From Psilocybe cubensis (lineage: Eukaryota): a stretch of DNA of 64,000 nt. The position numbers and the translations under genes are program-made. This document shows positions 1 through 64,000 of the stretch, piece after piece. The stretch lies in assembly GCA_017499595.2 (NCBI GenBank), contig CM039005.1:1488001-1552000 (forward strand). Direction: 5' to 3'. How positions within the stretch are numbered: the first letter of the stretch is position 1; every line of letters begins with the position of its first letter. Below the pieces are notes generated by a model. The model had not been told where the DNA came from. It saw only the letters and a list, made by a program, of their open reading frames with translations, and made no database searches.

Positions 1-811
1 AGTAACGACGATAGTCAGTCTTGATCAAGCATGATCGAGACCTTAGATTGGGGTTTGTTTCTAAATAACCAATCACACATGAGGCTGACCAAATCTGGAA
101 AAAGGCTTGCCACTGTGTGCCATCAGTCATCCTTTCAACTTTCCAACCCGATTCCAACCCGCCTTTCTTTGAGGTTTCTCAGCACAATACATACCATCTA
201 CACACACCATGCAAATTGGCTATTCCATGTTCCTCAAATCTTCGTCAATCTCAATCATCGAGGGACAAATATAGAGAGATAGGGAAGCATGGCTAAATCA
301 ACCAATCGTGAGACGTTACCGGGTTGTCAGCCCACGCCCACTCAATTTGATCCAAACTCGTCAAAGCGGCAGCGAGCAAGATGCAATCTGGAACGAGATG
401 ACATATGAAGGAGGTGAGTCAAGTTCATATTCAAACAGACAGTTTAAGTCTGACACTACTTAGTACCAATGCAACGCGAATAACAGTGCTGGCTGCAGTA
501 TCATGCGTTTCGGGGACCATCTGTTAATAGATTACTACCTCTCGGCATCTTGTGGCTCTCAGCTTCTGCATCACATAGAACGGTCCAGAATTCAATCGTG
601 CGGTTTTTCAAGTTGGATTCTCCACCAATCACGCTGTCGGCCCCTTATCGTCCGATGCCCTTTGTGAATCCTCGTGTGTGCTTCACCATGCAAGGCCACA
701 TGACTACCTTGATCCATTCGATAGCACTAAGCGCCCACATCTCTTTGTTCTTCCCCGTCTCAATCTGCTATCCAACTGCAACCATATACACCTCACAGCA
801 ATTCGAGTACA

Positions 812-3800
812 ATGGCCTCAAGGAATCGGAAGAAATGTGACTTCTTCGCTCGTGGAAACTGTCGAAAGGGAAATCAATGTAAATTCATTCATGACAACCC
901 GGCACCAGCAACTCCTACGCCCACGACTTCACAAGCCACTGCCAGCCCTCGAGGTGCGACCAGCCCGAGATCTTCTCCATCTGCACCCCGTCAAGTCTGC
1001 AACATATTCTGGCAAAGTGGCGCATGCGATCGTGGTTTTGATTGTTCATTCAAGCACACCCGTAACCCACAAGCAACGCATACGGCATCGCGCTCAGCTA
1101 TCAACAGTGACGAAGACCCGCCTGATTTCTATTCCATCGACGGGCTCGTTCCAGATGGCCGTGAACGAACGCAACGAGGAAGCTACGACCCTGCGGAAGT
1201 CCACAATCATATCAAACCCTTTTTGAAGGATAATTACACTTTTGAAGGACCAAGAAACATTGAAAGTTTTGTTCGAATCATATCAAGCATCAATGATCAC
1301 AATAAAAGCTGGGTGCGTTGTACATGTGGTGCCTTAGAAATGCTGCGGCTGACTGAAATCGTTGACTTGTTCCAGAATACCGATAATGCTCAGGCAAGTT
1401 GAAACTAGTCTTTTACAACGCTTGCTTCATACCTATAATCGATCCAGGCTTTTCTTTCCCTTCTAGTCAAGGTGGCGCTATTAAATGTCTATCCTACCAT
1501 GTTATTAATATGTCTACAGGACAATGGTATTACCCGAATTGGAGAGATACTGCGCTTCAAGCCTGTCGATGACTGCACGAATGTTTTTAGAACCAGTCTT
1601 TCTTTCCAACGCGGTTATTTTCCTATTCTCGAGGTATATATTATCGGTTTTCTGCGATATGCAAATGAAACTCACATTGAACAGTATCTATCGTCAAGTC
1701 TTGTTCTGAAAAGTACATGGCACAAGAATATCAAGTGAATGACTCATTTTCACTGTGACGTGTGCTCAAATCTTAAATATATATAGCCATTTATATACAG
1801 TTGTCGAGGACAACTACGATGATTTACACGCTGTTGTCGATTCTTGCATGAATTCCATGATCAAGCGAAACTCGTGGAGGGATCCGGGCTCAGCTGCAAA
1901 CCTCGATGGCGCGAACGTATTCAAAACACTGACCACTGTCTTTCTTCAGTAAGTCGTTTTCATATACGTCAGTTATATAGTGTTGTTATCATTCCCCTCT
2001 TAGATATTTCAATCGCTTCAAAAGCTCAATCCGTAACCATCCTGAAATTGTCAACCTCGTGCAACATCTTACAGAGTGGTTTGATATTTGGGTTGCTGGC
2101 GTGATGACGAAATCGCCGGTGCTCTTTGAGGATCCAATTACCGACCTTGATCCTCGCCGTCGAGGGTTAATCATAGATCAAATTCACGACGATATCAATC
2201 GATTAGTCACGATTGTTCAAAGAGAGTCAGACCATGCTACTGTTCTTAAGCGACACACGTCTCGCCCTGCAGTAACTGTGGCGCAGCGGCGCAATGCCGA
2301 AATCATGCGCCTTGGGCAAATCTATGATCCCCCTGGTGAACTTAGACCAGAAGGTCCCAGGCATGACAATGACTCCATTGATATTGCTGATATACGAATC
2401 GCTCCTACTCAAAACGAGCTGCTTTGTGAGATTTCCCCATACCTTCCCGCCTTTCTTCCCGAAGCCCAGCATCACTGTCTGCCAGATTCAATGGAACGTC
2501 ATCTTGACATACAATTTCGTCTCCTTCGCGAAGAGTTGATGTATGTTGCTTACATTTATTCGTGACCTGGTTGAGGCTAACGATAAATTTGTTCTTAGCT
2601 CGACAATAAGGTCATCTATAAATGCCGTTTATCAAGATCTTCGCGAGATATGGGAATCTCCTGGACAGCGTCGAGATACAACCAAACTTGAAAAGTTACT
2701 TTCCAAAGGCGGTGGAGCATACAGGACCACTGGTTTAGATTCTGTTTTTTTCATGATTTATGCCAATGTTGGTTTTGCTCCTGTTCGTGCCGAACGCCGT
2801 GACCTTACGGTTGGGCTTTTGATCGACCCACCCGCAGGAGCTGCTCGTGATCCACAGGCATCAAAACGAGTTGCATATTGGAAAAACAGCAGGCGCTTAC
2901 AAGGAGGCGGACTGGTCGCCCTTCTTGTTGTTTCTAACAAAACTTTAAAGGTCTATCTTGGGGTTCTTGCATCCTTCGGCGACGATATTGCAGAGTCGTC
3001 AAAGGCATCTGCAGAAAAGGTTCAAGTCAGGATCACTTTCTTTGATCCAGAAGTAGAATTTCGCGCTTTGAAAAGGGAGAAACTTTCAGGAAGCTCGTCG
3101 TCGTACGCGTTCCTAGTTGATGGTTCCGTTATGTTCGAAGCGTCACGGCCATTTTTGGAGAGACTTCAAACCATCGAGCCCACAGAAATTCCCTTTGGGA
3201 ACTACATTTCTTCCAGCAATTCTCTGGCAGACGTTCAAGTCAAACCGCCTCGCTATGCCACCAACCCAAGATTTAAGTACAACCTTCAATGTTTGGCAAA
3301 AGATCGTGAACATCGAATCTCGGACTTGGATATTACTCGACCCGATGCAGTAAACCTTGCCCGTCACCAAATGCTTGAATCCAGCACTCTCGATCCCTCT
3401 CAAGTTGATGCTGTAATCAACACATTGACAAGAGAGGTCTCCTTAATTCAAGGGTGTGTCTAAAGTTCATATACCGTCGTCGTAATTCTAATAACAAAAT
3501 CGTTTCGATAGACCACCTGGAACTGGAAAGGTGACCTATATTTTTTATTATGTCATAAGTATGCTGACTTTGGTTAATTAAAGAGCTTTACTGGTCGGGA
3601 AATTCTGCGCATTCTTTTTGCCAGCAAAGTACGGCCTATTGGTATGACATCATAATTTGTTTAACATATTTTATAACTTACACAGCTTCTAGTTCTAATT
3701 GCTTACACCAATCATGCTTTAGACCATTTGCTGAGAGAGGTTCTCGATGTAGGGATTACCAAGAGGCTGGTGCGCTTAGGCTCTCGTTCATCCGATGAAG

Positions 3801-6800
3801 TTGTCGCAGAATACACCTTGGACAAGCTGGAAAAACTTGCCGAAAGATCCTCCCTACAGCGCTCGATAGGGAAACAATATGCTGTCATGAAGAGGTTGGA
3901 AGAAGATATGAGTCGAGTTATGGAATCCATTCAACTACCGAAAGTTTCTGCTCAACAGGTCGAAGATCACTTAGATATCCATTTTCCGCAAGCATTAAAC
4001 GTGTTATTGTCACCTCCTTTCTGGATATCACAGCTGGCTGAAACTTTATGGGCGGATGAAGATACAAACGGAGAGTGGTCCACTGTTCGTGGCAAAGGAA
4101 AGCAGCAGGCTGGGGACGTTGTCTCACATACATTCTACGATTTCTGGAAGACGGGTGCAGATATAGCCTTTCTGGCTCCAGTTTCCATGGCGCACTCGCC
4201 GATGCCTACACCTGGCAAAAAAAAGAACAGAGCGGCTAAATCACAAGGGACTACAGTGCTACAAGAGGACCCAAAAGTTACTCGATTCTTTGAAACACTT
4301 GAATTCGGTAACAATCGACCGCAGATACCCGATCAGAATCGACCCCTCACTCGGCTTAGAAATAGCGAGGACTTGTGGAAAATGTCGTTGCAAGAGAGGA
4401 CACGATTGGCATTGGCCTGGGAAGAGGACATTCGTGTTTTGGCTTACAATATAAATCTGGATCGGTACAATAGTCTTCGGGAAGACTATAAAGAAGCATG
4501 CAAAGAATACAATGATATAAGAGATGAGGTATGTGTCTTTTCACTTTGATCATAGATTATTTTTCATAACGAACATTTCACGTCATCAGACCCGCCGGCG
4601 ATTACTTAGTTCTGTTGACCTTATTGCATGTACAACAACTGGTTCGTAAGGTTATTGCGTTCACTTGAGATGGTCCGCGACATTAACGAGGATGATTTAG
4701 GGGCCGCAAAACTCACTTCGCTCATTAATGTATATTATTGTCACTGACTCGCACTGTACGTTGTGATATACTCACTTTTTTCATGCTAGAGCATTGCTCC
4801 ACGTGTTTTGATGGTTGAAGAGGCTGGTCAGGTTCTTGAAGCACATATTTTAACGTCCCTTGTCAACTCAAGTATGTGTTTGCTGCTCTCTGCCTAAAAC
4901 CACATAGCTTACTGAAATAATCAATTTATAGTCCATCATCTCATATGCATTGGAGATCCTCAACAACTTCGCCCAAGCCTTGCGACTTTTGGTATGTTCA
5001 AATAATCCCAAATTTGCAAATACGATAACACTCTGTTATGACTGCAGGTTTATCAATGGATAGCGAGCGGGGTAAACAGCTTTTCAAATTTGACAGGTCG
5101 CTCATGGAAAGACTTGCGGATTCTGGTCTTCAGATGACGCAACTCAATGTTCAACGTCGGATGCGACCAACTATATCTCATTTTATTCGGTATGCTTCTA
5201 TTGCTTTCAATCTGATCTATAGTGTCTTAGCATAGCCCAAAGACGTATACTTTATCCTAACTTGGAAGATCATGACATTGTCAAAACATATCCATCAGTC
5301 AGAGGGATGCAAAAGGACGTCTATTTCTTGAATCACATCCATCCGGAAGGTGGATCAGAGGACTCGGTATCGAAGTATAACACTTACGAAGTGAGTGGAA
5401 TGTTTAATTTTATATATTACAATTCTTAAGGTAATTCCAACCAGGTCCAAATGATTCGCGATCTCGTCCTTTACTTTTTGAAGCAAGACATGTATAGCGG
5501 TCCAGGGGATATTGCTGTTCTTTGCGCATATTTGGGCCAGCTTCAGAAAGTACGACAGGCACTCAAGGATTTGAAAATTGCTGTATCAGTTGACGAAAGG
5601 GATGAAACCCAACTTTTACAACAAGGTTTGGAAGAAGAAGGTGCATTCGAGGAAGTCGTTGTGGCCAAGCACGTAAGCATTCGTCGGATTCCAATTTTGG
5701 GTTAGCCTTCATATCAAAATTTGTCAGATTCGTCTTGGCACAGTGGACATTTACCAGGGGCAGGAGGCAAAAATTGTTATTGTCTCATTGGTGCGAAATA
5801 CGGGCAACTACGACACCAAGTCAGCGTCCATAGGATTTCTAAAGGTATTTATTATAATTTTTAAGTTAAATATTCTCTGAACACTTTGAAGAGTTCAAAT
5901 CGGATAAACGTAGCGCTATCCAGAGCTAAGCACGGCATGTATATCATGGGGAATGCATCTAACCTGCGTAAAAACACAACATGGTCAACAATTCTGGACG
6001 ATTTGGAGGACCAGGGGCTTATTGGACAAGGCTTTCCAATTATATGTGCGCGACATCCCGACCAGGTCAATCTTATATCAAAACCCGGAGATCTTGGTCA
6101 GTATGCTCCTGAAGGTGGATGTCTACTACCCTGCGGATATCAACTAGACTGCGGACATATATGCCCGTCTGTGGTGAGCAAACACGGATTTTCTACTCAA
6201 AATTATAGTATCTTAATGCTATTGAACCTTGAACAGTGTCATATTACGCTTGACAATCATCGTAGCATGTATTGCCACGAGCCATGCAGGAAGACCCCAT
6301 GCCCTCGTGGCCATCCATGCCCAAAAGAGTGCTCGGAAAACTGCGGTGATTGCATGTTCCCAATCTACGACGTCACCCTACCTTGTAGCCATACAGAAAA
6401 AAAAGTTCATTGGTCAGTGTGCTGAATTTCCAACAGCGCATACAATTGCTAATTTGATCCATAGCTACCTTCTTGAGAAGCTTGATTCGGTCAAGTGTCC
6501 AAAATTAGTGACGAAAAAACTTCCACGATGCGAACACTCTGCTCTAATGCCTTGCAGCAAGGATCCCGCATCCTACATCTGCAAAGAAATATGTGGTGGT
6601 ATCATGGGTTGCTGCTCAAAATCATGCAAATCTCAATGTCATCAGTGCCAGACAGCAACCAAGGTTCTCGTTACTGGCGATCCTGTTATCGGTCACAAAT
6701 CTAGTCCAACAAGGATCAATCGTACTTCTCATTATACTCACCCATGTGATCGTCCACTCTATTGCATGCACCCATGCGGCAAGGCTTGTCACCCAAAGGA

Positions 6801-8903
6801 TAATCCTCCATGTAATCCCGCCTGCCAACAGGCCTGTCGTCAGGAATGCCTTCATCAAAAGTGTAAGAAGACCTGCTCCTCCGTTTGTCCTCCTTGTATG
6901 GAACCATGCACTTGGAACTGTTCCCATTATACGTGTCCTGTTACATGCGGGTCGGTAAGTTGGCTTCAATGTTTAAGACTCAATCTTTCAACTCAATTCC
7001 TACCAAAAGATTTGTACACGCCTGCCTTGCGATCAACCTTGCAGGGAAAAATTAACGTGTGGTCATCCATGCCCTTCAGGTAAATCAAACTCTAATATTA
7101 TATATATATTTGTACGTTTACTTACAGTGGACATATATCAGTTTGCGGCGAAATTTGTAATCAGCAGATCTGTGTGCTGTGTCTAGAAACAGATAAAAAG
7201 CAAGAGGTTGTCGACCTCGTCATGCAACGGCGACTCGATGAATTAGACCTTAGCTCCGATGACATTTCGGAAAGGCTAATTACGCTCAAATGTGGTCACA
7301 TCTTCACCGTGGAAACCCTAGACGGGGTTTGCAGAATGGCTGATTTCTACGAAGTGAGCAATGACGGAACATACATTCGAACCAAAGCTCCTCCTGTGGA
7401 ATATCAAACACCACCCACTTGTCCACAGTGCCGAAGTTCTATTACTGCTCTCCGTTATGGCAGAGTCGTCAAACGCTCTATGCTTGACATCCTCGAGCAG
7501 AATGTGGCGAGCAATATGTCGCGTGATTTGGAGCTTCTTGGACCACACCTGGAACATGTTTCGAAGTCATTGGAGACATTCAAAGAGAGAGCGAAAACCA
7601 TAACCCCTGATACCACTAATCTTGGCACTATCTCACAAGCTCGAAAAACTGACGCGATTGAGAAGCAAGAACCGATTTCAAAAGCCTTGCTTGATCTTAA
7701 TGCCATGAATTCAATACATGGCCTGTCCCCGCAAGAGACTAGAATTTGGAACACGATTGTAAAACCAATTCTGGATGCATATTCAAGGGCTCACAGCATA
7801 GCAACGACCCAAGGAGCACATGTCAAGGCATATGAAGGGGCATTTTCAACATTGTATCGCCTTGAGCTCGATACCTTGATCAATGATCCTTCCGTAGTAA
7901 CCGATGCTCCAGAGCCAATGGCTTTGCGCGCTGTGCAGATGAACATTGGTCAACCCCCTCCTACAGCCGATAGTCGTTTCCAAATTGAGGCGTACATTCA
8001 TACCCTTGAATTACGTTTTATGCTTGCCCAAGTCGGCCTTGCGCGTCTCGATGGTTTGAACCCAGCTGCGACGGACGAACTTTCCAGCAAAGAAAAAAGA
8101 CATTGGAAGGAGTTCATTGGGTTCATATATGAGACATGTGTGGCTGACTCTAGAAAAGCTTTAGCTATTGCGGAGAAGTCTTCAGCATCTCGGAGAGCTG
8201 CGACATCCAAGGTTTTCATGATAAGATCTGACTTCGAAAGAATACGGTTTCAGACAACAATCGGGATGAAGTCTCTTAAGGTATCCGACCCCACGTTTGC
8301 AGAGGATCGTGAGCGTATAGCCCAACAGGTCTCCGACACAAGAACTAGCGTGGAGAAGCAACTGCTTGAATACGAAAGGGAGTATATCAGAAGCCGACCT
8401 ACTGGGAACAATATACGGAAGTTGAATGAAGAGAGGAACTGGTTCAAGGAAAACTGCGCAATAAAGGTCCAGCGGTTTATCGATGAATTGAATGATTTGG
8501 AAGCATGGGTCAAAAACGGGACAGTGTATGAGCCGCTTTCACACAACGAAATGGAAGATATCGTAAAAGCCTTTAAGGGCAAATTTTGTGAGTACCCAGC
8601 AACATTCAACATACTTTGCGCTGAAATGCTCCACAATCTTTAGTAACTACTGGTCATTTTTACAATTGTCCAAACGGACATCCATTTGTGATCACAGAGG
8701 TACGTGCAACTTCTTTTTACCGAGTTGATAATAACATGGAGCTTTGTTTGAAGTGCGGTGGTGCTATGCAAACGTCTGTCTGTCCGGAATGTGGTGAAGC
8801 TATTGGAGGAGGGTCTCACAGGTTGCTTGACACAAATACTGTAGATTCACGTTTCGAAGGAATCCTCAGGGATATGGGCATCACTGATCGAGGTTTCTAC
8901 TGA
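812..8903 (+). CDS. ZNFX1: ZNFX1/NFX1-type zinc finger SF1 RNA helicase with N-terminal CCCH fingers and C-terminal RING-like and RZ fingers (about 25 introns)
   Basis: Two CCCH fingers (CDFFARGNCRKGNQCKFIH; CNIFWQSGACDRGFDCSFKH); ZNFX1-type RHDND and HLDIQFRLLREE motifs; spliced Walker A QG|PPGTGK|S; TNHALD; VEEAGQVLE; IGDPQQLRP; QRRMRP; TVDIYQGQE; NRINVALSRAKHG; Cys/His-rich NF-X1 repeats (about 6120-7170); CGHIFTVETLDG...CPQCR; RZ finger HFYNCPNGHPFVITE|CGGAMQTSVCPECGEAIGGGSH. Confidence 0.92.
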
Positions 8904-9199
8904 CATAGACATTGTATCTCATGACAAACGTAGTCTTATATTTCTCAACCAGGCGAAACGATAGTTTAAATAAATAAATCTCATATGCAAGGAAGCTCAC
9001 GTACCTTGTACTGAATCGCGAACAATCGCAATAAAATAGGGGCATATTTGCCACTGACGCTAAATGCAAACAAACGGACCGCGTCGGATTTGGACTGCGG
9101 GCCCCAAGCGTGATTTTCTTCCTGCCATTTTTTCAAGGTCGATTCTTGTTCAGCCTCAGCGTCATCGACCCCAGCACCACATAATCCTCGTTTACAATA

Positions 9200-10518
9200 A
9201 TGCACGCCGCAGTCACCCCAAAAGCTTCATCATCAGCTCTTAGAATCCTCAGAAGGGACTTTACTCGAGTGTCATCTTGTCGACGGCTCGTAACGGTTGT
9301 AGCTGGTGCTGGCCCCGTTGCCGGCAAAAGCTCATCGTCACCGTGCAGGAAGGCTAGCATTTCTCTATCTAGACCTTCCACCTTGCAACATATCATATCA
9401 TATACACGTACACCGAGGCAACATCTTCGCAGGTCATATACTACAACAGCAACCGGCGCAGCACCATCATCTCCCGACACTTCCCCCACCCAACACGAAT
9501 ATGAACCAGAACCAGAGTCAGAAATAAATCCCATAACATTCGCTGACCCTCATCGCCCCGACCTGTTCTACCATTACACTCCCGCTCCAACGCCACTCTC
9601 ACGCGTGCTCCCGGCCTTCGCCCTGTCATATTTGGATGCTCTTCCCCCTGCTAGTGCTGCTGGCGGGGAGGGCTCCGAAGCAGTGATTGGATGGCTTCCC
9701 GCACAGACGATTGTTGAAGGAGAAGTGGAGGGAGAGGCAATACAGGGAGAGGGGCAGGGTTCAACATTGGACGATTTCATGGGGAACGGTAAGTCTTGTA
9801 TTCAATTACCTCTCTGTTTGAGCGCGCAGAAAGTGTGGCGGGGTGCGGTTTATGCTGCCTTGCACCCCACCCTCTCTGTTTATCTGAAAACAAGTAAATT
9901 CTTAACTGATTCTCTGATACCGATACGGTGAAACAATAGACAAATTTCTCTCCTTCCTGCACGCCACCATCCAAACTGCACTTGAGCAGGGACAAGACGA
10001 TATTTGGAGAGATGCCGCTATTGCCCATGGGAATGGCTGGATGCACATTGGCGGTACGTCTCTTTGCTTCCATTCCTTAAACCTATTCCAGTTCCCTGAA
10101 CCGAGACCCCATTTGAATACGGGTGAAAACTCATGTTTTATTTTGTCTATGTATGTGTGGTGAACAGATCAGCGGAATATTCCAGCACTAGGACGCGTCG
10201 GTGATCCAGACGACATATTAGCATCTGTGCTCGTACAGGATGGAAAGGTGAATGATTCATTGACAATTTCTCTTCACATCGCTCCCTTTCAAGCCACCTC
10301 CAATAACTCCCCAGATCCATGACCGTGTACTAACCTAACAATTTATTCCCTCTCCAAACACCCAGATTGTACCAGGCACATACCAAGCCATGCCTTCATA
10401 CCGGATATGCACCGTCGATGGGGTGTTGCAGCTCACTCCCGGACTCGCCGGATGTCTTAAGGAAGCCTTGGCCCAGTCTTGGGCCGCCGCCGCTGCTGCT
10501 GATGCAGACCAGGCGTAA
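9200..10518 (+). CDS. Conserved fungal hypothetical protein, possible mitochondrial presequence (4 exons)
   Basis: Arg/Ser-rich N-terminus lacking acidic residues; spliced continuation GWMHIG|DQRNIPALGRVGDPDDILASVLVQDGK|IVPGTYQAMPSYRICTVDG ending at TAA 10516-10518. Confidence 0.75.
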
Positions 10519-11627
10519 CCAGTGGGATGAGCACCTTAAAACCTGGAGCTAAAAGCTGACGTGATTCGAAAATGTCGGTAACCGGACTCAAATGGCAAAC
10601 CGGCGCTAGTGGCAAATGCAGACACTCACAAACTTGATTTATCAGGTCGGTTAAAGCACCATACGCGCATATATGCGGTCGTTTCGTCCACACACAACAA
10701 GTATTATGCGCAACCCGGTATCAAATTAAAACTCTGAGTCATATATGTCGATACGTGTAAAAGCAAAGGGCATTAGAGTCGTTTGTAGAACCTTGTCGTC
10801 CAAAACCACCCGGGAGAGCAGAGGTTGAGTGGAAAGTTTGTCAGCGCGATGTACAGCAGATCTCCACATTCAAAGGTTTACTGGTGTCGAGTATATGCGC
10901 GGCGATGCCCTCTATTCCTCAATTGTGGAATGCCGTGCCAATTTAATGTTCTAACCTCCTAGCACCTTTCCTTTGTACGTGGCGGTTTTCTTGAGGCACG
11001 AGCTTCATGGTAACCCTTCGCCTCTGCCCATCCAACGAGACTTCAGCTAGCTTACTTTGATGCTGCACAGCATAGACCCTGGTGTGTACGCATGTCAATG
11101 AGACGACGACATGCACTTTATTATTGCCTTGGGAAGTCTGCCCAGTAGATCAGTGCCGTTAATTAAATCTTAATTTCTTCGTGTTTGTTGAGAATATTGC
11201 ACTCTTTTCAGAAACGATCAAAACTATAGGGATAAGGAATGTCCGCGTCATTGATTTGGACCCGAATGCCAGAGGAGCAGGCCCCCGATGCCTGGGCAGT
11301 AAATCGTGCACCGCAACCTGTGAGCTCAAATCTGAACGTCTCTTTACTTTAAATTATGGGATCGCACAATAACAGATGTAGTAAAGTCAGAGGGGTATTT
11401 GTCGTTAATAGTTGAATCATTTCTCTCGACGAGTGACACGATGAACCCAGAATGCACATTTAGTCCAGAATAGAAGCCTTGAAAAGTATACAATTTCGAT
11501 TTCCTATCAAAACAAAGAAATCCATAACAATTCCAAGCTTGTATCTGAGATTGAACGCTGCACACAAATCTTGCACAGTCGCTTAAAGGACCCCGACGTT
11601 GACTTAAATGTTCTGTTTTGCCTCAGA

Positions 11628-12394
11628 CTACGAAAGAGCAGCCAAGGCGTTCTGCCTTGCCGCATCGACAACATTAAAAATAGCACTAGTGGTGGTCGTC
11701 ATTGTCGTCTGGAAAATGAATGTTAATCCTAGTCAGCGCATGCTTTGCCGAATGACTTGTTATTAAACACAAAAACGTTCTACTGACCGGTACCATAGGC
11801 ATCAAAGTAGACTCGAGCACGGCACACTTGTTGGCAGACTTCAACAAGTCAAGTGATATCGTGCCAGCCGAGTTGAGGGACTTGAAGTCGGCCGACTTTT
11901 GGGCGATGCCGTTGAGGTAGTCGAGGATGTCGGGAGTGAAACTATTGTACACTGATATGATTCTCTTAACGTCGTTCGCGGGCAGAGGTGCCTCAAGATT
12001 CTGAATGTTAATTCATGGCAAAAGTGATGTTAGCGCGCGCTAGGCAGTTATTTTTGTGAGAGATAGCTTACGTCGAGTTCGCTGATCACGTCGGTGAAGA
12101 GTGTGTGAATGGCTCCCGCATCCGCTTGGATGTTCTATGGGGGTTCGAGTTTATATTTGTACGTTGGGGGACGCATAAGGGATAGGATTGGAGGAAGAAA
12201 AGGCAACATACGTTCACACCTGTTATGCCGGTCTGCGGGAAGCTGTTGACGTCGCTCGCAATCTTGGAGAACTGTGTGCCAAGCTTGGAGAAGTCATCCA
12301 TTATGACCTTCATGCTTGATGATGTGGTCGGTGGGACAGCGGATGCAACAGCCAAAGCCATACACGACGCGATGACGGAGATGGAAAACTTCAT
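11628..12394 (-). CDS. Secreted hydrophobic surface-binding protein A (HsbA)-like protein
   Basis: Signal peptide MKFSISVIASCMALAVASA; helical mature region (FTPDILDYLNGIAQKSADFKSL...); three GT-AG introns; stop TAG at 11628-11630. Confidence 0.7.
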
Positions 12395-13945
12395 GTTTGA
12401 ATTGGCACAGAGTTTGACAAAGGTTTTAAGCTTGATAAAGCTGAGCACCCAGCTGGAGAGCCTGAGGAACTTCAAGATGTTAATCGTTTAAATAACTTCC
12501 AAACCAGCCAAGTTGTGACCACGTTGAACGTAGCGTATGTCCTTCAGAGAACGGTTATACACCTAACATAACCTCATTTCTGGATTGGGTCCCGATCTAA
12601 AGTCACATTCCTGTACTGATACTACACATTCCATCCTTCACGGAGATAAATCGATACATACTATACATACCAACATAGGACCTTGAAATAGATATGGGGT
12701 TAGCGCTTACCGTTATCTTTGGGGTCATGCTATGTGATCTCGACGCACCATTCTAAAAGATTTTTTCTACTTATATTTCTTTTTTATCCACCTCCATCTT
12801 TCAAGTGAGATATATGCACCATCGATATCATTTCGCTACAGCTAATACCTGCTCAAAGGTTTCTAATAATAGACTGCAAATCGTTACCTAAAACAAAGAG
12901 CACGAAGATCAGCGCCTTATTCTCCCACCTATACAGTGAGCTATAAACCTATATAAGCTTCACATTCAAATCTTAACAAAAAGCGCAGACAAACGTGCGG
13001 ATTATCTAGGCTCCTTGTTATCAAGACCTTCCATGACATTCATAACTCCTACGTATGTCCTCACATTTCCCACTTGCCTTAGAGTTCTATGTCAATACGA
13101 ATTACGAATAAGGCAATATTCGGGAAGGTGAGAGAGTGGATGGTTGGAACTGTGTTGACTGTGTTGACTGTATTGCTGTTCTTTTGGAAAGCAGGTTCAT
13201 TTAGGGGCTATTTGTGCTTAATATGCGTAGGGGATAGGCATTAGAACTCACTATGGAAGTTTAGGGGTTGACGGCAAAGACAGTATAACAAGAATTAATA
13301 TAGACCTGGGGTATTATAGCTGGGTCTATGAGGGCCACTCTGGATACGGGAAGATCTTGAGTGAAAATGAAGTCAAACTTCAAAGCCTCTGATGGCGGGC
13401 CATCACGAGGCGATCGTCGAGCATCGACGGCGGCGGGGGTGTTGTGGGTGGGAATGTTGGTGCGGTTTCGGTTGTGATTATTCTGCGGTGGATGGGGGCC
13501 GGTAGTAGGCCATAGTAGTAGAGCCTGCTACTAAAACGAAATCTAGCCAACCCAAGGTACCTACAAAGTCTAACAGGTTTGAAGTGAGCTCTTCCGAATG
13601 CAATGTCGGGTGGATGTTGTGCGGACACGTACCAACGTGAGAACATGGTCTATTTCATTCTTAATAGGAATGCCGTGTGAAGGCCATGCATGAAGTTGGG
13701 TCGGAGCCTTTCACGCATAATAAGGCCTTGGTCAAAATCTCTTATAATTGAATATAAATTACGCAATTGGGATTGCCAACTGGGTGTTGTCTTCTTCAGA
13801 TCCCATGGACAAACCCTGTGGATCTGTTCCATAAGATTCACTACCAGAGTTCAAATGTGCGATTGGAATGGCTGGAAATGGTTGAAAACAGAAACTACAG
13901 GTATTATTTTTATATGTCTCGATTTTTGTCTCCATCGCTCTAGTC

Positions 13946-14659
13946 TTAACAGATTTCCAATGGTTCAACGTCAACCTGTAAATTGGAATTCTGAGCTGCG
14001 GGAGCGTAGCCTAAAGAGAAATATTAAGCGCCCAAACTCTATCAGGCGAAGAAGATCATAGCGTACCCTCGACCTGTCCACTTGTGACCTGGCATCCATT
14101 AACAATCGCCTGGGCACTGATAGCCACGTCGGAGCTGGACCAAATCTTTAATCAGAGAGAGAATTCACAACGGCGAAAGCGAATGAATTATACATACCAC
14201 CAGGAGTGCACCTCTTGACCATTACCCCATATGTTCGTACCGCAGATGCTTGCATCTCCTGATACGCAGAAACTTATTACGCCGGGATTGGCTGGGACCC
14301 CACAGTCGGTGGTGCCGAGGTTAGCCAAGTAATTGACACACGCTTGCGCATTGCCCACGGAGACAGTGGAACCGCCTGCTATGCAGACAACTAAGAATTC
14401 AGCGCTGTCGGAAAATGCTTCTAAGGGGTGGAAACAATTATTTCATGCAATTTTTATTCAATAAGAATGGGATTCACGTACTACTCATGGTGCGATTGCG
14501 ATGCAGATCGGCGGAGGTCAACCCAAGGGATTCTAACGAGGGTAATCCTGGCCCGGGAATGACCTCTGGATAATCTGGCTCGTTTGAAGGAGAGGGGGTA
14601 GCATTAGTGCATGTTATGGCTGAGACCCAGAGACAAATTGAAAGATATCTGAAATGCAT
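13946..14659 (-). CDS. Small secreted cysteine-rich protein (4 exons)
   Basis: Signal peptide; PEVIPGPGLPSLESLGLTSADL propeptide-like motif; exon 2 ...NAQACVNYLANLGTTDCGV...FCVSGDASICGTN; exon 3 SDVAISAQAIVNGC; last exon YAPAAQNSNLQVDVEPLEIC* with canonical splice sites. Confidence 0.75.
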
Positions 14660-15629
14660 TATCCCTATATATATTCATGAGACTCTGTCTTCTTTTCACG
14701 TTTCGTACTTCACCTTTGTTGTAGGGAAGTTTAAGAGAGCAGAAGTTTACGTTGGATAGATGTCCATTGACATTTTATACATGAAAAAAATGCTGGCAGA
14801 GCGTAGTGAATCACGTATGCCACGGTTTGCATCAGGTGCCCACAAGTATGTGTTGAATGTTTAGCAGGATGTTGTCGCTCATACGCCAACTGAGCCGTTA
14901 TCTCAGCAATCCAGGTTTCGAGTGATAAGCGTAGGGAGCTATCAGGGGACTTTAGACATTAAGAAGCAACAAGTTCGGAGAAAATTTGAAGGGTCAGTAA
15001 ATCTAGGTGAATTATTGAGTCCGTCAAAAACCTAAAGCATGGCACAGGCTCAATTTGACCTGAACGCACGGTTCAGGCTGGGAGACCTACGTAAAATCCA
15101 TGAGTCGACGGGTTTCTCGTACAACGAAGAAGCTAAGAAGCCTTTGAGTATGCATCTGCAACCATGCATATACAGTAGACAGATAAAAATAAAATCGACG
15201 GATTGCCACGTTCGCGTGCTTTGTCGATTTCTATCAAGACACATCTTGATGATGTCCAATGATCCAGTTGTTATTATTGGATCCCAGAACAGCGAGAATG
15301 ACCCATACAGACAGACTGAGCTACCTCGAGTACGATTGAGATTAATGAAATTTCAGAGAATAAGAATAAACTCATTGATATTTTCCATTCATGAATTCGA
15401 TAAATGTTGAACAGTCTCAACTGCGAAGAGATCTCATTTGAGTCCTGATGGATCGAATCATTGCGGTGAATGAAGATGATGGATAGGTGGGAATGGATCC
15501 AGCAAAAAATGGATGTTGCATTCGTCCATCCATCTGTCTATAGTTCGATTGGTAGTTCAAGGAAGAGGGACAGGACAATAGCAGAGAACAATCATTTCCA
15601 GGTCATGGTGGGTGAGTATAAATGCAGCC

Positions 15630-16540
15630 AGTGAGGATCCAGAGACGAAAGGAAGAGATATACAACGGGCATGGACAAGGCAAATGCAGAGTACATGTGC
15701 CTTGAACGGACAGAAATTCAAGGTGTGAACAAGGCGGTGATGCCACAGCTCATAACAGAGTGTAGTTGATAAGTTGCGCCTTGAAGCTTGAAAATCATCA
15801 CGATTCGCGTGCGGCACAGCGGGTGATCGTGATCTAGCAAGGACCGAGCATCCTCTGCACATTGTTATATTCCTTCAAAAGACAGATGCATAGAAGAAAA
15901 AAAAGCGCGTCGATTGGTTGTCTAGAAAAGCAAGAAAACGTGCATATAGTCAGGGTACAAATTGACGAAACACCCACCCAAAATCTAGGCGCTTTCAGCG
16001 TACTGTCTGTCGCTTGAGGACACATCAACATCTCGAACCATGCCCTCGCCGGCATCTGCTTTGTTACTCCTACTTCCATCCATCTTCGCCATACAGGCTC
16101 TCTCTCGCTCTCTACTCTCTTCTCCACCTTTTGCATCCGCTCTTGCTCCGAGAGCTCATCTCAAGATCTACACGTGTCCTTTGGGAATGCGGTTCGTGGT
16201 TGGCGAAGAGTATCTCTTTGAGCACGGAGGTGCACAATTCGGAGATGTCATACATCGCATCGCGATGAGCTCTGCGGGCATCAGCGGAGGCGCTGGCGGT
16301 GGTGTGGGTGTGCGGGTGTTGGCGATTCCAAGAGTAAGTAAGAAGGCATCGACGGAATGGTGAGTCTATGGTGGTAGATGTGTATGTGCATGCGCATGCG
16401 CGTAACTGTGCGCATGAGGGAACATCTGTGGGTGCGTATATGTCGGGAGAGGAGTGCCAACCTGAATGTCAGAGCCCATTTTTACAATCTGGGTGGTTGT
16501 AAAAAGAAACAAAAAAACATCAATCTAACTCCAAAGTCTG
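15630..16540 (-). pseudogene. Decayed, internally deleted copy of the FYVE/RING gene at 24525-27058
   Basis: Shared strings include GAGCATCCTCTGCACAT, GCAAGAAAACG, CGCGTGCGGCA and ATCCAGAGAC (3' UTR), plus a GC-rich middle segment, in the same order and orientation; the reading frame is broken. Confidence 0.75.
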
Positions 16541-16662
16541 GAACTAAGACAGCCTGAAGAGCAAAAATAAGAAGTTACCTAGTAAAACAAGGTGATAGGA
16601 TATGGGTACTGCAATGTTGCGGTGCGAGGCGCTAGAGCTTGAAGTTTGAAGTTTGAAGTTTG

Positions 16663-16878
16663 ACACTGCTGGCTCTGATACATATTTGATAGAAAAATAT
16701 GTATCGGTAATTATGTTTCCTGTTAGTTTTTGACGTATTTTTCTTGTATATAGAGTCCGGGGTTACCCAATTAGGGAAGCCCAAAGCCTATATTCCAATA
16801 AAATACGTCAAAAAAATGTAGGAAACATAATTACTGGGTCTTATTTTCTTTGAAAATATATATGAGCGCCAGTGGTGT
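16663..16878. repeat. ~215 bp imperfect palindrome (foldback / MITE relic)
   Basis: GTAATTATGTTTCCT vs AGGAAACATAATTAC and TTTTTGACGTATTTT vs AAAATACGTCAAAAA are symmetric about GGTTACCCAATTAGGG. Confidence 0.75.
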
Positions 16879-16919
16879 GAAGAACTCTAATTTGCCCGTC
16901 GGGTTAATGTTTGCGCAGC

Positions 16920-17440
16920 AAAACATCAATCGGATCATTTTCGGATCATGCCGATAATAATCGGACTACGAAAATTGATACTTTTTACGTCAGAACATTG
17001 TGGACATGGTCAATTTTGTGTGATTGTCCTTGGTTGAGTGTCGAAATTTTGGTGTCTGAGATACTTATTGATCTTGCGCACAAAATCAGTCTTCTCAGGA
17101 TCTGCCCGTGTATCGCGGTTACGGGGCTTATGAAGAGAACCGCTTGGTGCGCGGACATGCCTCATGCTGATATGTCGGATAGCGCCATCGCAAGGAGATT
17201 GTTGAGAGAGGCGAGGAAGGTGGTAGCTTGTCTGAAGGACCAGAGCAAGAAGGCATCTAGTATACTACAAAGTGGTAATTCAAACCTTTGTTGCGCGTAG
17301 AGGCTTTGTTTGCACGTATACACATCAATCGGAACATTTTGCGGACTTGATGGGAATGAATCGGACTACAAAAACAGAATTTCATCAGAAACTTTTGGAC
17401 GGACCATGTTTGGGTGTGCACGACTTTCAAATTGTCAAAA
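16920..17440. repeat. Degenerate ~100 bp direct repeats spaced ~400 bp apart
   Basis: ACATCAATCGGA(T/A)CATTTT...AATCGGACTAC occurs at about 16923 and 17322. Confidence 0.55.
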
Positions 17441-17659
17441 TTTGTAATTTCTTTCAGACTTACCGACCTAATTCAACATTTTCATAGTAAAAATGAAATA
17501 AGGTTTTCCATGGATATGTTTTCACTCAATACAAAATCTACGCGGAGCTTGAAATAAGTGAGCCAAAAATGGAAGGTGTAACTTTTATTCGGCAATTACC
17601 AGAGTGGCCGGATTACCGCAAACATACTTAGACGTAATCTCGGCTCCAGATGTTTGGGA

Positions 17660-18980
17660 GAGCTCCGGCGGAGAATGAAAGCGGAGTCAAAAATTCTGAC
17701 GAAAACCGTTGCAAATCGCTCTCCATAACATCTGTAGTCTCGGCCTCCCATCCTCTTTCGGATTGGTTACCCAATATGGGTAACCCATTGTAAGAGTCTG
17801 GGATATAACCAACGGTCGCAACATACCATTGCGTTCGTGGTTTTCTTGCATTTCCTTGGCACCTTTTCAACAACTGTGCTGTCAAATCAAAGGTGATCTT
17901 TGCCTTAGAAATTCAAGGAATGGTCAACCATGTAATGTCATTGCTATTGTTTCTCCTAATGTCCTATATTATGCACACAGGCATTCTCATAAAAAATGCT
18001 TTCCGTCTCAAAAGTGAAAATGGTTGATCCAAACATTGCTTACAATACTTACAGTTATATTTATTATGATTCTAAGTAAAGAGTAAAGTAGTATGGATCC
18101 TGTACATGTGTATAAAATAGTGGTAGGGGCAATGTTTTTTGGCCAGCAGATATGCCAAGGAAATGCGAGAAAACCACGAACGCAATGGTATGTTGCGACC
18201 GTTGGTTGTGACCCAGACTCTTACGATGGGTAACCCATATTGGGTAACCGATCCGAAAGAGGATGGGAGGCCGAGACTATAACATCTGGTGCAATTGCAT
18301 CAGTAAAGATGCGGACAGCCCCTGTTGTCACATCAGTCACACTCTCACTTCCTTTTCATCGCTCAATCAATGCTTCTCATACTCCCCGTTCTCCTTGTTA
18401 ATAGACAATTTACTCACTAATAATCACTCTTGACTTACTGGATGATAATAAATACAATATTATTTGATTTCAGTGAAATCCAATTAAGCTAGCCTTATTT
18501 TGATGTCTTGGTGCATCCACTTCTAACTGACAATTATTCAAGGAGTGTGAACTCGCAGAGTGAGTACCCGGCCTGGTAATGCTGTAACATCAAACCTTTG
18601 CTTTTCTACCCTAATTCTACTGTCCCATTCAGCCTAAATATATTAGATCCTCACACTTAACACTTGAGGTTAGTACCTGTACATACTACACGGGCTACAG
18701 CCGTAGAAGTCTTCCAACGGAAATTTTATAACATTTTCGGCCGCAACTGGGCACTTTACATACTTGAGATTACAGATATGGTAAGATATAATATTCAAAC
18801 GAAGAGAACTGTTGTCTTTGGACCAAAAATCCTGACTTAGACGGCGTCAAGTCGATGCGTGAGCACGGCGTGACATGTCCGCATCTTTACTGATGCAATT
18901 GCACCAGACGTTATAGGGCACATCTCCCCGATCAGATTTTGCAGAATTTTTGACTCCGACTTTGATCTCCGCCTATTAGT
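17660..18980. mobile_element. Older non-autonomous TIR element whose left arm is interrupted by a MITE (boundaries approximate)
   Basis: Rejoined left arm CGGAGTCAAAA..TAACATCTGGTGCAATTGCATCAGTAAAGATGCGGACA is the reverse complement of TGTCCGCATCTTTACTGATGCAATTGCACCAGACGTTA...TTTTGACTCCG at about 18877-18960. Confidence 0.65.
17735..18279. mobile_element. 545 bp MITE with 127 bp TIRs (TAGTCTCGG...CCGAGACTA) and 9 bp TSD TAACATCTG
   Basis: TIRs 17735-17861 and 18153-18279 differ at 7 positions; TSD at 17726-17734 and 18280-18288. Confidence 0.92.
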
Positions 18981-19249
18981 CCCGGGCCTCTTGCAGGAGG
19001 GGAGATCGTGCCCTATAACGGATGGGAACGAGACTAACTTAGACGATGTGGTGAAGACTTGGTTCATGAGCACGGAGGCATGTTGGGATTCTTAGAGAAT
19101 AAAAAGACGCCTCTTCCAAATTATTTCAATAAAATCTTGAATATTCCATCGTCACTGTCAACTGGAGCATTACCTAACAATGTCTGTGGGTATTGTACCA
19201 TAACAATAGTACTGCCAAAGTTCAACCCAACTACTTAAGTGTAAAAACC

Positions 19250-20923
19250 CTAACGTTGCACCCTTCTGTCTGTGGCCATATGGCTATCTGAATCAGATGA
19301 ATGGAGGAGTGAATTGTTGGTTATCGAAGATATATCTGAATTGTTGTCATTTGAAAGTGTGATCCGTGCAACTAAAACTAGTGGTGCAGTTCCCTGTAAA
19401 ACACCGGAGATCTTGAAATTTAGTTTAGCGGAGCTTAAATACAACTACTTACTGCAATAAATGCAACAATTGTATTTTCATAGCTATTAGCTCTATTCAG
19501 CGGGCAACTTTCAAATTCATCAGGTCCAACGTCTGTCATGAGCCCATTGACTAGTCAGACACTGTTATCAGATTCAGAAATGTTGAGGTACCGTTTATGA
19601 CCATGATGAACACATAGACCAGTAAGGCAATAGCGTGTATAATGCATGATTCCAAAACAATTCGCACAATATTCGACAGGCGCTGTTGAGATTTACGGAA
19701 CGAATTCTTGGAGGCTGTATGGATCTTGTACGCAATGAGAATTGAGCAAGTTATTGTAGCGCCAAATGAGATGAACAAAGGAAGCATTATCCAGAAACCC
19801 GGGAGATTTTCATACATGGTTGCGACTCCAAATGTACCTGCAACATCTTGTAGTTAGAACTTGTCTTTTTCCAGAAGTAGTTCATATTACACACCAATTT
19901 CAGCGAGTATTAGAGCTAAGGGCACAATAATGGCAAGTTTGGAATTTCCCCAGACATGGTAACACCTCCAGACCTGTTATGCAGATTAGAGAAAGTACAA
20001 TACCCCTCTAATGCGGCTTTTAACCTACTGTCAGGGTTTCTCCAGTTTCCCCTCTTTATCTTCACAGAATTATCTTATCCTTTCATTATCTTATCAATTA
20101 TCTGATTAGATAGTTTATTTCTTTCATCACAGCCTTCTTGCTCCACTTCTTTCTAGTAAATTCTATATGATTCCTAGTCTTACTCATTCTTTTTCTATAT
20201 GATGTCACTTTTATTCTTTAACCTTCCTTTATGATGTAATGTAGAGAATATTCTAGAATAGCTGTAGAGTATAAATACTGGACTTGTAGGTAGCTGTAGC
20301 TTCAGCTTCAATCTCTTAGGATATCCACTATCATTGGTGTGATCTCTTAGAACCATTGAATCTCTCTCACTCTCTTATTCTCTCTTTGCTCTCTGACTCT
20401 CCCTCTGCTCTCTCTCTCTCTCTTGCTTAATCTTTGTTGGTGGCCTTGTCACACTGATTATAGTGTTGCCCTGACACCTACCAACAATATGTCAGCCACA
20501 ATCAGCACCCCATTAAATGCAGATGCCCGTATTAATGCGCAATTTCTACAAGTATAGGATTTGAAAAAGATCCCATAGAAAACAACTGCAAAAGAGATAA
20601 AATGTGTAAAACCGAAGTCGATATAATGACCATTAAAGACCGAGTATTCTGGGGTTTTCTAGAAACTGGATAAATCAAAGTCCTTTTTGTGAGCTTAATC
20701 CATTTGACGAATGCTCGTAAATGCTGGAGTATTCTGGACATACTGTAAATATACATTGTTGCGACATAAATTATGGTTTGTAATCCTGCATTTTAAAATC
20801 GGATAAAAATTAAGTGTCATTAAATTTTTGAATGTCTCTACCAATTAAGAAACTATAACACATATCCGAGTTGATCGTGGCAGACGTGAGACATAGTTCC
20901 GGGATTGAGTATTGTATGTCCAT
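19250..20923 (-). pseudogene. Multi-pass membrane protein of an agaric 7TM-like family, disrupted
   Basis: Family-type motifs IVADILL|VWRCYHVWG, IVRIVLESC and GTAPLVLVARI; frameshift near 20535; 77 bp insertion with an in-frame stop at 19501-19577; solo LTR in an intron. Confidence 0.75.
20029..20476 (+). mobile_element. Solo LTR (448 bp)
   Basis: Termini TGTCAGGG...CCCTGACA; 5 bp TSD CCTAC at 20024-20028 and 20477-20481; internal TATAAATA followed by a CT-rich tract. Confidence 0.9.
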
Positions 20924-21299
20924 AGCTTGCAGACAATTCTGGGGTGTTATGAGGAGAGATGGAGGTGAACCTGCAACATCTACTCAAGATATACCTCTCT
21001 GATCTCTATTTAGCAATGATTCACGGTACAGAAATGAGTATACTGAGGATATGCAACCAGTATCACCATAACAAATACCTATGATCTGTTGGTTACCACA
21101 TTGAACTATATATTTAAAGTACATATCCGCAGAGCCTCGTACAGTACGCTGGAGACTATCTGATTATCGCAACATTACAGCCATATTTGACCCATCTGGC
21201 GACGATAGCTGTCTGGCAAAGATCAACAAGGCAGAAGATGATGAGGTCCAGCTGCTATGGCATGGGAATATGTTGATCAAAGCACCAGCGTAGCTTCAT

Positions 21300-21345
21300 T
21301 CACAATCCGCGTGCGGCATATAGCGGGCTCCCCATAGTGATCTAC
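21300..21345 (-). pseudogene. Second short relic of the RING gene's last exon
   Basis: 21 bp exact match TCACAATCCGCGTGCGGCATA to 24560-24580. Confidence 0.55.
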
Positions 21346-21596
21346 GTGCCGTGTGACCTATCGCAAGATAAAACAGCATCCCAGCGACGTAGGAGTGGAC
21401 CGAATGAACGGTGTTACTAGCGTCAATACAAGTTGACAAAGACATGCTTGCATTTTTTCATTTGGTATATTAAAAAGCGCAATATCAAAATTCCATACAA
21501 GTAGAAGAAAAACGTGTGAAAACGTCTAGTACGAGAGGGGTGGTATGATAGTACAAGCGTACGTTGTAAAAAAAGTAAATAGTACGATGTGTGCTG

Positions 21597-23947
21597 TATG
21601 GCTGCCCAAGTGGGGAAATATTTCCCGTAAATATAATTTCCTTATTTTTGAGAAGTGCGTCAAGAATAGAACAAAATTTATGCGCGGAAACATTTGTTTG
21701 GTGCCCGGATTGATTTCGAGGTAAATTTGACGAGTCCGTAAACAAAATTGACTGCGCGGAAACATATTTTTCGCATAATTTACATGCGCGAGTGCATTAT
21801 GGTCTCCCCAAAATATATTTACTGTGTAAAATACATGCGCGTAAATACATTTTGCGCACTGAACAAACCTATGGCTGCCCAAGTGGGGAAATATTCCCCG
21901 TAAATATAATTACCTTATTTTTGAAAACTGCGTCAAGAATAAAAAAAAATTTGTGCGCGGAAACATTTGTTTGGTGTGCAGATTGCTTTCTGGGGCAGTT
22001 TGATGATTCCGTGAACACAATTGGCTGCGCGGAAACATATTTCAGACGTAATTTGCAAGTACGAATGCATTATTTCTACCTTAAATTACATTTAACGTGT
22101 AAATTACATGCGCGTAATTATATTTTGTGCGCCAAACAAACCTTTCAATGCGCGGAAAACAATATTCGAAATGTCCATTTCTTGACCAAGGCGGCCAGCC
22201 GCGATTGCCGTGATTATGTAAATTGATCCATGATGGCACTTCGGCACATGCTCATGGAGTTAGAGCTCCGACTGAAGGCATAACCTATAATTTAAATACA
22301 AAGGGTCGTTTTCTTTTACAGCCATTTATGAAGTACTATGGTCAGTAATTACACTTTTACTCATTAAATATTGCCTTGGTATGACTTTATAGTCCTATAT
22401 AGACATGCTTAACTTCACAGACGTGCAAGGTACAGGCAAAGACGTACTGACTGATGATTTTCCCACAATATATGCAGTTTCTCTGAGATGGTGCACAAGC
22501 TGCACCACCAATGGGGAGCTTTCATAAGCACCAGATAGGTGTTATTAGATATAAATAACCCAAAACTTGTTTATACCTTACCCTACAGAATGGTAATAGC
22601 AAGACGACTATTACACAGGACAGTCGGAGCTCTAACTCCATGAGCATGTGCCGAAGTGCCATAAAGGATCAATTTACATAATCACGGCAATCGCGGCTGG
22701 CCGCCTTGGTCAAGAAATGGACATTTCGAATATTGTTTTCCGCGCATTGAAAGGTTTGTTTGGCGCACAAAATATAATTACGCGCATGTAATTTACACGT
22801 TAAATGTAATTTAAGGTAGAAATAATGCATTCGTACTTGCAAATTACGTCTGAAATATGTTTCCGCGCAGCCAATTGTGTTCACGGAATCATCAAACTGC
22901 CCCAGAAAGCAATCTGCACACCAAACAAATGTTTCCGCGCGCAAATTTTCTTTTATTCTTGATGCACTTTCCAAAAATAAGGTAATTATATTTACGGGGA
23001 ATATTTCCCCACTTGGGCAGCCATACAAACCTTTCACTGTGCGGAAAACATTATTCACAGTCACTGATTCTTATGTGAAGTGGGAAGCCGTGATTGCCGA
23101 GATTATGTAAAATGATCCAAAATGGCACTTCGGCAGACGTAAATGAGTTCAATCTCCGACTGTTCAATTTCGCTTTGCTTGCAGTCACTAATCCTCTTTC
23201 ACATTTGTCATTGCTGTGCTCGGTGTCTTAGTACCCATTAATTATTGTTGAATAAATGTCTTTCTATGTTTTTAAATCGTATTTAACTATGCCTGACTCT
23301 ACAGATGCACCAATGCACATACCACACACACAGATGTACTGATTGATGTCTTTCCCACAGTTATTTTTACACAGTACCAGAGGTGTCTTAAATGGCGTAC
23401 AGGCTGTACTACTAATGGGGAGTCCTCAAAGTGACCTGTAGTGTATAGTTGACACATATGTACTACTACAGAAGCTGTTATATCTCTCTATAAAGTGGTA
23501 ATGAATAGAGAATAGCTATTTATTTTGTAGAAAACAGTCGGAGCTTGACCTCATTTGCGTCTGCCGAGCTGCCATTTTAGATTATTTTACATAATCTCGG
23601 CATAACGGCTGGTGACTTTAGGCTAGAAATAGTGCAACTGAACAATGTTTTCCGCGCATCGAAATATTTGTTTGGGGCTCAAAATGTTTTTACGCGCATA
23701 GGATTTATGCATTAAATATAATTGAGGGCAGTAAAAATTTACATGCGCTAGCAAAATATGTCCAAAATATGTTTCCGCGCAGTCAAATATGTTTCCGCGC
23801 AATCAAATATATTTACGGCTAAGCTAGAAAACAATCTGCGCACTCAAAAAATGTTTCCGCACTCCAACATATTTTTTACAAATTCACGCAGTAAGAAAAA
23901 TACCTAAATAAGTTTACGGGGAATATTTCCCCACTTGGGCAGCCATA
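21597..23947. mobile_element. Outer MITE (about 1.19 kb net of the nested copy) with ~400 bp TIRs and 5 bp TSD TGCTG
   Basis: Ends TATGGCTGCCCAAGTGGGGAAATATT / AATATTTCCCCACTTGGGCAGCCATA; TSD at 21592-21596 and 23948-23952; arms diverged from each other. Confidence 0.9.
21870..23025. mobile_element. Inner MITE of the same family (1156 bp) with near-identical ~405 bp TIRs and TSD CAAACC
   Basis: TIRs 21870-22274 and 22621-23025; TSD at 21864-21869 and 23026-23031; GCGCGGAAACA subterminal repeats. Confidence 0.93.
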
Positions 23948-24524
23948 TGCTGTGCAGCTTGCTCGATTCTCGATTCGTCCGTCGACGAGATGAATATTGA
24001 TATACAAAAATGGGTACAGATAATCTCAAGCGTGCAGCTTTAAACTGTAGAAGTGCAGTACATGAAAAGTGTAGTCAGAATATGAAAATTAGGAGATATG
24101 TGTCCCTAAAAACGGACGATGCATGTGACAATGAAATGAAAAGAAAAAGATATTGGAATACAGGGTGAGTTTGATAGAAGAAGGAATATTCGGTGATGCC
24201 GACGACGGGCTGAGTACAAGTCGTCCCACGGCGTCACGGTGAATAGAGACTGGCGGGATACGGGGCGGTAAATAGAATCAGCAGACATCCGCCCGCTCAT
24301 CTATGTGTGGAATTACGGTTCAAGAAAAGAAGACAATAGAGGGAGGGGATAATAGATTTGGAACGTCAGAGTGCCAGTGAGCGAGTGAGTGAGTATCGAT
24401 ACACAGAGTGGAATATCCAGAGACCAAAAAATGAAAGAGAGAAAGTGGATAGGAACAATGCAGATGCTGAGCGCTGAATATGAATAGTTCAGGATTGGGT
24501 ATTTCCCATGTTGTATTTCTTATG

Positions 24525-27058
24525 TTATGTCTTGAAGATTCTCAGCAACCGTGCCTCTGTCACAATCCGCGTGCGGCATAGTGGGCACTCGCGTGAGCTT
24601 GCCATAACGAGATCTGAGCATCCTCTGCACATCGCCATATGTCTGCAAAGAATAAGGCGTCAGCAAAGCAAGAAAACGCCCATATAGCAGGGAAACAAAA
24701 ACGAAAAAAGCCACGTACCCGCAATCCACAATGGCGATATTCGCTTCCTCGTCCTGGCAAATAACACAGAGCCCCGTACGCTCAAGCGTCGACGCCGAAC
24801 CCTGCGTTTTCGGCGGGGCACGCGTAGGCGCAGGTGCGGGCGTTGGAGTAGGCGCTTGGGGCGCACTGTCCGCCGCGGAAGCCGACGGCTCGTCGGTAAC
24901 CATAGCCTCCCCAGCACCTCCCTCTCCCTCCCCACTCGCACTCGCGCTCGCACCGCCACTCCCATCCATCTGCGCCATCCTCGCCCTCTCCGCTGCGCGC
25001 CTCTCCCGCTCCCTCTCCCCCTCCTCCCTCTCCATCCTCACCCGCTCCTCCTCCTCCCGTCTCTCCTGCTCCCGCTGCAACCTCTCCATCTCCTCCCTCT
25101 CCTCAATCCTCCGCATCCGCTCGCGCTCAGCCCGCTCGTCCTCCACCAGTGTGACGACCTTACGCACGAGATCACCCTTCTCCAGGATCTGCCCATGTCC
25201 CGCAGGAACATGGTTCGTGAAGAGGATAGCTTTAAGCGCCGAGATGCTCAGTGCTGATATATCGGAGGTGGGCATAGCAAGTAGCTCATCAAGCGTCGGC
25301 GGGGGAGGGGGAGGGGGAGTCGGTGTTGCAGCCGCAGGTGGATGCGAAGGTGTCGACGCAGCGCGCTGTCGGGGCGGCGGCGGCGGAGGTTGGGTGTACT
25401 GATGATAGTGATACTGATTTTGCGGCTGTGGCGGCGGATGCGCATGCCCATAACTATACGCGTGGGGGAACGACTGTGGGTGCGTATGTGACGGGGGCGG
25501 GGGAGGCTGGCTGGGGTATCGCGGTGTCGGGCGCGTCTGATAATTCTGCGGAGGAGGCGGGCGTGAGTGATGCGGAGGCGGTGGCGGTGGGGGAGCTTGC
25601 TGTTGGTGGTACTGCTGCTGTGGTGGCGGCGGGGGAGGCCGATTGTAACCGAACCCAGGCGCCGGTTGCTGTGGTGGCGGCGCCGAGTTCCCGTACGCTG
25701 AACGTGGACGCGGCGGCGGTTGCGGTGGGTGATGCTGCCAGTTGTAGCCCTGTTGCTGTTGTTGCTGCTGAGGGGGCGGCGGTGGGTATGTCGCGTGAGG
25801 CGGAGGCGGAGGCGGCGGAGGGCCATCCGGCGCTAAATCAGGCCGCGCAAACTCGGGCATGTTGTCCGCACTACGTGGCGGGACTGGGGGCGGGGTATTC
25901 TGCGCAGAGCTCGGGCCTTGTTGACGAGAAAAAAATCCACGCGCGCGCCCAGGCGGTTTATTCGGCACAGAGTATTTTCTGTAATAGTTCTGCAATCGAC
26001 GACAACATGGTTAAACTTTCATTATTGGCTTTAAATACAGACAAAAACAAGCAGACCTCGTTCGCCGGAGGTAAACACCCATTTGGAGCCTATTTATCAA
26101 GTGTGCGATGTTCAATGAACGCCGTTAAGTTGAGATCTGTCAGGGGAGGCGCACCTTGGCCGAGATGATGGCGTCAATGAGATCGTCCTTCTCCACCGCA
26201 CGGTCGATCTTGATGTTATACGAATTGATGTACTTCTTCAGTTTCGCAAGCGACATCGTCTTAAGCTGATGTCGTCCAGCAGCAGTGACTGAGATACATA
26301 ACGATACCGCAACGCACCCACAAAGGGACACATAGACAGGTTCCAACATAATACAAGGAACAAGGAATTGATTAGCAACGGAACTTTCCCATAGCATACA
26401 ATCAAACGCAGGGGTTTTGGATTCAATGAAAGAAAAAAGGATGCAGCACTCACTGTTCAAAAGCTCTATGCAGAATGCACATACAGGTACAGCATCGTAT
26501 CCCGTCGTGGACGCACCCCCACCACCAGTACCATTTGCAGACCGGGGCATCATCGCCTGGTAGTCTGTGCAGTTGTGGCAGTAAGCATACCCTGCCGAAA
26601 TCGAATCGAATCGAGCGCGTAGATGATGTGTTGATTGATTGGGGAAGTGGGGAACAAATCGTTTCGTATCGTCGGATGGGTAGAGTCGATTCGGGGTGAT
26701 GTGAAGTGAAGTGAGGGGAAGTAAGTTGAAAGAATATATGATGAGAATGTCATTCAGAAACTAAGAAATGCTGCGAAAAAGAGAAACGAAAGGAAAGACC
26801 TCTTCCCTTCCAAAAAACCCAACATCAATACCAACACTCGCACCCAACCTCTACTCGACCGCACGACCCTCAAAAAGACAAAAGACAAAGATACAAACAA
26901 CACGCACCACAATGATTACACTTCCTCGATCTCGCAAACAGAATATTAAACTCCTTATTACACTTCCTGCACGAGTCGTCCGAGCTCGCGCTCGCGCTTG
27001 GGATCTCGAGCGGTGGTGGTGGGCCACTTAGCAGCGGGAGACCGCGGATCTCTGACAT
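24525..27058 (-). CDS. RNF34/RFFL-like E3 ubiquitin ligase: FYVE-like finger, SAP-like helices, Pro/Gln-rich linker, C3HC4 RING (6 exons)
   Basis: CRKCNKEF..RKCNHC|GYAYCHNC...VCAFC; LKKYINSYNIKIDRAVEKDDLI; ILEKGDLV; CVICQDEEANIAIVDCG|HMAMCRGC..CPLCRTRIVTEARLLRIFKT*. Confidence 0.88.
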
Positions 27059-27559
27059 CCCCTTTGATTTGAGTTCTTGGATTTGTGGATGTGGTGTTTG
27101 ATTGTTTGTGCGATGGTTTGGGTTGTGTGGGTTGGTGTCTATGGAAACTCGTGCTTTCGAGTGGTGCAGATGGGATGGGGTAAGATGGGAAGAGATTGGT
27201 GGGTGAGATGAGGGAGAGTAGAGGTAGAGTTGCAGCTGCTGGTCAAAGTCGAAAGGTCCGAGTCCGAGTCCAAGTCCAATTCCAGACGTCCAAGTCTAAG
27301 GCTCAAGCTCAAGCTCGAGATACACTGTAGATCCACAGTCCCAATGCAATACGTACGCACCACCAAGCGCAGCTCAAGGGCGATGGTAGAAGAACGAGAA
27401 AGAAGAGGAGGGATGAGTAATAATCAAGCCTTTCCGTTTCGACCAACTTGCCTAAGCAAGGAATGTGCTAGAGACATCTAGCGCACGTGATTTATCAGCA
27501 ACTGTGCAAACTGTGCCTAAAGTAGCACAGCCACGACTCCGATTCGCAACAATTTTACA

Positions 27560-27820
27560 CGCGGGGTTTGTTTTTCATTTTCCGTCCTGTTCTTTTCGTT
27601 TCTGTAACACTCTCACCGGCATCCACTTTCTCGCTCTCGCTCTCACTCTCACTATTTACAGTTTGTGATTTCCATCTATGTACACGTTTGTACCACGCGG
27701 TCGCAGTCGGCCCTGTGCGGAACCTCGTTCTGCGTGACGGGTGATGACGCTGTGTGATGATGATGATGATAATGATGATGGATCTTCAGTGAGTAATATT
27801 TGTAGGTGCATCGATGACTC
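27560..27820. repeat. Left copy of a decayed direct repeat flanking the laccase
   Basis: Collinear blocks CACTCTCA, TACACGTT..CACGCGGTC, CCTCGTT, TGATGATGGATC and ATCGATG shared with 32790-32935. Confidence 0.6.
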
Positions 27821-29753
27821 GGATCCACTCGGATTCAGATGGTGCGGTCACACAATCCGAGTGGATTTATCCTGTGAGTTTCCTTAGATGGATATAGCGC
27901 CTATAGCATGGATGGAGGACCGGATTTTAACTTGTGTACGTACCATTCAGGTACGTGCTGCAGAGTCAAGACGACTCTACTAACCAGTGCCTTCAGACGC
28001 CTTCCTGTTATCCCAGTAGCTCAGGCACATACATGTATGTGCCTGAGGCTAAAGGTCATTGGAACTTTACTCACCAACTTGCCGTTGTACAAGTCGAGGT
28101 ACGCTCGAGCGCGCATATATCTCTCTCAAAATGTATACTCGGTGGGCTTTCTATGCACCTCCTTTACAAATCGTTACTACTGGGCTCAGTGTGTCCTCGC
28201 CAACCGACGCCAGGACATACCGCCAATTGCCTCATAGTCAACATTAAAAGCTGTATTCACCCATGGTAAAGATCCCAGAACGTGTGTATACGAAGGACAT
28301 CGGGTGCAGCAAGTGGACGACACCAGAAGACCCAACAGAACAATAAATTAGCAACTTACACCAAAGTAGAAAAGTACGTCGCACATTCCCAGAAAGTCTC
28401 CCACGATAACCCTATTTTTCTTCTTGCATTCCTGGCATGGTTTAACAGTCACCGTTCAAGGAGAGCAGTCGAGCAGATGAGACGGTGTAAGGCTTCGCAT
28501 CATTCCGCATTGACATATTACATACACAATACTACACGGAGATTAACTGTTTTATTTATTCTACAGCTCAGTCTTGACCAGATTAAGGTACAAGTTTGAC
28601 CTTTGAACTCAACACAATTGAGGCCAGACAGAGGGAATAATGTTGAGTATAACTTCTGGTCTGCGTAGAGAAATGAAACGAATATTGGGAATGATTTTTC
28701 CCGAAAAGGCCTCAGCTAACGCCAAAGAGGAGGACGCAGAGAAGGACTCATATTCGAATCAGGTGGATTCGAATTCAACTTCTTGTAGAGTTTATGTCCC
28801 AATTGACATGATTTGGTAGGCTCTCCCGCACATCTATCACCTTATAACTTACACTCGTACCTAGGGCTTTGGAGAGAAATGGTTGGGGAAAATGATCAGC
28901 TGTTGGACATGTTTAGAACTACGTAAAATCAGGACTCCATTGGACACGCCATCCCACATCAAAATAACGACACCTGAGAACGTCTTCTATACTTTGTCTT
29001 GATTTTTACAGCTTTGAGGCCAGAGAAGCGGTCATATTGCTTAGTATTTTATCAAGTCCAACAATCTTGCGTATTTGAGCTCTAAAACTGCTCGAGTCTC
29101 TATCGATTTTGGAGAGGTGCAGGACTATTCGAGCTCGAAATCAACTTACGGTTAGAATGAGCTAACTTTCTCAGGTTAGAAATAACGAAATACGAAAGCT
29201 ATGATTTCTTTGACGCTACCCCAGACCAGGCCGAGGCAAGAAGACAAGGTAAAATGGAAATTCTTAAAATTCTTCGACTGTTGTACCATAAATGTTCCAC
29301 CTAAAAATTGATCAACAATTTAAAGCTGATGTATATAGAAAAAGACACAGCCTACCTCAAAATGCACTGTGCATGTGAGTCTAATAGGCGAACCTTTTCT
29401 TCCAGAAAGGAACAAACTCTCTTTAAAATGAGATTCCATGCACCATGTACTGACAAAAATGAGATAGTGGCTGATTTTTCTAGACTAATGGACCTGATTT
29501 CTGGAGTAGACCAGGTACTTTCGGGTTCGTAACGTAAAGAGGTACCGAGCAATGTTGAAACTTTTGTCTCATTGGCGTCGAGTAGGTAGGACCACTGTAG
29601 ATGAGATGTTGGTTCTAGTCTTGCACCAGGAGAGAATTAATTTTAATGCGCGAGTGGCTCTAGATTTCTATTTTTGTTTAACTACAACACATATAAGATG
29701 CTGCTTCAGTGCCGCTTCACAGTAACTCTCGCAGTTCTGTAAGCTCTCAAGCA

Positions 29754-32054
29754 ATGCGTTTTCTAAGCGGCATTGTTGTACTTCTATGGGGACTCCAGAC
29801 CTACGCTATCACCATAGGTCCCTCCGCTAATTTATACATCGGCAACAAAGTCATAGCTCCGGATGGAAATAAGCGCTCGTAACACGTTCACTCCTCTTCC
29901 CACCGAAGTTTGTGTTGACGATTCATAGGACCGTTTTGGCTGGGGCATCGTTCAACACCCTGTCTTTTCCAGGACCTGTAATCCGGGCAACAAAGGTCTA
30001 TCTGTTGATTTATTCACGAGCAGCGGACTGACATTGATGTGCATTACCTAGGGCGACACGTTACGGATCAACGTAGTGAATCAGTTAACCGATACCACCA
30101 TGTTAACGGGAACCAGCATCGTAACAATCCTCTTCTTACCCTAACCTTCGTACTATCTGAGGAATTATTTAGCACTGGCACGGCTTACACCAAAAAGGAA
30201 CCAGCTGGGCCGACGGTGTGGTCGGTGTAACTCAGTGCCCTATCGCTCCGGGCCGCTCTTTCTTGTATCAATTTCCCACGGCCAATCAAGCTGGGACTTT
30301 TTGGTACCATTCTCACTACTGTGCGTGTGCAACGCCAAAAATTGGCGAAGGTGTTATTGATGAAGATTTTATATAGCTACGCAGTATTGCGATGGCCTCA
30401 GAGGCGCTTTGGTTGTTTATGACCCAGCTGATCCATACAGAACCTGGTGAGTTGATTGATGCCATTCCGAGCTGCATCTATGTTGACGTATGTAGGTATG
30501 ATATCGACGACGGTAAGACTTGTGTTCCTGAATCGTGGCAGGGTAGATGTTGTTGAACTTTTATTTTATCTACAGAAACTACAATCATCACCCTTGCAGA
30601 TTGGTGGGTCCTGAAACACATTACACTGCCGTACCATTCAAATTGACTGCGTATCGGGATGAAGGTATCATAATGTTGCCCATTTAGAGCCTCTTCCTGC
30701 CGAAGCAGACTCAGTTCTGATCAACGGGAAAGGTCGTGTCGTTGGCGGATCTGCTTCTCCGCTAGCGGTCGTAATGGTAATTCCCAACAAACGTTATCGT
30801 TTTCGTCTGGTTTCTATCTCGTGCGGTCCTGCGTTCACATTTTCGATTGATGGACATCCTATGGTAAGCTTTGCTTTAAAACTACCACAATCATGAATAT
30901 TAATGTGCTCTATGTTGCATATACCGACAATAGACTGTTATAGAAGCCGACTCTCAGAGCGTGCAACCTCTTACGGTTAATGAAATTGTCATTTTCGCTG
31001 GTCAACGATATTCCTTCATTCTTTATGCCAATAATCCAATCGGAAACTACTGGATTCGGTCCCAACCCGATGAAGATGCTCCAGGGGGCTTCGAGGGAGG
31101 TGCCAACTCTGCCATACTGCGTTACTATGGTGCGCCCACCATCAACCCGACGACATCAAAGGCTTCCGTTTCAAACCCTCTGATCGAGGCAAACCTCCGG
31201 CCTCTCTATAATCCTGCCGCTCCGGGAATTCCACGACCGGGAGCTGCAGATGTCAACATCAAACTAGATGTCACTTACAATGAGCAAACAAGGAAATTCT
31301 TTATCAACAATGCCACCTTCACAGAAGTCCGCGTTCCGGTGTTGCTTCAGATCCTCAGCGGAGCACGCGCAGCGAGTGATTTGCTCCCCAAAGGAGTGGT
31401 GTATAGTCTCCCTCCTAACAAAGTCATAGAGATATCTATGCCTGGCGGCAGTACTGGAAGTCCGGTGAGGCTTTTCTCAATCAAGATTGTATCATATTTA
31501 ACTTCATGTTTACCCGTTGTAGCACCCTATGCATTTGCATGGCGTATGTGGTAAACTTTTATATGCTTGACATTCCTGATCATTCTCTATAGCATGACTT
31601 TTCCGTCGTGAGGAGTGCAGGTAGCAATCGCTACAACTATGTCAATCCAGTCAGGCGCGACGTTGTCAATATAGGCCGACAAACTACAGACAACGTTACC
31701 ATACGGTTCACGACCGACAACGCTGGACCTTGGATTCTGCACTGGTGCGTTTGCTGAATTCTAATCGCCCTTCTACGTTCTGACAAATCATCCATTAGCC
31801 ATATTGACTGGCATCTTGAAGCGTAAGTCTCCATGCTTGTCAATCGAGTACTTTCCTAATCAGATCACTTCCTTTATCCAGTGGTATGGCGGTTGTATTT
31901 GCAGAAGATTTCCAATCCATCAAACTCAGCAAGCCTCCCCGTATGTTCATTCCATAGCTGTTATTAAAAGTCCGTGACTCAGTTGAACTCTACAGCTGCT
32001 TGGGATCAGCTTTGCCCTACCTTCAATGCTTTGCCTCCTCAAACATTCCATTGA
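29754..32054 (+). CDS. Laccase (AA1_1 multicopper oxidase), multi-exon
   Basis: Signal peptide [18 protein letters not shown]; copper motifs [30 protein letters not shown]-terminus [18 protein letters not shown]. Confidence 0.95.
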
Positions 32055-32789
32055 TCAAGGTTCCAGTAAGAACACATCCGGTGACTCTCGACCTTCAATC
32101 TAGGAGAAAGATTCTTTTCTTTTCGTCTGATGGCTGGAATGCAGAATGGTGTCAAAAGTTCAAATTCACAATGTTGAACTAAAATTACTGTGAAAATTTT
32201 TTTGTACAAGTACTTCAGCGGTTTTCCGAGTTCAGTTACCAATTGTTTTAAGTAACTTCAATGATATGTAGTCTCAATGCATCGTGCATTCACCGGACCC
32301 TGTTAACCTGACGTGGAGCAGCACTTGCAGCAGGTCCCGTCTCTTTCCGCGTCTGATCTTTTAGAATTGTTGAGAGATATGATACAATATCTGAATTGTC
32401 TGCCATGACAGGGTAATTAGTCCAAGAAACTTTGCGCGTATTAATATATATCATCGAGCGGACCGGGCATCGAGCATTCTCGGCCAAGTCTCCGTGCGTG
32501 CGTATGGGGTGTGTTAATAAATATGTTAACCATTGCTCGGAAATTGACCTATGCATGCAGTATAACGTAAATTCAATGAGATGGTGTGGGGTGAGGTGAG
32601 GTGATTGATCAAATCTAGAGTCAGAATTGAGTGGCTACCCACTTAGCGCAAGAAAAAAGGGCGAATAAAATCAAAAGGCAGGTAAGGAAACCACTAAAGA
32701 CGAGTAATAGCAGTCCTGCAGGCCGGGTCTACACAAACTCGGCATACATTTAGCATACTGTAACTTATCAACAATGATGTAGGAATCCG

Positions 32790-32935
32790 AGGTATTTTTT
32801 AGCATTCTGTTCTGTTCTCGGTTCTGCACTCTCATCGAGATCGCCGTTTATCTACACGTTGATTACACGCGGTCATAACTACCTGCCTCGTTACACCACG
32901 GTGATGATGGATCGAGCAGATGTATCGATGGCTTC
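32790..32935. repeat. Right copy of the decayed direct repeat flanking the laccase
   Basis: Same collinear blocks as 27560-27820. Confidence 0.6.
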
Positions 32936-35454
32936 ATTCAAAGTGGGCCTGGATCTCTCCCTGAGAAGCAATTGCAATTAACTTGCTTAAACTTACTGTA
33001 TACATACGTCATTAAACTCCATCATACGCATAACACCCATAAATCGTCATATCGTCATCCGTTGGCGGGGTTTTGAGGTCCACTGACACTGACAGTTCGT
33101 TCATTGATTCATTTGATCTCAAGTTGTACCTACACATATACAATCATAACATATTTACCCGGAGGCATTTGCAGATCACCAATTTATTGATATTGACAGT
33201 AAAAAGAAATTCACTTATCGAGCGGGGCCGGCTCAACCTTTTCTTAGGGGAAATTCAAGAGCAGGTGATATGGGTGCCCGAATCCGAATCCGAGTTCTGG
33301 TTTCTTATCAGACAACAATAGACACCCTGACACTCGGGCACAGCGACATTCGTCCCCAGCAGCGTGAGTGTGCATGTATATTAAGAGATTTGGGCTCCGA
33401 GTAACTAAACCTATAAGAAACTCAATAAATATGGACAGAACAGGCACTAGCGAGGGCATTTGATTACGATTCAACGTCTGAACGAAATTTCCGAGCCCTT
33501 CCTCTACATGGTTTAGCATATAGAAGAAACACGCACTCGGGAAGCTGAAAGAAAATCAAAGAATCTCGGAAGACATGTAAATAAACACGCTTTTTGCCAG
33601 CTTCCAGAATTCATAAACCTAAAGCATTAAATCTCCCGAGGAAGCTCAGAAAATGCGCATCCAGTAACATATACATGACAAATCCTCCCTTAGTCAATTG
33701 CCCCCCCCCCCCCCCTTCCCCCCCTGCATCCCAAGTCTTCCATAAAACACCCGTGATCCGAGATTCCAACGGGAATCCCATCAAAACCCTAAGATCGCCG
33801 TTCGCCGTGAATATCAACTTCGCCGTCCGTCCGCTCACCCAAAGAGCCAGAGTATGCAAAAAGAAAAAACGCCAAAAAGATAGCATTGCATCACATCATA
33901 AATACCCTTGAAAATGCCATCCTTTTTCCAGAAATAAAATCTTTGCGGGCTTAATTATAACTTGAACAGAACCACTTCAAGTTGCCCATATTGTGCTTTT
34001 GACGATTTATGCTGACCCTAGGCTTTCGTCGCATCCTAAACTCAAACTTACGATACCGATGCCAAGGCACACATATCGATATACACCTGGTTCTTGCTGA
34101 TATAACCAAAGTTCAACCATCCCCGTGAAACAGACATATAAGTATTTAATAAAACAATATAAGCGCTGTTCCACGAGGTTCGCAAGGATAACATTCTCAG
34201 GGGCGTCGCTTCTGGAGTTGAATGTGGTTATACTTGTCATGATAATGATTATAATTGATCCAATTCATTTCAACTTATTGATGTGATCCATCATTATAAT
34301 CATGCAACAGGATGGAATGAAACATATGGGTTCTGTACTAATTATATGTAACTTATCAGGTGTATATTCTATTCCGACTCTCTGATTTCTATTCTATGAA
34401 CTTGCATCTTCATTGAATCATCATGATCATATTGTCAGCATTATTGCATGTGTTATTGACGTAGAGTGGTGAGATATTATTGAGAGACGGGTACGGAGAT
34501 ATGTATAAATAGTCCATCTCATCTCACTTTCCTCAGCACCGGCATGCTTAATCTCTAATTGGCTATCGGGATGTGTTTGTAAAAGATTTTTGCTTCATGA
34601 TTTGAGAGTCAGCAATTCATATTCATTACTCACATAGGAATTAAGTTCTGGAAATGAGGTAATTGCCAGGACTAGGTAGCAATCGTCTACCATAAATTCT
34701 AAGCTCCACGGGCGCTTCTGCATCACGTAAAGATAACAAAATCTCCTGCAGAATTAAAGATCTTGATCAATACATCCATTCTCCGTGAGCTTATAGCTAC
34801 CTTGCTGCTTCTTGTATACGCTCAGGAAGAGGCATTTCAGAGAGGCAAAATCATAACACTTATTAATCCGACAGCATTTTCATCCTAAAGAAGTCCTTCA
34901 CCCCACTGGCGGATAGATATCCGCTAGCATTAGCGCCCAACGCGTCTCGGCTTTGATACAACCGACGACTGAAACTGATTCCTACACACGGTCTACGCAT
35001 GATAATAATATTCATCACTAAATCCCTAGACTTCATGCACCTCATACACTTCAGTTCAATATTTCCAAGCATCCTACGGACCCAACACGATCGTCGTCCA
35101 AATACATGGGAAGAGTGAAATTGGCATTTAGTCCACACTGAGGTGTCGATAAACGTGCAACAAGAAATTAGATTACTTGTGTGACAAACATAGGGGTAGG
35201 TTATAGCTATGATCTAGTTCAATTTAGTGAGCGAATCAACCAAGGAGAGAGGTGGTTAATGAGTGATAATGAGTGAAGGGGAAATAAAGTCCAGACTACG
35301 TGATTTGCTAAATACAGGGTTTGCACAAGTTCCAGTTTTCAGAACAGAACGAGACGAACAAGACACTGGTGAAGGAATATACCAAGAGCGGCGGCATGAA
35401 GAGGAATGACAAAATACACATTGTCCTTCATATGAGAAAGATAGGTGACAATTC

Positions 35455-37958
35455 TCAATAGCCGCTGTGTGATTTGGGCACCGCGTGCGTCTGCCCAGGG
35501 TGGCCGGAGTATTTCTCGTATTCTCCGAACACCTGGCTCCTGCTCCCAATCGACGACGCCCTATTGTCATCCATATACGGTGCATTCAAGTTGGCCGAAG
35601 ATGCCCAAGGGTCCGATGTATCGTTGTATTTGCCTTGCGCAAGCGGGACAAAAATGCCCGACTCGCCTTTGTGCGATGTCCAGCCAGCGCCGGCGGTCGG
35701 AGAGAGCGGGTAAGCCTTGCTCGGTGCAAGGCATGCCGACGCGCGTCTGCGCCAGACGGCGAAGAGCACGCCTATCACCGCAACTATAGCAATTCCCACG
35801 ACAATAGCGCCTATGATGAAGCCGAGGTTGTGGGACTTCTTCGCGTCACCGCCTGAGCCGCCATCCAAATTCGATGTACCGTTCTGCCCAGGGTGCACGC
35901 CCCCTGTCGCCGAGTCGAGGCGGACGCTTGCTGGGAGTGCGCCAACTGGTGAAGTTGGTTGTTTCTCGATGTTTCCGCTGCCGACAATGACATACGAACC
36001 GTTGCTTGGTATTCCGTGGATGGTGACATACAAAAATGCGGGTCCTGGCTGGAAGATGTTGGGAATGGGCGGCATCTGCGACACATGGAGCGTTATAGAT
36101 CCGCCCTTATTTACAGTGTATGTATTGTTAAGCTGCAAAAATCGTTGTCCCATATTCATGCCGTGCGTAGTAAACCCACCACGGATGACGACAACTGTGG
36201 TATTGTCTGCAGCATCATTTGATGAGCCCGAGTAAGAGGTCGAAGGGATCGTAATGTCGAATGGATTGCCACCGTATGACAGTGTCTTTGGGATACCTGT
36301 GGGCACAGGACGAACACTGGCACTGAAGTAAGGAGGGAAGAAAATCTCTGCGCGATATTCGGTAGGGAAGACAGTTGTTAGATTTACATCGGGATTGGGA
36401 TTGGATCCGGCCACCAGGACGGATGCGTCTGGGAGAAGGATAGCAGAGGAATGATACAACCGTGGTATAGGTGAAGGAGATAATCCTTTGTTAGACCATC
36501 TGCTTCCGGCTGGTGCGTTTGGGTTGTAAATGGCTGGCGTGAAAACAGGGCCAGATGCTAATGAAACCCCAAATGGCGTCTCCTTAATGAAGGGGTCGGT
36601 TGTGATATTGAAATACCCAGCGGTACCATTGAGTCCCCCATTAATCATCAACAGAGTTCCATCCGGAAGAATTATAAATTGTCCCATCGTTCGTGTCTCG
36701 AGCATGTTATCGTCCGCTACATAGACTGGTGCTGATCCGTCCTGTGGCTCTGGAGTAATACGTTGGCAATCATTTGAAGCAGGTATTTTCCAGGTTTCAA
36801 CACGAGGGCCACTATAGCTACCATAATCATCGTCCGCCATTGTTGAGCCTCCACAGAAGATGATGGTTGGGTTATAGTTGTTGGCTGGAGTCAAAGGGAG
36901 CATTGCAGCACCACCAGAGGCAGGGTACACCCGAACAACGCCATTGGGCATATCTGGTAGGGGTGTCTGAGTGTTTGTTGTATGGTCCCAAATCACTTCA
37001 GAAATCGGTCAAAAGGGTAGTTAATGTAGAAGAAAGCAGATATGCGCACTGGAAGAACGATTAGCTTGGACAAAGATATTTCCGGAGGGCATCAAAAACA
37101 TGTGTGCGTATGCATTTAACCCCCCTGCATCGACAAGAAACTGAACTAATTGTGGATCGGCATCTTTTGCAGGATAATACTCGTAGGTACTCTGCGCTTG
37201 CGTGTTTTGCGTGATGGGATCCCTAACTGGAAATTCTCGATTGACATACCCACCAGCAGTGAATCCGCCGAGAATGACAATGGTACCATCTCCTAAAGGT
37301 TCAAGAGCTGCGTACCACCTGGGTGCCTTCATTGCTAAAACCGACGAGTCATCGAACCATTTACATTGTGGGGAGGTAAAATCATCGCCAGATCTGCAAG
37401 GATTAAGAATACGAATCGATTTTCGTCCGTCAAAATCTTGGTATACTGCGTCCCAGAATCCTGTACCTGTTCCGTCCGTATTCTTTGTTGAGCCAGGTGC
37501 ACCGTTTATCGTGATACCGTCGTTTCCACCCAAGTTGATGAAGGAGCCATTGGGCAAATGCATCCCAGAGGAACAAAACGTATTTGATCGAATATCCATC
37601 ACCTCTGCTTGTTGCGAAGCTATATCCCTGAAGATGCAAAATGTCAAGCCGGTGGCAAAAAAACTCGATTGATGCGCACGGATCTCACCATTTCGATCCC
37701 CATGCCGGATGACCTGCAACTGCAGCTGCGTTCCCCTCAGCCTTGTCGATAATGTAGACCGTGTCTTCATTCCCCAAAAACATCTTGCAACCAATCGAGT
37801 TTGACACAGAGCGGAGAAAAGTGTGCAGTGGATGTACTTACCAACAGTGCGCTGACCAGTGTATTACCGGCCTGGGTAAATGAGCCAGCGCTGCTTGCTA
37901 GCACGGTCGAAGACCCCAGCAAGAGAACCGCAACGGATATTCGCGGCGACAAAATCAT
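35455..37958 (-). CDS. Copper radical oxidase / glyoxal oxidase family (AA5_1, CRO2-like) with C-terminal transmembrane helix
   Basis: Signal peptide MILSPRISVAVLLLGSSTVLA; NTFCSSG, RWYA, RLYHS and GFTTHG active-site motifs; TM segment GFIIGAIVVGIAIVAVIGVLFAVW followed by RRR and a cytoplasmic tail. Confidence 0.92.
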
Positions 37959-39342
37959 AAGAGGAGGATGAAGAAGACGGCAAAGTACCTGACAAAAATG
38001 CAGAAGAAAAAAGAATGGGAGGGAAAAAAACAACGCCGTTGAGTATTTGACTTCACGAGCAGTCTGCCTACATGTCAGGGACATGCAGAATGCCCAATCC
38101 CTGGCGACGTTACATTGTCAGTAAACGACAGTCTATTTATAGCCGGGTTAAGTGCAACGCAAGCTGTGCAACGTATCCCCAAGGTTTATAGTGCAGCAAA
38201 ACTTATTGAACTAGAACACTATCAATTTAAATTTCAAGCAAAACAAGAAACCAACGACTTCCTCTATCTGGGGAGGAATTGAGACGCGTCGTAGGCAAGA
38301 TTCGAGAACAGACTCACCTGAACCCGATCAACTCACGGGCGCTTCGTATCTCATTTTCGTCTTCTGTGATAAGCCATCTGTCAACTTTCAGAAACCTTTG
38401 CTTTTCAAAGCCTTCTCTACTCACATCGGGCAGCGATGCCCATACACGGAGGCAAACTTCAGCACGGTCTAATGAATCGTCTAATTTCAACCTCAACCGT
38501 AACCCATCTCGGTTGAAATCTGGGAAAACGTAATCAAGCTGATGTCGATAGCCTCCATATTCAAAAATAAAAGTGAATAAAAAAATTCAACACGAACCTA
38601 GAAGACCAAGAGACGAAGAAAACCATTCATTCATTCATATATGTATGCATGTATAATAAATAGTACAGACCAGAAAGAAAAGACATGAAAACGCAAACCA
38701 CAAACCAATCAAACGCAGAATATACTTACAACGGTCCAGTAACCTGGACACATCCGACACTAGAAGAAGCAGTACATACACACGAAAAAAGGGATGCTAA
38801 GCATAGTCTACATATTTTACATACATACACCCCTGCCCGAACCAAACAGGGACACGCGAAGCCGGGACTTCGAAAAGTTTAAAAGAAAATGATGAAAACA
38901 GAAATAGGCAAAGGGCGGGGAAGGAAGGCAGGAAGAAAGACAAGTGCGAGATCCAAATCCAGGGCCCACGACCAGTCCGCCGGGCGGTAGAAGCAGACTG
39001 AGCGAATGGGCGATATAGTGTCAGTGGATGATGGAAGAAAGGTTATCCATGAATCAGTTGGTGGATGTGCAGATGAATGGGTAAATGAAGTTAAGAGAAA
39101 GGCAGGTCCGGATAGGAACTGGTGTACAGAATAAAGAAAAAAAGAAGAAACGGGAAAAATGTGATGCAGAGATGGAGATGGCGAAACATACAGGAGAGAA
39201 ACAAACCGACAGCATTTTCCGAACACAGCAGCAACGACAACAACGACAGCAACGCAAACAAAGGCTCAAAAATCCCATCCCCAACTCAGGGCAAGATTTC
39301 TGTGCACCGCTCACCACGCCACCTTTCAAGGGATGAAATTTT

Positions 39343-41635
39343 TTACGCCCGAACCTGCGCAGCTCCCAACTGATTCTCCACATCCCCCATCGGTATCTGC
39401 TGTTGTTGCTGATGCGCATTCCCCCCGCGAGAGAAGCTTAACGCCCTCAAAAACCCTGTCGGCCGCAACGCCCCACTCAACAGACCACCACCTCTCCCTG
39501 CTCCAGTAGTTGTCTCTGCACCAACCTCGCCCGTCGGCGGCGTATAGTTCACGTCGAGAACTGTATCTCCCGTTGTTGCACCTGCATTGGGGCCAAGAGG
39601 TAAAGTGGGCGAGAGAAGACCACCTTCGTCTTCTGTCCCAGACCCTTCACCTGATTCTTTGCCCAAGGACGCAGAAAGCGGTGGCGCAGTGGTGGTTAGT
39701 CTGAGCATTGATGTATACGCTACATGTGTTTTTTTATGATTAAATCTATCAATGTATATTTTTAGCGACACCGAGAAAATGCACTCACGTTGTCGACAGA
39801 CGGGACAGAACCAGCCCTTGGCCTTCCTCTTTCTCCTTGGGTTTGGAGGAGGATTCGGCGTCGCCAGTGCAGCAGCAACAGCCGTCGCCCCAGTCCCAGT
39901 CTGGGTCCCCGTTCCTGTCCCGGTAGGCGCTTCATCACCACCAGTCACTGGCTCAACCGTTTGGGTGATGTTGCCCCCAGCACCAAACTCAACCATGTTC
40001 AATGCGCAATCTTTGCATGCTACGAGATGGCGGCACGGCAGCAACACAACTTCGCGCGGGGATGAAAGACAGAGAAGGCACTCGGACTGGGGATCATCGT
40101 CTTCTGGTGTTGCTGCTGTGATGGGGGGTTTCGTTTCGTCAGGCGGATAGGTATGTGTGGATGGTGGAGCAGGGAGCGGGGCAGTTTCGGAGGCGGAGGC
40201 GCTGTGAGCAGATGAGGATGTGAGGCCGTAGATTTCGTGCAGGTGGAATGTATGCGGTCCAATCTAGACAAAGTAAGCCAAGAAAGCTCAAAATATAACG
40301 TAGACCTACCGTAGCCTCGCGCTTCACAACCCTGACAACCCACGGTCGGGTGTCCTCAACGGGCTCGCCACCATCAGTTGGCTCAGCTGCACGTTGGCCA
40401 AACCTGACGATGTGCAGATATGTTGTCTGCTCGTTCAGCGCTGCAAGTTCAGTGCCTTGTTCGTCCAACGCCGCGAGCCTGATAGTAATCTTCACACCCT
40501 CCTCCGGCTCGTCTTTGCCACCCTCTTTGCTCTTCCCATCCTGCGCAGCCCCGGCAGGCTCTGCGTCAACAACAGCAAGCGCTGGTCCAGAAATGCTCCT
40601 GTTATGTTCCGAGCGCGGTTTACGGAAGTGGAAATGCGTGAAGCGACGATGCCGCGGGTTGGCGCGACTCGATCCGCCTTCAGCAGCTCCATTCGAACCC
40701 TCTCCAATCGCCGGCAACGCTTCCCCCGATGTCTGCGCACCTGCCTGAACATCCTCCGGCCCCTTCGTCGACGCACTCGAGTGGGTGTGTTCGAACCTCC
40801 CCAGCTCTAGAAGTGCTCCCTCCTCAAGCTTTAGTTGTCGTCCAAACCCACCCTCAACGACTGTCTCAAACACCAGCAGCTTCGCAAGTGCATGGCTCGT
40901 CGGCATCGATGGCGCATCGGGGTGAGTCTTGGGCAAGTGAACATGCACGTAGATGCCGCACTTAGGAGCATCACAGTCGTACTCGAACTCGAGTCCGTGG
41001 TGGTGCTGCTCAGGTGCCGGGGTGGTGTTGTCGTCAGTGACGGAGGTGAGGGGTGAGAGACGGAGGGTCGGCCGCTTGAGGTTCACGAGCGCTTGAAGCG
41101 TCGTCGTCGGCTGGGAAGGCTACATGATGACGGACGGTGATAACAGTGAGAATAGATACATCACACGGGCAAAAATCACAGATGGGATGGTGATGTCGAG
41201 ACGGGAACAAACAGGCTGCAGCACGACTCACCTCCTTGCTCTTCTCGATCCAGAGATTCACAATTTCCTGCGTGAGCTCATCCGTGACGACCTTTTTCTC
41301 GTTCGACAGCGTCCATGCGGGGCCATTGCTGACAGCGCCGATCCCAGGTCCAAATAACGGCTCGCCCGACCTTTTGTCCTTCCCCACGCCATCCAACTGA
41401 CCTTCCTGCGTCTGCTGGGCCATTGCGTCCCTGTTACCGTTTACGTTATTCGCTGCTGCGGCCTGAGCCTGTGCTGGAGAGTGTCGCTGGAGGCGGTTGC
41501 GATTCCAGGTCTCGTACTGCCGACTGTCTGTGGGATTCGAATGTCAAGGGACGTGGGTGGGTATTTGTATATATAAGCTGCGGAAAGAGGTATATAGAGT
41601 CAAAGAATGGACCTACACCAATGTGCTAAACTCAT
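39343..41635 (-). CDS. MGRN1/RNF157/LOG2-like RING E3 ubiquitin ligase
   Basis: TLQALVNLKRPTLRL, LEFEYDCDA, VRVVKREAT|IGPHTFHLHEIYGL, ECLLCLSSPREVVLLPCRHLVACKDC...CPVCRQ; predicted N-terminus MSLAHW|YSRQYETWNR. Confidence 0.85.
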
Positions 41636-41989
41636 CGGATTCTCTGTGGAAGGAAGGGGGTCAGGAAGAGATGGTTGCGGTGGGAGATGCGCTTCGGACG
41701 GGTGAGACTCCAACTTCATGCCGGTCTCGGCTTCTTTATATCCTGCTAAATCGGGCAACACATCATCACCTCCTCGGACTGCGCACTTATTTCTGGTCAG
41801 TCGGGTCTCTTCTGCTCAATCCACACACTCCATATTCCAAACAACTCGCGATTCATATCATCAAGACGTAATGCCAGCTTATCTTCCTCGACCCCACTTC
41901 CAACTTCCAAACACTGATCGCTGTGCTGTCGAGAAAAGAACCGCCTGTTCTGACAAATCCACAACTGACCACTGACACTGCGTGCCGCA

Positions 41990-44865
41990 TGCAGCTGTGA
42001 ATTTCGCATTTGCAAATAGACATGTCCCACGGAAGGATGGATGCAGCGGTTCTTGATTCTCCGATATCTCGCACAGCTTGCCTTTACGAATCACCAATCG
42101 CGAAATCACTCCACTGGCCGCAGTAACACAACATATTCTCATCTGTAAGCGGGCGTCAAATCCTGCCTCGCGTGGTATTTATGTCTTGTCATTGGGATAA
42201 ATACGAGCTGGGCTATCTATGAGGTTCTATGCGCGCCGGTTTCGTCAGGGTACGTCAATCTTCTATGACCCACCACCAAGTCCCACTTGTAGAAGATGGT
42301 GCACTTCCATTCGTGAAGCGACTTTTTCTTCGTGGTCATATATTGATATTGATTCCCGGGGAAACCACACGCGCTATCCAGGTTTTCGAACCTTTGTCGA
42401 TCAGTTTACCGCCTCATTTGCCTGCTCTTCAGCTGCAAAGACCATTACTATCTCTTTGGATGAATCCCTGACATCGCATCGTCCATCGATCACGATCGTG
42501 AAGCTTTGATCATCATCGATCGCCCGACATCTACTAGTACTAGCTGTAACTATCACTGTATCTGACATCGCACGTCACGATATCGCCATCTGGCAGGTCT
42601 GCATCCGGATACAAATCCACTTCATGGCAGTAATTACACTGTACAACAGAGCAACAAGGACTCTGATACTCATTGAACTTGGATGATCACCATCTGTCAG
42701 CAACGCACTTATTTCCTTCCCTTCCCTTCCCACCGCACTGGAACATGGATAACATCGATGCCACGACAACTACACTGGGTCTATATATGACTTGCAGTGT
42801 ACTGTGACTTCGATTTCCCCGCTCTACCACAGAGTCTAGTGCGGTGGAAAGTGCTCACCTTCGGAATGAGTCTTGGGAATGACGACGGGTAACGGAAGAC
42901 GATTTAGAACGCTTTCATGTCTACACTCGATTTGAAATTGTATCTCGCACCAGCGACATACAAACGTACAATCGATCTATTATCCATGTTTCTCTTAATC
43001 GTCTTCCCCAACCATAAATTCGTGTTCTAATGCAGTTTCCCTGTTTATGAGGACTGGACTTAAACACACTTGAAGACATGACAAATATTTCACAACCTAC
43101 TCTGCATCCATAATTGAAAGCTGACAACGCACAACACCTCCGATTTGAGGGATGAAGAAAGAGGAAAAATAATTGATTTTTTTTATCAACTCTACAATAA
43201 TGTTCATCGCATCTGTCCGTCTGAACGCGGTGAGGCCCTGTTGATTACAACGGTCTATTGTGGTCTATTGTTTTGAACTCCTTCCCCACCTCGAGACACA
43301 GTAACTCAGAGTGCCAAGAAACCGTTTTCAGGGCACCTATCCCTCATCGGATTCAGCCTAACCTACCATTTTCGATCGTAAAGCTGCCGATGGGCGGGCT
43401 CTTGTAGGCTCTTGTCGCAGTAATTCTTGGCCATCGGTACTGGCAGCTTCGTTCTTATGATTGTTAGACGGCAGGCCCGATGATGCAATTTACCAATGCC
43501 AACAGGCTGGTCAGGAGACGGGTAATTGGAGACCGATGATAGAGATGGACACTGGTAGTCGACAATCCAGAAGAATAGACGACACCAGGACGACACCGCC
43601 TTCGGGCAGTCTCCTACCGACTTGAATCATTTGCAAATGTCAGCACCCCATCGAATACGAATCGTATCCAACTGGTGGCTGCACAGGGTACCTAGCTTTC
43701 AAACTCTGGACAAAGTCTGCAGATATAAAGAATGACATCCTTGTACTTATATTCACATCAAATCACAACATCCCTTCAGACTTCGAGTCGAGTTTCACGG
43801 CGCCTAAAATTGAATTACATGTATCATCTGCATGTCCTCGTCCAATTCTTAGAGAATTTATTTCATCGCTAAGTACTTAAAGGCTACTTACTGGGCAGAG
43901 GCTTTAGGTATTCTGTGCATGCTCATATCCAAAGTGCAAGTTGGAAAGCAGCAATAATGGAATGTATCCGCATCTGACCCGAGCGTTTGAGAAAATCTCC
44001 AGAGACTCTAGAATCCAGACCTCGAACCCACCTCCTAATAGCATCCCGCCAGCCAAATATCTACTGGAACAATTCAGTCAACAATATTGTATAGGATTCA
44101 TATGGTCCTAATACACTAATTAACTTTACTGCTTGAACCCACTGAACCCAAAGCATCCAACTGTTCGTCTACCCTGCCGTTCGCCTGCTCGATATACAGC
44201 TTGAATACACAGAAACAACTTTGTACTTATACCTTGATCTCTATGACCGTCGATTTTTCACCCACAGCAGCCTGCTCAAAGGCCTCTGGATCGATCTCGC
44301 CTTGAGCAAGGACATCCAAAAATAGGCACGACTCCATGAATCTCAACTCCCAAGTTCAAATGCCAGATTACCTCTAAACGCATCTCTCAATCCAACGCGA
44401 GACACTCAAGACAGTAGCGCCAAGTTAAGTAATAGCCTACGCAAAATCCAGACTTGAAGCCTGAGGCCTGAGGATCAGGGCATGTGGCCACAGCGGCGGG
44501 ACCGATCTAGAAAGAAACTATTACCCTCAAGCTCCTTCGGTCGAATCGAGGTATCAGTTCCAAACCTCTGCCGAAATTCCATCCAGAATACGGACATCCG
44601 AAGTAGTGGTGTTGAGATTCGCCAATACACACAGACTTCAAATATGCTCGTCAGCTCCATGCTCCATCGTTCAGGTTCAAGAATGGAACGTGAGTCTGAA
44701 AACCTTGTTTTCGTATACAACCTCAGGAAGTGTCGGAATTCCGTAAACGTTAAACAAGCACGACTCTCCATTGCCCACCACACGATTTATATCGATGCCA
44801 GTGAAGCGAAAAGCAAAAGGGAGTCGAAGCCATGTATTTACGTGAAAACCAAAAATGAATTCTGA
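41990..44865 (+). pseudogene. Possible heavily decayed coding relics (F-box/LRR-like)
   Basis: Short coding-like fragments broken by stops (e.g. CRRWCTSIRE..SWSYIDID); no intact gene model could be built. Confidence 0.25.
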
Positions 44866-45891
44866 GAATCGAAAGCAAAACCCCTATCTCATCCTTATTC
44901 GCCTCTAATTGGCTCTTCGGGCACTAATCCACCTGATAGTTCAATGAAGGAGTCAAGACAACGGCCTCTGGACAGGTCCTTACGGTCATCCTGCGAGTCG
45001 CGACTAGCCTATCCCAAAAACGAATATCACTGACACATATCTAGAGCCCATGTCGCAGTAATTTACATTATTATAACGACATAAATAGACTACTTGGAAC
45101 TTCGAAATACGATAACATACACGTTAGCCTTTGAATAAGGAAACGCACCATTCTATCGCTGCCATCTACTGTCACTTCTTCTCTATCTATCTGTCTATCA
45201 TTGGAACATCGATCACAATGTCCATTGGCTAGATGTGTTAAATTAGCACTCAACGGTCGCCTGATGCTAAGAGGATGACATAAATGTCAATATGCAGCTA
45301 TCTTCCTCCGAGTGCAGAGTGAAAAGACAACTTATACGCATCAGAGATAAACCTAAAACAAAACATCTATATCGATCTCTCGATGACCATGAAATCCGCT
45401 AAAACCCCACAAGTATCCGTCGAATCCGAGTGCTTTCAGGGCGAAATGTGAATATGTGACTGGTCACTCGTACGTTATCGGTATTGACAGTGGGCGCGCA
45501 AGGAGCAACACGAGGATACCAATCCAAACAGGGTCATAGCCGTTCAAGAAATATTGTGGAGGTATGGAGCCAATGTGGGGTAATGACTTTATCTTCGAGT
45601 TCTAGCCATTAAGCCCCATTTTGATATAAGAACATATGTGTCGCGCACATGCTCAAAGGTTCGCAGGGTTCGTGATGACGTTGAACCCAACCACCATTGG
45701 TAACATACTTACGACAAATAACACAAGAGATAAATATAAATACCGCTATAAGATCTCAAGACCCGGAGCAGGAAAGGATCTTCATATGTTCGGTGTTCCA
45801 GCATGCAGCATGAAAGGAGCATGGGGCATGTTGCTTATTTTCATGTGTCATAAAAGAAAAAGAAGATATATGAACAGTGTGCGTAAGAGAT

Positions 45892-46548
45892 TTAAGCAAC
45901 CAATGACACAACACCGCCGGCGGCCTTGATCTTAGCCCTGCGTTAGGTGAATGAACGTCAAATTTGAGAATCTGTATAAATAGTAAAGACGCACTCAGCC
46001 TTCGCCGAAACGAAACGAGCCTTCACGATGAAAGGCAATTTTGGCAGGCTAATCATTCCACGCAATACCATCAGTACCGTGTATATTGAAAAGGGTATCG
46101 AAAACACGCACACTCCGTTGCCCAAAACTTTTCCGTATCCGGCAGCGAGAGTATCGATAACGGGAACAACGTCGGAGGTCTCAGTCAGTCCCTTCTTTTG
46201 CTCCTCGGGCACCAGACTCCACAGCTTGTCGACGTTGATGATGGGGCGCCAGTACTGGTTGCGGGTGAGGTGGAAGTGGCGCATACCAACTTTACCGAAG
46301 TAACCAGGATGGTACTTATCGAAGTTGGTACTAAAATAAGATACAGACCATGTCAGAAGTACTGTTCAACAGCAGATTTGGGAGGCGAACGTGGCAAGGT
46401 GACGAAATAATGCAGAAACTCACCGGTGGTGGTGCTGACCACCAGCAAGACCACGACCTCCCGGATGCTTGCGGTGCTTTCCTACACGACCGTGACCGGC
46501 CGATACGTGGCCGCGGTGCTTGCGTGTCTTCGAAAACCGGGAAGGCAT
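45892..46548 (-). CDS. RPL28: 60S ribosomal protein uL15 (yeast L28 / L27a), 4 exons
   Basis: [80 protein letters not shown]. Confidence 0.97.
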
Positions 46549-46964
46549 TGTAGTCTGTAAGAGAGATGCAAAGGCGCGAAAATTAGCGGCGGGTCCAAAA
46601 CAACTCGTTGATCCAACATCGCCATCCAAAACCGTCCCGACCCATCCACCTCAGAACTCCAGCTTTTTCGTCCAAACGACATGGATTCGACACCTGCGGA
46701 CAATCTGGATACGATGGCGATGCATTCGAGCAAAGTTTCGAGAGAGATTCACTGACCTTGAGGAAGGGTGACGGTTTGGTGTGCCTCCTCGAAGTCCTGG
46801 CAAGATCAGTCTGCTGTTGGTTGCCACAATGTAAACAAAGCCAAACACACCGTCACCAAAATTTGCACTCTTGTTTTCTGACCCGCCTTCTTTGTCTTCT
46901 ACGTTATCCCATCTAGCCGTCGTCGCTGACCCTGTTATTGTAAGTTCTATGTTTCTTTCGTTTA

Positions 46965-47032
46965 GAACTACATGATGGTACATATTTATTGTCGGTGAAA
47001 CGATTAATGATCGCAAATTCTTGCTGATCTTT
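46965..47032 (+). ncRNA. Candidate intronic box C/D snoRNA with an 18S rRNA guide
   Basis: Box C ATGATGG 46972, D' GTGA 46995, C' ATGATCG 47007, box D CTGA 47024; TATTTATTGTC (46983-46993) is antisense to fungal 18S GACAAUAAAUA; lies in a 148 nt GTAAGT...CAG intron (46940-47087). Confidence 0.65.
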
Positions 47033-47262
47033 CCTTTTCTTCATTCATATGCAACCCACCGACCGTGGCTGAACCGTCTCTTCACAGGTACATTTCTTGT
47101 CGTAGTCGTTGGTGTATCACGTCCCCCACATTGTTGTCGTTTCGGTGGATAGTCGCATTCCAGAACCCTACATACCTACGTGAATCCACGCGGTCTATTA
47201 TACCCCTTCTCCTGTATTTACGCCTTCACAACAGAAGATACATTTTCTGAGTTTAATCCAAT

Positions 47263-47868
47263 ATGAACGCCCCTGCTCGTCATGAAAGTTACGTCCTTGA
47301 GGACGGCGAGAAGCCGTACGTCGTTTGCATTACAGACTGAGGGGTCAATGGTTGAAACTACATTCCCTACACACCAGAGTTGAGCTCATAGAAGATACAA
47401 AGATCCCTAATGCCGCCACCATAAAGATCGTCAAGCAGGATCACACCCTTGGGAACATGTTACGAGCGTACGCCTTCTTCATTCATTCATTCATTCCCTT
47501 CTTCCTTCTCCCATACCCTGCTTTATCCAAGAAGCACTCCTGACTCACCGCTCTACAGCCAACTGCTCGCTATGCCCGAGATCCTCTTCGCAGGCTACAA
47601 AGTGCCACATCCTCTACACCCTTACTTCCTCATCAAAATCCAAACCGACGGCACAAAGACACCTCAAGCCGTGCTCGAACAAGCCTGTACAAAGTTGATT
47701 GGCACCATGTCTTCGCTCGAGACCAAATTCAAACGCGAGTTCTCTTATAAGGACATTGAAGGAACCTCCGGCGGAGTAACAGCTTCTACTGGAGAAGATC
47801 CGTACGGGACCGTTGGGGGAACTGGTGGTGGTGCATGGGGACGAGGACGAGACTATCTTGATTTCTAA
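47263..47868 (+). CDS. RPB11: RNA polymerase II subunit RPB11 (3 exons)
   Basis: MNAPARHESYVLEDGEK, DTKIPNAATIKIVKQDHTLGNMLR, FAGYKVPHPLHP. Confidence 0.96.
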
Positions 47869-48254
47869 CTTTCTAGAATTATGCAAAGCATCTATTCGTT
47901 ACCTCGTGTTCCCATTCCATATTTAGGCATTCTGTAATTTTAGCAACCCCTGTAGTAGCACATACCATTTTTTCGATCCTTGGGTAATAAACCAGCGATA
48001 ATAGATTGTGTGTTTGTCTATTTCATTGATCTCGGAATTCGGGCAATTGTGCTCACATCGGTCATACGTCATGTTCAAAAGGGATGGAGTGGTATTTTCC
48101 CTACCTGATTATTTCAGCTGAGGTGGTAATCCATTCCGTCAATTTCAACAGTCCATATGTAAACAACATGAGGCGGTAAAGACCGTAAAGTAGCCAAGGA
48201 AAGCGAAAAATAAATTGACGCACAAGAGAAGATACCGCAAAACAAACGAAATCA

Positions 48255-50187
48255 CTACCGTCTTCCACCCTTAGCCGCATGCTTCAGACGCCTTTTCTCC
48301 TTCTCCTCTAATACTGCTTTCTTTTTTATTTGCGTTTGACTGATGTTATTTTCATCAGCCTCTTCCCGTTCCGTAGCTTGTACGTATTCCTCTATCGTCT
48401 CTTCCATCTTCTGTTGGATGAGGGTTTCGGGGTTATAACCCAGCGGCGTGTCCTCCGGCTGCAGATCCCACTGAAAGTCAAAACCCCAGGCCAGAGTACG
48501 TGACGCTGGCGAATTCAGGTCTTTTGACAGGTTGGCTTCTAAACGGGGTGACGAAGCCGCAGACAAGAGCCCTCCTTCCTCGCGCCACCACCGCACAAAG
48601 TATACCGCAGCACGACTGAGATCCACCTCAGCGCCGCGCTTGATCATGCCCATACGCTTGGCAAGTAGCATCAAGAACTCTTCCACATCGTTCGTTGGGG
48701 CAGTTCCAGGCGGCAGTAACTGTAAATACGCCGGCGCTGAAATAGAAACAGGGATTAGTAAGTCCTGATTTAAATTGAATATGATAAAACCAGAGTTATG
48801 TGGCATGATGAACAACGACAAACAAAGCGTCGTTGTCATTGTCATCCACAGATTGTTGTGCATTCGGATATCGCACTTACATATGGGATTCAGCACGTTT
48901 AGTCTGTAGAGCAGATACGCAGCTAGCGCTTCCATGTCGTATAACCCTTCTTTGATGCCCGCTTTTAGGTTGAATGAAAGGTTTCTTATCAGTCTTACTG
49001 ATCACCACCCTTGTGGTGTATAGATGGATGTTACGTACCGATGAGAGCAAGTTTCACTCCTCTTTCGGCGCCCTCCGCCCCACGGCCAAGGAAGGGCAAC
49101 ATGACTCCGGGTGTATCATATGCGTACACCAGCGGGTCTAAGGATAACTTTAACCTCGTAGACAAAGTTTGCGTCATTCCAGGGTTCGCCGAAGTCTGAA
49201 ATGCTTTTGCCGTTCCTGTTAGTGGACAAATAGAATTTCATCCAACGGTCAGTAATTTAGCAAACACTGGCGGATGTTTACATACGGCCTTTAATTCCCA
49301 TACTTCGAAGTGCGTTCAGTAATGTCGACTTGCCGACGTTTGGCATACCAATTACAAGGACGTTCAGCTCCATCGCGTGGGGGTACTCCTTGGCGATGTC
49401 TACAAGTGCCATTCAATAAAGCGATAAAGGGCACGGTAAATAAACAGGTCGATTCACCGAGTGATAAACGGTGACATACTTACAAGGATCTCGTTGAGAG
49501 TACGAATATCCCGTGGCCGCTGCCATGATGCGAAGAAGAGCTGCTGGTGTGGATACTTCGCAGCCATAGCCTTTCGAAAAGGCTGTTACATTCAAACGAT
49601 TAGCCTCTTAATACAACGTTGTAAAGTGTAAAGTAAACCACACACACCTCCAGGCCCCACTCAGGAACAAGGTCGCGTTTATTCAACACGACAATGTGTT
49701 CGCATGCTTCAACAGCAAAGAAACGGCGACCCGGATTATTCGGATCCCATCCTCGTTCAAGCCTCCATTTTTTCAACGCACCTACACACATAAAGGGTAA
49801 GAGTTATGCCATGATAGCCGACAGGTGCAAATCAAAGTCAAGGACGCGAGGCATTGGGGCCAGACCGCCAGAGAGCACCGGTAATGAATTACGATCTAAC
49901 CCATTGTGTTTGATTGCCCAATTCAAGAGGTACAAGAAGGATACGAAACATCAAGGCTATCGAACGTCCCTCGTAGGCTATAGCCTCATCCGATTGACAC
50001 GCATAGAATCAACCTACATACCTTCCAAAGTCCTGTTTATACTCGTCAGCGGAAGCCGCGAGTCTCTGATTTCGAGAACGACGTTCGTCCTTTTGAGTAA
50101 AGCAGGCAGGCTCCGCGTGAACTTCATCATGTGCCCCGGGAACCATGATGGTGGTTGAGGAAGAATCGGAAATTGGGGCAAAATCAT
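48255..50187 (-). CDS. MTG1: Mitochondrial ribosome-associated GTPase 1 (RbgA/YlqF family)
   Basis: SWFPGHM, VLEIRDSRLPLTSIN, VLNKRDL, VIGMPNVGKSTLLNALR, NPGMT, YDTPGV. Confidence 0.93.
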
Positions 50188-51346
50188 TTCAAAGAACGTA
50201 TTCAGAGAACGGTGGAAATTGTAGCGGCGTCGAGAGGTTGATTTAACCAACACAGAAGGTCAAGAAGTAGAGCGAATCAAAGCTTCCCGTTATCTAAGCT
50301 AGTTTCGACCCAAACGGCGCGTCGAGTTGATCTCCTCGAGTCGTTGGAAAGTCCGGTCAAACGCGGGTTGGTCAGAAAAGTTGCCGTGACTTGGGACCAG
50401 AACTTCGGGCAGCGTGTATGGTGACAATGGTGTGAATTGGAAGGCTTAAGTGGGGTAGATGGGCTAGAAAGATTCTCCTCCAGCCTTTTGAGCACTTGGG
50501 CCTCCCGAAGAGCTACACCGACGATGGAGATGGGGGTAGAACTATGAGGTCAAAATTAAATTGGCAGCTTGGCGACTGTTGAGATGGTTGTTGTTGTCTA
50601 TTTGCTTTCAGAGGCACTGGCGGCCCGAAGCATTTCCTTTTTCAACACAATTACCTAAATTTTGCGCCGATCATGAGTGCCATTGAAGACGCCCAACAGG
50701 CGCGCCGGGATGAACCAGCATAACTGACAAGAATGGTTGGTTGAACGGCATATATTGTTATGAATTATGAGCCTATATCAAAGAGACACTGTTGTTCTAC
50801 CTACCATATTTTGAAAGAAAACCGCGGCTGGGTATACAAGACTAAGTCAAAATTTCGGAGCCTTTCGAGAACCAAAAATGAAGTCATGCCAAAACACAAA
50901 ACTAGAAAGTTGGAGCGGGACAAGAGTACAAGAGAGAGAAGAGAAAGATATTAACCGAACTTGCAAAGAAGCTAACAAATCAAGGACGAAAGAAGGATAG
51001 TACGATTGATGATGGGGCTACTAGACAATACACGGTAGTGCGACAGTTATGAAGTGAAAGAAAGATGTAAGACAAAAGGAAAGCAGAAGGGTAAGTCTTT
51101 GAAGATAACAGCCAACGCGCGAAGTAAATCTGCAGTCTACCAGAAATTGCGGTGTTCGTTGCCAGTATGGATATTTACGGAATAGTGTTCCGTCGGGGGC
51201 GAGCGACGAAGAGACGGCGGCGACCACCATAGTGGATTTGAATCCTTCCAAAACATAGGCAGATAATGTCCAAAGCATATAAAGAGCTAAATGACAGAAG
51301 ATGAGCAAAATTGAACCGTTAGATGAGTCAATACGGTGACTCACAT

Positions 51347-52114
51347 CTACAGCCAATGCTGATTGCCAACACCGATGCCATCGAAATTTTTCCCGCTCCT
51401 CGTGCGTCGTTCCTGCAGAAGAGGCACAGCATCCAGATTGATGAGTTTATCGGAGGGTGGAGGCGAGCCTTCTACCCAGCCCTTCCAACCTTTCTTCGCT
51501 GCCGCCCGTTTCTTACGCGGACGCGGTGGCGCCGATAAAGTGGTCGACTGCAACTCAACTGCTGTCTCCTCATCGTCATCATGTGGTGTATGCGGCCGTT
51601 TCGACGAGGTGCGGGATGTGCTTGATGAGATGGAGGGACCGGGTGTAGAAGCAGGAGTCGAAGCTAATCGACGCGGGGATAAGGTAGGGGAAGGTGTGAC
51701 CGAGACCGACCGTTGAACGCCAGGTATGAAGATTGTAGGCCGTGCTCTCCAGAAGGACGCGACGGTGTTACTGGCTGCAGCAGGGGGTGGATTCAACGCA
51801 CTGGTGCTGGGATAATTGCCCTCTGCAGTCGCGCGACTATGCTCCTCCGCCAGCTCTTTCTGACGCTGACGCGCAGCAGCCTTCAATTTCCTCTTTTCCT
51901 CCCGCTTCTGCTCCTTCTTCTCAAGCTTCCTCTTCTGGCGCGCCTCCTCGTCTCTCTCTACTTCCTTGTACGGACCAACGCCATTGAGCAGGCTTGTGAG
52001 GACATCTCTGGGAGGCCGGGGATCAAAGGCACCGGCCATAACAGCGGTCGCATTTCGTCTGATATGCTTATTGGGGTGAAGAGACATGTTGTGGCGAGGG
52101 ATAAGGATGGTCAT
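51347..52114 (-). CDS. Hypothetical basic, probably nuclear protein
   Basis: 255 aa ORF with a Lys/Glu coiled coil, NLS-like PRKKR and C-terminal KKGWKGWVEGSPPP..RRTRSGKNF. Confidence 0.75.
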   Translation of the reverse strand: MTILIPRHNMSLHPNKHIRRNATAVMAGAFDPRPPRDVLTSLLNGVGPYKEVERDEEARQKRKLEKKEQKREEKRKLKAAARQRQKELAEEHSRATAEGNYPSTSALNPPPAAASNTVASFWRARPTIFIPGVQRSVSVTPSPTLSPRRLASTPASTPGPSISSSTSRTSSKRPHTPHDDDEETAVELQSTTLSAPPRPRKKRAAAKKGWKGWVEGSPPPSDKLINLDAVPLLQERRTRSGKNFDGIGVGNQHWL

Positions 52115-55100
52115 TGGCCAAGGGAGGTGTTGGGGTTAAAAAGAGGAGGCAAATGGCGGTGGAGTCGTGGTTTGGAAGCAATTGACTTGTTGTACTCTTA
52201 CGGCACAAACGAAGCATCAACAAACAAGTCACACAGCTGCACGTGCCTACAGGAACCCTTCAAGTTTTTCCTGAACGATCGATGAAGATAAATCTAATAT
52301 CAGGATCTATCTCCTTCCAGTCTTCCATTCTCTGAAAGGTATCCAAACCTTTTCCATTTCATCTCCTGTGCACCTTCTAAAGGCCTTTTGTCTGCTAGCA
52401 TCACCTTCATCCCCTGTTACCATTTCCTGCCCTTTTCTGTGCCTCGTTGTTTCCCGACCCATGCAAGGCCACAAGCCGCGGAATCAATCACACTGCAAAC
52501 GGATTCCGGCTAGGATCCTGACCAATTGCGGGGTTGGGCGCCCTCTTTGTTCTCACCCACTTTAATTTAGAACAACCAGTCAGCTGTCCATCTTGGGAAA
52601 GGTTCTCATTTCTTCTCGTAGCTTCCGGTCCTTCACCGTTGTTGAGATCTTCTCCCGGGAGCAGGTACGCAAATCCGTTCCCTTGTATTTACAATTTCAA
52701 AACCGTTGCTGCCTGATTATAACAAAAGTTTGCTTTGTGCCATGGGAAAATCTGCGATGACTACTACACATCGCCTAGTCCGCACAGGCCACCTATACAA
52801 CTTATTGCATATTAGGACATGTCCAAGAAACCCAGGTACACCAGTCAGCGCCGGGTTTCAGCATTGTTGCTGGGATTCCGAGGCCTGTGCTACGGACCTC
52901 GACGGGTTATCTCACATAATTCTATTCACGTATTTTTATCACTGCCACCTTTCCCTGATAATACATACCGATATCATCTACCAATACGATGAACACTAAT
53001 TTTGTGACTGACTGCGAAGGCTATCTAGGACTCCTGATGCAGCGCTAAGTTTTTCAACATGATGATCTGTTTATCAAGACTTCTTGGATAAGGATTCCTG
53101 GGATTCCCGCAGTCGCCGCTTTGCACATTTCCTTTTTTGAACATGGCTTGGTCTCCTCCAACTAATCAAACGCTGAAGTCTCCATATATTCTTCCGAAAT
53201 GTTGACCAACTCAGTGGCCGATGATGAGGTGAGAAGCCATTAATTATCGTCGCTACAGGTGGGAAACCATAGCGAAAGAGCCATTGTGTCGGCACTCAAA
53301 AAGGAAATTAGATTAGATTCCATACCGGAGACTTCTATAGAACATCATAGAATACGAACTGAATGCTACTAACTACAGTAACTCATATCGTGACTACTGG
53401 AAAGGGATGAGCTTTGGGGCGGGCGGTCAACGGCGGTACCTCTTAATTCGAGGCACTAGCCACATACCAATTGCTTGGCAGAATTGCTCACATGCGGGAT
53501 CCGGAACGACTACGCCTGGACAAATACAGATACCACTGCCTTGCGCTTGTCGCGCCTTTAGTTTCTTGAAACGGGTGGGAGAGTGCACAAACTCCACACG
53601 CCTGTCTGCAGGCATTGATTTCTTTTAAAAAAAGTCGTCTTCTATATGACACGAGTCATTGGATATTTCTCCGGGAAGCATGGAGGTATTTGGCAGATTG
53701 GCGCTCAGGTTTTTTCAGAAGCACTCTAAATGCTTAACAATGCATATGATTACTTGTACTCTCAGGCGGTCTGAAGATGTAAAATATCTTAATTTAGATG
53801 CTGAAATTCCTAGTCAACATGAGGCTGATGCAGCCTGCTCCACCGACGAAATATCATTTCGTCGAAAACTATCAACCTTGAATGAGACGCATACGAGACT
53901 AGTAAACCCATCCGTTAATAAGCGTTTGACACCCTAGGAGCGTCCAATATCTAACCACAGTAATTCTTGCGTTGAACAAAGACAATTCCAATAACCTCTT
54001 GTTTTTTTGGGGAGCACGTGGTCCCAGCCAGATATGCGCGAGTACACACACCGTCAATGTGCCGTCTTTTGTCCGGAAGTATTTCATATTTGCCTCGTTT
54101 TCGAAGTCTGGCAACGAACGACAAAGCAAAGACTTTGTAAAGGCCACAAGCAACGTGGTTGCGCATCACTCCTGCTGGTAATCATCTCTTAACCTTGTTC
54201 TTCAAGTTCTCGCTTATTTTCAGGGATGATTTACCAGCTTTGGTCTTTTTCACCTCTAAAAATTGGCCCGAATTGGCTATATAGTAATTTTCGCCTCATT
54301 GAGGAATTATTTCGTTCAAACATCGTTAACCTCGAGGTGTCGACGATGGTGTCCATTGTTACTCGTGAGTCGTGGCCATGCACGAATAATTCTCCCACCA
54401 TCCGCCATGTAAGCCGAGCGGTCACCGGTCCCCAATTGTGCTTCCATTCGAGTCAACAATGGCAGAAAATAACTCTCTTTTGTATGTCGACTCGACACAC
54501 ACAATGAAGCACCTAGTAACTGACTGACTGACTCACACAATTGTATCCATCCTCCCAAGGCAAACTCCCTTTATCCCACCAGCAGGTATGACGCAGCCCA
54601 TTACTAGGAAAAGATACGCGTCGGAGCTAAGCCTGTCTCTTACTCCATTCTGCCACTAGTCACAATCGCGTATCCACTTAGCTGGCCTGGCCGGATCCTG
54701 AGGAATCCCAGGTTCAGACCTCGCCCCAGCATGTCGGCGGAGGGGGGTTGGGGGGTCCGCTGCCAGGCCATGCCTGCCCAGATCTTTGTTTGTACGTGCC
54801 CCCCGTCTGATGGTTACCGCACGCACGGGATGCATACCATGCCAAACATTCGTCCAGTCCAGCCGTAGGCCCATAGTATCGTGCTTAAGCACGATTATCG
54901 CCGTACACGCCCCCACCCACCCACCTGGCCCCCCATAATCCATCCCCTCTACCCCTTCCCGAATCATCAAATCCGAGTCCGAGGCGATGACGGATGGGAG
55001 CCTGGCACACCCTCCCGGAAACGTCCAATCCCAACCCATCCCCCAAAAGCAACACAAAAATACACGCTCAGAGGCATCTCTGGAGCGGGAAGCCGCGATA

Positions 55101-56959
55101 TGGAATCAGAATTGAGATATTGTGTGACAGAGCGTGGTGACGCATTGGCTTGTCAGGAAAGCTGGGCCCCCGGTTTTGGCCCATAAATACGCTTATGAAG
55201 TGTAGAAATGGCATCCTCCCCCGGCCTTAAAAATGGGTGCATAATAGGGGGTGTGCAGGGGTGAACGTAAGGTGGCCATGAGTTACAGGTTTTTCCCACA
55301 AAGATGCGATAGATCTTGGAAGCGCAGAACTCTGCCCGAAAGGGCAATATTGAGAAATGGCCCGTCCGTGCTTGCGCAGGCTGCCACAGAGACATGGGCG
55401 AGCGCGTCTATAATTTAGTAGAGAGTCTGGTGAACATACTTACCGCTGCGCAGGCGGTCTAATGTCTTATCCAGAGCTAAATAGACCATTATTTAAAGCT
55501 AAACCCAATGAGCGAGCGCAAGACTATTTACTAGCTTACTTACCATGCTCCCTACTAACACAAACACAGCCTTAACGCACCACACCCTCTCCAAGCACCT
55601 CAACCACTACACCCACACCCACCTACCTCAACCACCCCATTAAATCTCACCTCCCAACCACCCAAAAAAAAGGCGCATCACAGATTATCTCTAAAATAAA
55701 ATCCCAAAGCCCAACCCAACCCTCAAACATACACCATACACCTCTCCAACAAAGATACACAGGGGAATCACACAGTCCGCTAATCTCCCAGCACAACAAT
55801 CACACTAACAGCCCAACAAACACCCCCTTCCAATCCATCCATCGCGCCAGACAACGGCTCGAAGCGACAGGGCGATGGCGGTGCGGTCGAGATACGACCG
55901 CACCCAGCCCCTTACGCACCTTCCACTGCAACACCATCGCTCGATATTCCGTTTGGAGTGAGGTAGGTAATATGAGGCCGATATGTATTTTGTTCTGGCT
56001 CGACTTTGGAGTCCGCCAGCGATGTATGCACGCTCGTATCGAATATACACTCTTTGGGTACGACTACCCAATTAGGACATCACACTCGGCCCGTTCCCCG
56101 TGCTCACCCCACCGTAACTCATCTCAACGAAGGCACTCGCATTGTATTCATAGAAAGAACGCGGGTTCTTACGGCTCATAATCATCTTGACTTCTCTCAG
56201 ACCAAGAAGGCAAGGAAGTTTACGGAAAAGACATTCCGTTCTTACTTTTTTTTGCTCAGAATTGAAAAAAACCGCTGATCATCCATCGGGTTCCGCAGAA
56301 GAGTCATAGTCATCCTGACATGTGGGTTACATGATCTCGTAGTTAACACTACTAACACACAACATATCTCGTACACCGTACACCATACACCCATCCCGCA
56401 TTACCCCGGTACCCCTCCAACCGACCGCTGCCACTGTACAGCCCACCAGACGAATACGAGGCAAAAAAAACGAGTCACATCGATCCAACTCGAACGGACC
56501 GCACGAGATCGAAGGGATCAGAAATCACTAGTCACTAGTCAAGCTTCAAGCTTCAAGAGTCATAAATCTGCCCGATAACGCGAAACGCGTCCAGAAGAAT
56601 GATGGGTGATCTTGTTTTTTTTTTTTTTCCAAGTGTCGTTTTTGTTCCGTCCGTCCGGCCGTCCGTCTGTCTATCTGTCTGCTACCCGTTGACATTCTTC
56701 TACCCGTCCCATCCTCCAGGGAGGAGACCGTATCACATCATATGATATCAGAAAACCCAGACTAATAAACCCATCCCATAGATGAAAAACAAAATTCCCA
56801 AAAAATAAGATCGCAAGGCGAGGGAAGGGTCCTAGAGTAGAATAGAGTATAGTAGACCCGCTACAACCAGTCAGAACAGCCAGCTTCCAGCCTCAAGATG
56901 ACGTTAAAAGATCCAAATCCAGTAGATCCAGTAAAGGTGTAAAGGTATAGGCCAAGTCT

Positions 56960-56991
56960 CCAGTCGCCAGTCGCCAGTTGCCAGTCGCCAG
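56960..56991. repeat. Heptamer tandem repeat (CCAGTCG)n downstream of the kinase stop codon
   Basis: ccagtcg ccagtcg ccagttg ccagtcg ccag. Confidence 0.7.
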
Positions 56992-57127
56992 CCTAGCAGC
57001 CTCCAAGAACGTAGTTGCCAGAACACAATCCCAGAGAAAGAAAGAAAAATCACACAAGCTCCAAGTCCAAGTCGCCAGCAAAAAACCACCAAGCATCCAC
57101 ACGCCCAAAAAACCCCAGAAAATCAAC

Positions 57128-60100
57128 TCACACACCCATCCTCTGACCCTGCACCTGCACCTGCATCTGCGGCTGTACATGCATCTGCCCATCCGCATAT
57201 GGAGCCGGGGTCATAGGCGGGAGCGCAGGACTAAAGCACGGGTACTGATACGGGTGCTGGTCTCCAGGACTCACTCTCGTCGCAGTACCTCCACCTCCAG
57301 CAACGCCGCGTGACACATTACCACCACCACCACCACCACCGACGACAGCCAAACCCACCGAAGCAGACCGCGCATACTCCTCCTTGAGCCTCTTCCACAC
57401 CGCTCTAAACGTCGACATCGACCCCTTCTCATGCACCAGCGCAATTATACACTGACACCCATGCGGGATCTCGTATCTCCCATTCGCATTGGCATTCACA
57501 CTCGCGCTGGTACTCGCGCTGGTGTTGTGAGAGTTTGAGCTGGAATTGGAGTGGAAATTGAAATTGGCGCCGGAGGGTGACGGCGCGGATATAGGCACCG
57601 ACACCGAGGAGCTATGATAAGACGCCGCGCGCCCAAGGAGCATACTCGCCCGAGCACGGGGGCCCGGTGCAACCGCCGCCCCCACCGCCGCCGTCGTTGT
57701 CGGCGCAGCAGCGACTGGATTTGCACCCATACCCATACCCGCAACCGTACCCGCAACCGTACCACCCACCACAGCACTGCCCGCACCAGGCGGTAACGGC
57801 GTCACCGGCGTCATCGGCGCAGACGACGGCTCCTCCATCGTAGGTGAGAGCATCAGCGCATTTTGATGTGTCGCATACTGCGGTGCCTGCTGCTGTTGCT
57901 GGTGCTGGTGCTGCTGGTGTTGGTGTTGGTATTGGTACTGCTGCTCGCCAGGCGTCCCAACAGGACTACCACCCGCACCACCCGCAACACCCCTAATCTC
58001 AACACGGAACCTAACACTCTTAAGCGTCGTCCCCGTCCCCGGATCAACCACAGACTGGTCAATCCGACATAACAGAATCTCGCTCGTATGTCCCGTATAT
58101 CCTCCATCAACCGCAGATCCCGCTGCACCATCCCCAGACACATGCACATTCCCAGACACATGCCCAGACACAGGCGGCGCACCACCAACACCCACAACAC
58201 CCACACCCATACCCTCCAACACACCTCGCACAACACCCACCGTCCTCCTCAAATCCTGCACCGAATACAACAACCCAGGCCCCGTCCCCCCTCCAAACCC
58301 ATACGCACCAAGATTCGACGACCCGCCCGACCCTTGTTTCCAACTGAACAAACTCGAGAACCAGCCTTTGAACTCGCCTACAACGGGCGAGGCGAGGATC
58401 TTGTGTGCGTGTGTGGTTGTGTGTGGATGGTGCGTGGTGGTATTTGACGTGTGCGGGTGTGAGTGAGAGTGTGCGTGGGTGGTGTTGGAGTTGGTGTGGT
58501 AGGGCATAGGTGAGTGCATTGGTGATGGTGCAGGCGAGGACGCGTAGAACAGCGGAGAAGCGAGTGCTCCACCAAGTGTAGCGCGTCGCGCTGCGTGGTG
58601 ATGTCCATGACCCGTATTAAGAGACGGTAAATCAAGCGGTGGTGCTAGAAAAAATAATAAAAAAGCATAAGAAATAATAATAATAATAACCCAGAAAAAA
58701 AGAGAAAACAAACTCACGTCTCCCTTTCCTCTCAGCCTTTGTTTTCTTCTCCTTTTTCTCCTCTTTCTCTTTCTCCTTCTCTTTATCCCTTTCCTTCTCT
58801 CTCTCTTTTTCCCTCTCCTTTTCCTTCTTCATCTTCACAAGCGCCTGCACATGCTGCGCATACCCCCCTCCTCCTCCCGCCCCATTCCCCCCTCCATTCC
58901 CCCCTCCTCCTTGATTCCCACCCCCACTCACACCCCCTCCCCCTTGATTCACACCCCCACCACCACCACCACCCAAATCCCTCCCATTCCCAATCCCACC
59001 CCCACTCTGCACCCCAATTGCAAGCCCCTGATAACCGCCCACCTTCCGGCCCACCCTCTCCGGATTAGTATCCCCATGCGCTTCAGCAGCACTCACGCTC
59101 ACGTGGCTCCAGCTCTCTTCGCCTTCTTCGTCTTCTTCCTCATCTTCTTCCTCCTGAGCGTGGTGCTCGTGGTGCTCGTGGTTTTTGACGTTGAGGTTGG
59201 CGTTGTGGTTGTGGGCGGGGTCATTGGCGTCGGTATTAGCACTGTGGTTTTTGACGTTTGGATAGTTGGCGCTAGCATCCCCAACAACCACACCCTCCAC
59301 CAAATACCCCTCATAAGGATTATACCCGCCCTCATACACATCCTCATCTCCTAAACCCCCACCATTCCCCTGATTAAGCGGTAAATGCAGTTCAGCGAGT
59401 ACATCTGCCTCATGATACGCAGGCTGAATGACATGTAACGCCTCCTTGTCTTTGTCCTTGTCTTTAACCCTGTCATTGTCCTTGTCATTTTCCTTGTCCG
59501 CGGAGGCTCGTTTCTGTGTCAGAATCTGGTGCGCGCCAGCGTGTGCATGAACATGGGGGTGTGCATGAGTGTGAGTACCAGCGTGCGCATTCTCCTTATC
59601 CGCCTCATCCACCCTCTCCCTACGCTCCCCAACACCAACACCAACACCAGTCATACCCTCCACTACGATCTCCATATCATTCTCATCATGCCCATGCGTA
59701 GCAGGTACAGGCGACGAACCCAACGGAGAACCCAAAGGAGAAGGAGGCGGCGCCTGCGTCACAGCCTGCACAAGCTCATTCACCTTCCGCGCCACATCCT
59801 CCACTGTGCGTTGGAGCTGTGCGTTTTCGGTGCGTGGTGCTGTCAGGAGCGGGAGCGCTTGCGCGTGGGTGTTTGCGTGGGGGTGTGGATGGACGTGAGC
59901 GTGAGGATGAGCGTGGGTCGGGGCTTGTGCGTGGGCTTGTGCATGGACGTGGGCCGGGGCCGGGGATTGTGCATGGACGTGTGGGTGTACAGGGCCATGT
60001 GCATATCCATGTGTATTGGAATTAGAATCTGAACTTGCAGAACCAGCAGCACTCGCATGCCCAGAGTTCCCAGCGCGCGATCTCCCAGAACCCCCCTGCC

Positions 60101-62272
60101 CATGCCCATGTGCATGAGCACGCGCCTGCAACTGCTGCAAATGCTGCGAAAATCCCATCGCGTGCATATGACTCTGTCCTTGTCCCTGTCCTTGTCCATG
60201 TCCACTACCCTGTCCTTGTCCGCTTCCCTGTCCCTGTCCGCTTCCCTGTCCCTGTCCCTGTCCAACCCCACCGCCAGATCCAGACCCAGAACCCGACCCA
60301 GGACCCGAATACGTCCACCCCCTCTTCGGCGCGCCAAACGCGCGCGTACCCTGTGACGATCCCGTGACCGTTCCCATTTTTTGACCAATCACAGCGTTCG
60401 TTCCCACGCCTAGCACATGCGGCTGTGGGACTTGTTGTGTCTGCGTCTGCGTTTGCGGTTGTGTTGGTGGGAGCGAGGATGGGTGCGTCTGCGTTTGCGA
60501 GGGTGCGGGCGGGGCCGACTGAACGAGCACAGGAGGCGCAGGAGTGCGCGGTATCGCGCTCGACGAGACATGGTGCTGCGGATTCGCATTCGCATGGCTG
60601 ACGGTGTGTATATGCAAAGGCAACGATCCGTCCGTAACTGTCCGTCTGCGCGAGGGCGCTGCGTCCGAGGTCGTCGTCGTCGTGCTAGTAGTAGTCGTCG
60701 TAGAAGGATAAGGCGGTGGAGGCGGGGAGAACACAGGGCTCGGAGCAGGTTCATCATCATCTGCAGCAGCATCAGCAGCAGTTGAAGCGGGGATCCTAGG
60801 CGCTTGGACCTCATACTGCCTCAGCCCGCTCTCGAGCTCCCATCCAAGGTTGAAATTAACCTTCGCCATCTCCTCTTCCGCCGTCTCGCCCTGGCCTGAA
60901 AGACCCACACCCAGCGCCAACCCATCCTCCCGCCTCCGCCCACCCGCTTCTTCTCTGTACCTCCCAAGAAGGAAATAAAATGCTTTGGCATGCACACCGC
61001 GTCCCTGGGGCGCACACAGGTCGCGTTTGATGACATCGCCAGCGGGATCCGCGTGCCGCCCCCAAATGATGCGGAGGGACGCAAAGAGCTCGGCGTCGAT
61101 ATGTGCAGGCGAGGGCAGCGGGCGTGCGAGGAGCGAGGGGGACGGTGGCAGCGGCGGGGGGAGGAGGGTGTATGTGAGTGTTGTCTGTGTTTGGTGCTGC
61201 GTTTGGTGGGCGGATGGTGGGTGGGAAGAGGAAGAGGAGAGCGGGCGGGGCGGGGCGGGGCATGTGAATGGGATAGAGGTGTGTGTGAGCAGCCAGGGAT
61301 GTGTGAGGATCTCGGGAATCTGTATTGTGTTAGTAGTTAATAGGAACAAGAGAGACTGAGACTGACGGTAATGCGCTGTTTGACGTCGACGATGAGCATC
61401 TTGCTGAGGAGGTCCTTGGCGAGGGGGTCGATCCAGGTAGGCATGTCGTACTTGCCGCTCTTGACTTTGGCGAGGAGGTTGCGGACGTTCTTGTCGTCGA
61501 AAGGGAGGCGGCCTGTGAGGAGAGCGTAGAGGATAACACCGCAGCTCCAGATGTCCGTCGCGTTTCCCTGGTACTTTTCGCCGTTGACGATCTCTGGGCT
61601 GGCGTAGTGGGGTGAGCCGCAGCTCGTCTCTAGCTGAAGGGCGGGCGGGGCAAAGGCGGCCATGCCCCAGTCGGCGATTTTGATCTGGGGCGGGGCGAGA
61701 GAGGCGATGAGGATGTTCTCTGGCTTGAGGTCGCGGTGGATGATGGAAAATGTATGGGCGTAGTTGAGGCCGTAGACGATCTGGCGAAAGTAGATGAGAG
61801 CCTCGTTGGGGGGTAGTCTGCCGCGGTTGACGAGAAAATCAAAGAGCTCGCCGCCCTCGACGTACTCGAGGACGAGGAAGAGCTCAGTGGGGCCCTCGTA
61901 GACGTCGTATATGCGCATGATGTTGGGGTGGTTCATGAGTTTCATCATGGTGATCTCGCGGTCTATGCCGAGGCGCTGTTTCTCAGACTTTGCAGCGCGG
62001 GTGGCGAGAGACGCGCGGGAGGAGACGAGGGGGGCGACGGGGAGGATTTTGACGGCGGCGAGTTGACCGGTGCGGCGGTGGCGGGCGATCTTGACGCGAC
62101 CTGAGGCGCCCTTGCCGACGCACTCGCCGAGGATCCAGGGGCCGATGGACTTTGGGTCAGTGGGGAGGTCAAAGGCGGCAGCACCGCCTGCAGCGGCCTT
62201 TTCCTTTGCCCAGCGAGTGCCGAGGGGAGCAGTGTACTTGATAGGAGGTGGGCGTGGGGGCGAGTCAGGCAT
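57128..62272 (-). CDS. Hsl1/Gin4/Cdr2 (Nim1-family CAMKL) Ser/Thr kinase with C-terminal KA1-like domain; alternative upstream ATG at 62347
   Basis: VGKGASGRV, AAVK, HRDLKPEN, DWGMA, TSCGSPHYASPE; introns at about 61321-61367 and 58647-58717; KGWFSSLF...VRFRVEI...HEKGSMSTFRAVW. Confidence 0.9.
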
Positions 62273-62421
62273 AGTGGATAGGCTGTGAGCACGACCAGCG
62301 GGCGATGATGGAGTAGGTGTAAGGAAGCCAGAAACAGCCAGCCGCATCTTATCTATGTAGTCGTGTGACGTGACAGGGTATATTCACCGTCACGGATATT
62401 TTGCACTGTCTGCGCAAGTCT

Positions 62422-64000
62422 ATGCTGCACACTGTCCTGCGCTGTGGGCGACGCTCGCTGGTGCGGTGCGAGTCCTCGGTCGCCGCGCGCGACTATCCCA
62501 TCAATGTGATTGAGAGACAGGATTCTCTGCGGAGACTCTGGGCGCTTGTCCACGAAGAGGGCAACATTCCCTCTGCCCAGCGGCTACTCGCAGACATCCT
62601 TGCCTCCTCGGACGGACTGGATGCCTATCGCCACGTCTGCCGCACCATCACCCACAAGCCTCTGCTGCACCAGCTCGCCCTCACTGCTGCACAGAACGGC
62701 CATGCCCGCTATGCCCGCGACGAGGTTCTGCCTCTCCTCGACCCCTCCGTCCGTCCAGAGCTCGACCAGCTGCTCTCAGCCGCAGAGTCCCGTCTCCGCC
62801 CCAGCCCCGTCTTCGAGGACAGCGCTGCAGACTATCCCGCCCCCGCCCCGCCCCGCCCCTCCACCCTCGACATCATCCAGCAGTCTCTCCCCGCCCTCCT
62901 CCCAGATCCCTCCACCGACGACGGCCCTCTCTTCGAAGACGCCGCCACCCCCGTCTTTGCCCCCCTCTCAGAGGCCGCCCATCTCACCAACACCTCCGTC
63001 GGCCTCCTCGACCGCACCCTCCTCTCCGGCCGCTACGAGGACGCCCACGCCCTGCTCGTCGACATGTACGATCTCGGCGTCCCCATCCCCCCGTCCCCCA
63101 AGTACGCCTACGTCGCCCTCGCCCTTCTCCAATCCACAGACCCCACCGCGCCCCTCACTCAACAGCAGTCAGACCGCATCGCCGCCTGGCTCGCCCTCAT
63201 CCCGCCCCTCCACCGCACAACCCGCCAGTCCGCGCCCCAGACCCAAACCGTCCTCTCCCTCCTCGACGCCCACTTCCTCCGCACAGTCGCAAACCCCGAC
63301 ACCCGCACCATCGCCCGCCTCCTCTCCGTCCTCGCCTCCCTCGGCTACATCGACAAATTTCAGCGTCTCGTCGACATCACCGTCCGCTCCCTCTCTCCCA
63401 CTCGCCTCCCCTTCTTTCTCAACGCCATCGACGCCGCCCTTGTCGTCTACACCACCAATGCCGGGTTAGACACAGACAAGCTCCCCCGCGCACGCAGCAT
63501 CTTCCGCAACCGCGTCGTCCGCACACTCGCCCTGGCCCGCCGCGCAGACGAAGCCGTCCCCCTCCTCGTCGATGTCGCACACGGCCTCTGGGTCCTCCAC
63601 AAACCCACCATCAAACTCCTCCACGACGTCGCCGCCCACGACATCTCCCTCGGCCACAAAGACGCCCCCATCCCACGCGTCCTCGAGCTGCTCGACCACG
63701 CCGCGCCAGCCACAACCACCCTCTCCCCCGCTGAACTCGACGCGCTAGAAGAACGCCGCCCCGCGGTGGAAGACGAAGTCGACTTCAACGGCTCCGTCGT
63801 CCTCGCCGCGCGCTACCTCCACGCGATGCTCCTCACCCGCACACGCGTGCCGCACTCCAAGAGCATCGCAGCGTTCATGGAGATGTACATCGCGCAGCAC
63901 GGCCGCACGCGTATCCTACACACCCTCTTCCGCCGCGCGCACCGCGGCTCAGGTCCCATCACCCTCCTCGACGGACCCAACCCCACCGCGAAAAGTAACC
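62422..64000 (+). CDS. Long ORF running off the window end; helical protein, probably mitochondrial and possibly PPR-like
   Basis: MLHTVLRCGRRSLVRCESS... open for more than 520 codons with strong C-ending codon bias; GRYEDAHALLVDMYDLGVPIP resembles a PPR unit; absent from the ORF track because no stop lies in the window. Confidence 0.8.
   Translation, partial: MLHTVLRCGRRSLVRCESSVAARDYPINVIERQDSLRRLWALVHEEGNIPSAQRLLADILASSDGLDAYRHVCRTITHKPLLHQLALTAAQNGHARYARDEVLPLLDPSVRPELDQLLSAAESRLRPSPVFEDSAADYPAPAPPRPSTLDIIQQSLPALLPDPSTDDGPLFEDAATPVFAPLSEAAHLTNTSVGLLDRTLLSGRYEDAHALLVDMYDLGVPIPPSPKYAYVALALLQSTDPTAPLTQQQSDRIAAWLALIPPLHRTTRQSAPQTQTVLSLLDAHFLRTVANPDTRTIARLLSVLASLGYIDKFQRLVDITVRSLSPTRLPFFLNAIDAALVVYTTNAGLDTDKLPRARSIFRNRVVRTLALARRADEAVPLLVDVAHGLWVLHKPTIKLLHDVAAHDISLGHKDAPIPRVLELLDHAAPATTTLSPAELDALEERRPAVEDEVDFNGSVVLAARYLHAMLLTRTRVPHSKSIAAFMEMYIAQHGRTRILHTLFRRAHRGSGPITLLDGPNPTAKSN

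Follow-up and report, generated by a model that had tools for sequence, protein, structure and literature searches.

Among the closest described systems is Hrr1 of S. pombe, a protein of about 1000 aa. According to 10.1101/220111, Hrr1 and Neurospora SAD-3 are homologues of ZNFX-1, placed in RDRC and MSUD, and both, like C. elegans ZNFX-1, are tied to small-RNA silencing. Hrr1 is also named, in 10.1101/2025.10.14.682297, as the closest sequence homologue of the 1C insertion (residues 688-978) of human ZNFX1. For the human protein, the domain scheme in PMC13710534 gives residues 1-140 as disordered, followed by ARM, helicase, ZnF and E3 parts, and an RNA-ubiquitylating activity is mentioned there; its mechanism is treated in section 8 of 10.1101/2025.09.05.674436 and sections 11-12 of 10.1101/2025.10.14.682297, section 11 listing C1849, H1853, C1860, C1869, C1872 and H1881 as RZ residues. 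As far as the cited literature describes the human Z-RING, Arg is the optimal linchpin residue, and the MYCBP2 structure served to align the domain (Squair preprint). Cryptococcus Znf3, required for RNAi and transposon silencing, is described as a protein of 1561 aa unique to its genus, with three zinc-finger domains (C2H2 in the 2013 text), NLSs, a coiled coil and a putative RNase domain (PMC3744442, PMC4778953).

The locus presented here lies in a 64,000-nt stretch of Psilocybe cubensis DNA, the whole of which is referred to as the window. Exon structure was obtained by splice-aware alignment of P0004 (Laetiporus sulphureus LAESUDRAFT_366011, 59% identical to the window protein), P0002 and P0016 to the DNA, positions 1280-1560 being resolved by eye, and by translation. 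The 25 introns of the model are 47-63 nt long. Features are as follows.

812..8903, + strand: coding region of the ZNFX1-type gene (26 exons, 25 introns, 2233 aa; ATG at 812, stop codon 8901-8903)
600..811, + strand: 5´ leader, from the spliced contig
8904..8992, + strand: 3´ untranslated stretch, from the spliced contig
1313-1375, 1394-1447, 1472-1519, 1634-1684, 1735-1786, 1949-2003, 2541-2598, 3454-3511, 3531-3583, + strand: introns 1-9
3642-3692, 4529-4589, 4642-4700, 4730-4789, 4872-4931, 4992-5047, 5190-5242, 5391-5444, 5673-5727, + strand: introns 10-18
5845-5891, 6174-6236, 6413-6464, 6955-7009, 7080-7141, 8588-8643, 8700-8753, + strand: introns 19-25
1394..1447, + strand: GC-AG intron (GCAAGT...CCAG), chosen by homology, adjoining the 18-nt exon 2 (1376-1393)
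3512..3530, + strand: 19-nt micro-exon of the model, Walker A core (PPGTGK)
836..892, + strand: CCCH finger 1, C-x7-C-x5-C-x3-H, aa 9-27, by Pfam zf-CCCH
998..1057, + strand: CCCH finger 2, C-x8-C-x5-C-x3-H, aa 63-82, by sequence pattern
2452..3451, + strand: pre-helicase region, aa 440-753, with FRLLREE motif and a ZNFX1-domain-like stretch, by sub-threshold Pfam match and homologue alignment
3693..4528, + strand: exon 11, aa 780-1058, motif Ia followed by the large insertion that precedes motif II, by the model and alignment of P0004 with 9q9z_A
4811..5930, + strand: helicase motifs II-VI, exons 14-20, by the model and AAA_12 fragments in Pfam
4811-4831, 4952-4975, 5152-5163, 5740-5766, 5901-5930, + strand: motifs II (VEEAGQ), III, IV, V and VI
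6120..7170, + strand: Cys/His-rich stalk, aa 1421-1693, NFX1-type by homology to human ZNFX1
7171..7476, + strand: RING-like "Z-RING/Miz" domain, aa 1694-1795, by conservation, AF2 model and fold matches
7477..8541, + strand: all-helical linker from the RING-like domain to the RZ finger, aa 1796-2150, by AF2 model of exon 24
8539..8831, + strand: RZ finger (PF20173) with preceding helix, aa 2150-2210, split by introns 8588-8643 and 8700-8753

A single contig of 7096 nt from the public run X1 covers positions 600 to about 8992 with introns skipped. The kind given for this run, "RNA?", is a guess of the tool; we read the contig as mRNA because it is intron-less. Seventeen of the 25 model introns are seen in it directly (15 joints listed, two of them double), the double joints carrying the 18-nt and 19-nt micro-exons as letters in between, and for the other eight the summed length equals that of the model exactly, judged by where the listed pieces lie in the record. 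Run X2 of the same study has ten of the 15 listed joints. Exon-2 letters stand between 1312 and 1445 in the contigs of both runs, confirming the GC-AG intron, and the Walker A micro-exon is present in the X1 contig between 3453 and 3580. Run X3, from another study, has its kind given as "?" and was regarded as genomic DNA; its contig follows the window colinearly, introns included.

Upstream, position 94 of the X1 record corresponds to 600 and the contig reaches about 93 nt further, while its downstream end was computed from the total length and the correspondence of position 6801 to 8587; neither transcription start nor true 3´ end can be read from these ends. The leader contains an out-of-frame upstream ORF of 61 codons (ATG 655, stop codon 838-840) overlapping the main ATG, and the 3´ untranslated stretch contains a AAATAAATAAAT run near 8966-8977. 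The limits that the earlier note had assigned to the gene proved exact, and the CCCH and RZ exons, whose absence from a common mRNA it had named in advance as refuting its reading, are joined in the X1 contig. The locus is evidently an intact, transcribed gene. One mRNA of it encodes two N-terminal CCCH fingers, after which come a UPF1-like SF1 helicase and a Cys-rich stalk; these are followed by a RING-like domain, which a helical linker connects to the RZ finger at the C-terminus.

Native composition (GC 0.40-0.48 across the gene), ordinary metabolic and signalling neighbours (glyoxal oxidase, laccase-like, kinase) and good coverage of the contig in a culture-type run, although contig depth cannot rank expression, would all suit a housekeeping factor of RNA quality control or stress granules, acting on cellular mRNAs like many CCCH proteins and taking no part in defence or silencing. 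Lineage-specific multiplication of the family is unusual for such factors, however, and fits conflict genes better: Lactarius indigo accounts for six entries among the 120 matches listed, and three family genes lie on one contig in Volvariella. Moreover, the sole characterised member with full architecture is, in the sources cited, an interferon-induced antiviral protein. We therefore regard a purely housekeeping role as improbable.

Judged by sequence, the gene product is a ZNFX1 orthologue of non-animal type, in line with the family assignment of the earlier note, and human ZNFX1 is its best solved relative. Exon 20 matches the human chain 9q9z_A, aligning through its first finger, with E 1.7e-21, whereas the best UPF1-type chain, that of yeast Nam7, reaches 1.5e-5, and P0004 matches 9q9z_A with E 9.1e-97 in three significant stretches over residues 525-1450. 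The sister sequence in the tree is P0001 (Psilocybe cf. subviscida D9619_007516), 62% identical overall. Hundreds of fungal and oomycete genes in databases share the CCCH-helicase-RZ design, which is standard in Basidiomycota and is also found in a chytrid, a blastoclad, an ascomycete and oomycetes. Sources name these orthologues "NFX1-type zinc finger-containing protein 1", "C3H1-type domain-containing protein" or "RZ-type domain-containing protein"; tremellomycete counterparts exist as well, e.g. Kwoniella IAU59_003625 (P0257). Annotated orthologues (P0001, P0004, Paraphysoderma sedebokerense BKA69DRAFT_1113975 (P0345) and Phytophthora oleae V7S43_009487 (P0356)) have the same domain order and a similar length (about 2000-2300 aa), differing from the window protein in sequence divergence only. 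A literature search found no activity, RNA-binding or phenotype data for any fungal member.

Many deposited orthologue models are without micro-exons or whole regions, whereas the window model is backed by a spliced contig. In the P0001 model the whole Cys-rich stalk is absent from the alignment, and gaps occur at four of five Walker A columns checked in 12-15 of 120 homologues.

CCCH finger 1 is recognised by Pfam zf-CCCH (E 1.8e-8, 34.5 bits, cut-off 20.5). Finger 2 gives sub-threshold Pfam matches only (PF25584, E 0.0041) and is defined by pattern and conservation, its four ligand columns being kept in 104-105 of 120 homologues. Two fingers are thus present, as had been claimed; since they stand 35 residues apart, the term "tandem" applies loosely. 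At least one CCCH motif occurs within the first 200 aa of 102 of 120 long homologues and two motifs in 60 (regex search), and N-terminal CCCH together with C-terminal RZ is also found in Paraphysoderma, Physocladia, Geosmithia, Phytophthora and Hyaloperonospora. Although the earlier note saw the fingers as an addition, they are peculiar neither to this gene nor to Agaricomycetes.

The pre-helicase region matches PF25396 "ZNFX1" below cut-off (E 0.015; 15.7 bits against 27). Its counterpart in P0004 aligns to human ZNFX1 at 525-851 and, non-significantly (0.0 bits), at 422-475; the window exon alone found no PDB match by phmmer. The complete set of SF1 motifs, as previously noticed, is present in the translation and conserved in 102-118 of 120 homologues (motifs II-VI in 112-118). 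Exon 11 has no Pfam match.

In the stalk, 47 Cys and 17 His occur among 273 aa. The HMM search recovered zf-CCCH (finger 1), AAA_12 fragments and RZ, and, with the threshold relaxed to E<=5, Pfam zf-NF-X1 still found no match in the Cys-rich exons. The "NF-X1 repeats" of the earlier note therefore rest on the Cys/His counts and on alignment to the first fingers of human ZNFX1.

The next segment, by its predicted fold, is a RING-like domain corresponding to human Z-RING/Miz, which agrees with the first reading of the sequence. Its candidate zinc-site residues C1734, H1736, C1777 and C1780 (C-x-H...C-x2-C) occupy columns conserved in 118-119 of 120 homologues, and the linchpin position is R1781, with Arg in 113. 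L1709 (Phe in 94 of 120 homologues, Leu in 14) is a probable E2 contact, equivalent to human F1575 by position only. The AF2 model has pLDDT 92.6. All 41 Foldseek matches listed are RING-type E3s or RING-containing complexes, each weak (E>=0.055), and the top VIA-align matches are APC11 (Z 5.4) and MYCBP2 RCR-RING (Z 5.0), in a range (Z<=5.4) that is common by chance according to the tool. The assignment follows from the consistency of the list, no single score carrying it. In the linker, long helices are predicted (exon 24 model, pLDDT 93.3, pTM 0.89); it found no PDB match by sequence and no informative one by Foldseek (best E 0.062, designed helical proteins).

The RZ finger matches PF20173 with E 1.1e-19 and 70.3 bits (cut-off 27). 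It is interrupted by the in-frame 54-nt intron 8700-8753, which splits ...VITE|CGGAM... where the earlier note had placed an intron. By spacing, C2174, H2178, C2194 and C2197 would be the zinc ligands and C2185 with H2206 the catalytic pair; the arrangement C-x3-H-x6-C-x8-C-x2-C-x8-H is the same as in human ZNFX1. The finger was rightly called apparently intact, and the helicase and RING-like modules look intact as well. As far as the cited human sources define them, the residues needed for both E3 activities of human ZNFX1 appear to be all present or conservatively replaced.

Might the RZ and RING-like modules be relics, kept as zinc-binding structure in a protein that is merely a helicase? 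RZ columns are conserved in 107-113 of 120 homologues and the catalytic His in 92, less than the zinc ligands; the probable E2-contact residue is Leu instead of Phe in the window protein, and C. elegans ZNFX-1 is described as devoid of an RZ finger (section 12, 10.1101/2025.10.14.682297). Yet the catalytic Cys, which is no ligand, is kept in 111 of 120 homologues, the remaining nine being gaps without a single substitution, the spacing is identical to that of the human active site as described, and the Arg prevailing at the linchpin is the residue reported as optimal. We consider such a decay highly improbable.

Most likely the protein is a two-module E3 helicase that is activated by RNA and serves RNA surveillance or silencing. 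As a whole, the data are best explained, with reasonable probability, by a ZNFX1 orthologue having a human-type RNA-relieved E3 mechanism and a role in RNA surveillance. By analogy with the human enzyme, nucleotide-dependent binding of single-stranded or structured RNA to the helicase would relieve autoinhibition, the RING-like domain would dock a UBE2D-type E2~ubiquitin, and ubiquitin would be discharged directly (allosteric route) or passed to RZ Cys2185 with His2206 as general base (transthiolation route). The enzyme might then ubiquitylate itself or bound ribonucleoprotein, the RNA becoming clustered or marked. The CCCH fingers would most likely provide a second, sequence- or structure-selective RNA contact recruiting the enzyme to its targets. 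In the cell it probably serves cytoplasmic RNA surveillance, i.e. silencing of transposon or viral RNA, and this is the least secure step of the explanation. Mycovirus or transposon defence and RNA-stimulated ubiquitylation, as proposed by the earlier note, are extrapolations from human ZNFX1; because Hrr1 and SAD-3 are described as RNAi proteins that have neither the zinc fingers nor the E3 part, silencing could be the role instead of "immunity".

The protein could instead be mainly an RNAi cofactor like Hrr1, SAD-3 and C. elegans ZNFX-1, marking transcripts and aiding small-RNA amplification by RNA-dependent RNA polymerase against transposons, with the E3 modules serving only its own turnover or condensates. 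Such a role overlaps the preferred explanation in mechanism and differs in the pathway served. Besides the reported placement of Hrr1 and SAD-3 in RDRC and MSUD, it is favoured by the exon 11 insertion, which lies at the same place as the expanded human 1C insertion, the one said to have Hrr1 as its closest homologue. In the present family, however, stalk, RING-like domain and RZ finger are strongly conserved, arguing that the E3 part is central, and RdRP, Argonaute and Dicer were not seen among the 13 window ORFs scanned, where linkage is not expected anyway. We find this possibility rather unlikely, and retain the RNA-relieved E3 enzyme of RNA surveillance as the preferred reading.

Compared with known systems, Znf3 shares with the window protein only that both are zinc-finger proteins. 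The earlier note listed it as a ZNFX1 relative; in PMC3744442 and PMC4778953 it figures as a C2H2 protein, "helicase" occurring in other contexts only, and being described without helicase, CCCH or RZ, it is no relative. RNF213 has, by description, a zinc-stabilised RZ finger in which a Cys that is no ligand acts as nucleophile and a His as general base, PF20173 covering both proteins; it is otherwise a giant dynein-like AAA+ protein whose RING is canonical and has nothing beyond RZ in common, and phmmer of PDB with the window RZ stretch did not reach its chains. Hrr1, SAD-3 and C. elegans ZNFX-1, compared by description, belong to the same helicase lineage; unlike the window protein, the first two are described as lacking a zinc-finger domain (10.1101/220111) and the third, as mentioned, the RZ finger.

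From human ZNFX1 (PDB 9q9z; 10.1101/2025.09.05.674436, 10.1101/2025.10.14.682297, PMC13710534), as described there, the window protein differs by two N-terminal CCCH fingers. The human scheme, which begins with the disordered residues 1-140 and then ARM, is consistent with absence of CCCH from animal ZNFX1. It further differs by a loop of 40 instead of 25 residues between C-x-H and C-x2-C, and by Arg instead of Gln at the linchpin. At 25 residues ahead of C-x-H it has Leu, most homologues having Phe there; human F1575 stands 16 residues ahead. In both proteins the SF1 helicase is UPF1-like, with a large insertion separating motifs Ia and II, and the Cys-rich finger stalk follows motif VI immediately. 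Each also has a RING-like domain that combines a single zinc site (C-x-H...C-x2-C) with a linchpin residue, and an RZ finger at the C-terminus in which the four ligands and the Cys/His catalytic pair are spaced identically.

When positions 1-11000 were read from stop to stop, successive open pieces appeared on the + strand between about 731 and 8903, with the frame changing along the way, as in fungal genes whose short introns are numerous. A minimum-intron path from the ATG at 812 to the stop at 8903 produced long false introns and skipped small helicase exons, and homology-guided models were used instead. With the largest exon as query, 126 long proteins were found at E<=1e-5 among 8000 scored candidates, and 120 were taken as the homologue set. 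Three homologues were then aligned to the DNA by splice-aware dynamic programming, and the three alignments concur on 22 introns from 1634 onward. The region 1313-1519 was read by eye as containing an 18-nt exon, a 24-nt exon and a GC-AG intron. With the Laetiporus sulphureus homologue (P0004) as guide, the alignment placed a 5-nt exon and a GT donor at 1398; the GC-AG intron at 1394-1447 was preferred, since it brings back the conserved 'AFLSLLVK' and contigs confirm it. In the final gene model, 26 exons with 6702 coding nt encode 2233 aa, and the 25 introns measure 47-63 nt.

Small exons and GC-AG intron of the gene model
1376-1393, + strand: exon 2, 18 nt, its letters present in contigs
1394-1447, + strand: GC-AG intron (GCAAGT...CCAG), junction confirmed by contigs of two runs of one study
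1448-1471, + strand: micro-exon, 24 nt, from the gene model
3512-3530, + strand: micro-exon 9, 19 nt, carrying Walker A, from the gene model and contig letters
4701-4729, + strand: micro-exon, 29 nt, from the gene model

Five public runs cover the stretch. None is recorded as RNA, splicing is read solely from intron-less contigs, and contig coverage shows neither transcript ends nor expression level. In run X1, a single 7096-nt contig extends over 600 to about 8992 with introns removed. Fifteen joints are listed for it, two of them double skips in which the 18-nt exon 2 and the 19-nt exon 9 can be read; 17 introns, including the GC-AG intron, are seen directly, and the remaining 8 joints are fixed in sum by record coordinates, which match the exon lengths (5352 at 7138; 4335 at 5889). 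In run X2 of the same study, shorter contigs show 10 of these 15 joints; in run X3 of another study, taken as genomic DNA, a contig of 11,817 nt follows the window colinearly and keeps the introns. The earlier note had named joint splicing of the CCCH and RZ exons as a test of its proposal. Since the single intron-less X1 contig spans the CCCH exon and both RZ exons, these lie in one spliced molecule, and the gene passes that test. A pseudogene or mis-assembly is ruled out by the frame open across 26 exons, by the spliced contig and by the colinear DNA contig of the other study. A tblastn search of the model against the 64-kb window matched only the gene itself.

The leader contains one further reading frame.

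655-840, + strand: upstream ORF of 61 codons, ATG 655, further in-frame ATGs at 688 and 700

This frame overlaps the main ATG at 812 out of frame; since the spliced contig covers it, it could dampen main-ORF translation. Within 1866-8445, 23 single-base differences separate the window from the X2 and X3 contigs and one more is common to all three runs (8094 A>T), which points to different strains or alleles of a single organism. No indels are listed.

Other ORF pieces in the window and their matches
30934-31551, + strand: multicopper oxidase (laccase-like)
35455-37860, - strand: glyoxal oxidase with galactose-oxidase E-set domain
39343-40260, - strand: C3HC4 RING finger
61337-62380, - strand: protein kinase

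Such neighbours are typical of agaricomycetes that decay wood or litter; none has an evident tie to the ZNFX1-type gene.

The spliced translation contains all seven motifs (I, Ia, II, III, IV, V and VI) of the UPF1-like SF1 core: GPPGTGKS, VLIAYTNHALD, VEEAGQ, GDPQQLRP, QRRM, TVDIYQGQE and RINVALSRAK. The complete motif set claimed from the raw sequence is borne out by this translation. The motif columns are kept in 102-118 of the 120 homologues, and Pfam adds AAA_12 fragments on four helicase exon pieces. Exon 20, which runs from motif VI to the first Cys-rich finger, matches the human ZNFX1 chain 9q9z_A at E 1.7e-21, and Nam7/UPF1 chains at 1.5e-5 to 7e-4, the best being yeast Nam7 (1.5e-5). 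The Laetiporus homologue aligns with 9q9z_A at E 9.1e-97 in three significant stretches over residues 525-1450, compared with 5.7e-28 for Sen1. Judged by these alignments, the window protein is nearer to ZNFX1 than to other UPF1-like helicases. About 280 aa between motifs Ia and II are encoded by exon 11 (aa 780-1058), which has no Pfam match. Human ZNFX1 has its large 1C insertion at the same place, flanked by the stretches 525-851 and 1007-1256 to which the Laetiporus protein aligns; the two insertions correspond by position. With regard to an N-terminal ARM-repeat domain, aa 100-440, spread over seven exons, gave no Pfam match, and no significant alignment with 9q9z_A begins before about residue 520. 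Exon 8, in the pre-helicase region, found nothing in a PDB sequence search.

At the N-terminus, profile search of the exon pieces identified a first CCCH finger at aa 6-28 (PF00642, zf-CCCH; E 1.8e-8, 34.5 bits against a cut-off of 20.5; PF16131 and PF18345 also passed), in agreement with what had been noticed by eye. A second, at aa 63-82, has the C-x8-C-x5-C-x3-H pattern with sub-threshold Pfam matches only, and is kept in 104-105 of the 120 homologues. By regular expression, at least one CCCH occurs within the first 200 aa of 102/120 homologues and two in 60/120, counts that are probably lowered by N-terminal mis-annotation. Human ZNFX1 is described in the available text of PMC13710534 as a disordered N-terminus, ARM, helicase, twelve ZnF and E3 module, with CCCH unmentioned there.

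How widespread is this combination? An exhaustive search with exon 24 yielded 812 representatives at E<=0.001, ten among the most distant belonging to Rhizoctonia, Serendipita, Volvariella, Mrakia, Kwoniella, Cutaneotrichosporon, Sporobolomyces, Ceraceosorus, Pseudozyma and the glomeromycete Ambispora. RZ was present in 21 and a CCCH match in 7 of the 23 full-length representatives scanned. Of 5025 candidates from a search seeded with the Ambispora protein, 1612 reached E<=1e-10; among the best 120 of these 1612 are many Glomeromycota and Mucoromycota as well as chytrids, Tuber, Xylaria, other ascomycetes and oomycetes, and 8 of the 120 carry precomputed CCCH families. Six of these eight were rescanned, and all six have CCCH within the first 72 residues plus a C-terminal RZ, Paraphysoderma, Physocladia, Phytophthora, Hyaloperonospora and Geosmithia being represented; examples from Tuber, Jimgerdemannia and Rhizophagus have RZ without CCCH. 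The CCCH-helicase-RZ design is thus old, widespread and already annotated under generic names, and is no peculiarity of this locus. No animal-named ZNFX1 occurs among the named rows of the best 150 exon 24 representatives or of the best 120 Ambispora-seeded matches, which are fungi and oomycetes only.

The nearest relative in the tree is the sister protein from Psilocybe cf. subviscida, with 62% identity overall. Midpoint rooting groups the window gene with Psilocybe, Sphaerobolus, Clathrus and Cyathus, which disagrees with the species tree. The deposited model of this closest homologue (P0001) is devoid of the whole Cys-rich stalk, and at four of five Walker A columns checked in the 121-sequence alignment, 12-15 of the 120 homologues have gaps. 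The deposited models of relatives frequently seem incomplete, probably because automatic annotation overlooks micro-exons.

Some lineages are multi-copy. Among the homologues listed, at least six entries are named Lactarius indigo and at least four each Lactarius deliciosus, Leucoagaricus sp. SymC.cos and Desarmillaria tabescens. Three Volvariella volvacea genes (AX16_002435, _002437, _002444) share one 60,604-nt contig. Rhizophagus irregularis accounts for about seventeen 90%-identity clusters among the matches listed, with strains pooled, so that this is no copy number. In Agaricomycetes the RZ-bearing ZNFX1 genes seem to fall into two or more paralogous lines of old origin, with Daedalea quercina (P0005 and P0373) and Dichomitus squalens (P0022 and P0351) as examples; the second line, of about 2300-2370 aa, was reached only by the Ambispora-seeded search.

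Behind the helicase stands a stalk with 47 Cys and 17 His in 273 aa. For the NF-X1 repeats proposed in this segment the evidence is divided. The Cys/His count speaks for them, as does the alignment to human ZNFX1, which enters the first finger with exon 20 and reaches human residue 1450 with the Laetiporus protein, and two regular-expression matches to the NFX1-type pattern were found; against them, Pfam zf-NF-X1 gave no match at E<=5 on any Cys-rich exon. The human comparison ends with the PDB chain at 1451, before the later fingers.

The claimed RING-like segment, between stalk and RZ finger, is upheld by its conserved ligands and by a uniform, if weak, list of RING matches. It contains C1734-x-H1736, C1777-x2-C1780 and R1781; the four ligands are kept in 118-119 of the 120 homologues and the set including R1781 in 113-119. 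The Z-RING/Miz domain of human ZNFX1 has C1591, H1593, C1619 and C1622, linchpin Q1623 and E2 contact F1575 (10.1101/2025.09.05.674436; 10.1101/2025.10.14.682297). Its single zinc site, C-x-H...C-x2-C followed by a linchpin, has the same elements in the window protein. A conserved 'VDF/L' lies 25 residues upstream of C-x-H, with Leu here (L1709), Phe in 94/120 and Leu in 14/120 homologues. L1709 is the probable E2 contact, assigned as the counterpart of F1575 by position only. An AF2 model of the first 119 residues of exon 24 alone has pLDDT 92.6. Every match that Foldseek listed for it is a RING-type E3 or a complex with a RING in it, but each is weak (best E 0.055), and VIA-align against 48,161 chains ranked APC11 first (Z 5.4), then the MYCBP2 RCR-RING (Z 5.0) and afterwards almost solely RING domains. 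The MYCBP2 RING served as template for the human Z-RING in the Squair preprint (10.1101/2025.09.05.674436). The assignment of the predicted fold as RING-like is carried by the uniform match list and the conserved ligands together, not by the scores alone.

The AF2 model of the whole exon 24 (481 residues; pLDDT 93.3) begins with a small domain rich in beta structure, after which long helices take up about 350 residues.

7477-8541, + strand: helical domain of about 350 residues, predicted by AF2 with very high confidence, between the RING-like domain and the RZ finger

For this linker, neither the sequence search with exon 24 nor Foldseek of the whole model (designed helical proteins, E>=0.06) gave an informative PDB match; lack of a Foldseek match does not make it new.

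The RZ finger matches PF20173 (ZnF_RZ-type) at E 1.1e-19 (70.3 bits, cut-off 27); translation across an in-frame intron splits the match in two. It reads C2174-x3-H2178-x6-C2185-x8-C2194-x2-C2197-x8-H2206. The human RZ has zinc ligands C1849, H1853, C1869 and C1872 and the catalytic pair C1860/H1881 (10.1101/2025.10.14.682297), and the spacing of ligands and catalytic Cys/His is identical in the two proteins. The finger, described beforehand as apparently intact, looks so here too. Ligands and catalytic Cys are kept in 107-113 of the 120 homologues, the catalytic His in 92. The predicted helix preceding it (model residues 467-478, aa 2151-2162) carries I2157 and V2158, with I in 104/120 and V in 99/120; human I1835, in the ubiquitin-binding helix, lies 14 residues before the first Cys and I2157/V2158, the candidate counterparts, lie 16-17 before it. 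The sole PDB sequence match of the RZ stretch, a PRDM9 C2H2, was judged spurious.

An older statement that fungal ZNFX1 orthologues have no zinc-finger part (10.1101/220111, in its available text) fails outside model ascomycetes, given the present family. The RZ finger has been traced only 'back to choanoflagellates', the available text leaving fungi unmentioned (10.1101/2025.09.05.674436; 10.1101/2025.10.14.682297). Judged by titles and the opening lines of abstracts, the papers listed on ZNFX1, RZ, Hrr1 and Znf3 include no description of a fungal CCCH-ZNFX1-RZ protein, and a supplementary 185-species alignment (Figure S3) may include fungi. What the earlier note observed has stood, and so have the ZNFX1-type modules in its interpretation. 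The CCCH fingers that it described as added RNA recognition are not peculiar to this gene, and the kinship that it stated with Cryptococcus Znf3 has not stood: Znf3 is no ZNFX1 relative, and in the available text of PMC3744442 and PMC4778953, 'helicase' appears only in other contexts.

The E3 parts, the helicase and the key residues are present, conserved and co-transcribed. The mechanism of the fungal protein is most likely that of the human enzyme, from which we extend it by analogy. Binding of RNA by the helicase, helped by the CCCH fingers, would activate the enzyme; the RING-like domain would dock E2~Ub, and ubiquitin would pass straight to the substrate or via Cys2185 of the RZ finger. 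The chains so formed would cluster the bound RNA-protein complex or label it, and would also govern turnover of the enzyme itself. The pathway served may be antiviral, anti-transposon RNAi or general RNA surveillance.

A bolder proposal, which we consider unlikely, is that N-terminal CCCH fingers are ancestral in ZNFX1 and were lost by animals, non-animal ZNFX1 proteins being single-chain 'sensor plus effector' immune enzymes. Foreign RNA, from viruses or transposons, might then, though we doubt it, be selected jointly by the helicase and a ZAP-like CCCH reader, and be ubiquitylated and sequestered by the two built-in E3 modules. It is similarly improbable in our judgement that an arms race with mycoviruses and retroelements left its footprint in the repeated lineage-specific expansions of Lactarius, Armillaria/Desarmillaria, Leucoagaricus, the Volvariella cluster and the many Glomeromycota clusters. 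If the ancestral-CCCH proposal is true, ubiquitin-based RNA quarantine would date to or before the opisthokont root and be shared with stramenopiles.

Taken singly the locus is ordinary, and its value lies in the family as an experimental target. For fungal biology, this is a concrete candidate for RNA-directed ubiquitin signalling in mycovirus control, transposon silencing and possibly cross-kingdom RNA. To our knowledge, work on ZNFX1 as a two-module ubiquitin ligase concerns the human protein only. Recognition of ZNFX1 as an RNA-activated ligase of this kind in human antiviral immunity is recent (10.1101/2025.09.05.674436; 10.1101/2025.10.14.682297). Beside it, the present locus stands as a spliced-contig-backed example of basidiomycetes retaining the complete ZNFX1 machine together with CCCH fingers, a combination that the database survey also found in five fungal phyla and in oomycetes, and offers ZNFX1 biochemistry a natural variant with an added RNA reader.
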